A stretch of 64,000 nucleotides of DNA from a virus (taxonomy: Duplodnaviria > Caudoviricetes). Location of the stretch: positions 64,001 to 128,000 of IMG/VR virus record IMGVR_UViG_3300028374_000002. The stretch is one strand, 5' to 3'. The notes under the pieces are model-generated. The model was given only the letters and a program-made list of their open reading frames with translations, had not been told where the DNA came from and ran no database searches. The position numbers and the translations under genes are program-made. Positions 1 to 64,000 of the stretch are shown one piece after another (the first letter of the stretch is position 1; each line of letters opens with the position of its first letter).

Positions 1-1
1 C

Positions 2-229
2 CCAGAAGTAAATGGTAGAATAGATATAGAGGAAAATCCAGTAGATTTATTAGTACATACTTTCATTGATAATGCTGATAGCTTTATGATAGAAGATTTT
101 AACGACTATGAAATAGTTAGAAACAGAGATACTGTTATGTTAGATAGGCTTCAAACATTTATTAGAGATAACGATTTAGAGATGCCTAATTTGGATAACA
201 TTAAAGAACACTATAAAATAATAGAATAA
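2..229 (+). CDS. C-terminal part of an LRR-array protein (copy 0, truncated by the window edge)
   Basis: Translates PEVNGRIDIEENPVDLLVHTF...DRLQTFIRDNDLEMPNLDNIKEHYKIIE*, the same C-terminal cap as the six downstream paralogues. Confidence 0.9.
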   Translation, partial: PEVNGRIDIEENPVDLLVHTFIDNADSFMIEDFNDYEIVRNRDTVMLDRLQTFIRDNDLEMPNLDNIKEHYKIIE

Positions 230-230
230 A

Positions 231-899
231 ATGAAACATATAAAACCTTATAAAATATTCGAGAGCAATAGTCCTAAATTTCCAACTACAAGAGAGGAAG
301 TTATACAAGTGTGTAAAAAGTATAAAATAATAGATTATACTATTAATGATGATTTAAGTATTGATGTTGATGGTGATGTTGAATTATATAGACAAAGATT
401 AGAATATCTACCACTTAAATTTAATTATGTAAGTGGTAATTTTAATTGTTTTGTTAATAAATTAAAAACATTAGAAGGTAGTCCACAAACAGTATTTGGA
501 TATTTTAACTGTGGTGGCAATGAATTAAAATCGTTAGAAGGTAGTCCACAAACAGTAGGTGGGCGTTTTAATTGTTATTTTAATGAGTTAGTATCATTAG
601 AAGGTAGTCCACAAACAGTAGATGGTGATTTTGATTGTTCCTATAATGAATTAAAAGACTTAGAACATTTCCCAGAAGTAAATGGAACTATAGATATAGA
701 AGATAATATAGTATATTGTTTAGTATATACCTTTATTAATAAAGCGGATAGCTTTATGATAGAAGATTTTATAGACTATGAAATAGTTAGAAACAGAGAT
801 ACTGTTATGTTAGATAGGCTTCAAACTTTTATAAGAGATAACGATTTAGAAATGCCTAATCTGGAAGAAATTAAAAAAGACTATAAAATAATAGAATAA
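231..899 (+). CDS. Leucine-rich repeat protein, copy 1 (4 repeats)
   Basis: 21-aa units xFxCxxNxLxxLEGSPQTVxG between a conserved N-cap (MKHIKPYKIFE...) and C-cap (...YKIIE). Confidence 0.85.
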   Translation: MKHIKPYKIFESNSPKFPTTREEVIQVCKKYKIIDYTINDDLSIDVDGDVELYRQRLEYLPLKFNYVSGNFNCFVNKLKTLEGSPQTVFGYFNCGGNELKSLEGSPQTVGGRFNCYFNELVSLEGSPQTVDGDFDCSYNELKDLEHFPEVNGTIDIEDNIVYCLVYTFINKADSFMIEDFIDYEIVRNRDTVMLDRLQTFIRDNDLEMPNLEEIKKDYKIIE

Positions 900-901
900 A
901 C

Positions 902-1951
902 ATGAAACATATAAAACCTTATAAAATATTCGAGAATAAAAGTCCTAACTTCCCAACTACAAGGGATGAAGTTATAGAAGTGTGTAAAAGATATGGTATA
1001 GAAGACTACACTATTAATGATAATTTAAGCATTGATGTTGATGGTGATGTTGATTTAGGGAGGGTATACTTAGAATATTTACCACTTAAATTTAATTATG
1101 TGAGTGGTTATTTTGATTGTAATTATAATGAATTAAAGACATTAGAAGGTTGTCCAACAACAGTAGGGGGTAGCTTTTATTGCTATGGTAATCAATTAGA
1201 GACATTAGAAGGTTGTCCACAAACAATAGGTGGTGATTTTTATTGTAACATCAATATTTTAGAAACATTAGAAGGTTGTCCACAAACAGTAGAGGGTTAT
1301 TTTGATTGTAGCCATAATGGATTAACGTCATTAGAAGGTAGTCCACAAACAGTAACTGGGGGTTTTGGTTGTTCTAGCAATGAATTAACAACATTAAAAG
1401 GTTGTCCACAAACAGCGGGTAAGTATTTTGATTGCTCTTCTAATAAAAAATTAAAATCATTGAAGGGTTGTCCACAAAAAGTAGAGGGGGATTTTAATTG
1501 TAGTGGAAATAACTTAAAAACATTAGAAGGTGGCCCACAGACAGTGGGTGGTAATTTTCAGTGTTATTATAATAGTTTGGAAACATTAAAAGGTTGTCTA
1601 CAAACAGTAGATGGGGATTTTAATTGTCATTTTAATAAATTAGAAACACTAGAGGGTGGTCCACAAACAGTAAATGGGAATTTTCGTTGTTTTAATAATA
1701 AATTAAAAGACTTAGAACACTTCCCAGAAGTAAATGGTAGAATAGATATAAAGAAAAACACAGTAAATTTATTAGTATATACCTTTATTGAAAATGCTGA
1801 TAGTTTTATCGTAGAAGATTTTAACGACTATGAAATAGTTAGAAACAGAGATACTGTTATGTTAGATAGGCTTCAAACATTTATTAGAGATAACGATTTA
1901 GAGATGCCTAATTTGGATAACATTAAAGAACACTATAAAATAATAGAATAA
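902..1951 (+). CDS. Leucine-rich repeat protein, copy 2 (10 repeats)
   Basis: Ten FxCxxN-LxxLxG-PQTV units; same caps. Confidence 0.85.
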   Translation: MKHIKPYKIFENKSPNFPTTRDEVIEVCKRYGIEDYTINDNLSIDVDGDVDLGRVYLEYLPLKFNYVSGYFDCNYNELKTLEGCPTTVGGSFYCYGNQLETLEGCPQTIGGDFYCNINILETLEGCPQTVEGYFDCSHNGLTSLEGSPQTVTGGFGCSSNELTTLKGCPQTAGKYFDCSSNKKLKSLKGCPQKVEGDFNCSGNNLKTLEGGPQTVGGNFQCYYNSLETLKGCLQTVDGDFNCHFNKLETLEGGPQTVNGNFRCFNNKLKDLEHFPEVNGRIDIKKNTVNLLVYTFIENADSFIVEDFNDYEIVRNRDTVMLDRLQTFIRDNDLEMPNLDNIKEHYKIIE

Positions 1952-1952
1952 A

Positions 1953-2684
1953 ATGAAACATATAAAACCTTATAAAATATTCGAGAATAAAAGTCCTAAC
2001 TTCCCAACTACAAGAGAGGAAGTTATACAAGTGTGTGAAAAGTATGAAATAGAAAATTATACCATAAACGATGATTTAAGTATTGGTGTTGATGGTAGTG
2101 TATATTTAGAGAAGAAAAAATTAGAATACTTACCACTTAAATTTAATTATGTGAGTGGTAATTTTTATTGTCATCATAATAAATTAAAATCGTTAGAAGG
2201 TAGTCCACAAACAGTAGAGGGGGATTTTAAATGTGCTTATAATAAATTAAAGACATTAGAAGATAGCCCACAAACAGTAGGTGGGCGTTTTATTTGTTAT
2301 TTTAATGAGTTAGTATCATTAGAAGGTAGTCCACAAACAGTAGATGGTGATTTTGATTGTTCCTATAATGAATTAGAAACACTAGAGGGTGGTTCACAAA
2401 CAGTAAATGGTAATTTTGATTGTTATAGTAATGAATTAAAGGACTTAGAACATTTCCCAGAAGTAAATGGAACTATAGATATGGGGGCAAATCTAGTAAA
2501 TCTATTAGTATATACTTTTATTGAAAATGCTGATATCTTTATGATAGAAGATTTTATAGATTATGAAATAGTTAGAAATAGAGATACTGTTATGTTTGAC
2601 AGATTAGAAACTTTTATAAGAGATAATGATTTAAAAATGCCTGATTTGGAAGAAATTAAAAAACACTATAAAATAATAGAATAA
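1953..2684 (+). CDS. Leucine-rich repeat protein, copy 3 (5 repeats)
   Basis: Five repeat units; same caps. Confidence 0.85.
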   Translation: MKHIKPYKIFENKSPNFPTTREEVIQVCEKYEIENYTINDDLSIGVDGSVYLEKKKLEYLPLKFNYVSGNFYCHHNKLKSLEGSPQTVEGDFKCAYNKLKTLEDSPQTVGGRFICYFNELVSLEGSPQTVDGDFDCSYNELETLEGGSQTVNGNFDCYSNELKDLEHFPEVNGTIDMGANLVNLLVYTFIENADIFMIEDFIDYEIVRNRDTVMFDRLETFIRDNDLKMPDLEEIKKHYKIIE

Positions 2685-2686
2685 AC

Positions 2687-3484
2687 ATGAAACATATAAA
2701 ACCTTATAAAATATTCGAGAGCAATGGGCCTAACTTTCCAACTACAAAAGAGGAGGTTATAGAAGTGTGTAAAAAGTATAAAATAATAGATTATACTATT
2801 AATGATGATTTAAGTATTGATGTTGATAGTTATGTTAGATTAGATAGTAAAAATTTAGAATACTTACCACTTAGATTTAATTATGTGAGTGGTGGATTTT
2901 CTTGTTGTAGAAATATATTAGTATCGTTAGAAGGTAGTCCACAAACAGTAGGTGGTGATTTTGACTGTCAAGGTAATGAATTAAAAACATTAGAAGGTAG
3001 TCCACAAACAGTGGGTACTAACTTTGAATGTTCTTATAATAACAAACTAGAAACATTAGAAGGTTGTCCACAAACAGTTGGTGGTTATTTTGGTTGTTCA
3101 CTTAATGAATTAAAATCATTAAAAGGTTGTCCACAAACAGTAGGTGGTGATTTTGATTGTTTTGGAAATGAATTAAAATCATTAGAAGGTTGTCCATCGG
3201 TAGTTAATGGTAATTTTAATTGTTCTTTTAATAAATTAAAAGATTTAGAACACATATCAGAAGTAAGTGGTAATATAGACATAAGACACAATGTAGTATA
3301 TTTACTGATGTATACCTTCATTGATAAAGCTGATAGCTTTATGATAGAAGATTTTATAGACTATGAAATAGTTAGAAATAGAGATACTGTTATGTTAGAT
3401 AGGCTTCAAACATTTATTAGAGATAACGATTTAGAGATGCCTAATTTGGATAACATTAAAGAACACTATAAAATAATAGAATAA
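2687..3484 (+). CDS. Leucine-rich repeat protein, copy 4 (6 repeats)
   Basis: Six repeat units; same caps. Confidence 0.85.
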   Translation: MKHIKPYKIFESNGPNFPTTKEEVIEVCKKYKIIDYTINDDLSIDVDSYVRLDSKNLEYLPLRFNYVSGGFSCCRNILVSLEGSPQTVGGDFDCQGNELKTLEGSPQTVGTNFECSYNNKLETLEGCPQTVGGYFGCSLNELKSLKGCPQTVGGDFDCFGNELKSLEGCPSVVNGNFNCSFNKLKDLEHISEVSGNIDIRHNVVYLLMYTFIDKADSFMIEDFIDYEIVRNRDTVMLDRLQTFIRDNDLEMPNLDNIKEHYKIIE

Positions 3485-3486
3485 AC

Positions 3487-4098
3487 ATGAAACATATAAA
3501 ACCTTATAAGATATTCGAGAGTGTTGGTCCTAACTTCCCAACTACAAGAAAGGAAGTTATACAAGTGTGTAATGGGTATAGAATAAAAAACTATACTATT
3601 AATGATGATTTAAGTATCGATGTTGATGGTGATGTTCATTTATATAGTAAAAATTTAGAATACTTACCACTTAGATTTAGTTATGTGAGTGGTGCATTTC
3701 TATGTTATGATAATGAATTAAAAACATTAGAAGGTTGTCCACAAACAGTAGGTAGGTCTTTTTCCTGTTCTAATAATTTTTTAGTATCGTTGAAAGGATG
3801 TCCACAAACAGTACGTGGTAGTTTTAATTGCTCTTATAATAAAATAACAGACTTAGAACACTTTCCAGAAGATAGTCAGGTCATATACATAGAAAATAAT
3901 CCAATATACAATCTAATAAATACGTTTATTTTTAAACCAAAAACTGATAGCTTTATGATAGAAGACTTTATAGATTATGAAATAGTTAGAAACAGAGATA
4001 CTGTTATGTTAGATAGACTTCAAACATTCATTAGAGATAACGATTTAGAAATGCCTGACTTAGAAGAAATTAAAAAAAAATATAAAATAATAGAATAG
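3487..4098 (+). CDS. Leucine-rich repeat protein, copy 5 (3 repeats)
   Basis: Three repeat units; same caps. Confidence 0.85.
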   Translation: MKHIKPYKIFESVGPNFPTTRKEVIQVCNGYRIKNYTINDDLSIDVDGDVHLYSKNLEYLPLRFSYVSGAFLCYDNELKTLEGCPQTVGRSFSCSNNFLVSLKGCPQTVRGSFNCSYNKITDLEHFPEDSQVIYIENNPIYNLINTFIFKPKTDSFMIEDFIDYEIVRNRDTVMLDRLQTFIRDNDLEMPDLEEIKKKYKIIE

Positions 4099-4100
4099 AC

Positions 4101-4832
4101 ATGAAACATATAAAACCTTATAAGATATTCGAAAGCAATGGTCCTAAATTTCCAACTACAAGAGAGGAAGTTATACAAGTGTGTAAAAAGTATAAAATAA
4201 TAGATTATACTATTAATGATGATTTGAGCATTGATGTTGATGGTGGTGTATATTTAAACAGAAGATACTTAGAATATTTACCACTTAAATTTAATTATGT
4301 GAGTGGTAATTTTTATTGTCATCATAATAAATTAAAATCGTTAGAAGGTAGTCCACAAACAGTAGAGGGGGATTTTAAATGTTATTTTAATAAATTAAAG
4401 ACATTAGAAGGATGTCCACAAACGATTAGTGGTAGTTTTAATTGCTCTGATAATTATTTGAAACTATTAAAAGGTTGTCCACAAACAGTAGATGGTAGCT
4501 TTGATTGTTCATATAATAAATTAATATCATTAGAGGATGGTCCACAAACAGTAGGTGGTTATTTTGAATGCGATAATAATAAATTAACTGATATGGAACA
4601 CTTCCCAGAAGTAAATGGTCCTATAATCATAGATGGGAATCCAGTAAACTCTTTAATATTTACCTTTATCAAAAACGCAGATAGTTTTCTCATAGAAGAT
4701 TTCGTAGATTATGAAATAGTTAGAAATGGCGATACTGTTATGTTAGATAGGCTTCGAACTTTAATTAATGATAATGATTTAAAAATGCCTGACTTAGAAG
4801 GTATTAAAAAGCACTATAAAATAATAGAATAA
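4101..4832 (+). CDS. Leucine-rich repeat protein, copy 6 (5 repeats)
   Basis: Five repeat units; same caps; last gene of the array. Confidence 0.85.
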   Translation: MKHIKPYKIFESNGPKFPTTREEVIQVCKKYKIIDYTINDDLSIDVDGGVYLNRRYLEYLPLKFNYVSGNFYCHHNKLKSLEGSPQTVEGDFKCYFNKLKTLEGCPQTISGSFNCSDNYLKLLKGCPQTVDGSFDCSYNKLISLEDGPQTVGGYFECDNNKLTDMEHFPEVNGPIIIDGNPVNSLIFTFIKNADSFLIEDFVDYEIVRNGDTVMLDRLRTLINDNDLKMPDLEGIKKHYKIIE

Positions 4833-4835
4833 TGA

Positions 4836-5108
4836 TTAAATATCACTTAAATCAAAATTTGTTGTTTTTATTTTATAACAATTTGTCCAAAACTCAGTCA
4901 CAAAGTCTATAACAGTATCTGATTTAATTCTATCATTTTTATTTATCTCATTCTTTTCAGTATCACTAGAACATCTTTGGACATCAGCAATACCAGCAAA
5001 GAAGAATATATAAGCTTCTCCAATTTCTATGACATCAGTGTTTTCATAACATTCAAAATCATACTCTACATTTGAATGTCCTTCAATTTCTCTCTTAAAA
5101 TTTTTCAT
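4836..5108 (-). CDS. Hypothetical protein (likely start ATG 5108, MKNFKREIEG)
   Basis: ORF with ATG about 22 nt downstream of a TATATTTG element. Confidence 0.65.
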   Translation of the reverse strand: MKNFKREIEGHSNVEYDFECYENTDVIEIGEAYIFFFAGIADVQRCSSDTEKNEINKNDRIKSDTVIDFVTEFWTNCYKIKTTNFDLSDI

Positions 5109-5129
5109 AGTACAAATTGTTTTATAAAG

Positions 5130-5137
5130 CAAATATA
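5130..5137 (-). promoter_or_regulatory. Bacteroidota-type sigma70 -7 element TAnnTTTG (TATATTTG)
   Basis: Exact match to the consensus, intergenic, oriented toward the 5108 start. Confidence 0.55.
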
Positions 5138-5303
5138 CAACATATAATATGAAAACCTAATAAATATAGATAATAATTATAAAGGGAGGTGTTTATATTA
5201 ATATATACGTTAGCTGTTCACTGCTTATGTCGGATATCATTATGGTGTCTTAAAGATTTGATTAAGAATCAAAGATATAGGTTTAAAAATAAAAAGAATA
5301 ACT

Positions 5304-6140
5304 ATGAAAAAACAAATTTTAAATCCTAAGCCTAATGCTTGGGTCGTATCTTCTAAAGACAAAGGAAGAAAATCGATTAAAAATGGAAAAGTTTATCTAA
5401 AAAATAAAGAAAACTTTGAAATAGAATTATTTAATCCACTAAGTGAAAATATCTTAGCAGATATTAAGATAAATAAGACTTCTATTTCAGAAAATGGACT
5501 CATTGTAAAACCAGGACAAAGAGTATATTTAGACTGCTTTATTGACGACTTAAAAAAGTTTATATTTGAAACATATAATATTGAGGAATCACCAGAAGCC
5601 AAAGAAGCTATTTCTAATAATGGTGTGGTTGATGTATATTTCTATAAAGAAGAAGTGAAACAATTTAACATACCATTGAACCAATATTGGTATGGTGGAT
5701 ATCAGAAATATCCAATTACTTACCCCCATCCCTATCCTTGGTGTACATACACTACTAATACTGGAACGAGTTTTAATTTAAATAGTGGTAATTATACATT
5801 AACTAATAATAGTTCATCTAATTCAACGTTAACTAGTGATGTTCTTGGATTAGATGTAAGTAGTAGTATTGAAACTGGAAGAGTTGAAAGGGGTGATGTT
5901 TCAAATCAAAACTTTCAAAGTGTAGAAATGGATTTCGAAAGCTATTGTATATCTTCTGTTTCTATTATGCTATTACCAGAGAGTATAAAGCCTATTGAAA
6001 TAATTAAAAAGAAAGGTAAATCAAAAAATTCAGATGGTGTTATAGAATTAATAAACAAATTACATAATTTACTTGAAAGTGATGTTATAACAGAAGAAGA
6101 ATTTTCTAATAAAAAGAAAGAACTCCTCAATAGAATATAA
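5304..6140 (+). CDS. Hypothetical protein with C-terminal SHOCT-like domain
   Basis: C-terminus IELINKLHNLLESDVITEEEFSNKKKELL matches the SHOCT pattern LxxLxxLxxxGxITEEEFxxxKxxLL. Confidence 0.6.
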   Translation: MKKQILNPKPNAWVVSSKDKGRKSIKNGKVYLKNKENFEIELFNPLSENILADIKINKTSISENGLIVKPGQRVYLDCFIDDLKKFIFETYNIEESPEAKEAISNNGVVDVYFYKEEVKQFNIPLNQYWYGGYQKYPITYPHPYPWCTYTTNTGTSFNLNSGNYTLTNNSSSNSTLTSDVLGLDVSSSIETGRVERGDVSNQNFQSVEMDFESYCISSVSIMLLPESIKPIEIIKKKGKSKNSDGVIELINKLHNLLESDVITEEEFSNKKKELLNRI

Positions 6141-6161
6141 ATTAATAATCGAACAGCTATT

Positions 6162-6192
6162 AAAAACCACTATGAACACATAGTGGTTTTTT
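6162..6192 (+). terminator. Rho-independent terminator
   Basis: AAAAACCACTATG-aaca-CATAGTGGTTTTT hairpin with T tract after the 6140 stop. Confidence 0.8.
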
Positions 6193-6218
6193 AATATATA
6201 ATAAAAATAACCATAAAT

Positions 6219-7460
6219 ATGTTCATTAAGAAATATATAGAATTCATAAAAGAGGCAAATGAGGCGAATGTCAAATTAGACATACCGAAAAAATTCACAA
6301 GACAAGATATAGAGGAATTTTTCTTAGATTTTACTGATAATGAATGGGATATGTATATAAATAAAGATATTATAGAGACAGCTCTTCTAAGAGAAGAATA
6401 TCATATAAGAGACTTAATGATAGGATTAGATGAAGAATATTACCTAGTATATGATGTGGAGTTTAGTGCTAATTCAAACACATCAAGTGATAATGTTTCT
6501 TTAATATCTGCAATAGAGTTTATTACTAACTATACAAAGTCATTAACTGATTATGATGTAGTTATAAAGATAGACAACGGTATAGTTGATGTGGATGAGA
6601 TATTCATTAATGAAAATAATGAATTTATAGATAAAAGAACAGGATCTAATTTAGGAAATTATGGGATAATCACAATAGTTGATCACTTAATAGGGAGTAT
6701 AACAGCTAAGCAGCTCTTCCAACATTATGACTTTAAATATGATTATGAGAAAGATGGTAATGTATTTGTGGATATAGCATATACCGAACTTATAAAATAT
6801 GTGAATGATGAGGATTATGAGAATATTTTAAATAATGGATATACAGAATATGAAGATTATGGAGACTATGATATGAATTTACATGATTTGCTTTCTTTAT
6901 TAAACAAAGAAAATTTTTATTTGTTAATAGACATCTTTGTAAAAGAGCAAAATGGATGGGAATCATATTATGAAAATGAGTTTAAAGAACTAAATATAGA
7001 AGAAGGTATAGATTCTATTGATAAATTTAAAAGCTTCTTATATAATGAAAGATTCCATGATACATCAGATGAAGTATTTGATACTAGTGATGATACCATA
7101 ATATCTTTAAAACTTACTATTAGAGATTTGGAATTAAGAAGATTAGAATTTGATTATTTCAAGATAGTAGAAAATGCATTTGAAAAAAAGATTTTAGAAT
7201 CAATAGGTGGTGAAGTTATTACCAAAGAAAATAAAGAATCTAGTGATAAATTTTTTAGAGTACCATATAAGCAAGAATGGGTAGAGGGATCAGATTTTGA
7301 TGTTAATGATATGACACAGTGTGATATCGATGAAATTTTTGAGGAATATATGTCAAATTCTTGGTCATATGATTTAAAAATATCAGCACCAGAATCTTCA
7401 TCAATTAATAATGATGAACTAAACCAAGGTATTAATGAATTCTTGAAAGGTATTAGCTAA
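6219..7460 (+). CDS. Acidic hypothetical protein with MFIKKYIEFIKE N-terminus
   Basis: 413-aa ORF preceded by TAATATATA (6192-6200). Confidence 0.7.
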   Translation: MFIKKYIEFIKEANEANVKLDIPKKFTRQDIEEFFLDFTDNEWDMYINKDIIETALLREEYHIRDLMIGLDEEYYLVYDVEFSANSNTSSDNVSLISAIEFITNYTKSLTDYDVVIKIDNGIVDVDEIFINENNEFIDKRTGSNLGNYGIITIVDHLIGSITAKQLFQHYDFKYDYEKDGNVFVDIAYTELIKYVNDEDYENILNNGYTEYEDYGDYDMNLHDLLSLLNKENFYLLIDIFVKEQNGWESYYENEFKELNIEEGIDSIDKFKSFLYNERFHDTSDEVFDTSDDTIISLKLTIRDLELRRLEFDYFKIVENAFEKKILESIGGEVITKENKESSDKFFRVPYKQEWVEGSDFDVNDMTQCDIDEIFEEYMSNSWSYDLKISAPESSSINNDELNQGINEFLKGIS

Positions 7461-8026
7461 TAATCAGATACATTTAAATACTCTTTAAGCTTTAAAATCA
7501 TATAGTCAGTTATCAAATCAGATGTATTTAGTGAATCTACGAATTTAGCATCAACCTTGACAGATTTACTCATAGACTCAGCCTTAGAACCATCACCACT
7601 AGCTAATCCTTCATCATAATCTCTCTCACTCAAAGGAATTATATAGCCATAATATTTATTAGTATGAGCTTTATTTATAAAGAGTGGTTTTAGTTCATCA
7701 AATAAGTAACCATCTTTTATTATTATACCAGCTTCTTCTTCTAATTCTCTTAACACTGCTTCTTCTTTAGACTCCCCCTCTTCTACACCACCACTAAGGA
7801 CTGTTATATGGTACTCCTGCCCTTCTCTATACTTATATGTCGGTATGTACTCATGGCGTATTAAAAATTGATTAGACTCTATGAAATAAGGTATACAGAC
7901 AACTAAATCCTTTTCTTCAATTATAGACCAACCTTCGTAATCAATTACTTTAATATATTCGTTATCAAAGAGAATATTATCTTTCTTTTCTTTAGGTTTC
8001 TTTTTTAAGCTAGAAAATTTGTCCAT
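7457..8026 (-). CDS. NUDIX hydrolase (ADP-ribose pyrophosphatase-like)
   Basis: Nudix box GGVEEGESKEEAVLRELEEEAGI (GX5EX7REUXEEXGU). Confidence 0.9.
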   Translation of the reverse strand: MDKFSSLKKKPKEKKDNILFDNEYIKVIDYEGWSIIEEKDLVVCIPYFIESNQFLIRHEYIPTYKYREGQEYHITVLSGGVEEGESKEEAVLRELEEEAGIIIKDGYLFDELKPLFINKAHTNKYYGYIIPLSERDYDEGLASGDGSKAESMSKSVKVDAKFVDSLNTSDLITDYMILKLKEYLNVSDY

Positions 8027-8070
8027 TATTAGATATTAATTTTACTTATATATTAAAAACAATACATTGC

Positions 8071-8649
8071 TTAACACTCAAAAGGAGGATCTCTGAACAA
8101 ATGGATGTAATCAACACCAAAAATATGCCCTAAATCTTGATGGTTTTTTAAACCACCCATCCTTATTTTTTCATTTATTATATTGAGTGGGTTGTCTAGA
8201 ACATAACCACATATCTCACCATTTTCACAACCTATTTGCTTATCATCTCTCGTAAAAATATCAATTAATAATATCTCTTCCTTGTCCCTTATTCTACCTA
8301 TTAATTTAGATATAAATCCCCTAACAACCTTTTGCTTATGTGGTATTTCAATATATCCTAGTCTATTTACCTCTATATCATTGTCATAGCAATCTCTTAG
8401 AACAAAGGTTTTATATTTATGCGAACAACTTTTTTTAATGATTATATCATAATCATTTGGAAGTCTGTCTATAACTCCGTAAATATATAAGCAAGCTGAT
8501 CCAGTTATTATATAATCTTCTATTTCTTCATCGATAGAATTATATTTATCCTTAAGAATATTAAATCTATCCAAGGAAGGCTTTAAAATAGTTTTGTCAT
8601 TAATTATAGATATTTTATAATTCCTGAAGCACTCTTTAATATTACTCAT
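8071..8649 (-). CDS. Pol-beta-type nucleotidyltransferase domain protein
   Basis: IITGSACL...PNDYDII (GS and DxD motifs) plus distal IDIF. Confidence 0.65.
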   Translation of the reverse strand: MSNIKECFRNYKISIINDKTILKPSLDRFNILKDKYNSIDEEIEDYIITGSACLYIYGVIDRLPNDYDIIIKKSCSHKYKTFVLRDCYDNDIEVNRLGYIEIPHKQKVVRGFISKLIGRIRDKEEILLIDIFTRDDKQIGCENGEICGYVLDNPLNIINEKIRMGGLKNHQDLGHIFGVDYIHLFRDPPFEC

Positions 8650-8730
8650 AATTTTATTTTTAATATGTGTTATCTAGGTATTTTCTAAACTAATTAGTAT
8701 ATCAACTCTGTTAAATGAACTACACAAACA

Positions 8731-9672
8731 TCATTCATTTTTTTTTAAATCTTCTATCTCTTTTAATAACTTCTTAATTTTATCATCAGAATCTATGTTA
8801 ATATTTTTATTAGATTCTTTGCTTTTTAGTTCACTAGCGTTAGTACTAAATAAATCCCCTTTAAAGTTAATAGTCCCATCCTGTGATAAAGTTGATATGT
8901 ATTCAAAATGAACTTGATAGTATTGATTTAGATTAACACCATTCAGTAGTTCGTGTCTATAACCATCAAAAAATGACCACAATTCTCTGCTTATATCAAC
9001 CATTCTATAATTACTAATAACTCTAGCTACTATATATTTATTGCTTCCGAACGTTTTAATCTTTAAAACCTCTCCCTCTTTATATTTTACTTTTGAGGTA
9101 AATGCAGTCTTTCTTTCTGTCTGTATTAACTTTTCTACTGTGTATATTTTAGCGTTCAGATGCTCTGGTATAAATAAGCCATTATTTACAGGTTGTATTA
9201 TTTCTTTATTACTATTTATTAAGTTTAAATACTTACCATCCATAAGTTCGTCATAACCAGGAACTCTATTGTATTTAGTACCTTTTCTATTATCAAATTT
9301 GAAATGCCTTAACAAGATATTACATAGGTGGTTAAATGTCTGTGGGGCTACCTCTGGTAACTTTGACAACCCAGTACCATAGCCACCACTAGAAAATACG
9401 ATTGTGTTTCCCTCTAGTGCAAGTTTTTTTAATCTTAATACATCATCATCAATTTTTTGAGTATTAGATTTTAAATCTTTATCATTATAGAAAGATAGTG
9501 GCTTATTATTAGGTCCTATTTTAGTTCTGATTCCAAAGGTATTATCCAGACCTCTTATTACAGCTTGTCCACCTTTCCCAACCCTAGCGTTATTATCACC
9601 AAATACAAAAATATCACGACTACCAAGTACATCCTTCCTCTGCCAATTCCCCTCAAATATTTTTATCTTCAT
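8731..9672 (-). CDS. Macro-domain-like (ADP-ribose-binding fold) protein with C-terminal extension
   Basis: IFVFGDN..RVGKGGQAVIR..NTFGIRTK and IVFSSGGYGTGLSKL resemble phage macro-like families. Confidence 0.5.
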   Translation of the reverse strand: MKIKIFEGNWQRKDVLGSRDIFVFGDNNARVGKGGQAVIRGLDNTFGIRTKIGPNNKPLSFYNDKDLKSNTQKIDDDVLRLKKLALEGNTIVFSSGGYGTGLSKLPEVAPQTFNHLCNILLRHFKFDNRKGTKYNRVPGYDELMDGKYLNLINSNKEIIQPVNNGLFIPEHLNAKIYTVEKLIQTERKTAFTSKVKYKEGEVLKIKTFGSNKYIVARVISNYRMVDISRELWSFFDGYRHELLNGVNLNQYYQVHFEYISTLSQDGTINFKGDLFSTNASELKSKESNKNINIDSDDKIKKLLKEIEDLKKNE

Positions 9673-10019
9673 TATTTAATTTTTTGTTTTGGTAAATTTG
9701 AAAATGTTGGTCTTTTTACACCAACCTCACCTTTGAATATAATATCCATTTTTCGGTGACGTTCCATTGATAAAGACTTAAAAGAATTTAAATCTATTTG
9801 TATTGCATTAATGTTATATTCCTTAATTAAAGCTTTTTCATGCTTGCCATACTCTACATAATTAAATTCTTCTAAATAGGTAAGTTCATCATAGTAATCA
9901 TCATTATAAAAGAATCTATAAAATGCATCATCATCACAATCTAAATTATTGTAATACACCTCATCTGATAAACAAGATTGGTGTCTTTTCTCATCCGAAA
10001 CTTTATATACATAACACAT
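9672..10019 (-). CDS. Hypothetical protein
   Basis: 115-aa ORF whose stop overlaps the next gene's start. Confidence 0.6.
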   Translation of the reverse strand: MCYVYKVSDEKRHQSCLSDEVYYNNLDCDDDAFYRFFYNDDYYDELTYLEEFNYVEYGKHEKALIKEYNINAIQIDLNSFKSLSMERHRKMDIIFKGEVGVKRPTFSNLPKQKIK

Positions 10020-10035
10020 AATCTATCTATTAAAT

Positions 10036-10305
10036 TCATCCGACTATCTCTTTTATTTTACATTCTCTGGTTATTCCTTTATTATAGTTAAATATAACCT
10101 TAATGTTTATTACATCACCATTTGATGTAATAACAAGGCTATATTCTATATCTTTTAATTTATTAGGTAGATAAGACATTACAAACAATCTAGCATCATC
10201 CATATTCATTAAATTATTAGTATTGTATCTAATAATATTCTGACTGAATAATATGTGATTGTTTGAATCTTTACACTTCTCTATATACATTTCTATATTA
10301 ACCAT
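10036..10305 (-). CDS. Hypothetical protein
   Basis: 89-aa ORF downstream of TATATTTG (10365-10372). Confidence 0.55.
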   Translation of the reverse strand: MVNIEMYIEKCKDSNNHILFSQNIIRYNTNNLMNMDDARLFVMSYLPNKLKDIEYSLVITSNGDVINIKVIFNYNKGITRECKIKEIVG

Positions 10306-10364
10306 ATTAATTTTTATCAGTTTTAAATTGAAATTTAGTTATTATGTTTTATTTTTTTGATAAG

Positions 10365-10372
10365 CAAATATA
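10365..10372 (-). promoter_or_regulatory. Bacteroidota-type -7 element TATATTTG
   Basis: Intergenic, oriented toward the 10305 start. Confidence 0.5.
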
Positions 10373-10393
10373 GTGTATTTATAATACACTAGC

Positions 10394-10439
10394 AATAATT
10401 TAACCCCATATTTCTTTATAGATATGGGGTTAAATTATT
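10394..10439. terminator. 18-bp inverted repeat, probable terminator of the minus-strand LRR gene
   Basis: AATAATTTAACCCCATAT...ATATGGGGTTAAATTATT. Confidence 0.7.
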
Positions 10440-10467
10440 ATGATAAGAGAACTTAATTAATTAAATT

Positions 10468-10926
10468 TTATTTAATGTTATTACCATCAGATTGTACCTT
10501 TTTCATTTGTTTTTGATTCAATCCTTTTAATGAAGTTAACTGATTATTTCTACAATCGAAATTACGAGCGTGTGAAGGAGATCCTACCAAAGTCTCTAAT
10601 TTATTATATGAACAATCAAAATCACGAACATGTGAAGGGGATCCTTTCAAATTTTTCAATTTATTTTTACTACAGTCAAAGTCCTTTACAACCTCTTTAG
10701 GAGACCCAACTAATGACTCTAATTTATTGTCTTGACAATAGAAACTCCCACCGACCATTGAAAAGGTGATTGGTAATTTGGCTAAATTTTTATTAGCTAA
10801 ATTAACATCGCCTTTTACATCGATACTACCATTGCTATTTACTGTGTAATTCTTTATGCCAAATTTTTCACATAGTGTGTCTATATCACTTTCTACGCTT
10901 TCATTAAATGTTTTCAAATGCTTCAT
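10468..10926 (-). CDS. Solo LRR protein, a distant homologue of the array lacking the C-cap
   Basis: MKHLKTFNES start; NYTVNSNGSIDVKGDV N-cap; four FxCxxNxLxxLxGSP units. Confidence 0.8.
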   Translation of the reverse strand: MKHLKTFNESVESDIDTLCEKFGIKNYTVNSNGSIDVKGDVNLANKNLAKLPITFSMVGGSFYCQDNKLESLVGSPKEVVKDFDCSKNKLKNLKGSPSHVRDFDCSYNKLETLVGSPSHARNFDCRNNQLTSLKGLNQKQMKKVQSDGNNIK

Positions 10927-10972
10927 AACTTTTTTTATAGTTATATATAAAAGTTTTTATATGATAAATATA

Positions 10973-11575
10973 TTAATTTTTATAATTTTCTATAATTACC
11001 CTATTATTCATTATTTCTCTTATTTCAACATATGATTTTGGTGTATAGTTAATAACATTACAGCCTACATCTTCAATTTTTCTTCTATATAGAATATCTT
11101 TCTGTGTAGCATATAAAGACCCATGTGTATGTCCGTGTAGCATCCAAGACCCTACATGGCATTTGTTCCATACTATAATAGGATAATGCGATAATACAAT
11201 CATTTGAAAGCCACCATTTCTTTCAGTATCTACAATACTTTCATCCTTTACATAAATCTCAGTACCATAACTTATTATATCTTCAAATCTATTAGTTTTT
11301 AAGATGTTTTTATAACTATCGTGGTTTCCTAGTATAAAATAAATAGTACCATTTAAGGAATCTGCTATTTCTTTTCTTATAGCTGTGCCACTAAAGCTAA
11401 AATCACCTAAAAAGTATACTATATCACCATCTTTTACCACTGAGTTCCAGTTATTTATTAAACATTCATTCATATCATCAATGTTTGGAAATGGTCTCTT
11501 GTCAAAATCTAATATTTTTTTGTGACAAAAATGTAAATCACTTATAAAAAATATATTTTGTTTAAAATGTTTCAT
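10973..11575 (-). CDS. Calcineurin-like metallophosphoesterase
   Basis: Motifs SDLHF, GDFS, GNHD, SHYP, HGHTH. Confidence 0.9.
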   Translation of the reverse strand: MKHFKQNIFFISDLHFCHKKILDFDKRPFPNIDDMNECLINNWNSVVKDGDIVYFLGDFSFSGTAIRKEIADSLNGTIYFILGNHDSYKNILKTNRFEDIISYGTEIYVKDESIVDTERNGGFQMIVLSHYPIIVWNKCHVGSWMLHGHTHGSLYATQKDILYRRKIEDVGCNVINYTPKSYVEIREIMNNRVIIENYKN

Positions 11576-11591
11576 CTATTTAGTTTTTGTA

Positions 11592-11599
11592 CAAATATA
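11592..11599 (-). promoter_or_regulatory. Bacteroidota-type -7 element TATATTTG
   Basis: 16 nt upstream of the metallophosphoesterase ATG. Confidence 0.55.
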
Positions 11600-11629
11600 G
11601 GGTAAATGGTTCAATATAATATATAATCT

Positions 11630-11923
11630 ATGAAAAAATTTACAAAAGTATTAGAAGGTAAGGAGTTGGGTTATACAGATTTCTTTGGTAATAAAGTGAG
11701 TCCAGAAAAAGATTTTATCAAAATGTTAAAATCTGGCATTACCCATATTATGATGGAAGAAGGAGAGATTTCAGAAAAAGCTTTTAAAGAAATTGATGAA
11801 GTTATAGAACAAGTAGATAAATTGATTACTAAAGAATTAGTACAAGAGGCTATGGATATGCATAGACAAGATAAAAGAATTAAATTAATTTGTGAGTTTA
11901 TATATGATAAATATATAAACTAA
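11630..11923 (+). CDS. Hypothetical protein (MKKFTKVLEG N-terminus)
   Basis: ORF preceded by TAATATATA at 11617. Confidence 0.65.
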   Translation: MKKFTKVLEGKELGYTDFFGNKVSPEKDFIKMLKSGITHIMMEEGEISEKAFKEIDEVIEQVDKLITKELVQEAMDMHRQDKRIKLICEFIYDKYIN

Positions 11924-11960
11924 TTAATATTTTAGTATATAATAGTAAAATAATAGTAAA

Positions 11961-12212
11961 ATGAGCAAAATTCCTACATCAACCAATCTTATATCATCTA
12001 ATCTTATATCATCTAATCTTACAAACAATACGAGTTTAGTATTTAGTGATAATAATACTTTCACTAATTGTGTCACTGCTACTTCAATAACCCTCAAAGA
12101 TGAAAAAGATGGAAGTGAATGGTGTATAAAGATATATGATGGTGAACTAATAATAGAGCCTGTTGATAAGGTTGCTAAGCGAAACTATAATATTAAGAGA
12201 GTTTTGAAATAG
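11961..12212 (+). CDS. Hypothetical protein
   Basis: 83-aa ORF containing a short 15-bp tandem duplication (NLISS x2). Confidence 0.55.
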   Translation: MSKIPTSTNLISSNLISSNLTNNTSLVFSDNNTFTNCVTATSITLKDEKDGSEWCIKIYDGELIIEPVDKVAKRNYNIKRVLK

Positions 12213-12485
12213 TTATTTTTTAATTATTCTTATTATTAGATTACCATTACCCTTTATTATCCTATGGTAGGTCTCTTTAGGTATAAATGTATTTTCTGTT
12301 ATGCTTTTAGGTAATTCGTTATCCAATTGTATTTTCCAATTACACTCATTTATACATGTAATATATCTATCCTCTTCATCACGATGCCAAACCATTTCAT
12401 TAGATGGAATAGCTTGTGAAAACTCTCTTATGAAAGTGTTTTTACTTATCTTATTTTCTGTATAAGGATTCTCCATATTCACCAA
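12213..12485 (-). CDS. Cupin-like small protein
   Basis: MVWHRDEEDR...WKIQLDNELP...FIPKETYHRIIKG resembles a cupin beta-barrel with His/Glu metal ligands. Confidence 0.5.
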   Translation of the reverse strand: MVNMENPYTENKISKNTFIREFSQAIPSNEMVWHRDEEDRYITCINECNWKIQLDNELPKSITENTFIPKETYHRIIKGNGNLIIRIIKK

Positions 12486-13072
12486 TAGCTATTTGATTGA
12501 CCACTAATACCTAAAGAATCTGCATATCTTGGCAACCTACATGACCAATATCCAGCAGTTGTCTTATCTTTTTTATTCTTACAGTCATGCCTAGCCGCAA
12601 AGTTTTTACTAGCTTCTTTATCATCTAATTTAACACTAAGTCCACCTTTTTTATCACCAAAGTTTATCTTTATTATATTCCCAGTATCTGGATTTTTAAC
12701 ATATACTTTATATTTCTTTGGACCACTTGACCGAGTTGGTTTGTTTATTTCTACTTTTTTACCACCTTTATATTCGTGTTTCTTCTCTTCTATTATGTAC
12801 TCATCTGATTCAGAAGGTATATCTAATGGTACTTTTATACCTTTATAAATCCCATATCTGCCTATATCAGTATTTTCATAGAGTTCCATATCTAAATCAA
12901 CCAATTCTATAACACCATCTTCGTATAGATTTCTAACTTCTTCTAGAAGTATGTAAAATGACTCAGAACCAGTTCTAAATATATTATTTGTAAAACTTAT
13001 ACTATTATCAATGTGATATTTTATATTTTCTGATACTAATCTATAATCACTAAATTTTTTAATTATCCCCAT
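12479..13072 (-). CDS. Conserved phage hypothetical protein
   Basis: C-terminal KKYKVYV...INFGD...FAARHDC...AGYWSC block typical of T4-like phage hypotheticals. Confidence 0.6.
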   Translation of the reverse strand: MGIIKKFSDYRLVSENIKYHIDNSISFTNNIFRTGSESFYILLEEVRNLYEDGVIELVDLDMELYENTDIGRYGIYKGIKVPLDIPSESDEYIIEEKKHEYKGGKKVEINKPTRSSGPKKYKVYVKNPDTGNIIKINFGDKKGGLSVKLDDKEASKNFAARHDCKNKKDKTTAGYWSCRLPRYADSLGISGQSNSYW

Positions 13073-13430
13073 GTTTGTTTATTATTTTATCAAAAACCAT
13101 TTGACATTTTTCATATTCTTCGTTTAATTCCAATGTTTTCAAATATACCATTAATTCCCTTTTATCAGATAACATATACCTTATTAAGAACTTTATTTCC
13201 ATTATCTGGTCTATATCTTCGGATTTAGTAAATATTATAGAATTGACTATATCTTGGTCTATATCTTTCATGTTATTATAAGAGTTCCAATCATTTATTC
13301 CTTTATCTTTTATTAATTTAAGTATTTCTTTAGATATTAGTTTAGACCTAACACATCTTTTATATTTTTTACTAAACACTCTCCGTAGAAAACTATCATT
13401 TAAATATTTGATGTATCTCCTAATATTCAT
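13059..13430 (-). CDS. Hypothetical protein with UVR-like C-terminal helix (likely start 13430)
   Basis: MNIRRYIKY start directly after a reverse TAATATATA (13435-13443); C-terminus LELNEEYEKCQMVFDKI. Confidence 0.55.
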   Translation of the reverse strand: MNIRRYIKYLNDSFLRRVFSKKYKRCVRSKLISKEILKLIKDKGINDWNSYNNMKDIDQDIVNSIIFTKSEDIDQIMEIKFLIRYMLSDKRELMVYLKTLELNEEYEKCQMVFDKIINKHGDN

Positions 13431-13499
13431 ACTATATATATTAAAACACACTAGCAAGAAAGACTAAAATTAATATATAAATCAAATATAATATCTTGA

Positions 13500-16400
13500 A
13501 TGTCTAATCACGAAAATCTAATTTGGTTTAATAAAGAAGGAGATTTCCTTAATTTCAATTATAATGAATCAGTTAATAGATTCGAGGGAGATATACTCTT
13601 CCATGAGAGCTCTACTGATATATATAAAACATACGGACTTTATATGTTTGAAGACGTACCATCATTTGACTTTGAAAGACCTAATGAATTAACTACAAGA
13701 AAGTTTCAGTTGTTTAATGAGAGGGGAATACACTTTTATGGCACTGACTTAAAAAGCCAAGACATAACTAAAATAGAACCAGTAAACAACGATGTCGGAT
13801 TTTATTCTAAATGGATATATGGTGATGATTTCCAAGCTAAGTTTCCAATTGGAACTATTGTATCATTCGATAATCCTTTCTTGGAGTTCAATAACCCTAA
13901 TAAGACCTACGTAGTTTCTGGTAATAAAAGCAATGCTATACTTATACTATCACAAGTAGATAATAAAAGCTTTGAAATAGATTATCAACAACTCTATGAA
14001 AATGAAAACTCTTATATAAACCAAAAATTATCTGGTGTCAATTGTATTGGTGTTTATGATTATATAGATATAGAAACTTATAAAGAAAAGTTATCAGATT
14101 GGAGCGAACCAGAATTTTATGATAAATATTTTATAGGCAAAAAATTGAATATAATAAATTCTAAATTAAACGACAAAGTAGTTACTGTTGATAACACAAA
14201 ACTTATTGACTTAATCCACTATGAATATTTATTACATAAGGATGAATTACCAGATGATAAAGACTTTATTATTGAGGTGATATCAAAAACCGATTTACCA
14301 AGGATATATAATGGGGGAATAGTTATAGATAGTGATAGTAGGATAAACATAGATCCAAACTTTTATCCAGCTATCATAAAACCTGGTACTGAGTTCAAAA
14401 TAGAGGGAAGTATAAACAGTGATGTGTTTTTAAGAGTATCTGATTTGAGAAATTGGGATGGGATATTAACAACAACCGATTTTATAGTGGGTGACCAAGT
14501 TACATTCAACAACAGAATATTTCAGTGTAAAGAGAATTATGTACAATCTTTTTCAAATATTGAAACATCATCAATCACACCTAGTAATAGCGAAAAATGG
14601 GGTAGACCCGATTATATAAAAATAGAACAAATATTACAACCAGATAATATATCATTAGGTCAGTTATACCTTACTACAGATAGATTTTATTTCACTTATA
14701 GTTGGGATACTAACAAAGAAATAACACTAGCATCTGCAATAGAAAAATATAAAGATGATTTAAATTTATTTAACATAGACCTATATTATGAGAATAATCA
14801 GGTTAATGCTGATTTGGTTTATCCAAGCCAGTATGCTAATGTCAATTTTTATCACACTGAGGCTATAAATACCAATAAAATTGGAGGATTTTTTAAAGCC
14901 ATAGAAAGACTAGTTGGTGTTGGAGAAGATTTAGATTACGAACTTAATTATAATAATTCAGAACTTTTTGATTTTAAAATAGTTTTTACAGACATAGATG
15001 AATTTGGTATAAAGGTAAATATAAATGGTATGATATATGAAGAAGAAGTTAGCTTTATATTTTCGGGAAACTCTATTGATGTAGAAAGAACAATAGATAG
15101 AACACTTAGAAACTGGTTGAGTAGAAATTATATCGAATTATTTAAACTAGGTATAGATATTCAACTTAGATTTTCTGGAAACACTACTTCTCTTTTCTAT
15201 AATTCAATCAGAGTATTATCACAATATCCAAATGTACCTGTTAGCGTGGATGATGTATTAGTTGGGACAACTGCTAATTATTATATAGAACATTCAAGAG
15301 TATTATTTAGAGACTTGGGTGGGTATCTAGATATAAGAATAAATGGTATATCATATGGTGTACAAACTATTTATAATAGTAGTACTAACACACCAGATGT
15401 GATATCAACAATAAGCAAATGGGTTAGAGAACACAATAATAGATTGAATGATTTTGGTATAATTGTCAAAAACATAAATCAACTTTTGATATTTGATATA
15501 AAAGACCTAAAGAGAAGATTAGACTATACTATAACAACTGGTAAGGTTAATATACCTGGGTTAAAAGACTTTGAGATAAATAACTTAATAAAGGGCAATG
15601 AGGGTGTTATAATATCATCAAATGAAATCCTATTACCAAGAGATAGAGATGAGAGTTTAGAAGATTTTGAAGAATATGGATTTGCAACTGGTATGGCTTT
15701 GAGTATAAACAATACTATATATTCTTTAGTTAATCAAGAATATACTATCCAATACCTAGACCCACTCATAATGAATATAAGTTATGAAGGCCCATTTTGG
15801 GGACTTACATCTAGTATTTGTAATTCATCTGCATTTGTAACATTGGCATTTGATAATGGTTATGGTTTAACTGGATGTGGTGAACCGTTATCCCCAGATA
15901 GAACAATTACAAGTCCGTTTAATACTGAATTTAGAAACTTAGAGCCAGATAATAATTTAAATCTAGATAAAAGTAATAGTCAGTTTAAGATTGATTTTAA
16001 TGCTAATGACTATGAAGTTATCGAATTTGATTTAAATAGATTTTCTGGTGCTGATAATATGGTTGATATAATCTATATACAGAACTCTAACTCTATATAC
16101 ACACTAGCAGACTCTCTTATAGTTCACAATGCATCAACATCAAATATTGTTACAATAATTGACCTAATAAATAACATCGGAAGTATAAAACTTAAATATA
16201 ATAATATTAATAATTATTTGTATGCACTAACTATTAATAGCATGTATATTATAAATCCCTTAACAAATATGGTAATTGGGATTGTAGAATTTCAAAATAA
16301 TGGAGAAGCTTTTGATATAGACTTTAATCCATTGAATGGTGATGTTTATGTAACATTTTCTAATCTACCAGAAATATCAATATGGGGGAGTATAAACTTA

Positions 16401-19298
16401 TCAAACATACCATCTAGGACAATAGATAGCAATATAAATGAATTTCCATTAAATGTTAGTAATACTAAAAACATAGTATTTAACGACTTTGAAGGAGATA
16501 TGTATGTATCAACAGATAATGGATTTATAATTAGAATAAACTCCAACAGAACTATACAAAATGTATATGATGCTGGTGTGTTAAAATCAGAACTATTCTA
16601 TGAACCAGTCGAGGAATCTATTTATTTTTTCACAGATACACATTTGAGTAAGATAGATAATGGTGTGTTAGAGGATATAGAAGAATATAGTAATGACTTT
16701 AATGAAATTTTATTTAATAACTTAACGGGTAATATGAATATATCTACTGGTAGTTCTAATGATGGAGATTTCTTAAAAGTCGATATAATAAGTGATTCCG
16801 TAGAAAGCTATGATATAGATACTTATGGATTTTTGGGCATAAATCAGTTTGATGGTGATGTTTATTTAACATCACAAACACTAGATGTTGTTTATGTTAT
16901 AAATCCTATCAACGGAACTATACTACACACACAGAACTTAACTAGTGGGGCAACTCAAATAATCAATAACCCCGAACGAAATTCGATGTGGGTTATACAA
17001 CCTAGTAATAAACGAATAATAGAAATGTCAGTTGAAGTGAACACTACGATCACACCATTCGAACAAGAGCCAGAAGTAGTAGGCGAGAACCTTTATGGTA
17101 CACTAAATCCTGATTATGTTAAAAGAGAATCTATGTGGTTAAAGACCAAGGATTATATAAGAAAGCCTAGGGAAAATTTTGAAGGAGATACACAAGTTAG
17201 CTTGTACTGGAAATGGGAAGATAATCAAACACCAGAATTTTTCATATATGATTTTACTGGTGATCAGCTAGAAAATAATGGCTCTTATTCATACACGGGT
17301 ATTAAACCATTTGATAAGATTGTTCTTAATAAATCGCCTAATAAAGATATAAATAGAATTAATCAACCAGAGTTTCAACAAACTATATTTGATAAGATAT
17401 CATATGAATTACCATTTATAGATGACCAAAGAAACGTATCTACTGATGTTGAGCCTTTGGAACTCTTTTTAGGATATAAGTCTACGCTAGAGGGGGCATA
17501 TCAATCTATTTTAAAATTATATAAAAAAGAAAGTGTTAGATTTGATATCGAATCAGATTCTATGACAGATATAACATTAGAAATAATAGAGGGTAGTGAT
17601 AGAAGAGGTATAATATATCTAAATAATACTTCTCCAATTAGTTTATCAAATAGAGGCTTAAAACCTGAACAATTACTTGTTTTATATCTAAATGACATAT
17701 CTAATGAATCTAATCAATATACATCAGTAAACAATGCCTCGGTGTTTAAGATAAGACAAGTTTTTAGTAAAAGTATAATAATAGACTTTATAAACTCAAA
17801 TGATTTTATTTCTGACGAAAATACAGTTATTGATAATTACCCAAGCGTTGGTGATACTACTTATCTATCAACAACCTTCAAAATTATTGATAAGGAAATA
17901 GGTAGATTTAATGTTTATGGACAAACTGAAGATGAAGACGAGAGGTTTAAGATAAACCTAGCAAACGAAGGTAAGCTTATTGGACCAGATGAGGTATTTA
18001 TATTCAAACAATATGATATACAAGAAGGTGGTATTGATTGGACATTTTTAAATAAAAAGAGAAAGGAGATGCTTATGATGAAACAACTTATATATCCTTA
18101 TATAGGTGCTTATAAATCAATAATAAATGCTATCAATTTTTTTGGATATAACGACTTACAATTAAACGAGTATTATAGAAACGTAAATCCAGAGTCCGAG
18201 AGTTTTTCTAAATTATTTAAGGTAGAAATACCAGATATTTTTGATAATTCAACAGAAGGATGGGATGATAATGATTTCATTAAAAACACATATCCCAATA
18301 CTAACTTTGAAGAAACTAAGTTATTCAACCTAACCTATAAGATAACTGATAAAGAAGGTAATAGAGTTATAAACTATACACTTGATGAAGTAATTATAAA
18401 ATTACAAGGATTGAAGTATTGGCTTAAAAATAATATTATACCACTTACTCATAAAATAGAAGATATAACAGGACTTGCTTATGTAAAAACTTCGAACTAT
18501 ATACAACACAGATTGCATGATATAAGGATAATAAATATTAAGGAAAATATGACACCTATTTCGTGTAAAATGAATGAGGCATATCTGATGCCTATAAATT
18601 CTGGATCGACTGTATATAATTGTGCAATTGACTTCTATTCAATAGTAGAGGGTATTGGAAAAAGTGATTATACAACAGAGGGTGTTAAAGCATATGATGG
18701 GTTTAAACTAGAAATCCCCGATAGTTTTGACATAGAAATTCGAACATATAAAACTTATAAAGAATGGGAGCCATTTTCAACATATAATAGAGGTGATAAA
18801 GTTAGATATTTAGATTTTTTGTATGAATCAGTAATAGATTTTAATAGGACTAATAATCCTTCTAAATATAATACTGCTTTACCATGGTCACCAAACATAA
18901 ATTATAAAGTAGGAAGTATAGTATTATACAATAATAACTATTATTCTTTAAGAACTAGTGCTTTGATGTCATCAACACCCCCTTTATCTGATTCTGTTAA
19001 CTGGTTAAAGATTTCACAATGGATTAGGATAAGCTTAGAACCAGTTCAAACAGTACAAGAGTTTAGAAAAGGTAGTAACTTATTGCCATATAGTTTCACA
19101 ATTGATTCCAACATTGATCCTTTTATAACTATTGAGGTTACATCTGATAATGGGTATGGTGAGATTTATAGGGATAGAAAAAATTATGAATTAAAAGGTG
19201 CTAATGACTTAGGTTTAATGAGAGTTAATCAAGTAAATTTACCAACTCTTAGGTCTCCACTTACACCAATATTTGATGTCCCAACTGATAATACTTAA
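13500..19298 (+). CDS. Very large virion structural protein (baseplate wedge/tail), with propeller-like and CBM5/12-like segments
   Basis: 1932 aa; YIGAYKSIINAINFFGY baseplate-wedge-like motif; YxxGDxVxY repeats (WSPNINYKVGSIVLYNNNYY, YNRGDKVRY); YVTN-like propeller region around aa 850-1180. Confidence 0.6.
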   Translation: MSNHENLIWFNKEGDFLNFNYNESVNRFEGDILFHESSTDIYKTYGLYMFEDVPSFDFERPNELTTRKFQLFNERGIHFYGTDLKSQDITKIEPVNNDVGFYSKWIYGDDFQAKFPIGTIVSFDNPFLEFNNPNKTYVVSGNKSNAILILSQVDNKSFEIDYQQLYENENSYINQKLSGVNCIGVYDYIDIETYKEKLSDWSEPEFYDKYFIGKKLNIINSKLNDKVVTVDNTKLIDLIHYEYLLHKDELPDDKDFIIEVISKTDLPRIYNGGIVIDSDSRINIDPNFYPAIIKPGTEFKIEGSINSDVFLRVSDLRNWDGILTTTDFIVGDQVTFNNRIFQCKENYVQSFSNIETSSITPSNSEKWGRPDYIKIEQILQPDNISLGQLYLTTDRFYFTYSWDTNKEITLASAIEKYKDDLNLFNIDLYYENNQVNADLVYPSQYANVNFYHTEAINTNKIGGFFKAIERLVGVGEDLDYELNYNNSELFDFKIVFTDIDEFGIKVNINGMIYEEEVSFIFSGNSIDVERTIDRTLRNWLSRNYIELFKLGIDIQLRFSGNTTSLFYNSIRVLSQYPNVPVSVDDVLVGTTANYYIEHSRVLFRDLGGYLDIRINGISYGVQTIYNSSTNTPDVISTISKWVREHNNRLNDFGIIVKNINQLLIFDIKDLKRRLDYTITTGKVNIPGLKDFEINNLIKGNEGVIISSNEILLPRDRDESLEDFEEYGFATGMALSINNTIYSLVNQEYTIQYLDPLIMNISYEGPFWGLTSSICNSSAFVTLAFDNGYGLTGCGEPLSPDRTITSPFNTEFRNLEPDNNLNLDKSNSQFKIDFNANDYEVIEFDLNRFSGADNMVDIIYIQNSNSIYTLADSLIVHNASTSNIVTIIDLINNIGSIKLKYNNINNYLYALTINSMYIINPLTNMVIGIVEFQNNGEAFDIDFNPLNGDVYVTFSNLPEISIWGSINLSNIPSRTIDSNINEFPLNVSNTKNIVFNDFEGDMYVSTDNGFIIRINSNRTIQNVYDAGVLKSELFYEPVEESIYFFTDTHLSKIDNGVLEDIEEYSNDFNEILFNNLTGNMNISTGSSNDGDFLKVDIISDSVESYDIDTYGFLGINQFDGDVYLTSQTLDVVYVINPINGTILHTQNLTSGATQIINNPERNSMWVIQPSNKRIIEMSVEVNTTITPFEQEPEVVGENLYGTLNPDYVKRESMWLKTKDYIRKPRENFEGDTQVSLYWKWEDNQTPEFFIYDFTGDQLENNGSYSYTGIKPFDKIVLNKSPNKDINRINQPEFQQTIFDKISYELPFIDDQRNVSTDVEPLELFLGYKSTLEGAYQSILKLYKKESVRFDIESDSMTDITLEIIEGSDRRGIIYLNNTSPISLSNRGLKPEQLLVLYLNDISNESNQYTSVNNASVFKIRQVFSKSIIIDFINSNDFISDENTVIDNYPSVGDTTYLSTTFKIIDKEIGRFNVYGQTEDEDERFKINLANEGKLIGPDEVFIFKQYDIQEGGIDWTFLNKKRKEMLMMKQLIYPYIGAYKSIINAINFFGYNDLQLNEYYRNVNPESESFSKLFKVEIPDIFDNSTEGWDDNDFIKNTYPNTNFEETKLFNLTYKITDKEGNRVINYTLDEVIIKLQGLKYWLKNNIIPLTHKIEDITGLAYVKTSNYIQHRLHDIRIINIKENMTPISCKMNEAYLMPINSGSTVYNCAIDFYSIVEGIGKSDYTTEGVKAYDGFKLEIPDSFDIEIRTYKTYKEWEPFSTYNRGDKVRYLDFLYESVIDFNRTNNPSKYNTALPWSPNINYKVGSIVLYNNNYYSLRTSALMSSTPPLSDSVNWLKISQWIRISLEPVQTVQEFRKGSNLLPYSFTIDSNIDPFITIEVTSDNGYGEIYRDRKNYELKGANDLGLMRVNQVNLPTLRSPLTPIFDVPTDNT

Positions 19299-19313
19299 AA
19301 TATTTATTATATT

Positions 19314-19643
19314 TTAAATAATTTCTTCACCTAGTATATTTAACGTAAGTGACACTTTTGTTGTGTTGTTAAATATATTACCAATAACTAGACTTCTGTC
19401 GATGGTATGTACTATAATTTCTTCGTCTCGGTCTAATATTATAACTCTATCAGAGTTCATGATATTGACTTTCGTTCCTTTTAACAAATTAAACCTTTGC
19501 TTTGAGTTAAGGCTTAGTTCTATAAAATCAATTCTGGTAGATAAATCTTTTAGGTAATTTCTTAATTTTCTATAGAATGCTATAATGAAACCCATGACGG
19601 TCATTGATGCTGCAACTATTCCTACTATTGATATAATACTCAT
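19314..19643 (-). CDS. Membrane-anchored hypothetical protein
   Basis: N-terminal hydrophobic helix IISIVGIVAASMTVMGFIIAFY. Confidence 0.55.
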   Translation of the reverse strand: MSIISIVGIVAASMTVMGFIIAFYRKLRNYLKDLSTRIDFIELSLNSKQRFNLLKGTKVNIMNSDRVIILDRDEEIIVHTIDRSLVIGNIFNNTTKVSLTLNILGEEII

Positions 19644-19663
19644 AAGTTTTTAAGCTATATATA

Positions 19664-19697
19664 AAAAACCCCCTCTTATTTATAAGAGGGGGTTTTT
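19664..19697. terminator. Rho-independent terminator hairpin
   Basis: AAAAACCCCCTCTTA-ttta-TAAGAGGGGGTTTTT downstream of the minus-strand 19716 gene. Confidence 0.8.
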
Positions 19698-19715
19698 ATT
19701 TTTTTATAAAATAGA

Positions 19716-20369
19716 TTATGCCTGTTCTACTTTAGCATCAGTATCCTTTGTAACATTAGGCTCAAATTTGGCCACCCAGTCTTGAATGTCACCAGAAAGT
19801 GTTTTACCAGTATTATCATAATAGTTTACAATTTTACTAATATCACCAATTCTTTTTAATACATTACCAAAGTTATAAGCACTTTTATCAAGACCCTTTA
19901 CTTTGTATTTAGATATCAAATGGTAGATATAGGTAATTTCTGTTGCATCAACTTCAAACCCTTCTAGTACTTTATCATCAGGGAAGTTGCTTTTTAGCTT
20001 CATATTACCCATAGTGTTAGTAAGTTCAATAGCTAGAAATACAGTATTTACATCATATTCCATTTTCTTTGTTATAGTGTCTGTTAAAAAGTTATATTGT
20101 TGTCTGTTTAAATAGAAAACATATTTAGCATTTCTTAGTTCTGTTGCATAATCACCCCATAGGATTTGTGCTTGTTTATAAAGTTCATCTTTTTCATCAG
20201 AAGTTTTTCCAAAACCCTCATTTTCTGACATATATTTTAGAATTGTAGCCTCGCTTTTATCTAATGCGACCTCATACTTTTTATCTAAAATTACATGCTC
20301 TAATTTATTTTCATTAAAGCTTAATCTTGGTTTTACTACATTTGTTTGTATATTCTCTTTATTATTCAT
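19716..20369 (-). CDS. Hypothetical protein
   Basis: 217-aa ORF in a minus-strand cluster. Confidence 0.7.
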   Translation of the reverse strand: MNNKENIQTNVVKPRLSFNENKLEHVILDKKYEVALDKSEATILKYMSENEGFGKTSDEKDELYKQAQILWGDYATELRNAKYVFYLNRQQYNFLTDTITKKMEYDVNTVFLAIELTNTMGNMKLKSNFPDDKVLEGFEVDATEITYIYHLISKYKVKGLDKSAYNFGNVLKRIGDISKIVNYYDNTGKTLSGDIQDWVAKFEPNVTKDTDAKVEQA

Positions 20370-20388
20370 TTGTTTATGTTTTTTTTAT

Positions 20389-20637
20389 TTATCCATTAAT
20401 TTTATCTTCTCTATCAAAAATCTCTTTGATAGATTCTAGTTTTCCCTTAGAGTCTTGGTATTTTTGTAACCACTTATCTTGCTCATCTTGTAAATCAGAG
20501 TGTTCCCCAATTGCAGTTAATCTATCAGATGTGTATAATCTTAATGTTGCTACTGCTGTTTTAATCTCTGATTCGTATCTTAGTACTAGAGCATCTAAAT
20601 ACTCTTTCCCAACTCCTTCTGCCTTTATCTTTCCCAT
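20389..20637 (-). CDS. Small coiled-coil hypothetical protein
   Basis: 82-aa ORF, helical heptad pattern. Confidence 0.6.
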   Translation of the reverse strand: MGKIKAEGVGKEYLDALVLRYESEIKTAVATLRLYTSDRLTAIGEHSDLQDEQDKWLQKYQDSKGKLESIKEIFDREDKING

Positions 20638-20638
20638 A

Positions 20639-21064
20639 TTATATTAAATCTGCGGTTTGTCCATCTGCTTTTTGTTCTTGATATAAATCTTCAACTTGAT
20701 TAGCCTTAGCTACTTTTTCAACACCATACTTATTAACTATTGATGAAAATGTATTTAAGTCTGTTTTTCTCAACTTAATTTTACCAGTTTCTAAGTTACA
20801 TTCTAACTTATCTAGCTCTTGTTCAATTAATATTTGAATTGATTCTTCATCAAACACATCCATTAATTCTTCATTCATAATTACCTTTACTTCTTTATCC
20901 AATATAAAAGAAATATCTTCGGGGATTCTAGAGATTTTGATAATTGTTTTTTGTTTGTAATCTCCTATGAATTGAAATTTGATGTCAATAGGAAATGATT
21001 TCTTATTAAAAACGTCATAAAAGTCTTTAATAGTGTCTTCTGATAATTCTGTGTATCTGTCCAT
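20639..21064 (-). CDS. Hypothetical protein, possibly an inactive phage-metallopeptidase-like fold
   Basis: ILIEQELDKL at the position of the usual LIxHELxH. Confidence 0.4.
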   Translation of the reverse strand: MDRYTELSEDTIKDFYDVFNKKSFPIDIKFQFIGDYKQKTIIKISRIPEDISFILDKEVKVIMNEELMDVFDEESIQILIEQELDKLECNLETGKIKLRKTDLNTFSSIVNKYGVEKVAKANQVEDLYQEQKADGQTADLI

Positions 21065-21103
21065 AATTTTTGTTTTTATTTGTATTATTAATTCTGTAAA
21101 AGT

Positions 21104-21532
21104 TTAAATATAAATGTAAAATAATGTAGCTGTTCCTAAAATAACTAAAGGTGTAAACACATAATACATGAAGTTATAGTACTTGTGGCTTTTGAACAAA
21201 GAAAATCCAAATATTAATAAGAAAGAATATTTACCAACCTTTTCTACTGTGTATGTCTTGTGTAATTCTTTTAATTCTATTGAATCTAGATAAATGCCTA
21301 ATTCTGTAACATACTCTTTAAGATAAGTCTGTGATATTCTTTCAATATCAGACCTCTTTAAAGAATATGCTTCACCAATTAAATTTTCTGGTATATTTAG
21401 AACAGTATACATTCTATCAGCTTTATCAATGCGTACATTATATTTTAGCTTTAAGTTATCTTGTACAGTCTTAATTCTCTTTTTATAGAAATTAAATAGT
21501 TTTATATTTTTAAATACATTACTCATAAACAT
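21104..21532 (-). CDS. Hypothetical protein with C-terminal TM helix
   Basis: FMYYVFTPLVILGTATLFYIYI C-terminus. Confidence 0.6.
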   Translation of the reverse strand: MFMSNVFKNIKLFNFYKKRIKTVQDNLKLKYNVRIDKADRMYTVLNIPENLIGEAYSLKRSDIERISQTYLKEYVTELGIYLDSIELKELHKTYTVEKVGKYSFLLIFGFSLFKSHKYYNFMYYVFTPLVILGTATLFYIYI

Positions 21533-21561
21533 TATACTGTTATAAAGTAAAATGTTTTAAA

Positions 21562-24450
21562 TTAATTTGCTTTATTTATCATTTTATTAAAAGTTCCCTC
21601 TGGATCATCCTCTGAATCACCTGAAAATTCCATTAAAACACTATTCAAAGAAGATGTAGACCTATCTATATTAGTGAGTAATTCTATAACTCTATCTAAT
21701 TTTTCCTCTAGTTGGCTATTATCAACTGATTGGATTTGTGTTCTTGTCTCGATAATACCCGATTGGTTAGTTGAATCACCACCAACAGTTTGTTCATTTT
21801 GCAATTGAAAAGACTCTGGATTACTCATTTGTCCAGTAAATCTAACCATATCTCTGAAATCAGTTATGTTTAATGATTTCATTGATGAACTAAGATTTAT
21901 AAGTGAAGATGCTAATTTATCATAACTTTCTGACAATACAGATATTCTCTTAGCTATCTGTACAATAGGATCGGTTTCAAATATAGCACTAGCACTATCT
22001 CTTAACCCACTAAACATCCCACCTTCATCATCTGCTGTTAGTTCTTTGACCATTTCGTTAAAATCTATCATGTTTTTAGATAAACTCTGCATATAGTCTG
22101 GACTTATGCTAGTTGTGAACATACCATCTTTATCATGTAATATTTTTGCAACCGATGATATTTTGTTAGCAGTGTATAATACTTTTTTATAATTAACATC
22201 TTCTTCGTCTATATAATTTGCTAACATTGTAAAATCCTTTACAACGTTCTCAATACTACTACTCCACTTTTTATCTGGGTAGCTTTCCCATGTTACACCA
22301 TCACTTGAAAATATCTTAGCAACACTAACAATGGTTTCTGCTATGCCACTTATACCAGCTTTTATATCGTTTATAACAGACTTCCCTGATTTCCAAAATC
22401 CAGACTTTTCCATTAATAAATCATAGACTGGTGCAAATGCACCAATTGCCGCCCCAACACCAGCTGACCATTGCTCACTAGGATAAGATCCAGTAAATTT
22501 AGATGCGTTGCTAGCAAAAAAATCAGCAGAACTGACTATACTCTTAGAAATGGTAGTAATAGCATCATTCATATCAGAAAGAGAAACACCTCCACCAAAA
22601 AAACTGTTATTCTTAGAGATAGCCTCATAAACTACTGAGAATGCACCAATTGCCAATGCAGTTCCCTTTGCCCAACTTTCATCTGGTCCACCAGCATAAC
22701 TCCCTTTTTGTAATTTAAAAGACAATGCAACAATTGTATCTCCAATGCTTAACATCATTGCTTTAGCTTTATCCCAAGGGCTTTCTGCACCAAAAAACTT
22801 AACAACAGATGATGCTAATCCAACTGCACCTAATGCAACCATTATTGGTGCAAACGTGGAGAATAACAATGCAGTTGATTTTGCCCATTCTGTCATATTG
22901 GGAATGTTATAATTACCCTCTCTAAGTATTTTAGATGTAGCCACTATAGTTCCAGCCACACCAAGTATAGCAACTAAACCTGCTGCAAAAACAAGTGCTT
23001 GTGGACCAGCAACAAACAATCCTAGTCCAATTGCGGCAGCACCAAAACCCAAGAGTGACAAACCAACACCAGTTATCCAATCCATATCTGGGAAATCTTC
23101 ATAATTACCTAGGTTAAGTAATTGAGAAGATGCCGCAATCACACCAGCAAGTGCTATAATAGACAAGCCACCTTTTGCAATAGCACCAGGTGATAGTTTT
23201 AATTTATCAATCAATTTTATAGGTAATACCATAAGAGAGACAACTATAGCCATTGTTGATCCTAATAATAATATATTAAGCATTTTAGAAGAATCTATAT
23301 CAGCAGTTTCTTTCAAAAAATGCGAAGAAGCCATAATAGCTAGGGATAGTCCAGTAAATATAGCAGGTGCTGCCAATGATGCAACAATAGCAGTTTTAAA
23401 GTCCATTCCTTTAAACGATGTGATTATTTGTCTTAGACCAAATGACAGTAAAACAAATATACCACTTACCATAGCCGCTGAAAAGAATTGTGTTAGACCT
23501 AGAGGTTGTACATCTTTTAAAAAGTGAGAGGAAGCCATAATAGCCATAGAAAACCCAATGAAGATAACTGATGCCAAACCAGCTGCCAAAGCAGCAGTTC
23601 CTAAGTCCATTCCTTTAAATGCTGATATTATATTCCTAAGACCATATGACATTACTACAAATATTCCCATAGTCATTATAGCACCAAAGAATGACACTAA
23701 GCCTAACGGTTGAGTATTTGCTAAATATTCCGAGGATTTTGATACTGCCCAAGATATTACTGGTAATATAATTGGTATGAATAAAGATGCAGTTATTATA
23801 TCTGTAAATGATGCCCCTCTAAACGCATCTATCATATTCTTAACACCATATGACAGTATTGCAAATGCTGATGACATTACTATAAGGCTTGCGAACTGTT
23901 CGCCTGATATTGGCTTAGACTGTGATAAAAAATAGCTAGATATAGTAAGTGCAATAGATGCTAGTACTAACGCACCAGATGCTATTGCGGCACTTTCTAG
24001 ACTTAGATTTAAACTAGCGACCTTTTCAAAGGCAATAGATAATATTGTAATTGCTAGAGAAAGTCCGATAACTGACATAACATCTACTGAACCAACTAAA
24101 TTAAATGCTGATCCAATGGCTAAGACAGCAACTGCAATCATAAGGATTGTCCCAACACCCCTCTCTATTTTTTCCTTTTTATCTTCACCAACTTGGATAC
24201 CTTCTGTTTTTTCGCCCTCTTTTTGTTTAGAGAGTTCTATAATAGTCTCTTGATTTTTTAGTATGTCTTGTGTATTAGCCTTTATCTCATTTATACTAAT
24301 AGATATGGTTTGTAATTGTTTACCAAAATCACCACTTTGTATGGCTTGTGCAGTAGCAGATTTAGGAGTATCCTTACTTTCTAAGGATCTTGCTAATTCC
24401 TCTAAGCCATAACTTATATTATCTAGTGCATCTAATAATCTCTTATCCAT
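21562..24450 (-). CDS. Tape-measure-like protein
   Basis: 962 aa, long Ala/Gly/hydrophobic helical repeats (IISAFKGMDLGTA / IITSFKGMDFKTA) with coiled-coil ends. Confidence 0.6.
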   Translation of the reverse strand: MDKRLLDALDNISYGLEELARSLESKDTPKSATAQAIQSGDFGKQLQTISISINEIKANTQDILKNQETIIELSKQKEGEKTEGIQVGEDKKEKIERGVGTILMIAVAVLAIGSAFNLVGSVDVMSVIGLSLAITILSIAFEKVASLNLSLESAAIASGALVLASIALTISSYFLSQSKPISGEQFASLIVMSSAFAILSYGVKNMIDAFRGASFTDIITASLFIPIILPVISWAVSKSSEYLANTQPLGLVSFFGAIMTMGIFVVMSYGLRNIISAFKGMDLGTAALAAGLASVIFIGFSMAIMASSHFLKDVQPLGLTQFFSAAMVSGIFVLLSFGLRQIITSFKGMDFKTAIVASLAAPAIFTGLSLAIMASSHFLKETADIDSSKMLNILLLGSTMAIVVSLMVLPIKLIDKLKLSPGAIAKGGLSIIALAGVIAASSQLLNLGNYEDFPDMDWITGVGLSLLGFGAAAIGLGLFVAGPQALVFAAGLVAILGVAGTIVATSKILREGNYNIPNMTEWAKSTALLFSTFAPIMVALGAVGLASSVVKFFGAESPWDKAKAMMLSIGDTIVALSFKLQKGSYAGGPDESWAKGTALAIGAFSVVYEAISKNNSFFGGGVSLSDMNDAITTISKSIVSSADFFASNASKFTGSYPSEQWSAGVGAAIGAFAPVYDLLMEKSGFWKSGKSVINDIKAGISGIAETIVSVAKIFSSDGVTWESYPDKKWSSSIENVVKDFTMLANYIDEEDVNYKKVLYTANKISSVAKILHDKDGMFTTSISPDYMQSLSKNMIDFNEMVKELTADDEGGMFSGLRDSASAIFETDPIVQIAKRISVLSESYDKLASSLINLSSSMKSLNITDFRDMVRFTGQMSNPESFQLQNEQTVGGDSTNQSGIIETRTQIQSVDNSQLEEKLDRVIELLTNIDRSTSSLNSVLMEFSGDSEDDPEGTFNKMINKAN

Positions 24451-24511
24451 ATAAAACTTTTAGTTATAACTATATATAAAAATGTAAGTATTCTTATTAA
24501 ATATATACCAT

Positions 24512-24922
24512 ATGAAAACTATTATAAACAAAGAGATATTAAAAAGTTTAGTCAGATTTAATAAAATAAAGGACAGAATATCTAGAAACGAGAAGAATGA
24601 GTTATATAGTACAATATATAGTAATGAAAAGAACTATATGATGTTATCTAAAAATATTACGTTTTATAGGTTAAAAGATATGCTTGATAAGAAAGTTAAG
24701 ATAGTTTGTAACTTAAAAGACAGAAATGGTAAGATAGGTGAAAGAGTTTTGAATATAATATCTAATATAGATACTAGTTATGATTTATTATTATCAAGAA
24801 ATACGCCTTGTAAATTAGAAGACCGTTTTCTTTATAATATAAAATATAATGAGAAGAAGAAATATTATTCCTTGGAAGAGCATAGTGAGTATTTTGAAAA
24901 AATAAAAATAAATAATGATTAA
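24512..24922 (+). CDS. Hypothetical protein
   Basis: 136-aa ORF. Confidence 0.55.
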   Translation: MKTIINKEILKSLVRFNKIKDRISRNEKNELYSTIYSNEKNYMMLSKNITFYRLKDMLDKKVKIVCNLKDRNGKIGERVLNIISNIDTSYDLLLSRNTPCKLEDRFLYNIKYNEKKKYYSLEEHSEYFEKIKINND

Positions 24923-25187
24923 AAAGTTTAAACAATTCAACGAAGAAATATCTGGTACAGAGTTAGTTGGACCAATTGGACCAGCTTATGGAGAGACTGG
25001 ATTACAGAATAAAACTGTTAATTCACATGATACTAATGTAATATTTTGTGATATAAATAATAACTTTTACACTATTGATGAGTATAATAATTTATATGCA
25101 GATTATTTAAAAGAGGGTGGGAGTCCATTATATGGATTTAACTTAGAAAATATACATACTATAATTTCATTTTTAGAAAGTGAATAA
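24915..25187 (+). CDS. Hypothetical protein (MIKKFKQFNEE N-terminus)
   Basis: Overlaps the upstream stop. Confidence 0.65.
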   Translation: MIKKFKQFNEEISGTELVGPIGPAYGETGLQNKTVNSHDTNVIFCDINNNFYTIDEYNNLYADYLKEGGSPLYGFNLENIHTIISFLESE

Positions 25188-25215
25188 CATTGATAAAAAC
25201 AAAAATCAAGAATAA

Positions 25216-26544
25216 ATGAGTAAATTAATAACACTAAATGGATTGGACGAGGCTGATTTAATAAGCGATATGCTTAGTACGGAAATACTAGTATATGAGG
25301 ATGTGCAAGGTAGTAAAATATGGGTTAATTGGGATGGTAAAGAATTTACCATAAAGCCAAAATCTATATCTAGCGAACCTATAAATCTTATAGATTTAGC
25401 AATGCAAAATTATTATAATGCTGCTATTGATTATTTTAATACACTAGATAAAAGAGTTCAATCCCTTCTTAATAAAAAATGGTGGTTTTGTTTTGAATAT
25501 TTCCCAGATAACCAACCAGCTAATATTGAGTATAATGATACACCTAGAAATAATATGGTTCTTACTTCAATTAACAAATCTGGTAAATATGACTTTAACA
25601 TTGAAGAATTAGAAGAATATGCCAGGCTATTTAATGTTGATGTAATACCTGTTATATTTCAAGGTAAGTTAACTGAAAGTATGAAGGAAGCAATAAAGTA
25701 CTTTTTAAATACAAGTGAGGATGATTTAGAATATATATTTGGTGAGAAATCTTTTGCATACTTTTTTTATAAGATATTAAATCCATCTTTGAATAATTCT
25801 TTTCTGATGGATAGTGATTACTTTCAAGAAAATATAGAAAAGCTTATAATAAATACAATAAATAATGATATATCATTTGAACTTTTAAATCCATTATACA
25901 CAAGGGTTGATAATACTAATAATACTGAGTTTGTTGAAATATATACACTTATACTTGTTAATTTCCTTAATTTTTGTCAGTCGGTAAATATTGAGGAAAT
26001 TAAAATTAAAGAGGATAGTAAGGACGAAGCTTACATATATCTTATGTCCAAACTATTTAACATATATGTTTCCCAAGTTAAAGAAGATTTATTAAAATTC
26101 GATTTTATTGTTCCAGAATTCTTTGATAAAGATAAATTCAAGATAAACACTGAATTAATTAGCAACAAATTGACTAAAGATTATATAAGCCAAGACCGTA
26201 AGTTAGAGTATATATTCAAAGTTGTACTTGGATCTTTTAAATCAAAGCGAAAAAAACCAATTGGTATATTTACTGAGAATACTGTCATATTATTCAATAA
26301 ATTTGTTAACGATATTAGCAAGATAATAGAGAGACACCTTGGTAAGATACATGAAGTTGAATTGAATAAGTCAGGTCTTCTAGATTTTGGGGATTTCTTT
26401 GATATAAAATATGATACAGATGCAGAAGGTCAAGTATATCCAGATGTTTATGATGAATTCGAGAAGGGTCAAGATAATAGTAAGAAAGGTAAGAAAGGTA
26501 AAGGTGGTAAGTTTGATATACCTTCTAAAGACGATCTTAAATAG
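25216..26544 (+). CDS. ATP-dependent ligase-fold (Rnl2-like) protein lacking the catalytic lysine
   Basis: LVYEDVQGSKIWV (motif I, normally EKxDG), FCFEYF (III), IPVIFQG, IEKLII (IV-like). Confidence 0.5.
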   Translation: MSKLITLNGLDEADLISDMLSTEILVYEDVQGSKIWVNWDGKEFTIKPKSISSEPINLIDLAMQNYYNAAIDYFNTLDKRVQSLLNKKWWFCFEYFPDNQPANIEYNDTPRNNMVLTSINKSGKYDFNIEELEEYARLFNVDVIPVIFQGKLTESMKEAIKYFLNTSEDDLEYIFGEKSFAYFFYKILNPSLNNSFLMDSDYFQENIEKLIINTINNDISFELLNPLYTRVDNTNNTEFVEIYTLILVNFLNFCQSVNIEEIKIKEDSKDEAYIYLMSKLFNIYVSQVKEDLLKFDFIVPEFFDKDKFKINTELISNKLTKDYISQDRKLEYIFKVVLGSFKSKRKKPIGIFTENTVILFNKFVNDISKIIERHLGKIHEVELNKSGLLDFGDFFDIKYDTDAEGQVYPDVYDEFEKGQDNSKKGKKGKGGKFDIPSKDDLK

Positions 26545-26583
26545 AAATATACAAATTTAAAAAATCAACCACATTATATAGCT

Positions 26584-27822
26584 ATGGTAAAAAAAGAATC
26601 TAGTATTTATGCTAAAAGCGAGAAGAAGCTATCTGGATTACACAAGAACTTAAATAATAAGAAATTCGTATATCAATTCCTACCTCATTTCTTTAATGAT
26701 ATGATAGATCAGAAAAAGATACGTCATAAAGAAAAGAATTTAAAAGTAGATTACCTGATTGATATAATTAATAACCTTATACTTAAACATTATATAAATA
26801 AACGTAATGGATTTCCATTAAATTCGAGTGTTTTAAAGGAGAGATATGGTATGAATTATAATTATTATATCGATTACTTACTTTGTATAAAAGTTATTAA
26901 CTTAGATAAGGACTATCTAAAATCTGTATCTTCTAGGATATATTCTTTAAAGCCTATTGTGTTCAGTAAGAAGATGACACGTTATGAGAACAAAGACAGT
27001 TTTGTATTAAAAAAGTATACAAAACGTGTTTTAGAAGATTATGAAATATGTAAAAAAGATGGAAACCTTATAGAGTTTTTTGTTAGGGAAAAACTTATAG
27101 AAGACTTATTTTCAGTTGAAATAGATGAACAAAGGTCTATGTCTTTCCTAAACACGATCAAAGGGGATGGAACGGAGTCTTATAACAAGAATAGCTATGC
27201 AGTTGAGTGTGTTAGAAATAATCATATATTCTACCACTTTGATAAGTATGGTAGGATGCATACTAACTTTACAATACTTAAGTCATTTATAAGAAAAAAC
27301 TGCTTGAAAATTAATGGTAGTGATGTTAGAGAGATTGATATATCAAATTCCCAACCTTTATTTTTGACTAAGCTTATTGAAGAGTCTGGGACTAAATGGG
27401 TTAATAAAGAAGAATTTGATATTTTTAAGGCGTTGACAAAAAATGGTAATTTCTATAAATACCTTATGACTAAACTAGATATTAGAGATAGAAAAAAAGC
27501 AAAAACTATGACATATAGTGTTTTATTTGGAAATCATATTTATAAGTCAAAAAGTGATAAAATGTTTCAAAAATTATTTCCAACTATATTTAATTTTATA
27601 AATCTATATAAAAGGGATTGTGGTAATTATAAAAAATTATCATGTGACTTACAGAGAATGGAATCTAATGTTATATTTAATAGAATAGTTAAAACAGTAA
27701 TGGAGCGTAATCCTAGTATCAAAATGATAACAGTACACGATAGTATCATTGTTCCAATAGAGCATTATGACTATGTTAATGATATCTTCCAAAAAATCTT
27801 ATTATCAGAGTTCTCTTTTTAA
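26584..27822 (+). CDS. Small family-A / single-subunit-polymerase-like protein (palm and fingers)
   Basis: DKYGRMHT, EIDISNSQP (motif A), KAKTMTYSVLFG (motif B), ITVHDSII (motif C). Confidence 0.6.
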   Translation: MVKKESSIYAKSEKKLSGLHKNLNNKKFVYQFLPHFFNDMIDQKKIRHKEKNLKVDYLIDIINNLILKHYINKRNGFPLNSSVLKERYGMNYNYYIDYLLCIKVINLDKDYLKSVSSRIYSLKPIVFSKKMTRYENKDSFVLKKYTKRVLEDYEICKKDGNLIEFFVREKLIEDLFSVEIDEQRSMSFLNTIKGDGTESYNKNSYAVECVRNNHIFYHFDKYGRMHTNFTILKSFIRKNCLKINGSDVREIDISNSQPLFLTKLIEESGTKWVNKEEFDIFKALTKNGNFYKYLMTKLDIRDRKKAKTMTYSVLFGNHIYKSKSDKMFQKLFPTIFNFINLYKRDCGNYKKLSCDLQRMESNVIFNRIVKTVMERNPSIKMITVHDSIIVPIEHYDYVNDIFQKILLSEFSF

Positions 27823-27833
27823 TATATAGTAAA

Positions 27834-28373
27834 ATGGACTTAGAAAACAAGAAATCGTCTTTTATACTTATAACATGTGATAAAATAGAAGATATAATAT
27901 CTGTTTTATACGCTAAGGAGTATAAAATAATAGAACTGAAGCAATATTATAGGGGCCATCATAAGCCTAGTATTATTGCATATAGCAACACTGGTAATGA
28001 CTGCCTTAGAGATGATGCTATTTTTATACTAGACCACTTTAAAGAGCCTTCAATGGTTATTAAATACTTGGGGGAGGAAGTTGTAAAACAAATAAGATTT
28101 GATGGCTCAGAGAGCCTATTAGAAGTATCTATGTTTAATACTGATAACGACAGAACATGTTATTTACTAAACGGTGTCTCATTTTCTTTTGTAGATATAG
28201 ATAGATACTGGAATCCTGTTAATAAGGATGATTTAAGAGATGGTATGATAGTTGAATATATGAACAATAGTATTTGGTATGAGAAGAAAATAACTAATGT
28301 AAATGAGGATTATGATAACTTTTTTAAGCTTCTTATGAAATATGATAAGGTCAGAGTGAAATCAAGGCCTTAA
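27834..28373 (+). CDS. Hypothetical protein
   Basis: 179-aa ORF preceded by TAATATATA (27820). Confidence 0.65.
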   Translation: MDLENKKSSFILITCDKIEDIISVLYAKEYKIIELKQYYRGHHKPSIIAYSNTGNDCLRDDAIFILDHFKEPSMVIKYLGEEVVKQIRFDGSESLLEVSMFNTDNDRTCYLLNGVSFSFVDIDRYWNPVNKDDLRDGMIVEYMNNSIWYEKKITNVNEDYDNFFKLLMKYDKVRVKSRP

Positions 28374-29140
28374 ATAATATTAAACCAACAAAGATTGTTC
28401 TCTAAAGATAACCCTTCATCTAAATAGTAGCAATTATTAGTTTTGTCAATCATTAACTTCAAACCATTATTACTATTATTAACTATTATTATTTTATTGG
28501 GATTAATTCTTTGGTCACAAATAGAATTATAATTTTTATCTATAGGATATTCTAAGTTTAGAAGGGATAATATATCCATAACACGTGTTCCTACTAATAA
28601 AGTTTTTTTACCAGTAAAGTGTTCATTGTCCCCAATTGATGACCAATCAATATCATAACTCATTTGCATATCATAATTTTGTATTGAAAAATATATTTTG
28701 TTAGCATTATCTATCATATTATCATAGTTTGTGTTTCTTATATCATTCTTCAAAGAAATATCATTGAGCTGTGTTTTCCCTATAGTTTTTTTATATTTAG
28801 TCTTGTTATCTATAGTGCTTACAATATCTTCGTAAGTAACTAAATCATTTATTATCCTATTAGGTCTAATCACTTTTTCAATAGTTTCAAAGTAAGAAGT
28901 TTCTGTCCAAAATCTTGTATCTGTGTATAACATATCTACTTCCCTTTTTTTTGCTTTATAAGCCTCTTCACAACACTCATCATTTATATAGAAAATACTG
29001 ATTTCTCTTAATTCTTTTTTTGCTTTATTAATGCTTTCTTCTCTTGATAGTTTTTTATGTTGAACATAACTTATTCTTAAGTCTCTACCTTCATTATTAA
29101 CTTCTTTATACATTGTTAATAATTTTGCTTTTTCTATCAT
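28370..29140 (-). CDS. Hypothetical protein
   Basis: 256-aa ORF, 4-nt overlap with the upstream gene end. Confidence 0.65.
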   Translation of the reverse strand: MIEKAKLLTMYKEVNNEGRDLRISYVQHKKLSREESINKAKKELREISIFYINDECCEEAYKAKKREVDMLYTDTRFWTETSYFETIEKVIRPNRIINDLVTYEDIVSTIDNKTKYKKTIGKTQLNDISLKNDIRNTNYDNMIDNANKIYFSIQNYDMQMSYDIDWSSIGDNEHFTGKKTLLVGTRVMDILSLLNLEYPIDKNYNSICDQRINPNKIIIVNNSNNGLKLMIDKTNNCYYLDEGLSLENNLCWFNII

Positions 29141-29891
29141 AATTGGTATTTGTTTTTTAAACCTTTATTATTTAAATGTTTAATATTTACACTTAATTCA
29201 CCTTTACTCATTAATCTGTATTTGTTGAATAGATTTAGATTCCTCTTATAAGCATCAACATCTGTAAGACCCCTTGTATGATATAAGTGATAGCAATTCC
29301 CTGTTAGTTCAATATGGTTTAAGAAGTGTTTACTTTTTATCGATTGGAAGTCATCTTCTGCACCCATCCAACAAATAGTTCATTCCATCCATGTATTTTT
29401 TCAATAGCACTTCTAGTAAACATAGCTATCCCACCGCATATATTTATTTTCTGTATATCTTCATCACCTCTACCTAGTCTGTTTATACTCATAATGTTTT
29501 TCATTGGTAAATTTGATTCACACTCGTTTAAGTCTATGACTTTATTGTATGGACTAACCATATCATATTTATCCAATAGGTTTATACTTTCTATAAACTT
29601 ATTGGGATTCATAACTATATCAGTATCAGAAAATATAATTTTATTGGTAGTAGAATATTTAAGACCAACGTTAAATCCCCATGATTTATTAAATAATTCA
29701 CTAGATTCTATAAAGATATGCTTAGCATCTAAGTTTAATTCTGATATTTTTGAATTAGTGTCTTGTTCGACTAGAATAATTTCTGCACCCGCAAATAAAT
29801 TAATCCAATCAATAACCTTTTTTAATGGGTTTAACCTATCAGTTCTGTGTCTGTAGCATATTATAAACGAAAATTTGTAATTGTTTTTCAT
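29137..29891 (-). pseudogene. GT2/GT7-C-type glycosyltransferase interrupted by a 1-nt frameshift
   Basis: IILVEQ, FNKSWGFNVG, IIFSDTD (DxD), GWNELFVGW in one frame; GAEDDF...CYHLYH continues in another; one extra G at 29363-29365 restores GWGAEDD. Confidence 0.8.
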
Positions 29892-29957
29892 GTTGATATA
29901 TTTATGTTTGTATTAAATTAAACTTAAATGTTTAAAATTATATAATAAATAAAGCTA

Positions 29958-30716
29958 TTGTACATGAATAATATAAAATTATTGTGGTTTCCTAGTGATA
30001 ACTGGGGAGATGCATTGAGTCCACACATGGTTAGGTTCATAAGTGGTAAAAATGTTGTATACTCTGCTCCTAATAAGTACGAAGATAAATATAGTTGTAT
30101 AGGAAGTATATTATCACATTCAAATGATAAAACAATCGTGTGGGGATCAGGATTGATATCTAGCAATAGTAATATTATATCTCAGCCTGATATAAGAGCA
30201 GTAAGAGGACCATTGACTAGAGATTTAATACTAAAACAAGGATATAAATGCCCAGAAGTTTATGGAGATCCAGCACTTCTTATGTCACATTTTTATGACG
30301 TTGATATAGATAAAAAATTCAAAGTCGGTATTTTACCACACTATGTGGACAAGGAGTCATATTGGGTAGTTAAAAATAAAACTGAGAAAGATGTTTTATT
30401 TATTGATATAAAAGGTGGTTTAGAAAAAGTTATTAACCAAGTTAAATCATGTGATTATATAATAACTAGTTCTCTACATGGTATAATATGTGCAGATACA
30501 TATGGTGTTAAAAGTATATGGATAAAAATATCTAATGATATAGAAGGTGGTAGCTTTAAATTTAATGATTATTTTTTGTCGATTGGTCAAGGGATTAAAC
30601 AACCTTTAGTTGTTAAGAGAGATACAACCATAAAGCAAGTTTTAAATAAATATATACCTTATTCTGTTAATATAGATTTGGAAAAACTTGCTGATGCTTG
30701 TCCTTTCTTTGATTAG
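29958..30716 (+). CDS. Polysaccharide pyruvyltransferase (ExoV-like)
   Basis: NWGDALS, IGSIL, VWGSG, AVRGPLT, YGDPALL, SSLHGII. Confidence 0.85.
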   Translation: MYMNNIKLLWFPSDNWGDALSPHMVRFISGKNVVYSAPNKYEDKYSCIGSILSHSNDKTIVWGSGLISSNSNIISQPDIRAVRGPLTRDLILKQGYKCPEVYGDPALLMSHFYDVDIDKKFKVGILPHYVDKESYWVVKNKTEKDVLFIDIKGGLEKVINQVKSCDYIITSSLHGIICADTYGVKSIWIKISNDIEGGSFKFNDYFLSIGQGIKQPLVVKRDTTIKQVLNKYIPYSVNIDLEKLADACPFFD

Positions 30717-30836
30717 CTATTCATATCATATATTAAATGGTATTGGTATTGGTATTGGTGCTGAAACTAACATTATTTATATTTACTTTCAAACATTTAA
30801 ATATATAAAATCTATAACTACAAATTATATTAAGAC

Positions 30837-31370
30837 TTGATACTTATGGTACAATTAAATCAAAAGAACTTTATAACTGGATTCCGTTTCGATATAGAAA
30901 TGTCATTCTACAAAATATTTGACTTTTTTGAGTTATCTGGACTCAATTGCTTGTATATGAATGATATTAATTCATCTTCTAAGCAAGTATATAAAATTTC
31001 TCAAATAGATTTTAAATCAGAAGTTGACGTATGTAAAATTTTAAGTGATGAATCAAACTTATTTAGAATAGATTTAATTGTTATAAATCTATTTAATTAC
31101 TCTATTGACCAAATTTTATACATAAAGGAATGTCTTACTAGTACAAATATTAAGTTTGTAATACTATCAAGGGATTACTCTTACTCCCATAATGATAATA
31201 TAAACGTGTATAATATATCTAGAAGGGTGTATATAAAGTCGAATAATATTGATTATAATACAGATACTACATACGTTGTGATAGATCTTATTAACAAAAA
31301 TAGTTATTCGTTTGATGAATATTTAAAAGCCTATAAAAGGGGTGTTAAAATTAAAAATATATTAGGATAA
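30837..31370 (+). CDS. Hypothetical protein
   Basis: 177-aa ORF (ATG at 30846). Confidence 0.55.
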   Translation: MILMVQLNQKNFITGFRFDIEMSFYKIFDFFELSGLNCLYMNDINSSSKQVYKISQIDFKSEVDVCKILSDESNLFRIDLIVINLFNYSIDQILYIKECLTSTNIKFVILSRDYSYSHNDNINVYNISRRVYIKSNNIDYNTDTTYVVIDLINKNSYSFDEYLKAYKRGVKIKNILG

Positions 31371-31499
31371 CTATTTAAATTCTGTCGATTTGACTATGAA
31401 TAGCCTCTGTTGTGGTGTTAGGTTGTTGGGATTCCAATTCTTCTCTTTGCAAATTTTATTTATTGCTACTTCTTTCTTGTATATATTTATATTTTTCAT
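31371..31499 (-). CDS. 42-aa small protein not in the ORF track (MKNINIYKKEVAINKICKEKNWNPNNLTPQQRLFIVKSTEFK)
   Basis: ATGA overlap with the stop of the 31496 gene; fills the intergenic gap exactly. Confidence 0.55.
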   Translation of the reverse strand: MKNINIYKKEVAINKICKEKNWNPNNLTPQQRLFIVKSTEFK

Positions 31500-31891
31500 A
31501 ATTTTGTAAATATTATTATTACTATTAATAAGATTTGAACTGAGATTCCGATTACCATACTATTAATATTTTTTTTTTGAGTATATTTTGTAGTTGAGTA
31601 CTTTATATTTTTAACAGCACAATCAGAAGATAACGTTGTTAAATACCTGAACAATAGAATGTATGATATGATAAGTGGTATAGCATAAAAATCTATGTAT
31701 TTAAATGTAATATAAGCCATTAGAGTGAGAAATAATATAGCTTGTATTTTGAATATTTTTCGATAATCAATTGATATCTCTCTCCTTGTGTTTTCTTCGT
31801 AAACTTGAACCATACCTTCCCTTACTCCTTCAAAAAAGCAGTAAGCGAGCCAAAATATATTAGCTAAAAGTATGATTAACAAGTAGTTCAT
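31496..31891 (-). CDS. Multi-pass membrane protein
   Basis: Three to four hydrophobic segments; reverse TAATATATA at 31912-31920. Confidence 0.65.
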   Translation of the reverse strand: MNYLLIILLANIFWLAYCFFEGVREGMVQVYEENTRREISIDYRKIFKIQAILFLTLMAYITFKYIDFYAIPLIISYILLFRYLTTLSSDCAVKNIKYSTTKYTQKKNINSMVIGISVQILLIVIIIFTKL

Positions 31892-31931
31892 ATTATTTTT
31901 TATTGTTAATCTATATATTAAAATATTTTTG

Positions 31932-31939
31932 TACCTTTG
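31932..31939 (+). promoter_or_regulatory. Bacteroidota-type -7 element TACCTTTG
   Basis: TAnnTTTG match immediately upstream of ATG 31943 (would give a near-leaderless mRNA). Confidence 0.45.
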
Positions 31940-31942
31940 TAA

Positions 31943-32410
31943 ATGTTTAAATCAAAAGGTATATTATATTTTAATCCAATAAATGTTACTAAAAAACATT
32001 TAAAACAATCTTCGTGGAAGAGTGTGGCTGTTATGAAGATAGATGATGACTTACCAGAGTATTATTCTTGGTTTCTGAAGAATAGGTTTAATTTACAACT
32101 CAACAAACCCCTTAGAGGTTCACATGTTACCGTTATTAATGATGTTATAGATAGTAGCATATATGAGCAGTCTAGGTCTATATTCCATAAGAAGGAAATA
32201 AGTATAGAGTATGATCCCACATTCATAAGATGCAATGATAAGGGTCATTGGTGGATAAAAGTTTATTCAAATGATATTGATAACATAAGAAGTGCAATGG
32301 GGTTAGGAAAACCTTATTTTGGATTACATCTGACTTTGGGTAGAGCAACACATTTACAATTAGAACACTCTAACTATATAAGAAAGGTAATTATGAGGCA
32401 TAATATCTAG
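31943..32410 (+). CDS. 2H phosphoesterase-fold protein (Acb1/gp57B-like candidate)
   Basis: Two HxT motifs: GSHVTVI and GLHLTLG; 155 aa. Confidence 0.65.
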   Translation: MFKSKGILYFNPINVTKKHLKQSSWKSVAVMKIDDDLPEYYSWFLKNRFNLQLNKPLRGSHVTVINDVIDSSIYEQSRSIFHKKEISIEYDPTFIRCNDKGHWWIKVYSNDIDNIRSAMGLGKPYFGLHLTLGRATHLQLEHSNYIRKVIMRHNI

Positions 32411-32546
32411 TATTTTTATCCTAAATTAAAAAAAATTATATATTATTTATTTATATATCATGATGTTGCATGTTTTTGTCGATTTAAAAATATACAACAT
32501 CAACTTTTCTGCTAAATCATATATAATATCCAAATAAGATGTTAAT

Positions 32547-33383
32547 ATGATAAAAGCAGATAAATATTATTTAGACAATTTAAATAAAATAATTAACGAA
32601 GGGACTTGGGATGAAAATCCTAGACCTAGATATAAAGATAGTACACCTGCCTATTGTAAATTTATTACAGGAGTATTCGAAGAATATGACCTATCTAAGA
32701 ATGAATTTCCGATAACAACATTAAGAAATACTGCAACAAAAACTGGTATTAAAGAAATATTATGGATATACCAAAAACAGACTAGTTCATTAGAAGTAGC
32801 TAGAGAATTGGGTATAAAATGGTGGGACGAATGGGATGTTGGTGATGGCACTATAGGCCAGAGATATGGTGCTACTATTAAAAAGTATAATTTAATGGAT
32901 AATCTACTCTATAACCTAAAAAATAATCCATTTTCAAGAAGGCACATAATAGATATGTTCCAATATCAAGACTTGAACGAAACAGAGGGATTATTTCCTT
33001 GTGCCTATTCAACCTCTTGGTCAGTAAGAAATTATCAAGGATCTTATTACTTAGATATGACACTAAACCAACGTTCTAATGATTACATAATGGCTGGGTA
33101 TATAAATAAGATACAATATGTAGCCTTTCAAATGATGGTTGCTAAACATTGTGGATATAGAGTGGGCAAATTCTGTCATTTGGTTCAAAATTTACATGTA
33201 TATGATAGACATATGGATGCTTTAAAAGAAATACTAGATAGAACTCCCCTAGATAACCATCCAATCCTAGAACTTAATACAGAAGAAAACACAGATTTTT
33301 ATAGCTTTTCATTACAACACTTCAAAGTATTAAACTCAACAGGTACTAAGAAAATAAAGAGTAATCTAGAAATTGCAATCTAA
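32547..33383 (+). CDS. thyA: Thymidylate synthase
   Basis: GTIGQRYG, NPFSRRHII, LFPCAY (catalytic Cys), QRSND, N..QY, HVYDRH. Confidence 0.95.
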   Translation: MIKADKYYLDNLNKIINEGTWDENPRPRYKDSTPAYCKFITGVFEEYDLSKNEFPITTLRNTATKTGIKEILWIYQKQTSSLEVARELGIKWWDEWDVGDGTIGQRYGATIKKYNLMDNLLYNLKNNPFSRRHIIDMFQYQDLNETEGLFPCAYSTSWSVRNYQGSYYLDMTLNQRSNDYIMAGYINKIQYVAFQMMVAKHCGYRVGKFCHLVQNLHVYDRHMDALKEILDRTPLDNHPILELNTEENTDFYSFSLQHFKVLNSTGTKKIKSNLEIAI

Positions 33384-33888
33384 AAATAATAACAACAACA
33401 TGGATAATAACATAGAAGAAAGGGATTATAAAACAACTCTAGTTGAAAGTATTAGAAAAATTGACACAGAAGATTTAGATGACGATGTTAATCAAGATAC
33501 AAAAGTAGAGATAGTAAATAAACAAAAAGTATATTTTTGGATACGCCTCTACATGAAAGAAGAAAATAATGATATAAAGATTGGTAATAAAATCAATATA
33601 AAGTGGTTAAGAAGTGGCGAAAGCCTAGATACTATATTTACTGCCTATGGTAAAAAAGGATTGGAGAAAGATGAAGATGGTATAACAGAAAGTAAAGAAG
33701 ATGATAATAGAATACTATGTCTAATGGTCGATAGTGAAAAGATTAATTATAGCAAAGATATCCCATTCATAAGAACCTTGTTTAGAACTGGCTATCACTA
33801 TGAAGACCAACTTATAAAAAGAGATGAACTCATCTTCTACAAAGATGAGGAAGATATACTAATTGATTATTATGACATAGATTTCTAG
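33373..33888 (+). CDS. Hypothetical protein
   Basis: Acidic ORF; likely ATG at 33400. Confidence 0.6.
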   Translation: MQSKNNNNNMDNNIEERDYKTTLVESIRKIDTEDLDDDVNQDTKVEIVNKQKVYFWIRLYMKEENNDIKIGNKINIKWLRSGESLDTIFTAYGKKGLEKDEDGITESKEDDNRILCLMVDSEKINYSKDIPFIRTLFRTGYHYEDQLIKRDELIFYKDEEDILIDYYDIDF

Positions 33889-33950
33889 AAAAGGTGAAAA
33901 AAGAGTTTTTTATTTAATATATACATTATAAAAACAAAATAAAATATTGT

Positions 33951-34313
33951 ATGAAAAATTTAAAAACATTTGAAAGCTTCTCTACTAATGAAGGTATGAA
34001 AGATAGTTTTAACAAAGGTAAAAAAGCTGTTAAAAAATTCTTTAAAGGTCATGAAAGTAAGGAAGATTTTAATAAAGCAGAAAAAGCTTTTATGAAAGAA
34101 CTATCTGATGCTGAAGCCAAAGTCAAAAAAGATGAGGATTCTTTTTCCTTTGATAAGAAAGGCTTACAAGAGCAAGCTAAAGAGAATGATTATCTAGGAA
34201 AATTAGATATGAGAAAGGGTGGTCGTAATAAGAAAATCACTTATGTTGTATATGACAAGGGAACAACAGATTTTAAAAGATTAGCAAGTGATGCTAGTGG
34301 TGTAAGAAGGTAA
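33951..34313 (+). CDS. Hypothetical charged protein (MKNLKTFESF N-terminus)
   Basis: TAATATATA at 33915; terminator after the stop. Confidence 0.7.
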   Translation: MKNLKTFESFSTNEGMKDSFNKGKKAVKKFFKGHESKEDFNKAEKAFMKELSDAEAKVKKDEDSFSFDKKGLQEQAKENDYLGKLDMRKGGRNKKITYVVYDKGTTDFKRLASDASGVRR

Positions 34314-34346
34314 AACGGACACATAGTATCTATTAAATTAAATAAG

Positions 34347-34377
34347 AAATCACTCTATGTAAATGGAGTGATTTTTT
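34347..34377 (+). terminator. Rho-independent terminator
   Basis: AAATCACTC-tatgtaaatg-GAGTGATTTTTT. Confidence 0.7.
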
Positions 34378-34443
34378 ATTTTTAAAATAATTTATAACTT
34401 TTTGGTTTACTTCTACTATAATAGATATATAAAAAATTTATTT

Positions 34444-35970
34444 ATGCTAGTAGAAACACAATATCTGAAACACAAAAAGAAATTAGTTGTTAGTTATGTT
34501 GATAAATCAGGTGACATAAAACTAAAATATTATAATTGGGACAATCCAATGAAGTATGAGACTTGTCAAGATGATGACCCGTACCAACACCCAAAGTACA
34601 AATCGTGGGATGATAAGAGAGTTAAACAAGTAGAGGTATCATATCCCGATAGATACACTGTATATGAATTTTTAGATGCTCTCCCAGAAGAAGAAAAGGA
34701 TGAAATATTTGCATTCAATACTCCTAAAATATTCTTTATTGACATTGAGACAGAAATTGTAGATGGATTTCCAGAAGCAGCAGATGTATATGATAATGAC
34801 GAAAATCTAGTAAAAGAAGGAGCAGCAACAAAAGTCTTATCAATATCAATTGTATACGATGATAAAATTATCCTATTAGGTCTTAAAGATATGCCTAAAG
34901 CCATGCAAGATCGTATAAGAAACAACACTAACAAGTATTTTGAAAAATTTGGTGTTGAATACAAATTAAGATATGTTAAATACGATGACGAGTTTGATAT
35001 GATGTATAACTTCTTTCATAAAATGATTCCAAAAATGCCAGTCTTAACTGGTTGGAACTTTTTAAAGTATGACTGGTTATACCTAGTAAATAGATCTAGA
35101 AAACTTTCTAAAACAATTAACGGAAAAGAATATGTCATAGATCCTAAAGTATCGTCACTTACTAATAAAATAACTAAACAATGGGGTGCTGAATTTGAAC
35201 TACCTGCACATAGAATGGTATTTGACTATATGCAACTATATGAAATAGCAGACACATCTATCAAAGTTAAAGAAAGTTCTTCTCTAGATTTTGTAGCTAG
35301 TAAGCTAGTTGATGTAGAGAAAATAAAATACAATGGTTCTTTACAAAAGCTATATGAAGATGACTTCGAAACTTTTATGTATTATAATGCAGTTGATTCA
35401 GTCTTAGTACAAAAAATACACGAATCTAGAAATTATATATCAATAATATTTGCTATATCATCATTATCAAGAATAAGAATTGTGGATGTTATATCTCATA
35501 TGAACAACTCGTTAGCATCATTAGCAATAACAGAAGGTGTCCTTAGAAACAGATTCAGGGAACAAGATAATACTGTTTTGTTTAAAGAAGATAGAGGACC
35601 TGTACAGTCCACAATAAAAGGTGGATGGGTTAGAGATCCTGTTGTGGGGCTTAATCAGTGGGTTGTTTGTTATGATTTTGCTTCTCTATATCCAACAACA
35701 CAAAGGCAATTTTTCATATCACCAGAAAACTTCGTTGGTATCCAAAAACCAAATGATAAAACAAGATGTACCAACGAAAAACCAATAGATAGTGTAAATC
35801 ATGTCGTGTGTGCCAATGGAACAGTGTTTAACAAGCGTTTATCACCAACACTTAGAATGTTAGAAGATGTATATGCAGATAGAAAGAAGAATAAAAAAAT
35901 TATGATGCAGAAAAAAGAAGAACTTAAACGCCTTACTAATAAGATATCTAGGCTAGAATCTGAAATATAG
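34444..35970 (+). CDS. polB: Family B DNA polymerase, N-terminal subunit of a split enzyme (3'-5' exonuclease + motif A; gp43A-like)
   Basis: IDIETE (ExoI), GWNFLKYD (ExoII), YNAVDS (ExoIII), YDFASLYP (motif A); ends after RKKNKKIM with no KxxxNSxYG or YGDTDS. Confidence 0.85.
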   Translation: MLVETQYLKHKKKLVVSYVDKSGDIKLKYYNWDNPMKYETCQDDDPYQHPKYKSWDDKRVKQVEVSYPDRYTVYEFLDALPEEEKDEIFAFNTPKIFFIDIETEIVDGFPEAADVYDNDENLVKEGAATKVLSISIVYDDKIILLGLKDMPKAMQDRIRNNTNKYFEKFGVEYKLRYVKYDDEFDMMYNFFHKMIPKMPVLTGWNFLKYDWLYLVNRSRKLSKTINGKEYVIDPKVSSLTNKITKQWGAEFELPAHRMVFDYMQLYEIADTSIKVKESSSLDFVASKLVDVEKIKYNGSLQKLYEDDFETFMYYNAVDSVLVQKIHESRNYISIIFAISSLSRIRIVDVISHMNNSLASLAITEGVLRNRFREQDNTVLFKEDRGPVQSTIKGGWVRDPVVGLNQWVVCYDFASLYPTTQRQFFISPENFVGIQKPNDKTRCTNEKPIDSVNHVVCANGTVFNKRLSPTLRMLEDVYADRKKNKKIMMQKKEELKRLTNKISRLESEI

Positions 35971-36008
35971 GTAGGCGAAGTCATATAATATATAAGTAAA
36001 TAATTCAG

Positions 36009-37793
36009 ATGATGAAAGATAATTACTATGTTTATGCACTATTAGATTCGTCTAAACCTGGTGACTATGCTTATAAAAATATAACTTTCAATTATGAACC
36101 CTTTTACATAGGTAAGGGGATTGGTAATAGAATAAAAGAAACACTACATGATAAATCCCCCTTTAAAAGAAACAAGATATCAAAGCTCAAAGAAGAAGGT
36201 ATTGAGATTATAAGTTTTAAAATAAAAATAGAATTATCTAACGAAGATGCTATTCTGTATGAAAAGGAATATATTAAGGTTATTGGAAGAAGAGACAAAT
36301 CAGCTGGTACATTAATAAATTTAACTGATGGTGGTGATGGTAGGCTTAGTAGTAAACCTTCTCAAATAACAAAAAATAAAATATCAAAAACCTATTTAGC
36401 TAAGAATCTAAAGTGGAATCATAAAAAAGAAATTTTAAACAAAATGTCAGACATGCAAAAGGGAAAGGGAAATGGTTTTTATGGCAAGAAACATAGTGAA
36501 GAAACCAAAGACAACCATTCTAATTTAATAAGTGGAAATAACCACCCTATGTATGGAAAGACACATAGTGATGATGTAAAAGCTAAACTTAAAAAACACA
36601 GAGCAAATAAGGTTTCAAATGAGAGTATAAGAAAGGCTTGTCAAGTATTTAATAAAGAAGTTGAAATGTTTGACCTAGATATGAATTATATAAATCTATT
36701 TGATTCAGTCAAATCTGCATCACTAGAAACTAACATAAATGAGTCTATAATATCTAAGTGTTGCAGAGGCGATATCAAAGACCCCACTAGGTATTATTTT
36801 AAATATAAGAATGATTCTGACAATATTAAACAAAACAAGTTTCTGATAAATAAAAATGAGTATTTCTACTATAAAAAAGAAAAGTATAAGCTTGTAAAAA
36901 GAAACAAAAAAACATGTATCTGCCTTGATAGTGATAACCAAGAGATAGTTATACATATAAAAGATTTTAAATATATATTCGAAAAGGCAGAAAACAACTC
37001 AAATATAACTGAACTATTTATGTTTATTAGAAGCATGGACAATACTGCAATATTATTAAATGATGTCATAACATCTAAAAAATTAAAGATAAAATATTGT
37101 GATATCATAAAATATAGCGAAATATTTAGCTCAGATAAAATGACCAAGGAAGACTTTGATGTTATAATATTCAGCGATGAGTGGAAAGATAAAAAAGAAA
37201 TAATAAAATATAGATTAATTAACTTGTATGGGAAGTCTAAAAAAATTGGTGCAAGGAAATGTGATATACGAGAAATAAAGGACAATAGTCTAATTAGAAC
37301 ATTTTTAAACGATAACCATCTACAAGGATTTGTTGGATCTAAAGTAAAGATAGGATTATTCTATGAGGATGAATTAGTATCGCTTATAACATTTGGTTCT
37401 CTTAGAAAGAATTTAGGACAGAAGAGCAAAAAAGACTATTATGAACTTCTTAGGTTCTGTAACAAAAGAGGATTTTCTATAATGGGTGGTGCATCAAAAT
37501 TATTTAAGTATTTTTTAAAAAAATACAATCCCAAGTATATTCTAAGCTATGCTGACTATCGTTGGAGCGAGGGTAATTTATACAAAAAGTTAAATTTCAA
37601 GTATTTAAACAAAACAATATCAAATTACTTCTATATAATAGATTATAATAGAAAGAATAGGTTCAACTTTAGAAAAGACATATTAGTTTCGAATGGGTAT
37701 GATATAAATAAAACTGAAGTTGATATAATGCACGAACAACACCATTATAGAATATGGGATATAGGATCACTAAAATTTACTTATGAAAGATAA
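36009..37793 (+). mobile_element. GIY-YIG homing endonuclease with NUMOD3/NUMOD1, fused to a Hef/Mom-like C-terminal domain
   Basis: YYVYAL...PFYIGKG, LINLTDGGDG, FYGKKHSEETK repeats, SLETNINESIISKCC; C-terminus NHLQG...ELLRFC...GGASKL...SYADYRWSEG. Confidence 0.75.
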
Positions 37794-38475
37794 TATAATA
37801 AAACATGAAGCTTTTTACAATATTGTTCAGAAAGATTTTGGACAATACTTCTCAATGATGGCATCTGCTGGTAATTTTTCAAATATTTGTAAACAAATAA
37901 GCTTAATTAGTAAATCTTCATTAGAGTATGGATATAGTGATTTAGAAATAGAAGAAGCTCTAAAACTAGGTACTATGAAGTTTGCAGGGGATTTATTTGA
38001 AATATTTGCAGAGGTGTTCTTCATAATTTACGGCAAAGACAATAGAATAGGTGTATATGACTACTTACCAGTACCAGCAGAAGATGATAATGGGGTAGAC
38101 GGATATGGTAAGAATATTGAAGGTGGTCCATGTACTGTACAAGTAAAGTTTAGAAATAATCCAACGTATGAACTCAAAGAGAGAGATGTAAAACAATTTG
38201 GTCTTAAAAGCATAACAGATTTCAATGTTGACTATGCTAGGAAAGACTCTATGGTTATATTTACAAACTGTGCAGGTCTCCACTGGTATACAAACTCACA
38301 AGTATTCAATGGTCTTTACCGAATAATAAATCAAGAATCTATATGTAAGCTAATTGATAACAACCAAGCATTTTGGGATTCATATGAAGAGGTTGTTTAT
38401 GAAAGCATAAAAAGTATGGAAACTGATAGACTAACTGAGATGTATTCCAAAAAGAATTATAGCTATAAAATATGA
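37783..38475 (+). CDS. Mrr-like PD-(D/E)XK restriction endonuclease domain
   Basis: GDLFEIF...DDNGVDG...VQVKFR (E...DxGxD...QxK). Confidence 0.75.
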   Translation: MKDNIIKHEAFYNIVQKDFGQYFSMMASAGNFSNICKQISLISKSSLEYGYSDLEIEEALKLGTMKFAGDLFEIFAEVFFIIYGKDNRIGVYDYLPVPAEDDNGVDGYGKNIEGGPCTVQVKFRNNPTYELKERDVKQFGLKSITDFNVDYARKDSMVIFTNCAGLHWYTNSQVFNGLYRIINQESICKLIDNNQAFWDSYEEVVYESIKSMETDRLTEMYSKKNYSYKI

Positions 38476-40148
38476 GAGATATAAAAGAAATACTATTAAC
38501 ACTTAATGATGACCAAAGGGAAATGTTTAAACTCTTACAGAATAATACAAGACACCAATTCAGAGTACCTACTGGTGTTGGAAAGGGTTATGTTATGATT
38601 TTGCACATACTTTGGAGGTTGATAAAGACAAGAGATACAAAAGTTGCAATAGCAAGCCATCGTCTTAGTTTAAATAACCAACACCTAAAGGATTTGATAG
38701 ACTTTTTTTGTGAGTTAAAACTAATAGGCAAAGTAAAGTTTCTAACAGTTGGATCTATGTCGCTTGATATTAATAAAGTCTTACAAAAAGATAAAGTACT
38801 AGCTAGAAATTTTAATAACTCACTATTCGATTATAATACAACACAAGATATAAGTTCTAGGCTTACAGTAGATAGAATATTTAGATCATCTTTAAGCACA
38901 GGAGAGATAAATCAGATAGTTAGAGATAATGACTATAATGGCTTTAAAACAGTTATTATATCAACCTATAATAGCCTTAATAAATTAAAAGACATAGACC
39001 TAGATATTATATATTGTGACGAGGCTCATATATTAGCATCTGAAAAAGAAGACTCTGATTTTAAAAAGTCCTATGAAATAATAAATACTAAGAGGCGTTT
39101 CTTCTTCACTGCCACTCCAAAAGATGTTGACAAGGAACTTATAAAAGAGGATGAGTCATCAGAAATATTCCTAATGAACAACAAGGACATATTTGGTGAC
39201 ATCTACCAAGTTCCTTTCAAAAAATGTATTCAGAAATCATATATATCAACGCCAATTATACATATATCACTACCTTCCGAGATATTGGAGGATAAAAACT
39301 ACGACTCTATTGAAAATAAATCTAAGTTTGTAAAAGATACATTCAAATCACATAAAGAATGGTTAAAGAAGAATTCTAACGAACCAAAAACCATATCACC
39401 CAAAATATTAATTAGGTGTGAGTCTGTACCCAGAATGTGGGATATGCATAAAGTACTAACTGAAATTATGCCTGATGTCACTATATGTGCTGGTGCATCA
39501 TACAACAAAGATAAAGAATGCAACCATGCTATAAATAATGAATGGATTAAGAGTAGAGATGAATTTGTGGATAAGATACAAAAGATAAAAGATGATGAAA
39601 AAGTAATTATACTACAGTATGATATATTTAGCGAAGGTATAAATGTACCAGGTATAACTGGTGTTATGTTTTTACAAGGCAAAATGCCAACTAGGGCAAA
39701 AATAATACAAAACGTTGGTCGTTCTACTAGACTTCATAAAATGGATAGAAGTAATATCAGAAAAGGCTTGATAAATAATAATGATTTGTCTAAATGGGTA
39801 AAGCCATACTGTGCAGTAATTCTACCATATTGGGATAGTAGAAGTGAATTTACTAAAGACCAACTTGCTTTTACTATACAAGATATGAGAGATAGGTGGG
39901 GATTTGATCCTAGATTTGAAGTTTCAATAGGAGAAGATATGGCAGAGTCAGAACTAGTCTACCAAGACGATGGACTAAACCGACTTGATAGGAAAAATAA
40001 AAAAGCCTATTTTATAGAATCCATTTTACATAAGATAGAAATTATTGACAAACAAACTAACGAATCTAAGAAACGTGCTTTATTAAATTCTCTATCGCCA
40101 ATAGAATTACTTAAACAAAATAGGATATCTAACTATAAAAACAAATAA
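38472..40148 (+). CDS. SF2 helicase/translocase (restriction-enzyme Res/ISP-like)
   Basis: PTGVGKG (I), DEAH (II), TATP (III), SEGINVPG (V), QNVGRSTR (VI). Confidence 0.9.
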   Translation: MRDIKEILLTLNDDQREMFKLLQNNTRHQFRVPTGVGKGYVMILHILWRLIKTRDTKVAIASHRLSLNNQHLKDLIDFFCELKLIGKVKFLTVGSMSLDINKVLQKDKVLARNFNNSLFDYNTTQDISSRLTVDRIFRSSLSTGEINQIVRDNDYNGFKTVIISTYNSLNKLKDIDLDIIYCDEAHILASEKEDSDFKKSYEIINTKRRFFFTATPKDVDKELIKEDESSEIFLMNNKDIFGDIYQVPFKKCIQKSYISTPIIHISLPSEILEDKNYDSIENKSKFVKDTFKSHKEWLKKNSNEPKTISPKILIRCESVPRMWDMHKVLTEIMPDVTICAGASYNKDKECNHAINNEWIKSRDEFVDKIQKIKDDEKVIILQYDIFSEGINVPGITGVMFLQGKMPTRAKIIQNVGRSTRLHKMDRSNIRKGLINNNDLSKWVKPYCAVILPYWDSRSEFTKDQLAFTIQDMRDRWGFDPRFEVSIGEDMAESELVYQDDGLNRLDRKNKKAYFIESILHKIEIIDKQTNESKKRALLNSLSPIELLKQNRISNYKNK

Positions 40149-40160
40149 ACAAATAAACAA

Positions 40161-41783
40161 ATGATATTAGATATTAAAAACACACATAGTGAAGATTTTA
40201 GATGTTCCTCAGATGTTTACCAAAGTTACTTACTTTCTAGACAATCATCTTTATTTATTACATGTATAGAAGATGTTGCATTAGATAGATTTTCTGATGA
40301 TATAGAATTAAATGACTATATAAAGACACAAGACGTTGTAGATAAAAGACATGGTATTCTAAGCACTCTAGGCGATGATAGATATAAATGGTCATTAATA
40401 AATAATATCTCGTATGAGAAAACATCAATAATAGAAAAGTTAGATAAAATATATAATATATTATCTTCTTATATTCATATTTCAGACCTAGAGAAAAGGA
40501 TAGATACAAAAGTAGTAACACCTTTAGATAAGCTAGGTATACCTATGATTGATATGGTAAGCAGATACAATAATTCATTTTGGGAAAATCCATATCATAA
40601 AATACTAGATCCATGTGGTGGTAGTGGTAGTCTGCTTATACTAGCTATAAAGAAATTTATGGAAGGTCTAAAAAATATTATTACAAACGAGAGAGATAGG
40701 TTTAAATGGATTATTGAAAACTGTATATATTTTGGGGATAAAGATTTAAAAACATGTTTTGTCTGGCTCTGTTGTGTTGATATAAAAAGTGAATATAGAC
40801 TAAATATTTATTGGGGAGATTTTATAGATGATAACTTCGAATACCATATGGAAGAAGTTTGGAGAATAAAAAGGTTTGATCTTATAATACAAGACCCACC
40901 GTTTAAAAAAGTAAACGAAAAGACAGACTCATTTAAAGATGTTTATCATAACTTTATAGAAAAAGCAACCACTATATCAAAACTATCTACTAGTACATCA
41001 CCTGGTAAGTGGCTTGGTAAAGTTGGTAGAAGTGATTTTAGAAATAGAATGATAAATAAGCTTGGTCTTAGAGAAATATACAAAGTAGATGATAACAAGG
41101 TATTTGAAGACTTTGATTTAAAAGGGGGTGCAATTATTTCTATGATTGATAGTGAAAGTAATCCAAAAGATGATGTGCTTGTAAATGGTGAGTATGTTGA
41201 TTTGTCTAAATATGATATAATACCAAATGATACTTCTAAGAATTCATTCTTAATAATAGAAAAAGTAATAAATAAAAAAAATATAACATATAGGTTAAAT
41301 TCTGAAATACATTTTGGAATAATAACTAATGATAAGAGGTTGTATCACGTAGGGCAGTACAAATGCCACGTTTCTAGGTATAAGGGTAATATTAAATATA
41401 TATCAGGTGTTGATGTTCGTTTAAAGAAGATTGGTAGATGGAAGTTACTTCTACCTGCAACTAGTAAAAAAGGAGGAATGGATCAAGAATTTTATAACCG
41501 AAGCGTGATAGCTAAACCAGGAGAAATTTGTAGTCAATCATTTACATTCTTTGATTTTGATACAGAAGAAGAATTATTGGTTTTTAAGAAATACTTAGAA
41601 TCAGATATATTCTCTTACTTAGTAAGACTTCGTAAAATAAAGCAACACATAAACTCAAAGGTTTTTATGTGGGTCCCAGATATAAATATTAAAGAAATAA
41701 TAAAAGATGGGAAAGAACTAGACAATAACTATTTTAGAGACTTACTTGACATACCAAGAGATATAGATTTAAGTTTAAAATAA
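40161..41783 (+). CDS. N6-adenine DNA methyltransferase (gamma class, Eco57I-like) with TRD
   Basis: ILDPCGGSGSLL (motif I), FDLIIQDPPF (motif IV), C-terminal TRD-like region. Confidence 0.85.
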   Translation: MILDIKNTHSEDFRCSSDVYQSYLLSRQSSLFITCIEDVALDRFSDDIELNDYIKTQDVVDKRHGILSTLGDDRYKWSLINNISYEKTSIIEKLDKIYNILSSYIHISDLEKRIDTKVVTPLDKLGIPMIDMVSRYNNSFWENPYHKILDPCGGSGSLLILAIKKFMEGLKNIITNERDRFKWIIENCIYFGDKDLKTCFVWLCCVDIKSEYRLNIYWGDFIDDNFEYHMEEVWRIKRFDLIIQDPPFKKVNEKTDSFKDVYHNFIEKATTISKLSTSTSPGKWLGKVGRSDFRNRMINKLGLREIYKVDDNKVFEDFDLKGGAIISMIDSESNPKDDVLVNGEYVDLSKYDIIPNDTSKNSFLIIEKVINKKNITYRLNSEIHFGIITNDKRLYHVGQYKCHVSRYKGNIKYISGVDVRLKKIGRWKLLLPATSKKGGMDQEFYNRSVIAKPGEICSQSFTFFDFDTEEELLVFKKYLESDIFSYLVRLRKIKQHINSKVFMWVPDINIKEIIKDGKELDNNYFRDLLDIPRDIDLSLK

Positions 41784-41840
41784 TAGATAAAATAATAAAC
41801 TAAATAATTTACATAACTATAAATATAAATAATAAAAAAT

Positions 41841-43502
41841 ATGTCATTTAAAAAAGACTTAACCAAATTTAAACCAAGGAAAGAGCAACGAGAAACTATG
41901 GAGTTTATAGATTCGGAGTATAAGTCTAATCCATTGAAGAAGTTTTTCCTATTAGATTTACCAGTTGGTACTGGTAAATCACACCTAACATTTATGATTA
42001 CTGACTGGTATAGGAAAAATGTAAATAAAGCAACTAGAGTAGATGTCATAACAAATACTAAAATATTACAAGATCAGTATTCAGACACTTACGAATCAAT
42101 AGCAAACTTAAAAGGAAAAGATAATTATGAGTGTGCCAGTTATGCTTGTTCATGTGCACAGGGATCTGAATTTAATAAACTTAACAAGACCAAGTGTGAA
42201 GAATGTCCTTATACATCTGCAAGAGAAAACTTTATAAATGGTGGCATATCTTTAAGTAATTTTTACCTTTATATTCTTTATGCTATGAACAACACAAAAG
42301 TAATGGAAAGGAGAAATTCTAAAGTTTTGATTGTTGACGAAAGCCATCAGTTTGACGATGTGATGTCTAGTTTTATCTCTGTAAAAGTGACACATGCTAT
42401 GATCAAGCGATATAAGTTTTCACGACAAAAAGAGCTATTAAGAGAACTAGAATATGTTAAAGGTATTGAAAAATATGTTGATTTTCTACAATACCTAAGT
42501 AATGAAATAGTAGATACTATTGAGGGAATGGAAATGAACTTATCATCTGTTAAAAGAGACCAGAAAAAAGAAAAAAGAAATCTTAGACTAGATAAAGTTC
42601 TTAACAGTAATAAAAACCCAGATGTTAAATTAATGAACTTAATAACAGATCTTAAACAATTGGCTATAAAGATAGAACTTTTTTTAAAAGAATATAAAAT
42701 AAATCCTGATAACTGGGTACTTGAAGCAATTTTTAATGAGAAGACTAAAAAGAGAGAATTATCATTAGAGCCTGTCTGGGCTTACGATTACCTTGATAAA
42801 TATATATTTAGTCAATATGATATGGTGTTTTTGATGTCAGGGACAATTTTAAATAAAGAACTGTTTTGCAACCTAAATGGATTGGATGTTAAAAGAGCTA
42901 CATACTATAATATACCTTCACCATTCAATGTTAAATCAAGGCCAATATTTTATATGCCACTTGGTAAAATGTCATTTAAAAATAAAGAACAAACTTTTAA
43001 AAATTACATACCTTATATTAAAAAAATACTTAATAAATATAAAGGTAAGAAAGGAATAATACATACAAATTCTTTTGAATTACAAAGATGGATACAAGAA
43101 AGTATTGAAAATCCAAGACTTATATTCCATGACTCGTCAAATAAGGATGAAATGCTTAAAATGCACAAAGAATCAAAAGAACCAACTGTATTAGTTTCAC
43201 CATCTGTTGGTACTGGTGTTTCGTTTGATAATGATGATGCTAGGTTTCAGATAATTGCTAAAATACCATACCCATCATTGGCATCTAAAAAGAATAAACT
43301 AAGACAAAAGCAAAACTCTGATTGGTATTCATGGATGACATCAGCACTTCTACAACAAGCTTGTGGTAGAATAGTTAGGTCTAAGTTAGATTATGGAGAT
43401 ACTATAATAATAGATTCCTCTTTTGGAGACGTGATTAGATATTCTAGCAAATTCTTACCACATTGGTTTCAAAATGCGATAAAAACAATAAATGTTAAAT
43501 AA
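41841..43502 (+). CDS. dinG: DinG/XPD-family helicase
   Basis: LPVGTGKS, Cys cluster (CASYACSC...CEECP), DESHQ, MSGT, GTGVSF, QQACGRIVRS. Confidence 0.85.
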   Translation: MSFKKDLTKFKPRKEQRETMEFIDSEYKSNPLKKFFLLDLPVGTGKSHLTFMITDWYRKNVNKATRVDVITNTKILQDQYSDTYESIANLKGKDNYECASYACSCAQGSEFNKLNKTKCEECPYTSARENFINGGISLSNFYLYILYAMNNTKVMERRNSKVLIVDESHQFDDVMSSFISVKVTHAMIKRYKFSRQKELLRELEYVKGIEKYVDFLQYLSNEIVDTIEGMEMNLSSVKRDQKKEKRNLRLDKVLNSNKNPDVKLMNLITDLKQLAIKIELFLKEYKINPDNWVLEAIFNEKTKKRELSLEPVWAYDYLDKYIFSQYDMVFLMSGTILNKELFCNLNGLDVKRATYYNIPSPFNVKSRPIFYMPLGKMSFKNKEQTFKNYIPYIKKILNKYKGKKGIIHTNSFELQRWIQESIENPRLIFHDSSNKDEMLKMHKESKEPTVLVSPSVGTGVSFDNDDARFQIIAKIPYPSLASKKNKLRQKQNSDWYSWMTSALLQQACGRIVRSKLDYGDTIIIDSSFGDVIRYSSKFLPHWFQNAIKTINVK

Positions 43503-43526
43503 AAAATGCCCTTAGAGGGCATTTTT
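43501..43526. terminator. Bidirectional terminator between convergent genes
   Basis: AAAAAATGCCCT-ta-GAGGGCATTTTTT-type hairpin with A/T tracts on both sides. Confidence 0.8.
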
Positions 43527-43906
43527 TATTTTTTATCTTTTTTATTTTTCTTAGCTTTCTTGATTATAGAATCTTTCAAATGTATTGGTAATTTTTTTTG
43601 TTTAGCAGTTAAATACTCATCTTCATCTTTTTTAATGATTTCTGCCTTTAATTTCTTGGGTAACTTCTTTTGTTTATCTGTTAAAGATTCAACTACTTTA
43701 TCACTTAACTTCTTTTTAATTTCTTCTCTTTTCTCGTCATTTAAATCTTCCTCACCTTCATCTGAGTACTGATCATCCATAAGTTCATCCTCTAGTTCTG
43801 ATTCTTCACCCTCTTCGTTATTTTCACTATCTTCCATCCATTCGTTTTCATCTTCTTCTGAAAATCTTCCAAGGTCAAAACTTTCAAATGTTTTTAGGTG
43901 CTTCAT
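43526..43906 (-). CDS. Acidic/basic bipartite hypothetical protein (MKHLKTFESF N-terminus)
   Basis: Acidic N-half, two LTxKQKKLP repeats; reverse TAATATATA at 43935. Confidence 0.7.
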   Translation of the reverse strand: MKHLKTFESFDLGRFSEEDENEWMEDSENNEEGEESELEDELMDDQYSDEGEEDLNDEKREEIKKKLSDKVVESLTDKQKKLPKKLKAEIIKKDEDEYLTAKQKKLPIHLKDSIIKKAKKNKKDKK

Positions 43907-44021
43907 TGCTTTTTATCTATTTTTTTATATAACATATATATTAATGTCTAATAACCATTTTTGTCATTTTGTACTAATATAGTAAAATATTTTAAAGGTT
44001 AATATAGTTAATATATAGTAT

Positions 44022-44810
44022 ATGAATAAAATAAAGAAATTTAACGAATATTCAAACATTGCCTCGATGGTCGATTGCTTTATGCATTCATTATACCAAA
44101 TATCAGAAAAAAATTCTATAAGTGATGACATATACAATAAACACAAAGATAGTATAATATCTAAATTTAATATAGAATTAAAAGATTTGGGGATGTTTTC
44201 TGATAAAGTATCTATGTTTATGCCCATAATAAATGAACTACTATCTAACTGTGATAGAATAGAATTAGAAGAAGAAGTGTCTGTTATAGCATCAATTTGT
44301 ACTTTTTATGTTATTTGCTTAGAATATGAGACATATCCAAATAAAGATGAGAATATACTGACAACTACTTCAAAAACACTATTGGAGGAATTGAAATTAA
44401 GAGGCGTTGGAAATGGTGTCATTAAAAAAATAATTAAGTCATTATATAGCATAAAGGACTTATTCTCATTTGTGTATAAAGATACTGATACTGATATAGA
44501 TGAATTCTCTGATTTACTTAAAATAAAAGGATTATCAAATCTACTCAAAGCAACACTTAGTGTTATTAGCTCAAATAAATTTGATTATAACAACTGTCCA
44601 AAAGAACTTCTAAGCATAATAGGGGGTATTGAGTCTAGTGTGTCAAGGGAAGATATGAATAAATTATTAAAGTCTATAGACTCCGATGATGTGAATAAAG
44701 AACAAATAATAAAAAACACTAAACCAAAGAAAATAAATAAGTTTGATGTAGATTCTCCAAATGGTATAGGCACTGAATATAATGATTCAGAAATGATTAA
44801 AGAGCAGTAG
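44022..44810 (+). CDS. Hypothetical protein (MNKIKKFNEY N-terminus)
   Basis: TAATATATA at 44009. Confidence 0.7.
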   Translation: MNKIKKFNEYSNIASMVDCFMHSLYQISEKNSISDDIYNKHKDSIISKFNIELKDLGMFSDKVSMFMPIINELLSNCDRIELEEEVSVIASICTFYVICLEYETYPNKDENILTTTSKTLLEELKLRGVGNGVIKKIIKSLYSIKDLFSFVYKDTDTDIDEFSDLLKIKGLSNLLKATLSVISSNKFDYNNCPKELLSIIGGIESSVSREDMNKLLKSIDSDDVNKEQIIKNTKPKKINKFDVDSPNGIGTEYNDSEMIKEQ

Positions 44811-44854
44811 TACTAAACAAACGGCTTTCCTAAAACTATAAAGGGGAAAGTACA

Positions 44855-45157
44855 ATGATGAAAAATATAAATTTATTATTTCCAACTATCTTAAAAGTTG
44901 CTGTTAAAACAGTTAGCACGGATTTTGCTACTATTGATGATGAAGAATTAGACAAAATTAGAAATATTGTAAAGACAGAAAACAGAATATCTAAAATAAA
45001 ATCAATACTAGAGGATAGCCAGTATGTAGAAAAACAAATAGAGGATAATAGTTCATACAAAGAACTTATGAAATCGGGTATATTACCGATTTCAACACAC
45101 CCTTCTGGAAGCATATTCTACCTTGATTACATGTATGATAATACAAATAAATCTTAA
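44855..45157 (+). CDS. Hypothetical protein
   Basis: 100-aa ORF. Confidence 0.55.
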   Translation: MMKNINLLFPTILKVAVKTVSTDFATIDDEELDKIRNIVKTENRISKIKSILEDSQYVEKQIEDNSSYKELMKSGILPISTHPSGSIFYLDYMYDNTNKS

Positions 45158-45216
45158 AAACACAAAGATAGGTAAACTTAAATATCTTATCACGTATAAT
45201 ATTAAAATAGAAATAT

Positions 45217-45945
45217 ATGACACCACAATTAGAAAAAGTATTCTTCAGCTATATTCTTTCAAATAGAAAAAAATACTATGAAATAGTTAAACCATTTTTC
45301 TTTAAAAATTCAACAATTCAGTTTGTATATGAGGTTATGAGAAATTACATGCTTACATCCACTGAAACAAAGCCCCCTAGTAATAGGCAAATACTAGATA
45401 TGGTATCATTAGAAGATAAAGAAGGTATCATAACAAAGCCTATGCTCAAATCTATATTAGATGTTAACCTAAGTGAATACAATGAAGTTAATTTTATACT
45501 TCCAAAGTTTAATGGATGGGTGCTGTCTAATAGAATCAAAACTGGAACAGTTGATGTCATAGAGGAAACTAGAAATTTGGATAACATATCAGACTTTGCA
45601 CATGCTGTTGAATCTGCTAATAAAATAAAAAGTATTATCAATGAGATGTCATCTGTAAATTTTGTACAAGATGAAGATATGGGATCTGATTTTGATGAAC
45701 CAGAAAACCATGTTCAAGATTCCTCAAGGTTTAAAGTAAAATGTGGATTCGAAACAATAGACCATATGCTAGGTGGTGGTTGGGATATCTCAACTTTGAA
45801 CGTAATTATGGCTCAAACTAATGGTGGTAAATGTTTTTCTACTAAAACACTTGTAAACACTAGAGTCAAGGACACTAATATTATTAAAGAGATAGAAATC
45901 GGAGAACTATTTAATGATATTAGTAATCAAAATAGTAATAGCTAA
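45217..45945 (+). CDS. dnaB: Replicative helicase gp41/DnaB N-fragment fused to a short split-intein N-half
   Basis: KCGFETIDHMLGGG...LNVIMAQTNGGK ends at the Walker A Lys, then CFSTKTLV... (37 aa) and stop. Confidence 0.85.
   Translation: MTPQLEKVFFSYILSNRKKYYEIVKPFFFKNSTIQFVYEVMRNYMLTSTETKPPSNRQILDMVSLEDKEGIITKPMLKSILDVNLSEYNEVNFILPKFNGWVLSNRIKTGTVDVIEETRNLDNISDFAHAVESANKIKSIINEMSSVNFVQDEDMGSDFDEPENHVQDSSRFKVKCGFETIDHMLGGGWDISTLNVIMAQTNGGKCFSTKTLVNTRVKDTNIIKEIEIGELFNDISNQNSNS
45832..45942 (+). mobile_element. Split intein N-half (37 aa, atypically short) of the helicase
   Basis: Block A CFSTKTLVNTR and the IEIGELF strand, then stop. Confidence 0.85.
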
Positions 45946-46023
45946 ATTGTGTAAAATAAAGAGAGGTATCTAAACTTAACAAATTTTACAAGTATAATAA
46001 TCACACATAAATATAAAATATTA

Positions 46024-47184
46024 ATGAATAGTAATTTTAAAATAATAGAAGCCGATTCTCTCTTAGAAGGTGAGTACGACAAACCATTATATGATAAGTT
46101 CGTAGAAGCTTATGGGGTTAATAATTTAGAAGTTGAAACACCACAAGGGTGGATTGATATTGAAGGAATTGGAAAAACTATTAAATATGAAGAATATAAA
46201 CTAATCCTTGCTAATGGGTGTGAATTGATATGTGCAGATGACCATATACTATACAGATGTGATAATCTGAACTTTATTAGTAGGAAGTGTGACATAACAG
46301 AACTATTTTGTAAGAACTTAGAATTAGGTGATTTTATAATGACCAAAGAAGGCCCTGAGATGATAATGGATTTTGATAAGACTGGAAAAGAATCACATAT
46401 GTATGACTTACAACTTGGTGTAGGTTCTGATAAAAAATACTACACTAATGGTATATTAAGTCACAACTCACTTTGGATGCAGAACTTTGCAGTAAAGAGT
46501 GCCAATAGTGGACATAACGTACTATACATTACACTAGAGATGAGTGAAAGAAAAGTTATGAAGAGGTTGGGTTCTATGCGTTTGAAAATACCTATAAATG
46601 ATTATGATACAATATCAAAAGATACTGAACTCATAAGAAGGAAGATAAAGGGATTATCTAGTATATCAGAAAATGATTTATTTGATAAGAAGGTAGGTAA
46701 GATAATGACTAAGTTTTGGGCAGCTGGTACTGCAAATATTGATGACTTTGATTATTATATCCAAAAGTTAAAAGATAAGAGAGATATAAAAATAGATATG
46801 ATTATAGTAGATTATATAACACTCATAGCACCATTAAAAGCACCAGGTGTTGATAGTCTCTATACTAAGGGTAAACAACTTGCTGAAGGTTTGAGGGCAT
46901 TAGGGGCTAAATATTCATGCCCAGTTGTAACTGGTGTACAAGTAGCTAAAGATGCTTGGAATTCATCTGATATAACACTAGAAAGTGTACCAGAATCTAA
47001 GGCTATCGCAGAAACTGCCGACACATTTTTTGCAATAATAAGAACGGAAGAAATGAAAAGGCAAAACCTATTCAGATTTAAACTTCTTAAACAAAGAGAT
47101 GGAGATTTTCTTAAATCACAGGTTAGACTAACATTAAACACGACATATCTAACATTAGAGGGTGATATGTTTGTTGATCAATAA
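46024..47184 (+). CDS. dnaB: Split-intein C-half (148 aa) fused to gp41/DnaB C-fragment
   Basis: LICADDH (block B), MYDLQL...YYTNGILSHN|S (blocks F/G, ends 46467); extein SLWMQN, YITLEMSE, IIVDYITLI, VVTGVQ. Confidence 0.9.
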   Translation: MNSNFKIIEADSLLEGEYDKPLYDKFVEAYGVNNLEVETPQGWIDIEGIGKTIKYEEYKLILANGCELICADDHILYRCDNLNFISRKCDITELFCKNLELGDFIMTKEGPEMIMDFDKTGKESHMYDLQLGVGSDKKYYTNGILSHNSLWMQNFAVKSANSGHNVLYITLEMSERKVMKRLGSMRLKIPINDYDTISKDTELIRRKIKGLSSISENDLFDKKVGKIMTKFWAAGTANIDDFDYYIQKLKDKRDIKIDMIIVDYITLIAPLKAPGVDSLYTKGKQLAEGLRALGAKYSCPVVTGVQVAKDAWNSSDITLESVPESKAIAETADTFFAIIRTEEMKRQNLFRFKLLKQRDGDFLKSQVRLTLNTTYLTLEGDMFVDQ

Positions 47185-47203
47185 ATTAAAAAAAAGATAA
47201 AAA

Positions 47204-48094
47204 ATGACTAGAAAAATTAAAGAGATTAAGGGACAGAAAGAACAGTTAGAAAACCACGAATATGACTTTATTGACGATGACGACAGTCTAGAAATATCCA
47301 TAGAGATAAATGAAGATGATTTTAACATCTCTGACAATGATGAAAGTGTAGATTCTGATGATGTTGAGAATGACAAAAGTGTTGAAATATCTAAACATAA
47401 AAGTGAGGGTAAGCATTCTTTAAAATATGATTCCATTTTCAAGGGGAAAAAAGAAGAACCTGTAAGTGAAGATGGTCCAGATAATATCTCAACATCTGTT
47501 AAAGATAATATAGAAATAGACAAAACATCATCCTATTACAAGCAATCAGTGGACTATGAAGCTTATATTAGAGAAAAAAAAGTAAAGGAAAAAGTATATG
47601 ATGTTCTTAAAAATAAGACTAGTCTTAGCTTTACATCAAATAGAAGAAAGCCTTCACGTATAGACTTTAATAAGTACTATAGGCTTATTAAAAAAGAACT
47701 AAATGACGAGAATTTTACCAATGTAGAATTATTTAATGAACTATCTGTATACTTTTCTGATAATTTATTTAATATGTTTAAACTATTAGATAATAAGTGG
47801 CGTACATCAATTATTGATGAATTACAAGAGCATATTGGAAAGGGTTCAAACTCTAAAGATGTTACAAACAGAAATATATATGAAGGAACTGAAATAGAGT
47901 TTCTTGTAGTTGAAAATTCAATATCTAAATTAATAACTGGTGTTGTTCTAGAAACTAACTATGAAGATTCTATTTACAGAGTTGACTCTTATGAGAATAA
48001 ATATGATGTTGACTTAGAGGATATCACTAAGATTTTGAATAATACAAAGTACAAATATAATTTAAATAAATTAGATCATATAGATTTTTTATAG
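47204..48094 (+). CDS. Hypothetical protein, acidic N-terminus
   Basis: 296-aa ORF between the helicase and nrdA. Confidence 0.7.
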   Translation: MTRKIKEIKGQKEQLENHEYDFIDDDDSLEISIEINEDDFNISDNDESVDSDDVENDKSVEISKHKSEGKHSLKYDSIFKGKKEEPVSEDGPDNISTSVKDNIEIDKTSSYYKQSVDYEAYIREKKVKEKVYDVLKNKTSLSFTSNRRKPSRIDFNKYYRLIKKELNDENFTNVELFNELSVYFSDNLFNMFKLLDNKWRTSIIDELQEHIGKGSNSKDVTNRNIYEGTEIEFLVVENSISKLITGVVLETNYEDSIYRVDSYENKYDVDLEDITKILNNTKYKYNLNKLDHIDFL

Positions 48095-48203
48095 TCTAAA
48101 TTATTAGTAATAAAAACTAGTTTAATTTTAAACATTATATGTTTGGGGAATATAAAATATTGATATATAAAATACATTAATAACAAAAAATAAATAATAA
48201 AGT

Positions 48204-49400
48204 ATGATAAAGGTAGTAAAAAGAAATGGTAAGAAAGAACCAGTAATGCTAGATAAAATTCTAGATAGAATAGAGCAACAAACTTATGGATTAGATAGAA
48301 AATGGGTAAGTCCATTTGATGTTGCACAAAAAGTAATTGGTGGTGTTGCACCAGATATAAAGACCTCAGTCCTAGATAAACTAGCAACCGAGACAGCTGC
48401 CGCATTAGCTACTAAGCACCCAGATTATTCAATATTAGCATCAAGATTAGCTATAACTGCATTGCATAAAGATACGAAAAAATCATTTTCTGAAACGGTT
48501 AAAGATTTATACAAATATATAAATCCAAAGACAAATGAGAAATCACCAATTGTGTCTAAAAGTTTCTATGAGATTGTTAAGAAAAATGCAGATAAGCTAG
48601 ACTCTGCTATAATACATACTAGAGACCATCATTTTGATTTCTTTGGTTTCAAAACATTAGAGAAGTCTTATTTGTTAAAAATAAATGGTGAAGTTGCAGA
48701 ACGTCCTCAATATATGTATATGAGAACTGCCATACAAATATGGCAAGATAATATTGATAAAGTTATTGAGACATATAATACGATGTCTGAGGGGTATTAC
48801 ACACACGCTACACCAACTTTATTCAATTCTGGTACTAGGAGACCACAATTATCTTCTTGCTTCTTATTAGACACGGAAGATGATTCTATTGAAGGGATAT
48901 TTAACACTCTTAAAGAATCTGCTCAAATATCTAAAAACGCAGGTGGGATAGGTATTAATTTCAATAATGTAAGAGCAAAGGGTAGTTATATAGCAGGTAC
49001 TAACGGTACTTCGAATGGTATAATTCCTTTCTTAAAGATTTATAATGAAACTGCTAGAGCAGTTGACCAGTGCTTTACACCAGAGAGTAAAGTAATAACA
49101 GAGAGAGGTGTTATAAACATAAATGAAGTAGAAAGGGGTGACAAAGTCTTGACTAGTGATGGTGTTTATAATTCTGTCATAAAGAGAAAAGATTTTAATA
49201 AATCAGATGACTTTATAACAATTACAACAAAGAGTGGTGTTAATAGAGTTACTAAAGGTCACCAAATATTAGTTATTAGAGGTTTGGATAAAGACATATC
49301 TAAAGAAGCCATTAAAGAAGGGATTAAGCAAGGTGTATATAATGTAGAATGGATTTCTGCTAATGAATTAATGAAAAGTGATAAAATAGTAAAATACTAA
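48204..49400 (+). CDS. nrdA: Ribonucleotide reductase alpha, fragment 1 (ATP cone...AVDQ) + IntN1
   Basis: VVKRNG ATP cone, HATPTLFNSG, QLSSCF, GGIG; then CFTPES... intein N-half (49071-49397, 109 aa) and stop. Confidence 0.95.
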   Translation: MIKVVKRNGKKEPVMLDKILDRIEQQTYGLDRKWVSPFDVAQKVIGGVAPDIKTSVLDKLATETAAALATKHPDYSILASRLAITALHKDTKKSFSETVKDLYKYINPKTNEKSPIVSKSFYEIVKKNADKLDSAIIHTRDHHFDFFGFKTLEKSYLLKINGEVAERPQYMYMRTAIQIWQDNIDKVIETYNTMSEGYYTHATPTLFNSGTRRPQLSSCFLLDTEDDSIEGIFNTLKESAQISKNAGGIGINFNNVRAKGSYIAGTNGTSNGIIPFLKIYNETARAVDQCFTPESKVITERGVININEVERGDKVLTSDGVYNSVIKRKDFNKSDDFITITTKSGVNRVTKGHQILVIRGLDKDISKEAIKEGIKQGVYNVEWISANELMKSDKIVKY

Positions 49401-49466
49401 TATTTGTAGTTTAATATATATAGTAACAATCCTCTAGGGTTTGTAAAAAATATATTAAACTATAGT

Positions 49467-50390
49467 ATGGTAAAGTGTAATACGGAAGAAACAATTAAAA
49501 AATTTAAAAAAAAGCATAGTAATAAATATAGTTATGAGTTAGTTAAATATAAATCAGCAATATCTAAGGTTAGTATAATATGTAGTAAGCATGGAATATT
49601 TGAGATAACGCCAAATAGTCATTTAAATGGTTCTGGTTGTAGTTTATGTGGTAGAGAAAGAACTGGTGAGAGCAAAAAGTCTGATACATCCTTGTTTGTA
49701 AAATCTGCTAATAGAGTACATTCTCATAAATATAATTATAATAGATGTACCTATATAACAAATTTAGACAATGTTACAATAACTTGTAAAAAACATGGCG
49801 ACTTTTACCAACAAGCTAGAAAGCATTTATCTGGACAAGGCTGTAAAAAATGTGCTAATGAAAGCCAATATTGTAATTTCGTAGAAAAATGTGAGAAAAA
49901 GTATAAAGACTATTTATATAGTAAAGTAAACTACAAAGGTATGTGTAGTGATGTTATAATAACTTGTAAAAAACATGGCGATTTCAGTATTAAAGCTGCC
50001 AATTTTTATCATAAAGGAAGAGGTTGTAAATTATGTAAAACATATAATAAGTCTATTAAAGAAGGCGAATGGTTAGATGATATGGGGATAGATAACATCA
50101 ATAGAAATGTGTATATTAATTTTGGTAAAAAGGTTTTCTGTGTAGATGGTATAGATAAGAAAAGAAAAATAATATACGAATTTTATGGTGACTTTTTCCA
50201 CGGAAATCCTGAAGTTTATAAAAAAACAGATATAAATCCACTTCTTAAAGAAGAATATGGAAAACTTTATAAAAAAACAAAAGATAAAGAAAACATTATT
50301 ATCTCAAATGGATATAAGATAATATATATTTGGGAAAATGATTATAATAAAAATAAAAATAAAAACGGAAAGTATGAAAGAAAACATTGA
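49467..50390 (+). mobile_element. Free-standing endonuclease (3 zinc-ribbon repeats + Vsr/DUF559-like nuclease) between IntN1 and IntC1
   Basis: Three CxxHG...CxxC repeats; VDG...IYEFYGDFFHG. Confidence 0.8.
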
Positions 50391-50574
50391 AAGTGGAACA
50401 GAATGGATTGAAGATCCTGTTGATTTAAATCTAATTATAGACAATTTAGATTTTGAAGGTATAGAGGATATATCAATTAATAAAATAGAGAATCAAAATG
50501 TTCATGATCTAGAGATAGAAAATCAACATAATTATATTGTTGATGGGCTAGGAATAGTTCATAACGGTGGAGGT
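50374..50574 (+). CDS. nrdA: nrdA fragment 2, exon 1: IntC1 (64 aa, ends HN at 50565) + GGG
   Basis: VHDLEIENQHNYIVDGLGIVHN followed by GGT GGA GGT and the intron 5' splice site. Confidence 0.85.
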
Positions 50575-50869
50575 AAATAAGCGTATGCTTCCACTTTAAA
50601 AAATTTGGAGAATTGCTGGGAAATTCTTAGAGTTATCATTACTACAACATAAAGAGTAATCTTAAGTGTGAAAGTTAAAAAAATGATAAATTGGACAATC
50701 AGCAGCCGCCTTTCTTAGGGATAAGAAAAAGGTTCAACGACTAATGAGAGTAATGTAGACCACAAGAAATCAACACGAGCACCAAACACAGAAATGTGAA
50801 GATATAGTCTGATCTTGTATGAAAGTATAAGAAATTAGGATAAAGACCCTAATGATAACAAAGTAAATG
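50575..50869 (+). mobile_element. Group I self-splicing intron (295 nt, no ORF) in nrdA
   Basis: 5' exon ends in U, intron ends in G; IGS GCTTCC (50587-92) pairs with GGAGGT including the U.G wobble; core elements AATTGCTGGGAA (P), AATCAGCAG (Q), GTTCAACGACTA (R), AAGATATAGTCT (S); splicing restores GGG|KRKGS in frame. Confidence 0.95.
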
Positions 50870-51604
50870 AAACGCAAAGGAAGTATAGCCATTTATATGG
50901 AACCATGGCATGCTGATATTATGGAGTTCTTAGATTTAAGAAAAAACCAAGGTAAGGAAGAAATCAGGGCTAGAGATTTATTCCTAGCTATGTGGATGAA
51001 TGACCTATTTATGGAAAGAGTTGATTTGGACAAAGATTGGTCTTTGATGTGTCCTAACGAATGTAAAGGATTGGGTGATACTTATGGTGATGAATTTCGT
51101 GAGTTATACCTTAAATATGAAAGTGAGGGAAAATATAAAAAGGTTGTTAAGGCTAGAGAAGTTTGGAATAAAATCTTAGAGTCTCAAATAGAAACTGGTA
51201 CACCTTATATACTCTATAAAGATACTATTAATGAGAGGTCTAATCAAAAGAATATTGGTGTTATCAAAAGTTCCAATCTTTGTCTAGACGGTAGTAGCTT
51301 GGTAAGATGTAAGATTAATGGTGTTGAAGAAGAACTTGATATGGTTACTATAGATGGTTTGTTTAAAGATGGTAAGGTAATAGAAGTTTTATCTAGAGAT
51401 GTTAAGAATGGTCTTGATGAGTGGTGTCTAGTTGAGAATTCAGGAATGATAAACAATAATGCAGAAACAATTAAAGTAACAGACAAAGAAACTGATAACT
51501 TTATAATATGTACAGAAGATCATAAAATATGGACTGAAAACAGAGGATATATTAAGGCAATTGATTTAAACGTGGATGATATAGTTAAAATTATGGAATC
51601 ATAA
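50870..51604 (+). CDS. nrdA: nrdA fragment 2, exon 2 (KRKGS...SSNL) + IntN2
   Basis: WHADI, ETGTPY, SSNL then CLDGSS...CTEDHKIW intein N-half (51281-51601, 107 aa). Confidence 0.93.
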
Positions 51605-51663
51605 ATATCGGCAAATAAAATTATCAGAAACACACATAATTAATATATAAAATAAAAATAATT

Positions 51664-52515
51664 ATGTGTGTTTCTTCTAATTACTTATATATTATCACTG
51701 ATACAACAAAACCAGGTAACTATGAGTTTGGTAACCTTAAGTTTCAGTTCTTACCATTCTACGTTGGTGTTTCTAATACAGAAACCTATTACAAAAGGGA
51801 AGACGTGCATATAAGGTATGCTAAAATTAAAAAAGATGTTACCAAAAATAAGTATAAGATGAATATAATAAACAAAATACTTAAATCTAATAAAGAACCA
51901 CATATATATAGATTATACGAAAATTCTACAAGAGATTTTATATTTAAAAAAGAAATTGACCTAATACTAATGATTGGTAATAGGTTTGATAAAACAGGAC
52001 CACTAGTGAACATATCAAAAGGTGGTGAAGGTGGTGATACTTTCACAAACAATCCACGCAAGGAAGAAATAAGAGAGAAGCATAGGTTGAATGCAATAGG
52101 ATCTAAAAATAACATGTATGGTTTACCGTTGGAAAAAAGACCATCTCATATTTCAAAACTAAGTGGGACACATTGGAATAAGGATAGTGTTGTAAGCGAT
52201 TCCACTAGAAAGAAACTATCAAATAAGAGCAAAGGTCATAATAATAACAAGTCAAAATTTACACTATTATTTGATAAAGATTTCAATTTTATAAAAGAAT
52301 TTGAATGTTGTATGTATATAGCAGAACATATAGGATCAACAAAAAAAGCTGTTTCAACAACGGCAAGGAGAAATTCGAAAAAAGAAATCCCTTATCACAC
52401 AACAAAAGAATTCTTTATTATATATAAAGAGGACTGGGAAAATAAATTTAAACATAAAGAGGAAGAAATTAAAGAATTTCTTAGAACTTTTAGAAAAAAT
52501 AAAAATCAATTTTAA
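51664..52515 (+). mobile_element. Free-standing GIY-YIG endonuclease between IntN2 and IntC2
   Basis: YLYII...PFYVG, LVNISKGGEGG, NUMOD3-like basic repeats; homologous to the N-terminus of the 36009 ORF. Confidence 0.8.
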
Positions 52516-52540
52516 TAAAAAAATAAAAAAATAAAAAAGC

Positions 52541-53620
52541 ATGATAAAAATAGAAAGAGTAAAAAATAGACCTGTTTATGATATTACAGTAAATAAAAAC
52601 AATAATTTTTATGCAAATAACATATTAGTTCATAATTGTGGTGAGATAGTAGAAGCCACGGGAATTACAAAAGCACAAAAGCCTATATTGGAAAACAAGG
52701 AACTTTTAGAAAAATTAAATCTAGGAGAGTTTTATGGCAAAGAAAGTGTTAATGAGACTGCTGTTTGTAATTTGGCATCTATTGCACTACCTAAGTTTGT
52801 GAATAAGAATAAAACATATAATCATAAAAAGCTATACGAAACTGCTTATACTGCAACTGTAAATCTAAATAATGTAATTGATTATAATTATTATCCTTCT
52901 GAAAATGCTAAATTTTCTAATATATTACACAGACCGATTGGTTTGGGTGTACAAGGATTAGCAGATGTATTTTTCCTAATCGGAATTCCTTATGACTGTG
53001 ATGATGCTAAAGCACTTAATAAAGAAATATTCGAAACTATTTATTACGGAGCTTTATCTGCATCGAATGATTTGGCTAAGGAACAAGGAACATATGAGAC
53101 TTATAAAGGTTCTCCTTTATCAGAGGGTAAATTTCAGTTTGACTTATGGGGTGCTACACCAACAAAAAGATGGGATTGGGAAAAGCTAAGAGTTAAAATA
53201 TTAGAGCATGGTGTTAGAAACTCTTTAACTACGTGTGTTATGCCGACCGCTTCGTGTTTTACTAGTGATGGTACTATATTCACAGAGGATGGTGTAAAGT
53301 CTTATAGAAATATAATGAATGATATGGATATAGATTGGGAGAAAATAGAAGAAACCAATGAGCAAGGATGGATTAAATTTAAAACACCATTAATGGTAGA
53401 AACTAGATTTGGTCTTAGAGAGTCTAATAAAATATTCTACAATGGTCATAAGGAAGTTATAGAAATCGAATTAGAAGATGGGAACATATTTAAATGTACT
53501 GAAAATCATAAGTTCTTAGTAGAAAGGGATGGTGCTGATGAATGGATTACTGCTAATGATTTAGTAGAAAGTGATGAGATTGTTGAAAGTAGCCTAATGC
53601 TCGAAAATACGAGGGAGTAG
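52541..53620 (+). CDS. nrdA: nrdA fragment 3: IntC2 (32 aa) + CGEI...MPTAS + IntN3
   Basis: VYDITV...FYANNILVHN|CGEI; AVCNLASI, RPIGLGVQG, GVRNS, MPTAS|CFTSD... (53255-53617, 121 aa). Confidence 0.95.
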   Translation: MIKIERVKNRPVYDITVNKNNNFYANNILVHNCGEIVEATGITKAQKPILENKELLEKLNLGEFYGKESVNETAVCNLASIALPKFVNKNKTYNHKKLYETAYTATVNLNNVIDYNYYPSENAKFSNILHRPIGLGVQGLADVFFLIGIPYDCDDAKALNKEIFETIYYGALSASNDLAKEQGTYETYKGSPLSEGKFQFDLWGATPTKRWDWEKLRVKILEHGVRNSLTTCVMPTASCFTSDGTIFTEDGVKSYRNIMNDMDIDWEKIEETNEQGWIKFKTPLMVETRFGLRESNKIFYNGHKEVIEIELEDGNIFKCTENHKFLVERDGADEWITANDLVESDEIVESSLMLENTRE

Positions 53621-53665
53621 GCATAGGACAAGGCATCACTTTAATATATAAATAAAAAAGTATTT

Positions 53666-54904
53666 ATGGTTAAAGTGATGTCTAAGTCTTTCTCTTCAAA
53701 GCGAATGTTTTTAAAAAAATTAAAAGGTGTGAAAATAGTTGAAAGTGATATAGAATGTGGTATAGATGAATTATTTGCGTGGTATGGAATACCAGAGAGT
53801 ATAAATTTATGTAAAAAAATTGACATAATAAACCTAAAATTAAATAATAACATCGATGATAGGCAGTTAAAAACATATTTAAAAAAATCATTAAATACTT
53901 TTGAAATTAAAAGGTTTTTATCCTATATTGAATATAAAAGTAATAATCCTAAAGATGTTAGTTCAGAAAATTATTTTAAGTTAGTATATGGTAAAGGTTG
54001 GGAAAATTATAAAGACAAGAAAGCAAAGGATAGAAAATCCCCATATGACTTAGAGTATGTTGCCAAGTCCAATAATATATCAACTGATAAAGCTAAATGT
54101 AAGATATCAAAAATGAAATCAGACAAAGCAACTAACCTAGTTGGATTTATAAGAAGACATGGTAAAGAAAATGGTGAAAAAATGTTTCAAAAATTTCAAT
54201 TAACTAGCAAACATACATTAGAAAAGTATATTAACAAACACGGAAGTATCATAGGATTAGAAAAATGGAATAAGTATTTGTTGGTTAAATCAGAAACTTC
54301 AGCATTTAATAAAAATTTTTGGATTAACAAAGGATTTACTAAAAAAGAATCAATCGCTAAAGTCAGAAAAATATCAGACAATAGTAGTTTGAAATATTTT
54401 ATAAATAAACATAATGGTAATATAGATGTTGCAAAGACTGAATTTATCAAATTTATTAGGAAAAAGGGTGTAAATTTCAATAATGCAAGTAAGGAGTCAT
54501 TAACTTACTTTAATAGTTTGTATAAAAAACTAATAGAATTTGGTATATATGATTGTGATATACACTTAGGTGCATTTGGTAAAAATGAGTTATGCCTTTT
54601 CTATGAAGATGGTTGCTATCTTTATGATTTTGCTATAAAAAGTCATAAGCTAATTATAGAATATCACGGTGAGAGATGGCATCCTAACCCTGATAGATTA
54701 TCTGATAAAGAATGGAATTCGTGGAAATGTATTGCTAGTGGTATCAGTGCAAATGAAAAGCATTTAAGAGATAGGCATAAAGAAAAAGTGGTATATGACA
54801 ATGGTTTCAAATTACTAGAAATATGGTCTAATGATACATATAAACTTAATTGTTATAAAATAAATAACTTTTTAGAAGAAAATAATATAAAAATAAATAA
54901 ATAA
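53666..54904 (+). mobile_element. Free-standing Vsr/DUF559-like endonuclease between IntN3 and IntC3
   Basis: YLYDFAI...LIIEYHGERWH...LLEIWSND. Confidence 0.75.
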
Positions 54905-54906
54905 TT

Positions 54907-55686
54907 ATGAAAATAAAAAAGATTACAAAATCACAAACGACTAAACCTACATGGGATATAGAAGTAGAAGATGTTCACGAGTATCTAACTGGAAATATGT
55001 GTGTGTCACATAATACTGCACAAATACTAGGTAATGAGGCATCTTATGAAGCACAGACCTCTAATATGTACTCTAGAGGAACATTATCAGGTACATTTAT
55101 TATGGTTAATAAGTATCTTGTAAAAGAGCTAGTTAAACAAGGTATATGGGATGATAATATAAGAAAGAAAATTATAACAGAAAATGGTTCTGTTCAAAAC
55201 ATACCAGAGATACCTACAAATCTTAAAGAGATATTTAAGACAGTTTATGAGGTTAAGCAGAAGGATGTTATTGACATGTGTGCTGATAGGGGGGCTTTTG
55301 TTGACCAAACACAATCTATGAATATTTTTATGGATTCTCCAAACTTTGCTAAGCTAACTGCTATGCACTTTTATGGATGGGGTAGAAGAAAATTCTTAAA
55401 AGACGAAAGAGGTCAAGATGTTATACCAAGTGGTGATAATATAGAAATTATTTATAATGAAGATGGTACTCCTAGATTTTATAGAGATAAAAAATCTTGT
55501 CTAAAAACTGGTATATATTATCTAAGGAATAAAGGAGCAGCTGATGCTGTTAAATTTACTACTAAGCAAGTAACAGAAGAAGTTAAAGTTGATGAATCAG
55601 AAATGTCACCAAAAGAATTCCAAACTATGGTTGAAAATTCTAGAAATGCACAAGATGATGATGACTGTTTAATGTGTGGTTCTTAA
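54907..55686 (+). CDS. nrdA: nrdA fragment 4: IntC3 (36 aa) + C-terminal NrdA
   Basis: TWDIEVEDVHEYLTGNMCVSHN|TAQILG; DQTQSMN, KTGIYYLR, C-terminal CLMCGS redox pair. Confidence 0.95.
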   Translation: MKIKKITKSQTTKPTWDIEVEDVHEYLTGNMCVSHNTAQILGNEASYEAQTSNMYSRGTLSGTFIMVNKYLVKELVKQGIWDDNIRKKIITENGSVQNIPEIPTNLKEIFKTVYEVKQKDVIDMCADRGAFVDQTQSMNIFMDSPNFAKLTAMHFYGWGRRKFLKDERGQDVIPSGDNIEIIYNEDGTPRFYRDKKSCLKTGIYYLRNKGAADAVKFTTKQVTEEVKVDESEMSPKEFQTMVENSRNAQDDDDCLMCGS

Positions 55687-55707
55687 CATTTAATTACTAA
55701 GCAAGAC

Positions 55708-55740
55708 AAAAACTCTCAATATAATATATTGAGAGTTTTT
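55708..55740. terminator. Bidirectional terminator hairpin
   Basis: AAAACTCTCAATAT-aat-ATATTGAGAGTTTT between convergent genes. Confidence 0.8.
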
Positions 55741-56510
55741 TATTTCCATATGTTTTCTAAATCTATCCTAGCATTAACACCTACTTCTTTTCCATCTTTA
55801 ATTAAAGAATATTTGTTAAAATCTTTGAAAACATTTAGTATTTCCATCATTTTTATAATTTCTTTATGTTCTATATCCTCATTAAATATCTTAACTAAGT
55901 TATCTACCTCATCGTATGATAAGTTTCTTTTATCTTTGAGAAAATGTGTGAAGTCATAGAATAAATCAGAATATTTATGACCCTCTCCGTTTATTTCTTT
56001 TTTGAGTAAAAATTTACTGAGAGATGTTTCAACACCTATTGTTGGCAGGGAATAGATATAGTCGTTGATTTCAAAACATTTATCTTTATTGTTGTACATA
56101 GACATTGTGTCATTGCTTAAATTTATGTAGTTAAAATTCTTATGGCTAAACTCAATATATTTACTCTCTATTGTATCTTCATCGATATAATCAAATCCTA
56201 TTTTTTTACCAATCGTTAGTCTAACTATTTCAATGAAGATAAAAACTATATCTATGCTTCTTATATCTCCAAAATTATATCCTTTTTGAAAAGTTATATT
56301 GTTTATAACAACGGTTTTTATTTTAGCTATTACCATAGATATATCATCTTTTATAAAATTACTCTCATACATTTCTATATCTTGTATACTAGCTTTTCTG
56401 ATTTTCATACTGAAGTCATCTTGATAGAACAGACCCAATGAAGGCAATGTTTTTAATTTAATTACTTTTTCGTTTCCAAAAAATTTTTGTGAAAATTGTG
56501 CCAATTCCAT
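55740..56510 (-). CDS. Probable baseplate hub / tail assembly protein (T4 gp26-like)
   Basis: LPSLGLFY..FSMKIRKASIQD N-terminus typical of this family. Confidence 0.45.
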   Translation of the reverse strand: MELAQFSQKFFGNEKVIKLKTLPSLGLFYQDDFSMKIRKASIQDIEMYESNFIKDDISMVIAKIKTVVINNITFQKGYNFGDIRSIDIVFIFIEIVRLTIGKKIGFDYIDEDTIESKYIEFSHKNFNYINLSNDTMSMYNNKDKCFEINDYIYSLPTIGVETSLSKFLLKKEINGEGHKYSDLFYDFTHFLKDKRNLSYDEVDNLVKIFNEDIEHKEIIKMMEILNVFKDFNKYSLIKDGKEVGVNARIDLENIWK

Positions 56511-56607
56511 TAATATTTTAATTTGGCTTATATATTATTTAAACAAATCTTTGTTAGTATTAAACATTTATTTTTTTTTGTATATAATAATAAAATAATA
56601 TATAACT

Positions 56608-57009
56608 ATGTCAATAAACGTAAGAAACTCACAACTAACACAAGAAACTATTGAATCTATAAACCATCTTATTGATGAGGATATAAATGCAACTGTTGCT
56701 TTTAAACTTATGAGAATAATCAAAGAATTATCTTCTATTGTTGAGGATAAAAATAAGCTAGAGAAAAAGATTTTAGATAAATGGGTCAAAAGGGATGATG
56801 AAGAAAATCCTATAGTAGGCAAAGACCAAGATGGTAAAGAGATAGAGGGATCGGTAGAACTAAAAGACCCTAAATCATTTACTGAGGAAATGGAGAAGTT
56901 ATCACTTATGGAAAATGAAATAGGATTTGATAAAATAAAATTTGAAGACCTAAATTTAAAGACTGCTAAAATAAAAGATTTGATGAAAATTGAATTCTTA
57001 TTTGTATAA
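56608..57009 (+). CDS. Hypothetical protein
   Basis: 133-aa helical ORF. Confidence 0.65.
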   Translation: MSINVRNSQLTQETIESINHLIDEDINATVAFKLMRIIKELSSIVEDKNKLEKKILDKWVKRDDEENPIVGKDQDGKEIEGSVELKDPKSFTEEMEKLSLMENEIGFDKIKFEDLNLKTAKIKDLMKIEFLFV

Positions 57010-57058
57010 AATATATATGGAGTGGCATTTTTAATATATAATAAAAAATATATTTATA

Positions 57059-58720
57059 ATGCCAAATACATATAGTATTTTCATAGGAGAAGTAATAGAG
57101 AGTACTAGCAAAGAAGATTTATTCGGATTGTTAGAACTTCTACCAGATAATACACAAAAGTTAATTAGTCCAAGAGATGCTAGGGATGCTTTCCTTACGA
57201 CTTGGGCCAATTCTACTTTTAAACTCACCTCTACTACTAGTCAAAATGAATACATAGGTATAGATACTGGGAACCCAGTAAATAGAGATGTAAAGACTAA
57301 AATATTACTAGGTAAAAGGAGCGTGGGATCATTCAATATAATGAGTGATGCTCTTTTAAACACAACAGATACCGATGTATTTTTCTTCAATACTAAAAAA
57401 GATAATGCTAGTCAAGATAAAACTAAAATATCTATATTAGCAGGAACAAATAGATTATTATATCCAAACTCACCATATTTAGAAACAGTTAGAGAGGAAG
57501 GCTCTGATGTCCTAAGCTTTAATATAGTAAATCCTAATCCACTTGGTACTTTAAATATATCATCATCTGATATAGTTAATATTAATGGGATATCGTTTCC
57601 TACAATTGATGATAATAGCACAGATGCACAAAATGGTAAGATACTTAAATATTCTGGGATATACCCATTTGGTAGTTTAGAATGGGCTGAACTAGAGGCT
57701 GGTGATGTACAAATTGGATCTCCTGGTTCAGAAACAAACATATATGGTAGTCCAGTTAATCTGAACGGATTTTCATTAGAATTTATAGAAAATGATATAG
57801 TCCCAGAGGATATAGGAGATATTAAACAAGGTGAGAGTTTCCCAGTTAATTCATTTGATGATAATGGGGATTTGGCTACACCACAAGACTGGCCAATATC
57901 AGAAATACTTAGAAGAGTATTATATCCAGAAATAGATCCAGAATTAGAGTTTGATTTAAGTCCAAGTAATAATAAATATGTAGAAATCGGTGATACTAAT
58001 ACCAAGTCTTTCACATTTTCTATAAAATCATTTCCTAGAAAGCCTTCAGAAAGAGTTTCAAGTTGGTTTATAAGAAATATACCTAATACTGGTGCGTGGA
58101 ACATTATAACACAAGGTGGACCATTATCAGATATACCAGGAGACACATTCAGTAGTTCTATCACAACACAGATAAATAGACAATTTACTGGAGAATTTGA
58201 ATATGAACTATTGGTTTCTACAAGGAGTGATTTAACATTATCACCTAGCAACAGTATAATTGGATATGATTATAAAAAAAGAATAACACTAGAATCAATA
58301 AAGCCCTTTTTTAACATAATAACTAATGATTCTGCAATAATATCTAGCTTATCTACTTCATTATCAGGCTCATTACCACCTAATAGTGTAACACCACAAA
58401 CACTTAAATTAGTTATAGAAAACGTAAATGTAATTAAAACAGTGGATAGCTATCCGACTAACGGTGGTAGTCTTAATCTTTCATTTGATGGACAAGGTTA
58501 TATCATATTCGCACAATCAGTCATATATCCACCTGTTAGACAAATAAAAGATGATAATGGATTTGTTATTTATGATATAAATGATTTAGCACTAAGTTCA
58601 TTTCAAGTAAATACTATAACATCATCATCACCATTTACATACTATGGTGGGTTTAGAGTATATAAAAGTATTTATATGGTAACTAGCAATTATACTTTTA
58701 ATCTACAAATAATATACTAA
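57059..58720 (+). CDS. Virion structural protein (tail/baseplate-associated), paralogue A
   Basis: Ser/Thr/Asn-rich beta protein homologous to 58723; next to the tail fibre; TAATATATA at 57032. Confidence 0.55.
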   Translation: MPNTYSIFIGEVIESTSKEDLFGLLELLPDNTQKLISPRDARDAFLTTWANSTFKLTSTTSQNEYIGIDTGNPVNRDVKTKILLGKRSVGSFNIMSDALLNTTDTDVFFFNTKKDNASQDKTKISILAGTNRLLYPNSPYLETVREEGSDVLSFNIVNPNPLGTLNISSSDIVNINGISFPTIDDNSTDAQNGKILKYSGIYPFGSLEWAELEAGDVQIGSPGSETNIYGSPVNLNGFSLEFIENDIVPEDIGDIKQGESFPVNSFDDNGDLATPQDWPISEILRRVLYPEIDPELEFDLSPSNNKYVEIGDTNTKSFTFSIKSFPRKPSERVSSWFIRNIPNTGAWNIITQGGPLSDIPGDTFSSSITTQINRQFTGEFEYELLVSTRSDLTLSPSNSIIGYDYKKRITLESIKPFFNIITNDSAIISSLSTSLSGSLPPNSVTPQTLKLVIENVNVIKTVDSYPTNGGSLNLSFDGQGYIIFAQSVIYPPVRQIKDDNGFVIYDINDLALSSFQVNTITSSSPFTYYGGFRVYKSIYMVTSNYTFNLQIIY

Positions 58721-58722
58721 AT

Positions 58723-60198
58723 ATGCCAATTTATACTTTAAATAATTCAACTATAACAGAGAGTTCAACTTATGATTTAAGTAATTATGACCAAAAGATA
58801 GATTTACTCACAACACTTTTTGATAATACCACCAATCAAATTAAGCCAAGACCATTAAGGGATGCTATATTATCTATTTGGGCAAATACTGCATTTAAGG
58901 AAACAAAAGTTGGTGATATGACTTATATAGGCATTGATACACTAGACCCAAGAACAACTGGTGATAGAAAAGATGCTAAGTATAAGATATTATTAGGCAA
59001 GAGGTCATATACACCGAATGGAGAATCTTACTCTGAATCAAATGATATATTAACAGAGGATTTACTAGAAAGTGATACGGATATATTCTTTTTTAATACA
59101 AAGGATGATTTGGGTGATCAAAACACTACTAAACTATCATTTTTAGCTAGCACTGATAGCGAACTTCATATAAATGCACCTTATCTATCTACTCAGTACG
59201 TAAGTGGCATAGAATCACTAACATTTAATATAGTAAATAAAGGTGTTATAAACTTAGTGTCAGAAAACAACACATATATAAATAACTTAGGATTTCCCAA
59301 AGCTTCCGATAGTAATTCTTTAGACCTAGATAATAAACTCTTAGTTTATAGAGATGGGAACTTTATGTGGGAAGATTTTACATTGTTTTTAGACAATGTT
59401 GGTATGACTGGTTCTGAGTTAAACATATATGGTGATGTAAATATAAATGATTATAGTCTAGATTTCACTGATAGTAGAAAGCTCCCTATTGATTTTGGTG
59501 GACTTAACCAAGGTGAAACCTTTGGTTCTAATAGCATAACAGAAATGCTCAAAAGAATGATATATCCAAACCAAGCACCTACTGGTTCATTGGTGTTATT
59601 ACCACCATTTGATAATGGAATTGCCGAGGTTGGCACATTTCCAAATCCAATGATAGAATATACCATAGTTAAAAAGACCTCACCTACTATAACAACTATA
59701 TTAAGTAATATGAATCCTAGTTTTTATCCACCAATAGAAGGGATTCCTTACAAGACTATTATTGGTGTAGCAAGTGCAATAGTTATATCACCAATCAATA
59801 CATCAACACAGAATTATAAGATAATAGTAAGTGATTCTAATCAAGAAAATACAGATGATGTTTCAATAAAGGGTGTATATCCAATTTTCTATGGTATAGA
59901 TACAATTACATCAATTACAAATTCCAATCTATCTTTTTTAGACAAATTAGTAGAAGATAAGAGTAATAAAAATATTAACATAATTGGCGAAGGAAATATC
60001 TATTTTTTATATCCAGTTGAATATGATGAGTTGGTTGATATTACTGATTCTGATGACAATTCTATAGATTATGAGTCTGAGATAATATCTTATTCATCAC
60101 CACTAGGTTACTGGGCATCAAAAGATTATTACATATACTACTCAACAAATTCTTATAGCCTAGAGACTCCTACTGAATTTAAATTTAAATTCAGTTAA
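58723..60198 (+). CDS. Virion structural protein, paralogue B
   Basis: Shares DNT..I.PR..RDA.L..WAN..FK, YIGIDT, KILLGKRS, TD.FFFNTK with 57059. Confidence 0.55.
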   Translation: MPIYTLNNSTITESSTYDLSNYDQKIDLLTTLFDNTTNQIKPRPLRDAILSIWANTAFKETKVGDMTYIGIDTLDPRTTGDRKDAKYKILLGKRSYTPNGESYSESNDILTEDLLESDTDIFFFNTKDDLGDQNTTKLSFLASTDSELHINAPYLSTQYVSGIESLTFNIVNKGVINLVSENNTYINNLGFPKASDSNSLDLDNKLLVYRDGNFMWEDFTLFLDNVGMTGSELNIYGDVNINDYSLDFTDSRKLPIDFGGLNQGETFGSNSITEMLKRMIYPNQAPTGSLVLLPPFDNGIAEVGTFPNPMIEYTIVKKTSPTITTILSNMNPSFYPPIEGIPYKTIIGVASAIVISPINTSTQNYKIIVSDSNQENTDDVSIKGVYPIFYGIDTITSITNSNLSFLDKLVEDKSNKNINIIGEGNIYFLYPVEYDELVDITDSDDNSIDYESEIISYSSPLGYWASKDYYIYYSTNSYSLETPTEFKFKFS

Positions 60199-60228
60199 AG
60201 ATAGAATAAAAAAATATATATATACCAT

Positions 60229-62067
60229 ATGTCGACACCATTAATAGATAATTTTGAATTAAAAGTAAATAAACCAATAGACAATAGATTTGTTGTTGGA
60301 CCTGATAGTTTTTACACCACAAGAGACTCAATAACTAATAAATATGAGGGATTAAGAGTCTGGGATAGTAACGTTAGTTCTTCATTTTTCTGGAATGGTT
60401 CAGAATGGGTAGAAGAAAATCAATCAACAGGTGTTGTTAATGGAACAGTTGGGAGGATTGGACTTTTCACATCAACCAATACAATTGGTGATTCGATTAT
60501 AACACAAGATGTGAATAGAATTGGTATAGGTAGACCACCACTAGCGGGATTTGGATTAGCAGTGAATGGTGGTGTAACTATAAGTGGTGATGATTTGTAT
60601 ATAGCAAGGAATTTGAGACATGTTGGGGATCCTCAATCATATCTTGCTTTCTCAGCTAATAACACAATAGATCTTATCACATCTAATATTAATAGGATGA
60701 GAGTAACACCAAGTGGTAATATAGGTTTTGGTATAACTAATCCTAGTGCAAAAGTACATGTTGCTGGTAATGTTAAAATTAGTAATAGCAATAGTGGAAG
60801 CCCAATAAGTAATATAATAGATTTGACATATCCTTATAATCCTACTGCAACAAAAAGAGAAAGTTATGTTATACTAGGTAGAGATTCTGATGTTGAATAT
60901 AAATACAGAGTAGGATCAGTTTCAGAAAATTCAAATGGGAATTTTGGTAGATTTGTGATAGATGAATTAATCAATGGGAATTGGGAAAGGTCTTTGACCA
61001 AAACATCACTTAGTGAGGGTGATCGTTACGGTATAGGAACAGTTAGTCCCGAAGAAAAAGTACACGTTGTTGGAACAACTAAATCCACTAATTTTAAAGC
61101 TGATAAAGGATATTACTCTTTTCAAGCACCTTCTACAAGCAATACAGATAATGAAAAATGGTTAAAGGTTTTTAGTATTAGCTACTCATCTTTTAGCAGT
61201 TTTAATTTTACACTGAAAATAAATGGTGGTGGTAATAGTAATAATACTAGTATAAATACAGATGTTTATATAAGTTTCAAGCGACAAAACTCCGAATCAA
61301 GAGTATATGCTAATATATCCAACTATGGAGAGACACAAATAAAACCAACAGAAGATTTTAGAATAATTAAGGAAGTAACAGGTACTAACCAAGGAAGGAT
61401 ATACATATACCACAAAGTCGTCCCAACATTTACCGCTTGTATTTATACAATATTGGGTAAAATAGATGCAACGGTTGAAGAATACCTAACATTCGAAGGC
61501 ACATCACCTAATATTCCAGATACAGCATGGACAGAAAGAATAATATCATCACCAATTAACCACAAACCTTCAGATGCAAAGATGTCATTAGTGCCATTAA
61601 GAACTATTGTAATGTTTTCTGGTAGTGATGCACAAGTTCCAATTGGGTGGGAACTATGTGATCTTAGCAGAACAGTTAATGGGATATCAATACCAGATCT
61701 TAGGGGTAGGTTTATTGTTGGTAAAGATACTAGAACAGGCTCTGGTTATACATTTACTGGAGCAGTAGGTGGTGATAAGGAAGTGACTTTGAATAAAGAT
61801 CAGATGCCAATACACAAACACAGTGGAACTGCTCAAAATGCGGGGGGGCACCTTCATACTGTAACGGTGCTAGATCCAATCACAGGTTCGCCTGTCGCTG
61901 GTTATGCGGGTAGTAATGATTATCAATTGAGGAACAAGACTGTTAACACCAGCCCAATTGGATCTCACTCTCATGATCTTAACGTTCAAAACGAAGGTGG
62001 TGGGCAAGCACACGAAAACAGACCACCTTATTATACACTTGCTTATATAATATATGTAGGTGAATAG
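60229..62067 (+). CDS. Tail fibre protein with tail-collar domain
   Basis: GIGT..P..KVHV.G repeats; PLRTIVMFSG..VPIGWELCD..PDLRGRFIVG; HENRPPYYTLAYII. Confidence 0.85.
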   Translation: MSTPLIDNFELKVNKPIDNRFVVGPDSFYTTRDSITNKYEGLRVWDSNVSSSFFWNGSEWVEENQSTGVVNGTVGRIGLFTSTNTIGDSIITQDVNRIGIGRPPLAGFGLAVNGGVTISGDDLYIARNLRHVGDPQSYLAFSANNTIDLITSNINRMRVTPSGNIGFGITNPSAKVHVAGNVKISNSNSGSPISNIIDLTYPYNPTATKRESYVILGRDSDVEYKYRVGSVSENSNGNFGRFVIDELINGNWERSLTKTSLSEGDRYGIGTVSPEEKVHVVGTTKSTNFKADKGYYSFQAPSTSNTDNEKWLKVFSISYSSFSSFNFTLKINGGGNSNNTSINTDVYISFKRQNSESRVYANISNYGETQIKPTEDFRIIKEVTGTNQGRIYIYHKVVPTFTACIYTILGKIDATVEEYLTFEGTSPNIPDTAWTERIISSPINHKPSDAKMSLVPLRTIVMFSGSDAQVPIGWELCDLSRTVNGISIPDLRGRFIVGKDTRTGSGYTFTGAVGGDKEVTLNKDQMPIHKHSGTAQNAGGHLHTVTVLDPITGSPVAGYAGSNDYQLRNKTVNTSPIGSHSHDLNVQNEGGGQAHENRPPYYTLAYIIYVGE

Positions 62068-62077
62068 TTAACTTAAA

Positions 62078-62758
62078 TTAGTCTATTTTTTCAAACCACC
62101 AATTAAAGTAAATATAGTTATCATCGACTAGGTTATAGTAATTATTATCGTGCTTTATAATTATCTTATCATCGTGTGAACGTATTAGTTCTATTTCTAT
62201 CCCTTCTGACATTATTAATTGCTTACCTGTTTCTACCGAGTAGCAAGTAACCTCATCATTAATTAGTTTATAAATACCTGGTTCTGGTTTTAACCATTTT
62301 TTAACTGTTTTTATTATTATCCCAGTTATTTTAATAACCCACTCTTTTGGTTGATAAAGGTCAAGGTCATTAAAAACTTCTGACTTGAAATTAGGTTCTG
62401 CACCTAAAACATTAGATATTTTCCCCCAATACTCATCTTCGTCTATTATAAAAGAAACATAAGCATCATAGTGTACGCTATTAGCCCTTAATATTCTAAG
62501 AATTTTCATACTAACTATATCTTGGTCTTCTAATGCTAACTTACTTCTTAAACTAGAGTATGCAGTAGTTCCTTTTAGAGTGAATAGAATATCATCAATT
62601 CTAGACATCGCTTGTCTTAATCCGTCTTGATGCTTATCAAAAGCGTTTGTAGATAATTGTGGATTATCCACATGTGCTGCTGGTCTAACAGAATCAGAAT
62701 TGAACCTTTGCATATTAAATTCTGTAAATTCTAGTATTAGCCTATTTCGTCTTTCCAT
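62078..62758 (-). CDS. Hypothetical protein
   Basis: 226-aa ORF; palindromic TAATATATATTA between it and the divergent gene. Confidence 0.7.
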   Translation of the reverse strand: MERRNRLILEFTEFNMQRFNSDSVRPAAHVDNPQLSTNAFDKHQDGLRQAMSRIDDILFTLKGTTAYSSLRSKLALEDQDIVSMKILRILRANSVHYDAYVSFIIDEDEYWGKISNVLGAEPNFKSEVFNDLDLYQPKEWVIKITGIIIKTVKKWLKPEPGIYKLINDEVTCYSVETGKQLIMSEGIEIELIRSHDDKIIIKHDNNYYNLVDDNYIYFNWWFEKID

Positions 62759-62761
62759 ATT

Positions 62762-62773
62762 TAATATATATTA
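62762..62773. promoter_or_regulatory. Bidirectional instance of the recurring TAATATATA phage promoter motif
   Basis: Palindrome TAATATATATTA between divergent genes; the same 9-mer precedes at least 15 other starts. Confidence 0.55.
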
Positions 62774-62791
62774 AAAATCAAACCTTTAATT

Positions 62792-63109
62792 ATGAAAATA
62801 AAGAGATTTAATGAATCACAAGAAGATATAAACATATCAACACAAAGAGTTGGTGAGATAATAGAAGATATGAACAATATGTTATCAAATCTAGATGATA
62901 AAAATAAAACATTACAGTCATATACTAATGAGTTGTCCAACTATAAGAGTTCTTCTAAAACAAGTAATGACCAAATAGATGATTCTATAGTAGCTTTAGA
63001 AATTTCAATAAAGAATAACGAGGACACAATTGATAAGATTGATACAATTATATCTAACCTATTAAATTATAATGATAATGGTAGGGATTTCTTATATTCA
63101 GAAAACTAA
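62792..63109 (+). CDS. Coiled-coil hypothetical protein (MKIKRFNES N-terminus)
   Basis: Heptad pattern. Confidence 0.65.
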   Translation: MKIKRFNESQEDINISTQRVGEIIEDMNNMLSNLDDKNKTLQSYTNELSNYKSSSKTSNDQIDDSIVALEISIKNNEDTIDKIDTIISNLLNYNDNGRDFLYSEN

Positions 63110-63111
63110 TA

Positions 63112-63606
63112 CTATTTAGTGAATTTAAGTTTATAAAGTGTTCTGTATACTAAGCATACAATATCATCAACTAAACTATGTATGTGTGTATCTTCTTCTG
63201 AAAAACATTGTTTAGCATGTTTTATATAGTCTGCCACTTCCTCAAAATAAACTACAAAATCCTTAGTTCTTGTTTCATCAGTATCTATTGACTCATATGA
63301 ACCAATAACACCGTACTGTCCTTGATATACTTCAATTGTATCATCTAATAAGTCTAATATATCTTCGTAATAATCCCCAAGTGCTTTATGTGCAGCATTT
63401 GAACCTTCCTCACCCCTTACTTGTAAGTGATAAACATGTGCCATCTCTCTAGATTCGAATATTTTTGAGAAAAACTTTATGACATCACTATCACCATCTT
63501 GAATTTCTTCTTGTTCTACTTGTGTAGCTTCATCAGTCTCATTATTTTCTAAATCCTCAACTATTTTAGTTATCCTAGATTTTTTTATTTGTGAAAATTT
63601 TTTCAT
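63112..63606 (-). CDS. Ferritin/Dps-like four-helix protein
   Basis: MAHVYHLQ...AAHKALGDYYE...DDTIEVYQGQYG, ferroxidase-like His/Glu spacing. Confidence 0.65.
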   Translation of the reverse strand: MKKFSQIKKSRITKIVEDLENNETDEATQVEQEEIQDGDSDVIKFFSKIFESREMAHVYHLQVRGEEGSNAAHKALGDYYEDILDLLDDTIEVYQGQYGVIGSYESIDTDETRTKDFVVYFEEVADYIKHAKQCFSEEDTHIHSLVDDIVCLVYRTLYKLKFTK

Positions 63607-63612
63607 AATTTA

Positions 63613-63966
63613 TTATTTTTTTCTTATTAGTTCATATATATCGCTTAACTTAAAACCTTCTTCTTTCATATCACTAAACCATTTGTATTTATCAAACTCA
63701 TTAGCTTCTTTTTCTGAAAATTTACTATTCCATTTTTCAATTAAATCATTTGGGTCTTTTTCTACCTCTTTCTTATCCACCTTCTTAACATCACTATCTA
63801 TTAACAATATTTCATAGGTTTCTACATTATCAACTGCTGCTAATATATAATCTGCTTGATAACCAGCTTCTCCTTCATTTTCTGCACTTAGCATTAATTC
63901 TATAGTTGCATCTATTCTATAAGATTTATCAATTTTACTTTCTAGTACTTTTGTAAATTTCTTCAT
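63613..63966 (-). CDS. Hypothetical protein (MKKFTKVLES N-terminus)
   Basis: Reverse TAATATATA at 63971-63979. Confidence 0.65.
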   Translation of the reverse strand: MKKFTKVLESKIDKSYRIDATIELMLSAENEGEAGYQADYILAAVDNVETYEILLIDSDVKKVDKKEVEKDPNDLIEKWNSKFSEKEANEFDKYKWFSDMKEEGFKLSDIYELIRKK

Positions 63967-64000
63967 ATCATATATATTAAAAAAATAGTTCCTTTTTCTG

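Follow-up and report, generated by a model that had tools for sequence, protein, structure and literature searches.

The window analysed here, a stretch of 64,000 nucleotides that lies entirely within a 201-kb fragment of a giant lake bacteriophage, opens with a tandem run of leucine-rich repeat (LRR) genes whose successive members are spaced by merely 1–2 nt (Table 1). Window positions are counted separately from the numbering along the 201-kb record, which is marked G000 throughout; the gene cut by the edge of the window occupies G000 63624–64229 in its entirety and encodes 201 aa. An earlier note on this DNA had reported at least seven genes with constant caps and 3–10 copies of a 21-aa repeat, and the ORF listing bears this out with six complete genes and the cut one. 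A solitary, divergent member without the C-terminal domain is encoded further along on the opposite strand. Across the 201-kb fragment, 25 LRR genes form three head-to-tail arrays, to which two divergent singles are added; since the left array grows to five genes on the sister contig L014, the family comprises at least 27 genes. Its proteins carry between 2 and 11 repeats and measure 180–349 aa. None of its members has a name or a Pfam domain. A family search returned 879 matches at an E-value of 0.001 or better, and in the ESM Atlas the family accounts for at least 78 viral clusters, each with about 50–115 members.

Table 1. Members of the LRR family in the window and examples of their conserved sequence elements.
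Feature	Window position	Strand	Remark
LRR gene, 3' part (3 repeats in the cut gene)	2..229	+	ORF listing; fourth gene of the middle array
LRR gene, 222 aa, 4 repeats	231..899	+	ORF listing
Leader example, 11 codons, MKHIKPYKIFE	231..263	+	Present on every copy
Invariant junction example, TATAAAATAATAGAATAR + 1–2 nt + ATG	882..904	+	Encodes C-terminal YKIIE and stop
LRR gene, 349 aa, 10 repeats	902..1951	+	ORF listing
LRR gene, 243 aa, 5 repeats	1953..2684	+	Member chosen for the structure model
LRR gene, 265 aa, 6 repeats	2687..3484	+	ORF listing
LRR gene, 203 aa, 3 repeats	3487..4098	+	ORF listing
LRR gene, 243 aa, 5 repeats	4101..4832	+	ORF listing; last gene of the array
Solitary divergent family member, 152 aa, 4 repeats	10468..10926	-	Leader MKHLKTFNES

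The repeat recurs with a period of 63 nt in 27 units within the window. In 82 aligned units, residues F3, C5, N8 and L13 are invariant (entropy 0), and positions 2, 4, 6 and 7, which flank the core Phe and Cys of the beta strand, are nearly randomised, with entropies of 2.9–3.5 bits and a preference for Ser, Asn, Tyr, Asp, Phe, Gly and His; the variation that had been noticed at the strand-face positions of the repeat is thus given a measure. The family profile matches Listeria Internalin-J (3bz5) with an E-value of 2.6e-15, and the Cys columns stay in register over successive repeats. By this comparison, the repeat is an Internalin-J-type cysteine-ladder LRR with a period of about 21 residues and an Asn ladder, in which the core Leu is replaced by Cys in every repeat. 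An AF2 model of the protein encoded by gene 1953–2684 predicts residues 1–14 to be disordered, residues 20–160 to form a solenoid with periodic short strands at a pLDDT above 90, and a helical C-terminal domain to follow. Together with the profile match, this model upholds the earlier proposal of LRR solenoids between constant caps. When the model was compared through Foldseek, bacterial LRR models were matched with TM values of up to 0.88 by hit; uncharacterised bacterial LRR models shared 39–43% identity with the query, and solved LRR proteins, YopM and IpaH among them, gave weak structural matches.

The layout common to the family consists of a disordered leader of 11 residues, an N-cap, the 2–11 repeats of 21 aa, and a helical C-terminal domain of about 65 aa that is specific to the family and missing from the relatives in a 735-kb phage. 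The LRR proteins are soluble and strongly acidic, with net charges of -5 to -21, and neither a signal peptide nor a membrane segment was found in them. In sum, small LRR proteins, soluble and acidic, are encoded here by a multigene family. Internalin-J shares with these proteins the period, the ladder and the solenoid, but it is a single large surface-anchored bacterial adhesin, whereas the phage proteins are short and soluble, possess their own leader and C-terminal domain, and exist in at least 27 hypervariable copies.

The phage origin that the earlier note had assumed for these candidate binders is borne out by the genes for the head. The major capsid protein matches T4 Gp23 (PF07068, E 2e-27), the portal matches T4 Gp20 (E 3e-53), and a 712-aa protein adjoining the capsid gene gives a weak match to Peptidase_S77 (E 0.0025; 17.8 bits against a Pfam cut-off of 27). 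The capsid protein is 74% identical to its counterpart in uncultured phages of 634–642 kb. Judged by these genes, the phage is a Mahaphage-type megaphage with a T4-like head whose closest relatives are phages of 634–735 kb. An origin from Nucleocytoviricota was rejected because T4-like capsid and portal genes were found in place of the NCLDV hallmarks: searches with Capsid_NCLDV and VLTF3 yielded no match, although the former carries little weight as it was blank in control genomes as well. To our knowledge, huge phages are known from metagenomes only, with the majority of their genes lacking an assigned role. Gene starts of the phage are preceded by an A-rich region that lacks a Shine-Dalgarno sequence. 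The host is probably a member of the Bacteroidetes; the 634–642 kb phages belong to the Mahaphage clade, for which Bacteroidetes are the predicted hosts (PMC7162821).

The tight spacing of the LRR genes is accompanied by conservation of their ends. Wherever the upstream gene end is intact, which is the case at 21 internal junctions, the sequence TATAAAATAATAGAATAR shows zero synonymous change, and the same holds for the YKIIE-stop end in the aligned C-caps (n=18). These last five codons, frozen at the nucleotide level, probably double as an initiation region, A-rich and without a Shine-Dalgarno sequence, for the gene that follows; the inner genes begin 1–2 nt past the preceding stop. Each array begins behind an element of the type TAATATATA-N4-ATG; this element also stands upstream of the genes for topoisomerase II and a homing endonuclease, and its presence consequently gives no timing.

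The arrays are the fastest-evolving locus of an otherwise almost clonal genome. Between strains, they are about 79% identical and differ in gene number, whereas their flanks are 98–99.8% identical. On contig L045, a flank of 98.75% identity gives way at a sharp boundary to an array of 79% identity; on contig L044, the right array is missing its first three genes, and contig L032 holds 3 genes compared with 10 in this record. Copy number in the arrays thus varies among near-identical strains. Divergence of this kind amid near-identical flanks points to the arrays as a direct interface in an arms race with the host. Within the repeat, pN exceeds pS at positions 2, 4, 6, 7, 9 and 21. Diversity amounts to 0.66 at positions 1 and 2 of the hypervariable codons and to 0.20 at four-fold sites of the scaffold, a ratio of 3.3 (bootstrap range 2.4–4.7) that can be inflated where gene conversion homogenises the scaffold. 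Both measures indicate diversifying selection.

The data strongly indicate a diversity that accrues over evolutionary time on a fixed scaffold, with positions 2, 4, 6 and 7 free to vary. Genes are duplicated and lost in tandem, unequal crossing-over alters the numbers of genes and repeats, paralogues inside and between arrays exchange sequence through in-register gene conversion, and the strand-face residues are under positive selection. For the identity of the family and this evolutionary mode, taken jointly, we estimate a probability of about 0.7. The LRR proteins most likely represent a library of binders against variable host molecules.

How such a library might be deployed is a question on which the leader bears. 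Its residues M1, H3, I4, K5, Y7, I9, F10 and E11 are invariant in 34 aligned homologues; it ends in I-F-E, and it is disordered in the AF2 model. Cellular homologues do not possess it, their match beginning at query residues 17–20, and the LRR genes of the 735-kb relative do. Among the copies, the leader codons vary synonymously while the amino acids remain constant, and the constraint must therefore act on the peptide. Of 196 other ORFs, 13 also carry the motif at their N-terminus, where 0.21 would be expected, and these at least 13 ORFs are unrelated ORFans. An N-terminal position, a length of about 10–19 aa, a hydrophobic-x-Glu end and occurrence on unrelated proteins are all features of the T4 pattern (IpII and IpIII start with MKTYQEFIAE and IpI with MKTFKEF, as read from AF158101), and in its sequence character the leader resembles the T4 capsid-targeting sequence. 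The internal proteins of T4 are diverse anti-defence (anti-restriction) proteins that have solely this targeting sequence in common (PMC3012670). IpI, IpII and IpIII thus parallel the phage family in their short MK... leader on otherwise unrelated, fast-evolving proteins and in the T4-type head; they differ in that there is no homology past the character of the leader, and the LRR proteins are acidic and larger.

The shared leader may mark the LRR proteins and the other ORFans for a common fate, and the leading candidate for this fate is prohead targeting in the manner of T4, in which the proteins would be cleaved after I-x-E and enter the next cell along with the DNA. Its presence on so many unrelated ORFans makes injection with the DNA plausible but unproven. 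That the prohead takes up the LRR proteins together with the ORFans bearing the leader, and that all of them lose the part up to Glu11 and are injected as an anti-defence library, is a proposal we advance with considerable reserve; net charges of this sign are unlike those of the basic T4 IpII and IpIII and awkward for packing beside DNA. Were it true, the megaphage would arrive with dozens of pre-made hypervariable binders capable of neutralising the particular defence proteins of a strain, in other words with a counter-defence repertoire that resembles antibodies but is germline-encoded and injected. Should the leader be a capsid-targeting signal, the idea of T4 internal proteins would extend from a few proteins to a large library of binders, and the motif would become a handle for listing injected proteins in uncultured megaphages.

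It is also conceivable, if still tentative, that the LRR proteins are made from the incoming genome, are never packaged, and work in the cytoplasm alone, where as binders or adaptors they would hijack or inhibit proteins of the host. The leader would then have a different task, such as that of a degron, a chaperone tag or an assembly tag. Soluble, acidic proteins without export or membrane signals would suit such a task, their charge is unfavourable in a DNA-filled head, and the TAATATATA element is not limited to structural genes. Against it stand the spread of the leader over many unrelated ORFans, its I-x-E ending, which the T4 capsid-targeting sequence shares, and a T4-type head with a gp21-like candidate protease. 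An adaptor on the virion surface or tail, whose C-terminal domain docks on fibre or baseplate while the LRR face reads the host surface and thereby provides a host-range repertoire, appears unlikely to us. Tail-associated paralogues of the jumbo phage Goslar, with LRR/beta-helix folds proposed as host-recognition modules (PMC13742148), offer a precedent; InlJ itself is an adhesin; and hypervariability of the arrays among strains would fit as well. But the C-terminal domain is confined to the LRR family, a search having found no fibre-like protein that carries it, relatives encoded by the 735-kb phage do without it, and the proteins are small monomers devoid of fibre-like and trimerisation features.

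The evidence for exchange between the genes comes from the mosaic patches and from their statistics. All four patches listed in the earlier note were recovered: 546–653 equals 2268–2375 (108 nt, 1 mismatch), and 2130–2234 equals 4278–4382 (105 nt), 271–355 equals 4141–4225 (85 nt) and 90–264 equals 1812–1986 (175 nt) with 0 mismatches each. With a background identity of 71–91% in the caps, patches of this length are not due to chance. A permutation test of run lengths, applied to the paralogues' N-caps and C-caps, placed the observed value above 300 of 300 column shuffles; genes G000 62157 and 65953, for instance, are 100% identical in their N-caps and 86% in their C-caps. The nearest unit lies in a different gene for 101 of 107 repeat units, and the closest pairs share their ordinal position, which fits in-register conversion or duplication and not cassette shuffling. 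Gene 3487–4098 has its nearest paralogue in the last gene of the right array (G000 191717), 124 kb away, with 94% identity in the N-cap and 98% in the repeat units. Gene conversion and unequal crossing-over, initially proposed as alternatives, are hence both statistically visible, and the exchange takes place between complete genes and in register; this is birth-and-death evolution with gene conversion.

Could the mosaic and the differences between samples be largely artefacts of short-read assembly, with paths switching at shared k-mers? Contigs from several samples do terminate inside the arrays, Logan contigs reach just 80–370 nt there, and contigs L017 and L018 switch paralogue inside an array and are exact patchworks of this record's own paralogues. 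Because short-read assemblies break inside the arrays, their gene order is partly supported, and path switching by the assembler may lie behind part of the variation between samples. As an explanation of the whole, we consider it improbable. Window positions 252–1996, which contain the 10-repeat gene and the junction patch of 175 nt, are reproduced by three independent contigs at 99.9–100%; L020 contains most of gene 231–899 (from 252) and the junction into the next gene, and an exact copy of the 349-aa protein is encoded on each of L020–L022. Contig L016 agrees at 99.7% over 3575–5300 and at 99.9% over 3575–14832, part of 2274–2790 is also reproduced independently, and gene order outside 252–1996, 3575–5300 and this part is taken from the present record alone. 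The left array agrees between L014 and L015. Graph ambiguity itself requires that the shared patches be present in the reads, and the arrays of L045, L032 and L044 hold sequence just 79–93% identical to any paralogue here, so that they are not chimeras of these copies.

Hypermutation targeted to the adenines of AAT codons, as carried out by diversity-generating retroelements (DGRs), is highly improbable in our assessment. The hypervariable codons are overwhelmingly NNT, retaining T as third base with the first two bases randomised, just as mutagenesis of AAT would leave them. Rapid change at the first two codon bases, combined with selection against Lys, Glu and stop, accounts for the same pattern equally well, however, and Lys is depleted 11-fold at the hypervariable positions. 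No match to a reverse transcriptase (PF00078) was found in the 201-kb record, about 28% of the genome, and no template repeat was seen. Variable regions written by retroelements match their template outside its adenines; here, synonymous sites of the scaffold vary as well among the more than 100 repeat units of the 27 genes.

The likeness to the variable lymphocyte receptors (VLRs) of lampreys and hagfish, from which a VLR-like repertoire had been deduced, extends to the LRR scaffold, constant caps, variable module number, hypervariable strand-face residues and mosaic patches, but not to the mechanism, and a programmed copying of cassettes into recipient genes during infection that yields new specificities is scarcely credible, given that 25 of 25 copies are complete ORFs with their own ATG and stop, that neither an incomplete recipient gene nor cassette-only donors are present, that exchange proceeds between units of equal ordinal position, and that identical alleles reappear in samples of different years. 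VLRs arise somatically, when cassettes from donors are put together in a single incomplete gene, whereas the phage copies are complete germline genes that become diverse through exchange in register over evolutionary time.

Birth-and-death evolution on a fixed scaffold, the reading that we favour, has its parallels in other families of binders, among them the Listeria internalins, plant NLR clusters, and the ankyrin or FNIP/LRR paralogue arrays of giant viruses. In all of them, genes are duplicated in tandem, cross over unequally and undergo gene conversion, and the binding face is under positive selection; the bacteriophage setting, the spacing of 1–2 nt and the shared N-terminal leader set the present family apart. 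A compact LRR of the cysteine-ladder type that tolerates change at four positions in each repeat would also be a natural scaffold for the engineering of binders. Homologues also exist as single copies in other phages; one of them, a hypothetical protein of Vibrio phage VB_VaC_SRILMA, is built from the same type of 21-aa repeat (G-x-F-x-C-x-x-N-x-L-T-S-L-E-G-A-P-Q-S-V), but it is encoded by one gene outside any array, has eight near-identical repeats, and carries neither the MKHIKPY leader nor the YKIIE C-terminal domain.

The LRR genes with which the window begins belong to a larger family, of which the whole IMG/VR record (G000) holds 25 members, complete or nearly so, arranged head to tail in three arrays, plus two divergent single genes (see the table). 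The proteins consist of the 11-aa leader MKHIKPYKIFE, an N-cap, 21-aa repeats, and a C-cap and C-terminal domain ending in YKIIE. Since the left array comprises five genes on the sister contig L014, the phage possesses at least 27 members. The six complete genes of the window share one orientation and lie 1-2 nt apart; a repeat finder detected a 63-nt unit 27 times in the window, with the N- and C-terminal gene ends recurring at gene spacing. The variable repeat number that the earlier note had ascribed to window 1-4832 is borne out by our parsing. Within the right array (G000 186461-187183) sits an ORFan of 240 aa that is not an LRR gene and whose leader reads MKHIKLYEEY. Upstream of the left array, L014 (1-9948) carries genes for a DNA methylase, a DUF285 fragment, two DUF7487 proteins and a DUF2201 protein; a PolyA_pol-family nucleotidyltransferase and a 2H phosphoesterase are encoded on its downstream side.

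LRR genes and arrays, with examples of the recurrent upstream element and of leader-bearing ORFans
Feature	Position	Strand	Remarks
5'-cut LRR gene	window start		3 repeats
LRR gene	window 231-899		4 repeats
LRR gene	window 902-1951		10 repeats
LRR gene	window 1953-2684		5 repeats
LRR gene	window 2687-3484		6 repeats
LRR gene	window 3487-4098		3 repeats
LRR gene	window 4101-4832		5 repeats
Left array	G000 1-2233	minus	cut by contig end
Middle array	G000 61424-68832		ten genes; window covers last six and a half
Right array	G000 183146-192328		twelve genes
TAATATATA, example	window 6197-6205		upstream of 6219
TAATATATA, example	G000 61411-61419
Leader-bearing ORFan, example	window 6219
Leader-bearing ORFan, example	window 13072	minus
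Leader-bearing ORFan, example	window 24915
Leader-bearing ORFan, example	window 33951
Leader-bearing ORFan, example	window 43906	minus
Leader-bearing ORFan, example	window 44022

The layout of the proteins was read from a 34-sequence alignment and its AlphaFold model (mean pLDDT 78). In this model, residues 1-14 are disordered, residues 20-160 are predicted with very high confidence as a solenoid with two short strands in each repeat, and a capping repeat then leads into a helical C-terminal region modeled at lower confidence. The repeats follow the consensus G-x-F-x-C-x-x-N-x-L-x-[ST]-L-E-G-[SCG]-P-Q-T-V-x. Pfam searches with the six window genes returned nothing over the cut-off, and a Foldseek search against the PDB turned up nothing beyond weak YopM and IpaH rows (E >0.1). 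The family profile matched Listeria Internalin-J (InlJ; 3bz5) with an E-value of 2.6e-15, and the repeat Cys aligned with the InlJ cysteine ladder, reportedly described by Bublitz et al. in 2008, across successive repeats. Model and profile match thus agree with the LRR solenoid assumed in the earlier note, and the proteins are putative binders of the cysteine-ladder LRR type. Uncharacterised bacterial proteins in the AlphaFold DB possess the same repeat (39-43% identity, TM up to 0.88 by hit); as these matches begin at query residues 17-20, the leader is missing from them. A search with the C-terminal 74 residues over 1.8 billion representatives retrieved family members alone, so that this domain is not a shared docking module.

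Among 82 internal units, F3, C5, N8 and L13 are invariant, and positions 2, 4, 6 and 7 attain an entropy of 2.9-3.5 bits. Judging from strand alternation and the InlJ alignment, the residues at these four positions, which flank the core F and C, should face outward from the sheet. Ser, Asn, Tyr, Asp, Phe, Gly and His are enriched there, and Lys is depleted 11-fold. The earlier note had seen variation concentrate at these positions, and per-codon pN exceeds pS at positions 2, 4, 6 and 7, as it does at 9 and 21. Nucleotide diversity in the four hypervariable codons is near saturation (0.69 at the first base, 0.64 at the second) vs 0.20 at four-fold degenerate third positions of the scaffold codons, a ratio of 3.3 (bootstrap over genes 2.4-4.7) that homogenisation of the scaffold by gene conversion may inflate. 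Furthermore, the third base of the hypervariable codons is T in about 80% of cases even in four-fold families, compared with about 50% genome-wide; with the third base held at T, non-synonymous change has outpaced synonymous change. Collectively, these three measures indicate diversifying selection rather than simple relaxation.

Recombination between the genes had been proposed on the basis of four shared patches, and all four are exact: one of 108 nt with a single mismatch, and three of 105, 85 and 175 nt with none. As the caps elsewhere are just 71-91% identical between genes, identical runs of 85-175 nt are far beyond chance. When the polymorphic columns of the N- and C-cap alignments of the paralogues were permuted, both the mean and the top-ten identical runs lay above all 300 shuffles. 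In most genes, N-cap and C-cap have different nearest neighbors; genes 62157 and 65953 (named by G000 position), for instance, are 100% identical in the N-cap and 86% in the C-cap. For 101 of the 107 repeat units, the closest relative belongs to a different gene, which in about half of these cases lies in another array. Together with the shared ordinal position of the closest pairs, this speaks for exchange in register between whole genes and not for cassette shuffling. Such in-register exchange amounts to duplication combined with patchy gene conversion. A few units have been duplicated inside one gene, thereby altering repeat number, and in the right array a degenerate 3' end left by a lost LRR copy (..DLKEIKK.., G000 187246-187332) stands in front of gene 187291 and is joined to its start in frame. 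A 10-nt duplication, AATAGAATAA, is present at the G000 188014 junction of the same array. The comparison with lamprey variable lymphocyte receptors drawn in the earlier note consequently stands for the architecture and fails for the mechanism: these genes diversify in the germline through birth-and-death evolution and in-register gene conversion. Recombination and selection have made the locus a hot spot of fast evolution.

The array is also not invariant between strains, which removes an objection foreseen in the earlier note. Contig L045 and the record share 98.75% identity across 7.4 kb of flanking sequence, rising to 99.7-99.8% in the nearest 1.8 kb, vs 79% in the last two and a half array genes, the drop falling exactly at the array end. 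In L044, both flanks are 99% identical and the right array is without its first three genes. L032, a 141-kb contig in which the array is internal and the downstream sequence 98.2% identical, carries three genes (8, 5 and 6 repeats) in place of the record's ten, none above about 85% identity to any copy in the record. These comparisons show rapid array turnover.

A patchwork of this kind might be suspected to stem from mis-assembly. Contigs of several assemblies of the same phage stop within arrays, and two contigs (L017 and L018) are exact patchworks of the record's own paralogues, which could reflect either genuine deletion variants or path switching by the assembler. Logan contigs from four runs cover 29-30 of 30 array bins in short exact pieces, none spanning a gene, which places linkage, copy number and skipping joints beyond the reach of these contigs. 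Three independent contigs recover window 252-1996 at 99.9-100%, a stretch that takes in the gene with 10 repeats as well as the 175-nt patch across the junction, another recovers window 3575-5300, and two concordant contigs cover the left array; these independent recoveries argue against a wholesale assembly artefact.

The leader is the best-conserved stretch of the N-terminal region, yet it is predicted to be disordered. Its codons vary synonymously (His CAC/CAT, Tyr TAT/TAC, Lys AAA/AAG, Phe TTC/TTT, Glu GAA/GAG); hence, constraint acts on the peptide. Among 196 ORFs outside the family, 13 have the core [ILV]-K-x-[FY]-x-x-[FY] in their first 14 residues, 60-fold above the 0.21 expected from its internal frequency; such leaders (M-K-x-[IL]-K-x-[FY]-x-x-[FY], then Glu) are carried by at least 13 otherwise unrelated ORFans of G000. 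Pfam assigned no family to the eleven leader-bearing ORFans searched (nine plus two), one of which matches just a PHROG of unknown function. A solitary family member (window 10468-10926) gives LRR matches in Pfam below threshold only. An ankyrin-repeat protein (G000 129797-131842) has an N-terminus similar to the leader.

T4 prohead protease cuts after [LI]-x-E, a rule with which the invariant I9-F10-E11 of the family agrees. In T4, the internal proteins IpII and IpIII begin with MKTYQEFIAE and IpI with MKTFKEF; they are diverse anti-restriction proteins with only a capsid-targeting sequence in common (PMC3012670). The capsid gene of our phage lies beside the gene for a protein of 712 aa with a weak N-terminal resemblance to the T4 prohead protease family (hmmscan Peptidase_S77, E 0.0025, below cut-off); a direct genome search with Peptidase_S77 gave no match and carries little weight, as the control genomes were also unmatched. 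Delivery of the LRR proteins through the capsid would fit these resemblances, and we consider it a tentative and rather unlikely proposal. The acidic charge of the proteins (net -5 to -21) counts mildly against packaging, and no hydrophobic segment was found in them.

The element TAATATATA ends 4 nt upstream of the ATG at the first gene of each array. It occurs 78 times in the record, 61 of them no more than 80 nt ahead of an ORF start, with preferred spacings of 4 nt (20 cases) and 18-22 nt, and is probably a general phage promoter, its 4-nt class implying leaderless or near-leaderless mRNAs. As it stands ahead of genes for the portal, topoisomerase II and homing endonucleases, we rejected it as an indicator of late or virion genes, and it gives no hint of timing. 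The motif TAATAGAAT at the inner gene junctions is not associated with other gene starts and can thus be ruled out as a general promoter variant. An identical TATAAAATAATAGAATAR, coding for the terminal YKIIE and the stop codon, is present at every one of the 21 inner junctions preceded by an intact gene end; the sole junction devoid of it follows the decayed gene remnant. Neither the 18 aligned C-caps nor the 21 junctions display any synonymous change in this stretch, and adjacent codons vary freely. TATAAAATAATAGAATAR appears to be constrained at the nucleotide level, most simply as an A-rich initiation region for the next gene.

The record, of which the window forms bases 64001-128000, measures 201,264 bp (28% G+C, 28% complete by CheckV). 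The runs in which its sequence occurs are metagenomes from lakes and salt lakes (2017 and 2019). Our first guess of a giant eukaryotic virus was abandoned as searches for NCLDV capsid and VLTF3 models matched nothing in the record (the Capsid_NCLDV search was also empty in its control genomes), and a T4 Gp23-type capsid gene and a Gp20-type portal (E 3e-53) were found instead. The capsid protein shares 74% identity with those of uncultured phages of 634-642 kb and 53-55% with those of 636-735 kb; these phages rank as the largest of the Mahaphage clade, with Bacteroidetes as predicted hosts (PMC7162821). This gene content points to a T4-like megaphage. Across all gene starts of G000, a Shine-Dalgarno signal is absent (G only 3-9% at -16 to -5), A makes up 57-69% at -16 to -9 and T 64% at -1, a composition that fits Bacteroidetes-type translation initiation, in agreement with the predicted Mahaphage hosts.

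A word-index search yielded 879 metagenomic homologues of the family, every one unnamed, and the ESM Atlas contains at least 78 clusters related to it, each with about 50-115 members and viral throughout. The complete 735-kb Mahaphage LR756501 harbors a four-gene tandem array of more distant members (230945-243547), which differ from ours by an extra N-terminal domain of about 90 aa and the lack of the YKIIE C-terminal domain; these genes and their neighbors bear the same leader type. Some Vibrio phages, in contrast to the arrays described here, possess a single gene with eight near-identical repeats. In the literature searched on LRR arrays in huge phages and megaphages, we found no description of such arrays, the only relevant entry being the tail-associated LRR domains of Goslar.

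Elsewhere in the window, a family B DNA polymerase ORF ends after 522 aa and is followed by a GIY-YIG/NUMOD3 homing endonuclease gene (window 34402-37793), so that the polymerase appears to be split. A 1932-aa protein (window 13500-19298) with a CBM_5_12 carbohydrate-binding module close to its C-terminus is possibly a fibre or host-recognition protein. A 962-aa ORF without Pfam match (window 21562-24450, minus strand) lies in a local G+C peak of 0.36 vs 0.27-0.29.

What the first reader, a model, noticed from the sequence alone, without database searches (positions are those of the whole stretch)
48204..55686. nrdA fractured into four polypeptides needing three protein trans-splicing events plus one RNA splicing event
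Seen: NrdA is spread over four ORFs, F1 (..AVDQ|IntN1), F2 (IntC1|GGG-intron-KRKGS..SSNL|IntN2), F3 (IntC2|CGEI..MPTAS|IntN3) and F4 (IntC3|TAQILG..CLMCGS). Removing the intein halves and the intron gives a continuous class Ia NrdA (VDQGGGKRKGS, SNLCGEI, MPTASTAQILG). Known: single fractured genes with a split intein and an intervening endonuclease occur in phages, and the IntC2 +1 Cys is the thiyl-radical cysteine of the NLCxEI motif. Inference: F2 and F3 each carry an IntC at one end and an IntN at the other, so the enzyme is built by an ordered four-piece ligation chain. I cannot recall a natural four-part trans-spliced protein, but I could not search for one.
Basis: partly seen in the sequence, partly recalled or inferred. 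Interest (0 to 1): 0.92.

Follow-up and report, generated by a model that had tools for sequence, protein, structure and literature searches.

The report
Phage RNR gene in four pieces
A huge lake phage encodes the large subunit of its DNA-precursor enzyme as four separate proteins cut apart by three split self-splicing protein elements plus one self-splicing RNA intron; the layout is real and conserved, but one of the three protein joints lacks the residue that normal protein splicing needs.

Summary
nrdA (48204-55686) is cut by three split inteins, each with a free-standing endonuclease gene between its halves, and by a 295-nt group I intron (50575-50869). Fifteen related phage contigs carry an uninterrupted nrdA in which the four extein blocks abut exactly at the predicted junctions. 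Two further assemblies (99.1-99.7% identical, no indels) show the same layout, and exteins differ by 20 synonymous against 3 non-synonymous changes. Divergent lineages (L026, L032/L033) also have four pieces, and 33 protein clusters are middle fragments with an intein half at each end.

Inteins 2 (+1 Cys, the thiyl-radical cysteine) and 3 (+1 Thr) are canonical. Intein 1 has Gly at +1 in all 66 homologue clusters, so it cannot splice by the standard route. It may ligate by amine attack on the thioester, as type A BIL domains do, or only cleave.

Contiguous inteins with Gly +1 sit at the same RNR site in bacteria, in one case in the only RNR large-subunit gene of a complete Chlamydiales chromosome. 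A cultured Klebsiella jumbo phage has a three-piece version.

I found no paper describing a natural multi-split gene. The scan has many single-fracture RNR notes on other genomes; among the eight of 32 shown, none was multi-split on other DNA.

The parts
48204..49070 (+). Extein 1 of nrdA (289 aa): ATP-cone, all-alpha domain and start of the barrel. Ends ..ARAVDQ, where the Gln aligns with human RRM1 Q288 in loop 2.
   Evidence: Pfam ATP-cone, Ribonuc_red_lgN and lgC positions 1-72. Gapless alignment to human RRM1 residues 2-288, E 6e-111. Abuts extein 2 in 15 uninterrupted homologues.
49071..49400 (+). IntN1 (109 aa plus stop): starts CFTPES and has block B VTKGH. Net charge +3.
   Evidence: Sub-threshold Pfam Hint and Hint_2 hits. 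80 homologue clusters keep Cys1 and the T-x-x-H Thr and His at 99% or more, invariant or nearly so. Complex model with IntC1.
49467..50390 (+). HE1: free-standing putative homing endonuclease (307 aa). It has three CxKHG..GxGCxxC zinc-finger-like repeats and a Vsr-like C-terminal part. It overlaps the start of IntC1.
   Evidence: PHROG 681 'endonuclease' E 8e-30 and PHROG 559 E 4e-26. Pfam DUF723 is only sub-threshold here, but relatives carry a precomputed hit. HE1 is lost in L026 and L032.
50374..50565 (+). IntC1 (64 aa from the conserved start; an upstream ATG at 50338 would give 76 aa). Blocks F and G read VHDLEIENQHNY..GIVHN. Net charge about -12 to -14.
   Evidence: Weak Pfam Intein_splicing hit. 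66 homologue clusters all end ..HN followed by GGG.
50566..50574 (+). End of exon 1: GGT GGA GGT (Gly-Gly-Gly). The first Gly is the +1 residue of intein 1, so there is no Cys, Ser or Thr nucleophile. The final U is the 5' splice-site U of the intron's P1 U.G pair.
   Evidence: Sequence. P1 pairing in the Rfam alignment. U.G kept in 5 of 5 relatives.
50575..50869 (+). ORF-less group I intron (295 nt) with an in-frame stop (AAA TAA) right after the 5' splice site. It ends in G at 50869.
   Evidence: RF00028 56.7 bits, E 5e-14. Homologous introns score 76.1 and 64.4 bits. 34 of 83 predicted pairs show compensatory changes.
50870..51280 (+). Exon 2, the rest of extein 2 (KRKGS..KSSNL, 137 aa).
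   Evidence: Pfam lgC positions 75-213. Aligns to human RRM1 292-430. Contiguous with exteins 1 and 3 in uninterrupted homologues.
51281..51604 (+). IntN2 (107 aa plus stop): starts CLDGSS and has block B CTEDH. Net charge -11.
   Evidence: Matches the solved NrdJ-1 intein 8ubs, E 2.7e-7. A contiguous version sits at the same site in L025.
51664..52515 (+). HE2: free-standing putative GIY-YIG-type endonuclease (283 aa).
   Evidence: Only a sub-threshold Pfam LEM-3 GIY-YIG hit, E 0.018. 62% identical to the gene in the same position in L029. Absent in L026.
52541..52636 (+). IntC2 (32 aa), ..NNFYANNILVHN. The +1 residue is Cys.
   Evidence: Pfam. 33 clusters of fragments with an intein half at each end keep the IntC2 ..VHN end followed by the C-x-E-I extein start in the rows checked.
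52637..53254 (+). Extein 3 (206 aa), CGEIVE..MPTAS. Its first Cys is the thiyl-radical cysteine of the N-x-C-x-E motif (human C429).
   Evidence: Alignments to human RRM1. Contiguity in homologues.
53255..53620 (+). IntN3 (121 aa plus stop): starts CFTSDG and has block B CTENH. Net charge -16.
   Evidence: Pfam Intein_splicing. A contiguous mini-intein sits at the same site in L029/L030.
53666..54904 (+). HE3: free-standing putative Vsr/DUF559-like endonuclease (412 aa; ..EYHGERWH..).
   Evidence: PHROG 22677 E 2.6e-11, shared with the HE1 C-terminal part. Sub-threshold DUF559 and MTES_1575 hits. Absent in L026.
54907..55014 (+). IntC3 (36 aa), ..GNMCVSHN. The +1 residue is Thr.
   Evidence: Pfam. 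tblastn in relatives.
55015..55686 (+). Extein 4 (223 aa plus stop), TAQILG..YY..CLMCGS.
   Evidence: Aligns to human RRM1 608 to the end, including the YY pair and the C-terminal CLMCGS. Contiguous with extein 3 in homologues.

Best explanation
This is a working ribonucleotide reductase large-subunit gene of an uncultured huge lake phage. The phage has a T4-type capsid gene, and its closest GenBank phage record (uninterrupted extein 3, 74% identity) is 642 kb. Four selfish elements have invaded the gene at its most conserved sites, and the gene is put back together after transcription and translation.

Proposed steps:
1. The roughly 7.5-kb locus is transcribed (inferred).
2. The 295-nt group I intron splices itself out, joining 50574 to 50870. 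This fuses IntC1-GGG to KRKGS..SSNL-IntN2. The RNA structure is shown; the splicing is inferred.
3. Four proteins are made: F1 (398 aa), F2 (about 311 aa), F3 (359 aa) and F4 (259 aa). Three homing endonucleases are also made.
4. The three pairs of intein halves find each other. They belong to three different intein families (under 34% identical). Pair 1 has a charge pattern opposite to that of pair 2, and IntN3 is strongly acidic like IntN2. Association is modelled for pair 1 and inferred for the others.
5. Inteins 2 and 3 ligate their flanks by ordinary class 1 trans-splicing (Cys1, T-x-x-H, His-Asn, +1 Cys or +1 Thr). This restores ..SSNL-CGEI.. and ..MPTAS-TAQILG..
6. Intein 1 keeps Cys1, T-x-x-H, the block F Asp and His-Asn, but its +1 residue is Gly. 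It most likely forms the N-terminal thioester and cuts its C-terminal junction by Asn cyclisation. The freed Gly amine then attacks the thioester, as proposed for type A BIL domains, and restores ..VDQ-GGGKRKGS.. in specificity loop 2. This step is inferred and is the least certain.

The product would be an 858-aa, 97.5-kDa alpha subunit. The endonuclease genes only serve to spread the elements. They have been lost in some lineages, which remain split.
For: - Junctions are exact. In 15 related contigs the four extein blocks are adjacent in the DNA.
- Pfam profile positions and human RRM1 residues run on without loss across the junctions.
- RNR catalytic residues are all present: LSSCF, N-x-C-x-E, the YY pair and C-terminal CLMCGS.
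- It is not an assembly artefact. L006 and L031 repeat the layout at 99.7% and 99.1% identity with no indels. 23 lake and salt-lake metagenome studies hold at least 58% of the sampled words.
- Selection is visible. Between close variants, exteins show 20 synonymous against 3 non-synonymous changes. Against the four-piece lineages L026 and L032, dN/dS is 0.06-0.15 for exteins and 0.04-0.31 for all six intein halves.
- Four pieces recur in divergent lineages: L026, with the endonuclease genes lost, and L032/L033. 33 clusters are IntC2-extein-IntN3 fragments.
- The intron is well supported: RF00028 at 56.7, 76.1 and 64.4 bits, a U.G pair at the 5' splice site in 5 of 5 sequences, and 34 of 83 pairs compensated. 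L027 has no ATG before exon 2, so splicing is needed to translate it.
- Intein 1 chemistry looks selected. Cys1 and the T-x-x-H Thr and His are conserved at 99% or more in 80 clusters, and His-Asn followed by GGG is invariant in 66 clusters.
- IntN1 with IntC1 in a complex model: score 0.71 against a best control of 0.01. That mark was reached by 51 of 78 solved complexes and 2 of 108 mismatched pairs. The runs agree in at least 95% of contacts and the partner's pLDDT is at least 71. Split-intein complexes have been solved, so the pass may reflect likeness to known structures.
- Gly +1 inteins appear compatible with function. Contiguous inteins at the same Q|G site with ..HN|GG occur in at least 17 representative clusters and in 8 bacterial genomes. 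In a complete Chlamydiales chromosome the intein lies in the only PF02867 gene.
- There is a mechanistic precedent: type A BIL domains (Mills, Johnson and Perler 2014, PMC4031507, read).
Against: - There is no RNA or protein evidence of any kind.
- With Gly at +1 the standard branched intermediate cannot form, and cleavage products dominate in type A BILs (PMC4031507).
- No nrdB and no other RNR gene were found in the 201-kb record. The record is only about 28% of a genome, so a second intact nrdA elsewhere cannot be excluded.
- dS is about 1 or higher in the between-lineage comparisons, so those ratios are rough.
- The endonuclease family assignments rest on sub-threshold Pfam hits.
Confidence: 0.7

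Rival explanations
1. Everything is as in the best explanation, except that intein 1 only cleaves. Its halves bring F1 and F2 together and then cut themselves off, by thioester hydrolysis at the N-terminal junction and Asn cyclisation at the C-terminal one. The active alpha subunit is then two chains, nicked between Gln and Gly in loop 2 and held together non-covalently.
For: Gly at +1 rules out the canonical route. In type A BILs cleavage products dominate (PMC4031507). A phage NrdA made of two non-covalently associated chains is known to be active in Aeromonas phage Aeh1 (described in PMC2677866 and PMC3045599). Conservation of Cys1 and His-Asn is explained equally well by cleavage.
Against: Uninterrupted homologues keep VDQGGGKRKGS intact. 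By my own knowledge of yeast and human RNR, loop 2 carries the signal between the specificity site and the active site, so a nick there might be costly. The same intein family sits in the sole RNR gene of a complete Chlamydiales genome, where an efficient outcome is expected. That observation does not, however, distinguish ligation from cleavage.
Confidence: 0.25
2. The gene is decaying. The phage relies on a host RNR or on another copy, and the fragments are on their way to being lost, as was proposed for interrupted nrdA genes of Campylobacter phages.
For: Dwivedi et al. 2013 (PMC3653736) read multiply interrupted Campylobacter-phage nrdA genes as degenerating, and CPt10 annotates its copy as a pseudogene. 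No nrdB was found in this record, and the record is incomplete.
Against: No frameshift or stop lies inside any extein or intein half in three assemblies. Exteins show 20 synonymous against 3 non-synonymous changes. dN/dS is well below 1 for exteins and inteins between lineages that share the layout. All catalytic residues are kept. The layout persists in lineages about 20-25% diverged in protein sequence.
Confidence: 0.04
3. The stops are sequencing or assembly errors, or a chimera, and the real gene is continuous.
For: None beyond the general risk that comes with metagenome assemblies.
Against: The interruptions are 0.3-1.4 kb insertions that encode recognisable intein halves, endonucleases and a group I intron; they are not point errors. 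Three assemblies from different samples agree without indels. Dozens of diverged homologous loci show the same boundaries.
Confidence: 0.01

Closest known systems
'Fractured genes' of Dassa, London, Stoddard, Schueler-Furman and Pietrokovski 2009 (PMC2677866), including the NrdA-1 to NrdA-7 and NrdJ-1 loci
   Same: A conserved DNA-metabolism gene is broken by a split intein, with a free-standing GIY-YIG or Vsr-like endonuclease gene between the halves, all on one strand. Their NrdA site, directly N-terminal to the thiyl-radical Cys, is the site of intein 2 here. IntN2 matches the solved NrdJ-1 intein (8ubs, E 2.7e-7).
   Different: That paper describes one fracture per gene, working from short reads. 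Here three fractures and an intron lie in one gene, which gives middle fragments with an intein half at each end. One of the three inteins has no +1 nucleophile.
Trichodesmium erythraeum RNR gene with four inteins and three group II introns (Liu, Yang and Meng 2003, J Biol Chem; recalled from memory, title phrase confirmed in reference lists)
   Same: A single RNR gene carries several inteins as well as self-splicing introns.
   Different: By my recollection those inteins are contiguous (cis-splicing) and the introns are group II. One polypeptide is made, not four.
Klebsiella phage KP13-7 nrdA (OP617745.1, Alcyoneusvirus, cultured; found here)
   Same: Same sites 2 and 3. hyp39 is extein plus IntN, followed by a GIY-YIG gene. 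hyp41 is IntC (..VHN|CEI) plus extein plus IntN, followed by an HNH gene. nrdA_2 is IntC (..SHN|TSS) plus extein. There is also an interruption in the loop-2 codons (nrdA_1 ends SCSQG*) that contains an HNH ORF and a sub-threshold group I intron match (43.3 bits).
   Different: It has two split inteins, not three, so three polypeptides. There is no intein at the Q|G site. The RNR is E. coli-like and only about 26-31% identical. The pieces are annotated as hypothetical proteins.
Campylobacter phages CPt10 and vB_CcoM-IBB_35 nrdA (FN667789.1, HM246724.1; discussed as degenerating in PMC3653736)
   Same: Up to three inteins lie in one phage nrdA. The one at the N-x-C-x-E site is split by inserted ORFs.
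   Different: The inteins at the other sites are contiguous. The first intein of IBB_35 sits four residues further downstream (after GRGG) and has a normal +1 Ser. Only two polypeptides result.
Type A bacterial intein-like (BIL) domains (Amitai 2003; Dassa 2004; Aranko 2013; as summarised in PMC4031507)
   Same: Cys1 and a C-terminal His-Asn with no +1 nucleophile. The proposed ligation is attack of the freed C-fragment amine on the N-terminal thioester.
   Different: By my own knowledge, BILs sit in variable, non-essential bacterial proteins and have no homing endonuclease. Intein 1 sits at an invariant site of an essential enzyme, is split, and is linked to an endonuclease gene. Sequence membership in the BIL family was not tested.
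Engineered tandem protein trans-splicing with orthogonal split inteins (for example Pinto et al. 2020, PMC7090010)
   Same: A protein is assembled in one pot from three or more fragments, using mutually orthogonal split inteins.
   Different: Those systems are man-made. This would be a natural, co-evolved set of three.

Membership tests
Fractured gene (split intein plus free-standing endonuclease; Dassa et al. 2009) | The N-part of a conserved enzyme is fused in frame to an N-intein, and the C-intein is fused in frame to the C-part, on the same strand. | tested here: met
   Met three times over. The exteins abut in uninterrupted homologues.
Fractured gene (split intein plus free-standing endonuclease; Dassa et al. 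2009) | A free-standing homing-endonuclease gene (GIY-YIG or Vsr-like) lies between the two intein halves. | tested here: inconclusive
   An ORF of 283-412 aa lies in each gap. HE1 hits PHROG endonuclease families at E 8e-30. The GIY-YIG, DUF559 and DUF723 assignments are sub-threshold in Pfam. Nuclease activity was not tested.
Class 1 intein | N-terminal Cys or Ser, block B T-x-x-H, and a C-terminal His-Asn. | tested here: met
   Intein 1: CFTPES, VTKGH and VHN. Intein 2: CLDGSS, CTEDH and VHN. Intein 3: CFTSDG, CTENH and SHN. For intein 1, Cys1 and the T-x-x-H Thr and His are kept at 99% or more in 80 clusters, and His-Asn is invariant in 66 clusters.
Class 1 intein | Cys, Ser or Thr as the first residue of the C-extein (+1 nucleophile). 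| tested here: not met
   Met for intein 2 (Cys) and intein 3 (Thr). Not met for intein 1: the +1 residue is Gly in the window, in all 66 IntC1 clusters and in the contiguous relatives. Intein 1 should therefore not be filed as a class 1 intein.
Type A BIL domain | A Hint domain with Cys1 and a C-terminal His-Asn, but no +1 nucleophile. | tested here: met
   This is a likeness in chemistry only.
Type A BIL domain | Sequence membership in the BIL family, and residence in variable bacterial proteins rather than at conserved sites of housekeeping enzymes. | not tested
   No BIL profile was available. Pfam gives only sub-threshold Hint and Hint_2 hits. The best solved match of IntN1 is the Drosophila Hedgehog Hint domain 1AT0, E 0.0024. 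The genomic setting is that of an intein: a conserved enzyme site with a linked endonuclease gene.
Group I intron (Rfam RF00028) | A score above the curated gathering threshold over the full model. | tested here: met
   56.7 bits against 50, model positions 1-253. Relatives score 76.1 and 64.4 bits. A 14-kb scan missed it because of the speed filters.
Group I intron (Rfam RF00028) | P1 with a U.G pair at the 5' splice site, a terminal G, and helices supported by covariation. | tested here: met
   U50574 pairs with the G of GCUUCCAC, and the intron ends in G50869. The U.G pair is kept in 5 of 5 sequences, and 34 of 83 pairs show compensatory changes.
Group I intron (Rfam RF00028) | Self-splicing activity. 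| not testable with these tools
   No RNA run was listed.
Class Ia RNR large subunit (NrdA, eukaryote-like) | ATP-cone, all-alpha domain and barrel, with the catalytic Cys/Asn/Cys/Glu residues, the YY pair and C-terminal redox cysteines. | tested here: met
   Pfam. Alignments to human RRM1 show LSSCF, SSNL with CGEI, AVCNLAS, GIYYLR and CLMCGS.

The most novel reading that the evidence does not exclude
Intein 1 belongs to a large, so far undescribed family of true inteins. Members are mobile, linked to endonucleases, and sit at an invariant site of an essential enzyme in phages and in bacteria. They join their flanks without any +1 side-chain nucleophile, by direct attack of the freed Gly amine on the Cys1 thioester. 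In this phage the family works in trans beside two canonical split inteins. The RNR alpha subunit would then be made by a natural one-pot ligation of four polypeptides using three mutually orthogonal, co-evolved split inteins and two different ligation chemistries.
Probability: 0.4. Interest if true: 0.9.

Novelty: new variant of a known kind. Interest (0 to 1): 0.8.

Why it matters
Split inteins are the main tools of protein semisynthesis, and sets of orthogonal pairs are currently engineered one at a time. A natural gene that depends on three different split inteins at once offers a ready-made set that evolved to work together in one cell without cross-reaction.

Intein 1 has no nucleophile at its C-terminal junction, yet it is strictly conserved. 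It also occurs as a contiguous intein in the only RNR large-subunit gene of a complete Chlamydiales genome. This bears on whether protein splicing always needs a +1 Cys, Ser or Thr. If intein 1 ligates, it would allow traceless ligation at Gly. If it only cleaves, it shows that an essential enzyme tolerates a permanent nick in its specificity loop.

The relatives also display every stage on one gene: uninterrupted, contiguous mini-intein, split with an endonuclease gene, and split with the endonuclease gene lost. That supports the 2009 proposal that endonuclease invasion creates split inteins.

Finally, multiply interrupted phage nrdA genes that have been annotated as pseudogenes or hypothetical proteins may need to be re-read.

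Tried and rejected
- **Giant-virus origin.** I considered it because the RNR is human-like and the record is rated 28% complete at 201 kb. I rejected it: a T4-type Gp23 capsid gene is present, and relatives' contigs reach 483-629 kb, with a 642-kb uncultured phage record as the closest phage match. The NCLDV capsid search found nothing, but its controls did not ring either.
- **First Rfam scan.** A scan of 14 kb found no intron. This was a filter effect; the 341-nt search found it.
- **Alternative splice sites that would put a Cys, Ser or Thr at +1 of intein 1.** Rejected. Gly follows the His-Asn codons directly. The P1 pairing fixes the 5' splice site after GGU. An in-frame TAA lies two codons upstream of exon 2.
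- **Independent translation of exon 2 from the ATG at 50867-50869.** This is possible in this phage, but it is not conserved: L027 has CAG there. No conserved ribosome-binding motif was seen.
- **Promoter and terminator scan.** Uninformative: 54 promoter-like sites against 54.5 expected. The only notable feature is a palindrome just after the stop codon, at 55708-55740.
- **Expression.** No RNA holder was listed.
- **A second nrdA in the large four-piece contigs.** The search could not be run because those records are not held.
- **Literature.** Ten searches found only single natural fractures and engineered multi-split systems. None found a report of a natural multi-split gene or of an RNR intein with Gly at +1. 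The library does not hold most subscription-journal papers, so prior description cannot be excluded.

Full report
**What is in the sequence.** Between 48204 and 55686 the + strand carries, in order:

- F1 (48204-49400)
- an endonuclease-like ORF, HE1 (49467-50390)
- a short ORF ending ..GIVHNGGGK* (50338 or 50374 to 50580)
- about 290 nt without a reading frame
- an ORF starting MKRKGS (50867-51604)
- HE2 (51664-52515)
- F3 (52541-53620)
- HE3 (53666-54904)
- F4 (54907-55686)

Pfam places the four nrdA-like ORFs on consecutive parts of the RNR barrel profile (positions 1-72, 75-213, 190-392 and 391-514). It also finds Hint or intein-splicing signals at their ends. Against solved structures the pieces align best to human RRM1, in order and without loss:

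- F1 residues 3-289 align to RRM1 2-288.
- KRKGS..SSNL aligns to 292-430.
- F3 aligns from 436 to 607.
- F4 aligns from 608 to the C-terminal CLMCGS.

The active-site and radical-transfer residues are all present: LSSCF, N-x-C-x-E, AVCNLAS, the YY pair and the C-terminal C-x-x-C.

**The junctions are exact.** A scan of IMG/VR with F3 returned 15 contigs (L007-L021, up to 483 kb) whose nrdA is uninterrupted. With the window's pieces as queries, the four extein blocks map to adjacent DNA with no base between them. In L008, for example, extein 1 ends at 7580, extein 2 covers 7581-8000, extein 3 covers 8001-8618, and extein 4 starts at 8619. Protein identity is 60-89%. So all seven inserted segments are insertions into an ancestrally continuous gene, and the extein limits inferred from the intein motifs are right. 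The joined product is 858 aa and 97.5 kDa.

**The RNA element.**

- Searched alone, 50565-50831 matches Rfam Intron_gpI over the whole model at 56.7 bits (gathering score 50, E 5e-14). Exon bases GUGGAGGU pair with GCUUCCAC in P1, and U50574 forms the U.G pair that marks a group I 5' splice site.
- The intron is 50575-50869 and ends in G. An in-frame TAA follows the splice site by one codon.
- The homologous introns of L026 and L029 score 76.1 and 64.4 bits.
- In a five-sequence alignment 34 of 83 predicted pairs carry compensatory changes, and the U.G pair is kept in all five.
- L027 has CAG instead of ATG before exon 2. Exon 2 therefore has no conserved start of its own, and RNA splicing is the conserved way to translate it.

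**The three inteins.** Each has an N-terminal Cys, a block B T-x-x-H and a C-terminal His-Asn.

| Intein | Insertion site | +1 residue | Notes |
|---|---|---|---|
| 1 | Gln\|Gly of VDQGGGKRKGS | Gly | This stretch is specificity loop 2, by my own knowledge of yeast and human R1 |
| 2 | SSNL\|CGEI | Cys (the thiyl-radical cysteine) | Same NrdA site as in the 2009 'fractured genes' paper (PMC2677866); IntN2 matches the solved NrdJ-1 intein |
| 3 | MPTAS\|TAQILG | Thr | |

The three are under 34% identical to one another. Pair 1 is N +3 and C about -12. Pair 2 is N -11 and C +3. Pair 3 is N -16 and C 0. This fits three non-cross-reacting pairs, though cross-reaction was not tested. Nothing in the anatomy imposes an order on the reactions.

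**The problem with intein 1.** Its +1 residue is Gly, so the transesterification step of every known intein class cannot occur. This is not a quirk of one sequence:

- 66 protein clusters homologous to IntC1 (60-87% identical) all end ..HN-GGG, then one codon and a stop. All therefore also have the break where the intron lies.
- 80 clusters of F1-type proteins keep Cys1 and the T-x-x-H Thr and His at 99% or more.
- An all-against-library HMMER search with IntN1 found 46 representatives with [D/N]-Q|C at this RNR site. At least 17 are contiguous inteins of 171-388 aa ending with Asn (mostly His-Asn) followed by Gly-Gly. Another 16 end in the N-half.
- One contiguous case is from Undibacterium (WP_322118607.1). 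Eight more are in bacterial genomes.
- In a complete Chlamydiales chromosome the intein-bearing ORF is the only match to the RNR barrel family.

So a large intein family lives at a site with no +1 nucleophile and appears compatible with function. The known precedent for the chemistry is the type A BIL domain. There a thioester forms at Cys1, Asn cyclisation frees the C-fragment, and its amine attacks the thioester. Cleavage products dominate in those domains (PMC4031507). I cannot tell ligation from cleavage-only with these tools.

A complex model of IntN1 with IntC1 scored 0.71 against a best control of 0.01. That mark was reached by 51 of 78 solved complexes and 2 of 108 mismatched pairs. 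The runs agree in at least 95% of contacts and the partner's pLDDT is at least 71. Because split-intein complexes have been solved, this shows likeness to them rather than binding.

**It is real and under selection.**

- L006 and L031, from other samples, repeat the whole 7.7 kb at 99.7% and 99.1% identity with no indels.
- Against L031 the exteins differ by 20 synonymous and 3 non-synonymous changes, the intein halves by 13 and 11, and the endonucleases by 8 and 10.
- 23 lake and salt-lake metagenome studies hold at least 58% of the sampled words.
- Against the four-piece lineages L026 and L032, dN/dS is 0.06-0.15 for exteins and 0.04-0.31 for every intein half. dS is near or above 1, so these ratios are rough.

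**It is not unique.**

- L026 (a 566-kb contig) has the same four pieces with all three endonuclease genes gone apart from a 35-aa remnant.
- L032 and L033 have four pieces with HE1 missing.
- L025 has a split intein 1 plus the intron, a contiguous intein 2 and no intein 3.
- L029 and L030 have split inteins 1 and 2 and a contiguous mini-intein 3.
- L034, a more distant lineage, has two split inteins and three pieces.
- The 120 best F3 homologue clusters break down as follows:

| Architecture | Clusters |
|---|---|
| IntC2-extein 3-IntN3 | 33 |
| IntC2-extein 3-extein 4 | 56 |
| Extein 2-extein 3-IntN3 | 11 |
| Start at extein 2 and run to the end | 15 |
| Contain a contiguous intein 3 | 3 |

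- Among cultured phages, Klebsiella phage KP13-7 has a three-polypeptide nrdA with two split inteins at sites 2 and 3, and an interruption in the loop-2 codons. The pieces are annotated as hypothetical proteins.
- Campylobacter phages have up to three inteins with one split, annotated as a pseudogene. Dwivedi et al. 2013 read these as degenerating.

**Context.** The record has a T4-type major capsid gene. The closest GenBank phage is a 642-kb uncultured phage, which fits the 28% completeness estimate. No nrdB, NrdD or second nrdA lies in the 201 kb.

**Verdict.** The reading is right in outline but overstated on one point: two joints are ordinary trans-splicing, and the third needs either a non-canonical ligation or none at all. 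Fractured genes and multi-intein RNR genes are known. Within the searchable literature I found no description of a natural gene that needs several split inteins at once, or of an intein family with Gly at +1. I class it as a new variant of a known kind, with high interest because of intein 1.

Noticed in passing
window 45217-45945 and 46024-47184 (+): The DnaB/gp41-like helicase just upstream is also fractured. The N-part ends ..AQTNGGK|CFSTK.. with a short N-intein of about 37 aa inside the Walker A motif. The C-part starts with a long C-intein of about 152 aa ending ..GILSHN|SLWMQ. Only 78 nt, and no endonuclease gene, lie between them. The exteins abut at about residue 205/206 of the uninterrupted helicases in L025 and L029. 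This looks like an atypically split intein.
   Followed up: partly
G000:C1:166644-169991 (-), which is L035:245-3592, outside the window: A 1115-aa ORF is a T4-type large terminase (Terminase_6N, E 4e-14) carrying at least one contiguous intein (Intein_splicing E 1.5e-15, residues about 665-1029).
   Followed up: partly
L036-L043; P0295 (WP_322118607.1); OY969554.1: Contiguous inteins of 171-388 aa with Gly at +1 (..VNQ|CFAP...AHN|GGKRKGA) sit at the same loop-2 site of nrdA in Burkholderiaceae, Chlamydiae, Pseudomonas and Actinomycetes genomes. In a complete 2.07-Mb Chlamydiales chromosome this is the only RNR barrel-family gene.
   Followed up: partly
L046 (Klebsiella phage KP13-7, OP617745.1:30877-36407): This cultured jumbo phage has nrdA in three polypeptides with two split inteins. 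It also has an HNH ORF, with a sub-threshold group I intron match (43.3 bits), in the interruption of the loop-2 codons. The middle pieces are annotated as hypothetical proteins.
   Followed up: partly
window 48204-55686: The phage RNR alpha subunit is far closer to eukaryotic R1 (human RRM1, E 6e-111 over extein 1, gapless) than to E. coli NrdA (E about 6e-22). It ends in the same CLMCGS as the human protein. Relative to human it has an insertion of about 28 aa after CGEIVE and one of about 37 aa in extein 4.
   Followed up: no
window 49071-49090: IntN1 starts CFTPES, the same six residues as the Drosophila Hedgehog autoprocessing domain. Its best solved-structure match is that Hint domain (1AT0, E 0.0024) rather than any intein.
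   Followed up: no
window 50566-50869, and the same place in relatives: The intron lies only 9 nt downstream of the intein 1 insertion point. In all 66 IntC1 clusters the reading frame stops one or two codons after GGG. So in this phage clade split intein 1 and the intron always occur together and may move as one composite element. KP13-7 has an interruption 3 nt after the Gln codon without an intein.
   Followed up: partly
L032:9078-10574 and window 36009-37793: The gene between IntN3 and IntC3 in L032 is a 498-aa protein with a weak precomputed Pfam Mom hit. The window ORF 36009-37793 has a GIY-YIG-like N-terminus fused to a long C-terminal domain.
   Followed up: no
window 55708-55740: A 15-bp perfect palindrome lies between the nrdA stop codon and the convergent ORF 55740-56510. 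It is a likely bidirectional terminator.
   Followed up: no

Follow-up and report, generated by a model that had tools for sequence, protein, structure and literature searches.

The ribonucleotide reductase (RNR) alpha gene nrdA in the window (the whole 64,000-nt stretch of DNA analysed here, positions 64,001 to 128,000 of the Caudoviricetes record IMGVR_UViG_3300028374_000002) is interrupted by a split intein with glycine at the +1 position. To our knowledge, a Cys, Ser or Thr is required at this position in every textbook intein class (1, 2 and 3). We give about an even chance to the reading that this element is a functional, natural split intein from a large clade of Gly+1 inteins located in loop 2 of RNR alpha, and that it would ligate its exteins through aminolysis by the Gly amine.

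The two intein halves are encoded by separate ORFs of one locus, which flank pieces of the single host gene nrdA (Table 1). The interval 49071-50574, which the first-pass annotation had assigned to the element, was exact when the letters were read directly. At the N-terminal junction, GTT GAC CAG (49062-49070) encodes VDQ and is followed by TGC (49071-49073) for Cys1, and IntN1 closes with TAC (49395-49397) and the stop codon TAA (49398-49400). IntC1 opens with ATG at 50374 and ends with CAT AAC (50560-50565), encoding His-Asn, and the three glycine codons behind it are followed by AAA TAA in unspliced RNA. The 3' end of the endonuclease ORF overlaps the start of IntC1 by 17 nt. This ORF matched phrog_681 ('endonuclease', 8e-30) and phrog_559 ('HNH endonuclease', 4e-26) in PHROGs, and no match was obtained in Pfam and NCBIfam. 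A 307-aa homologue lies at the same place in LR756504, and the ORF is absent from alleles L004-L006. The same nrdA has also kept two other split inteins, both canonical, together with an intact intron.

Table 1. Features of the interrupted nrdA locus, with positions counted in the window.
Feature	Position	Strand	Sequence characteristics	Matches
nrdA piece 1 (N-extein)	48204..49070	+	ATP-cone, all-alpha domain, barrel start; C-terminal end ...ETARAVDQ	Pfam PF03477, PF00317, PF02867; human RRM1 alignment
IntN1, 109 aa plus stop	49071..49400	+	Cys1...KIVKY; block A CFTPES, block B VTKGHQILV	Hint, Hint_2, TIGR01445
Imperfect 27-nt hairpin	49407..49462	+	directly upstream of endonuclease start codon	
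Free-standing homing-endonuclease-like ORF, 307 aa	49467..50390	+		PHROGs
IntC1, 64 aa	50374..50565	+	strongly acidic; block F VHDLEIENQHNY, block G GIVHN	PF14890, TIGR01443
C-extein +1 to +3	50566..50574	+	Gly-Gly-Gly (GGT GGA GGT); exon 1 end, 5' strand of intron P1	
Group I intron, ORF-less	50575..50869	+	U.G at 5' splice site; terminal G	RF00028
nrdA piece 2 (exon 2)	50870..51280	+	begins KRKGS; ends SSNL at Cys1 of second split intein	PF02867 positions 75-213

The glycine at +1 belongs to the host loop. The intact allele LR756502 has GTT GAT CAA GGT GGT GGT AAA CGC AAA GGG, which encodes VDQGGGKRKG (VDQGGGKRKGS in the longer reading), and excision at Cys1 and Asn restores exactly this loop (VDQ + GGGKRKGS). 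Because the intact allele has this sequence, no spare residue is left by the intein, and the +1 residue is the first loop Gly both before and after RNA splicing, so the earlier claim that no Cys, Ser or Thr occupies +1 in either state held. The earlier placement in loop 2 was also borne out, since VDQGGGKRKG aligns with VDQGGNKRPG of human RRM1 (5d1y/3hnc, E = 0). By our own count of the alignment offsets, the aligned human residues are 286-295, and the intein site lies between Gln288 and Gly289. In yeast and human R1, Gln288 and Arg293 of loop 2 relay specificity. Since the VDQGGGKRKGS of the intact relative is loop 2 of a eukaryote-like R1, no +1 nucleophile is available, and positions +1 to +7 (GGGKRKG) are without Cys, Ser or Thr. 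Cys1, block B Thr/His, block F Asp, block G His-Asn, precise restoration of the host motif and a predicted HINT fold are all present as in a canonical class 1 intein, but GGT at 50566-50568 stands in the place of the Cys, Ser or Thr codon. The first-pass annotation had stated that canonical splicing requires one of these three residues at +1, in agreement with a published review (PMC4031507).

Judged by its Rfam match and its predicted exon junction, the adjacent group I intron is real. Using 361 bases alone as the query, RF00028 was matched with 56.7 bits (gathering score 50) and E 5e-14 over the span 50565-50831, and the Rfam search over 14 kb, which was blank at E up to 1, reflects a filter effect. 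In P1, GUGGAGGU pairs with GCUUCCAC, with U.G at 50574, and the terminal G lies at 50869. The intron is conserved in all related alleles. Other intron boundaries that would alter the +1 codon were ruled out, because the codon is 9 nt upstream of the splice site, in one open frame with His-Asn, and the exon junction equals the sequence of the intact allele LR756502. An independent start of piece 2 at the ATG that makes up the 3' end of the intron (50867-50869) was rejected as the normal route, as this triplet is CTG in LR756504 and no ribosome-binding site is visible.

The Gly+1 junction is neither an assembly nor a sequencing error. DNA contigs from four runs of four different studies span 48900-51100 with 5-18 differences, of which 0 fall at 50560-50574, and the Ser, Cys or Thr codon that the first-pass annotation had suggested looking for at 50566-50568 was found neither in the directly read sequence nor as a variant in these four independent assemblies. 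When the split relatives were clustered, HN was followed by GGG in all IntC clusters that reach the C-terminus (74/74), and ETARAVDQ stood directly before the Cys in all IntN clusters (70/70). T61 and H64 of IntN1 are invariant among homologues of 49-97% identity, and D45, H63 and N64 of IntC1 are invariant in a 19-row alignment of IntC clusters; the match of IntC1 to TIGR01443 scored 17.1 bits against a cut-off of 15.6. Because Cys1, the Thr and His of block B, the Asp of block F and the terminal His-Asn are nearly or fully invariant while other positions diverge to about 50% identity, the chemistry at both junctions is under selection. The intein halves had dN/dS values of 0.12-0.50 and the exteins values of 0.03-0.18, at dS values above 0.8 that are saturated, and there were 0 frame breaks in the 74 IntC and 70 IntN clusters. 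These data point to purifying selection on both intein halves and exteins, and with the retained catalytic residues they argue against the decaying remnant that had been named as a possible refutation. In the 636-kb phage LR756504, the sole nrdA is the fractured one.

By sequence comparison, the split element belongs to a large, mostly unsplit family of Gly+1 inteins at the loop-2 site, which is new here. The site pattern matched 413 loci in bacterial genomes, and 72 of the best 80 have a complete contiguous intein, every one with Gly+1 (72/72), while the remaining 8 are truncated at a contig end or contain a stop. Together with the 74 split relatives, this count answers the question raised in the first-pass annotation, as Gly+1 is conserved among homologous VDQ-site inteins. 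The family is spread over phages and at least five bacterial phyla. Because the split intein is one member of a very large Gly+1 family, the puzzle of Gly+1 is general and not a quirk of the phage. For example, in Thiothrix eikelboomii ATCC 49788 and in one complete 4.5-Mb chromosome, a single gene matches PF02867, the intein-bearing one, and NrdD was not found, in assemblies of unknown completeness. Such cases would show that a working enzyme is made, not that the enzyme is ligated. The Ser+1 inteins form one clade, which the tree places among the Gly+1 rows with moderate support. In the host clade of the Ser+1 inteins, intein-bearing alleles have Ser in 17/17 and intein-free alleles have Ser in 21 and Gly in 32, a tally that excludes 50 proteins not parsed by the site pattern; in the Gly+1 clades, the intein always sits with Gly. 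Blocks F and G look alike in Gly+1 and Ser+1 relatives, and in this comparison no residue was distinctive of Gly+1 or explained amine activation. A literature search for Gly+1 or nucleophile-less inteins found nothing relevant, and the papers on intein insertion sites and RNR inteins covered here do not mention this junction.

Compared with known systems, the element combines familiar features in a different way. The RIR1 intein of Cafeteria roenbergensis virus (CroV; InBase, YP_003970087) has the same insertion point, ...RYVNQ/CFTPDT ... SSGIVHN/SGRRKGSFAFYLEP (junctions marked by slashes; supplement of PMC5784728). Homology extends over its entire N-terminal splicing region, blocks F and G are shared, and in the tree it clusters with the window's intein, separate from other inteins (82/87). 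However, the CroV intein has the canonical Ser+1, is contiguous and carries an internal endonuclease domain, whereas the window's intein has Gly+1, is split, is accompanied by a free-standing endonuclease gene and has an intron 9 nt downstream. Bacterial intein-like (BIL) domains reside in bacterial proteins that are variable and non-essential, and they are not known to be mobile, to carry an endonuclease or to restore a conserved host motif. Compared with these, the window's element shows true mobile intein behaviour, with a homing endonuclease, an empty-site allele and a location in a conserved loop of an essential enzyme, but it shares Cys1, the C-terminal His-Asn and the lack of a +1 nucleophile with type A BIL domains (C. 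thermocellum BIL, PDB 2LWY; Dassa 2004; Aranko, Oeemig and Iwai 2013). The gene layout resembles that of fractured genes (Dassa et al. 2009, PMC2677866; including NrdA-1 to NrdA-7) in its IntN ORF, its endonuclease ORF with an upstream hairpin of the kind described there for fracturing endonuclease genes, its IntC ORF overlapping the endonuclease 3' end, its phage context and its host gene nrdA. In contrast, the NrdA split inteins published in that paper lie directly before the thiyl-radical Cys (NL/C) with a canonical +1, where the second intein of the window also lies, and that paper does not include a loop-2 site with Gly+1. In Aeromonas phage Aeh1, RNR alpha is broken into NrdA-a and NrdA-b by a mobile endonuclease and is still functional (Friedrich 2007; Crona 2010, PMC3045599), which agrees with the earlier description of non-covalently assembled halves and offers a model for a two-chain enzyme; it differs in having no intein, in assembling via tails created by the insertion and in being broken elsewhere.

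The predicted complex of IntN1 and IntC1 supports assembly of the halves. The complex gave an ipSAE of 0.89 compared with 0.00 for the best control. Of 80 solved complexes, 58 reached this mark, as did 2 of 110 mismatched pairs. Partner pLDDT was 74-76, and the runs had at least 90% of contacts in common; because split-intein complexes have been solved, the good score may stem from resemblance to known structures. When a contiguous Gly+1 relative was modelled, its predicted fold (pLDDT 87) matched intein and BIL structures, with BIL domains on top of the fold search. Using the IntN1 profile against the PDB, the best sequence match was the C. thermocellum BIL domain 2LWY (E 2e-6), ahead of the gp41-1 intein (4e-3), but BIL domains outscore canonical inteins by a small margin in sequence and by a negligible one in TM-score. 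PF07591 (PT-HINT) was matched by 18 of 21 IntN1 relatives (best E 3e-5), and Hint_2 and Hint were matched better, by 21/21, with none of these matches shown to reach a gathering score.

For maturation of the enzyme, we propose a glycine-compatible route. The group I intron would be spliced out, leaving two polypeptides, piece 1-IntN1 and IntC1-GGGKRKGS...piece 2, and the slightly basic IntN1 would associate with the acidic IntC1 to form one HINT fold. Cys1, aided by block B Thr/His and block F Asp, would then convert the Gln-Cys peptide bond to a thioester, and the terminal Asn, aided by the penultimate His, would cyclise and free the C-extein with its Gly alpha-amine. Kept near by the intein and the folding RNR barrel, the freed amine would attack the thioester to give a native Gln-Gly bond, which is the route proposed for type A BIL domains. 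We infer the assembly, the thioester, the Asn cyclisation and the amine attack, and above all the ligation. This non-canonical route is the best fit of the two readings offered in the first-pass annotation, and it gains indirect support because, in a cultured bacterium, the one RNR gene that was found is itself interrupted by a contiguous Gly+1 relative; a glycine-compatible maturation route for RNR probably exists. Counting against ligation, replacement of the +1 residue of a canonical intein by a non-nucleophile usually results in cleavage instead of splicing. Type A BIL domains, which are without a +1 nucleophile, ligate via a free amino group (PMC4031507), but cleavage products of BIL domains outweigh the spliced product (PMC4031507, PMC7664689), which also counts against ligation.

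The same observations can be read differently. In one possible but somewhat doubtful alternative, the halves would associate as a self-cleaving assembly module, the RNR fragments would co-fold, the Cys1 thioester would be hydrolysed or thiolysed, Asn would cyclise and the intein would leave, so that a nicked two-chain RNR alpha (...VDQ-COOH + H2N-GGGKR...) would work without the loop-2 peptide bond. Such cleavage would account for the conservation of Cys1, Thr/His and His-Asn no less well than ligation, it is the main outcome for BIL domains without a +1 nucleophile, and the Aeh1 enzyme demonstrates that a two-chain non-covalent RNR alpha can be active (PMC3045599). However, the Aeh1 fragments need special assembly tails, none of which would remain here after cleavage, and thioester hydrolysis is slow without an added nucleophile. 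A break directly after Gln288, one of the specificity-relaying residues of loop 2, should harm regulation, and in the contiguous relatives cleavage would split a one-chain essential enzyme in hundreds of bacterial species. It is unlikely that the protein matures by another route, for example one in which the ends are joined or trimmed by a factor from the host or the phage, or in which a branched intermediate arises through a nucleophile that is neither the +1 side chain nor the alpha-amine. Nothing positive was found for such a route, though the lack of a Gly+1-specific residue in the comparison above leaves some room for it. Against it, a dedicated helper would have to travel with the family across phages and at least five bacterial phyla; the stretch from +1 to +7 has no side chain of the Cys, Ser or Thr type to offer.

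The first-pass annotation had also considered a pure affinity module that holds unspliced halves together. The predicted tight complex of the halves and their opposite charges would suit a clamp that stays in place and performs no bond chemistry, but an inert clamp has no need of Cys1, block B Thr/His, block F Asp and His-Asn, which are nevertheless invariant across about 70 clusters while their neighbours vary. Moreover, a domain of 173 aa (378 aa in the bacterial relatives) would be left in loop 2, at the specificity/active-site interface. With catalytic residues at both junctions nearly or fully invariant, this suggestion is disfavoured, and we regard it as very unlikely. A decaying or dead element in a non-functional nrdA is hardly credible. 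The loss of the endonuclease in alleles L004-L006 would be in line with decay, and the phage could in principle use the host RNR, but the low dN/dS values and unbroken frames described above speak against this, as do the retention of two more canonical split inteins with an intact intron in the same gene and the interruption of the only RNR gene found in bacterial relatives.

In conclusion, ligation by the Gly amine is our preferred reading for the split element. For the family as a whole, we put at slightly short of an even chance the view that loop-2 Gly+1 RNR inteins, whether contiguous or split, make up a mechanistic class of their own among true mobile inteins. They would splice without a side-chain nucleophile in the C-extein, by aminolysis of the Cys1 thioester with the Gly alpha-amine, and with enough efficiency for free-living bacteria to mature their only RNR in this way; in huge phages, the split form would then be a natural trans-splicing pair without a Cys, Ser or Thr scar. 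Intein-based protein ligation is constrained above all by its dependence on a +1 nucleophile, which is also its main scar, and a fast natural split pair joining ...Q to GGG... would, if true, be a sought-after tool. If the RNR product is instead nicked, loop 2, the specificity relay, tolerates a break. A large natural Gly+1 family that matures an essential enzyme would, if true, be a fourth solution beside intein classes 1, 2 and 3, and the boundary between inteins and BIL domains would be blurred.

Three split inteins break up the coding sequence of a single class Ia ribonucleotide reductase (RNR) alpha subunit into four polypeptide pieces, and in each intein an ORF lies between the two halves; the gene also carries one group I intron. 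At the first intein, formed by the halves IntN1 and IntC1, the coordinates and codons that the first-pass annotation had read for the junction with a glycine at +1 (the first C-extein residue) match the sequence exactly. The ORF between these halves lies downstream of a 27-nt hairpin and is overlapped at its 3' end by 17 nt of IntC1; it matches the phage endonuclease families phrog_681 (8e-30) and phrog_559 (4e-26), and no match was obtained in Pfam or NCBIfam.

Features of the fractured nrdA and a neighbouring gene (arrows mark intein junctions)
Feature	Position	Strand	Remarks
nrdA, all pieces	48204-55686	+	
nrdA piece 1 end	49062-49070	+	GTT GAC CAG = VDQ
IntN1	starts TGC 49071; stop TAA 49398-49400	+	109 residues; codons read
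ORF between IntN1 and IntC1	49467-50390	+	307 aa; phage endonuclease PHROGs
IntC1	ATG 50374 to CAT AAC (His-Asn) 50560-50565	+	codons read
C-extein +1 to +3	50566-50574	+	GGT GGA GGT, then AAA TAA
Second nrdA split intein	51281-52636 (approximate)	+	canonical +1; SSNL↓CLDGSS...ILVHN↓CGEIVE, thiyl-radical Cys site
ORF in further nrdA split inteins	51664-52515		no family match
Third nrdA split intein	53260-55014 (approximate)	+	canonical +1; MPTAS↓CFTSDG...CVSHN↓TAQILGN
ORF in further nrdA split inteins	53666-54904		weak Vsr match; matches phrog_22677
gp41/DnaB-like helicase	45217-47184	+	split by atypical intein: IntN short (~37 aa, after ...GGK↓CFSTKT), IntC long (~148 aa, ending ...ILSHN↓SLW), no endonuclease gene between

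The Gly codon at +1 holds, as four runs of lake and salt-lake metagenomes, each from a different study, gave contigs that span 48900-51100 and show 5-18 differences, 0 of them at 50560-50574. Strain variants between the assemblies cluster in IntN1 (11 sites at 49135-49379, for example GG to AA at 49135-49136, Arg to Lys), and a T to C variant lies at 50864 in the intron 3' tail; the junction codons are free of variants. At 56.7 bits (gathering score 50; E 5e-14), the Rfam group I model matches 50565-50831, a match which surfaced only when a short stretch was searched alone, a 14-kb search having missed the intron. In P1, exon GUGGAGGU pairs with GCUUCCAC; the U.G pair lies at 50574. The last intron base is G at 50869. 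In the 642-kb phage LR756502, whose nrdA is uninterrupted, the sequence is GTT GAT CAA GGT GGT GGT AAA CGC AAA GGG, exactly the end of exon 1 joined to the start of exon 2; the mature loop is thus VDQGGGKRKGS, whose first Gly directly follows the intein with or without RNA splicing. The last intron bases form an ATG, for which a diverged allele has CTG, so piece 2 has no conserved start codon of its own. In the related allele L004 (IMGVR_UViG_3300036715_002117, about 4240-5170), the intron after GGG diverges from those of other alleles after ~60 nt, is ~700 nt longer and may carry an inserted ORF. The subunit is eukaryote-like (human RRM1, E = 0), and VDQGGGKRKG aligns with VDQGGNKRPG, residues 286-295 of RRM1 by manual count of alignment offsets; this stretch is loop 2, in which Gln288 and Arg293 are the key residues.

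Conservation of Gly+1 among split homologues, proposed earlier as a check, is complete: the IntC1 search gave 80 clusters, and in all 74 that reach the C-terminus the intein ends G(L/I/M)VHN followed by GGG. Lys and a stop come next in nearly all of them, so the intron travels with the intein. ETARAVDQ↓C is found in 70/70 clusters of the IntN1 search. At 49-97% identity, relatives of IntN1 all retain Cys1 together with Thr and His of block B, and those of IntC1 retain Asp of block F as well as His63 and Asn64. Across five alleles, whose synonymous divergence is saturated, the exteins have a dN/dS of 0.03-0.18, IntN1 one of 0.12-0.50 and IntC1 one of 0.12-0.47; the values are rough, yet clearly below 1. 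Three alleles (L004, L005, L006) have lost the endonuclease with the intein still split; only 40-200 nt lie between their halves. Assembly of IntN1 with IntC1 is predicted (ipSAE 0.89, best control 0.00), a mark attained by 58/80 solved complexes and 2/110 mismatched pairs, a pass that may reflect likeness to split-intein complexes already solved. Partner pLDDT was 74-76, with contact agreement between runs of at least 90%. IntC1 is acidic (16 D/E, 2 K/R), and IntN1 slightly basic.

Canonical splicing requires Cys, Ser or Thr at +1 for transesterification (PMC4031507). Type A bacterial intein-like (BIL) domains have Cys1 and His-Asn and lack such a +1 residue; in their ligation a thioester forms, Asn cyclises and the freed amino group then attacks, but cleavage dominates (PMC4031507, PMC7664689). 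The best solved match of the IntN1 profile is the BIL domain 2LWY (E 2e-6; gp41-1 intein, 4e-3), and the Pfam models Hint_2, Hint and PT-HINT each match more family members than Intein_splicing. In a fold search with a modelled contiguous Gly+1 mini-intein (pLDDT 87), BIL domains came first (6y75, 2lwy) and canonical inteins close behind with equal TM-scores. The lead is slight. On this likeness in chemistry, profile and fold we favour BIL-like aminolysis, giving it an even chance; the intein and the folding RNR barrel would place the unhindered Gly amine beside the thioester.

The main rival is double cleavage leaving a nicked two-chain RNR, which has a precedent in the Aeh1 NrdA-a/NrdA-b enzyme (PMC3045599) and which we hold possible but doubtful. 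It takes up the self-cleaving part of a module suggested in the first-pass annotation; the other part, a clamp holding the halves together without chemistry, is very improbable because the catalytic residues are conserved. That the element is dead is more improbable still, given selection on intein halves and exteins; a decaying remnant is a possibility that the same annotation had considered. Neither remnant nor mere clamp fits the conservation, selection and assembly data.

Beyond the split form, the family is wide. The IntN1 profile gave 1791 matches at E up to 0.001 among 1.84 billion representatives, and the best 150 include many RNR alpha proteins interrupted at this very position (V or I, D or N, then Q↓C); the C-junction is often readable because many of these inteins are contiguous. 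Among these 150, ten contiguous relatives have Ser+1 (...LVHN↓SGKRNG and similar) and ten Gly+1 (...HN↓GGGKRK, GGKRNG, GGRRKG), including NrdA of cultured Undibacterium strains; both kinds align to IntN1 over its whole length. Nearer relatives also include tandem-HINT proteins (P0176, P0179, P0181, P0219, P0239, P0255) with short ...VHN↓KGGG↓CF... linkers and Lys at +1; they resemble BIL-ubiquitin-like loci, the source of the BIL2 domain that ranks first in the fold search. A bacterial scan, one genome per species, gave 413 loci; among the best 80, 72 have a complete contiguous intein (354-388 aa; DTAVAVNQ↓CFAP...(A/V)HN↓GGKRKGA), with Gly+1 in 72/72. Carriers are Chlamydiota, Gamma- and Betaproteobacteria, Verrucomicrobiota, Actinomycetota and Thermomicrobiales, with type strains of Thiothrix eikelboomii, Thiocystis violacea, Halochromatium salexigens and Actinorugispora endophytica. 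The penultimate His is absent in H. salexigens DSM 4395 (...LVRN↓GG) and a Thiocapsa sp. (...LVSN↓GG); at four loci (L048, L050, L055, L078) a stop closes the frame before the C-junction, and these copies could be broken, split or frameshifted.

In a 49-row tree, loop-2 inteins cluster as one group (82/87), huge-phage split inteins form one clade (100/98), and so do Ser+1 inteins (100/98), whose clade lies nested among rows with Gly+1. A single Gly/Ser change would suffice to explain this tree. When other inteins and tandem BIL-like repeats serve as outgroups, Gly+1 seems to be the earlier of the two states, though support for the deep branches is only moderate. In the Ser+1 host clade, Ser is present in 17/17 intein-bearing alleles, and intein-free alleles have Ser in 21 and Gly in 32 (50 unparsed proteins left out). 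Inteins of the Ser+1 clade thus seem tied to Ser, whereas those of the Gly+1 clades do not; no block F or G residue separating the two was seen.

In conclusion, several elements are already known separately. The layout of split intein with free-standing endonuclease is that of fractured genes, known in NrdA only at the NL↓C site (PMC2677866), whereas the first intein here lies at loop 2. The loop-2 site is known from the CroV RIR1 intein (InBase; PMC5784728 supplement), with Ser+1 (...RYVNQ↓CFTPDT...SSGIVHN↓SGRRKGS) where ours has Gly, and the chemistry is known from BILs. A true intein family that is mobile and widespread, has Gly+1 and sits in an essential enzyme, here in split form, was not found in the literature searched. 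The Gly+1 intein gene is the sole RNR-barrel-domain gene in the assemblies of T. eikelboomii ATCC 49788 and of a complete 4.5-Mb chromosome, neither of which yielded a class III RNR gene; a second reductase is present in each of the three other genomes examined. In the 636-kb phage LR756504, the fractured nrdA is likewise the only RNR alpha gene. Since these sole genes carry the Gly+1 intein, a working RNR must arise from a Gly+1 precursor in at least two bacterial assemblies, if these are complete.
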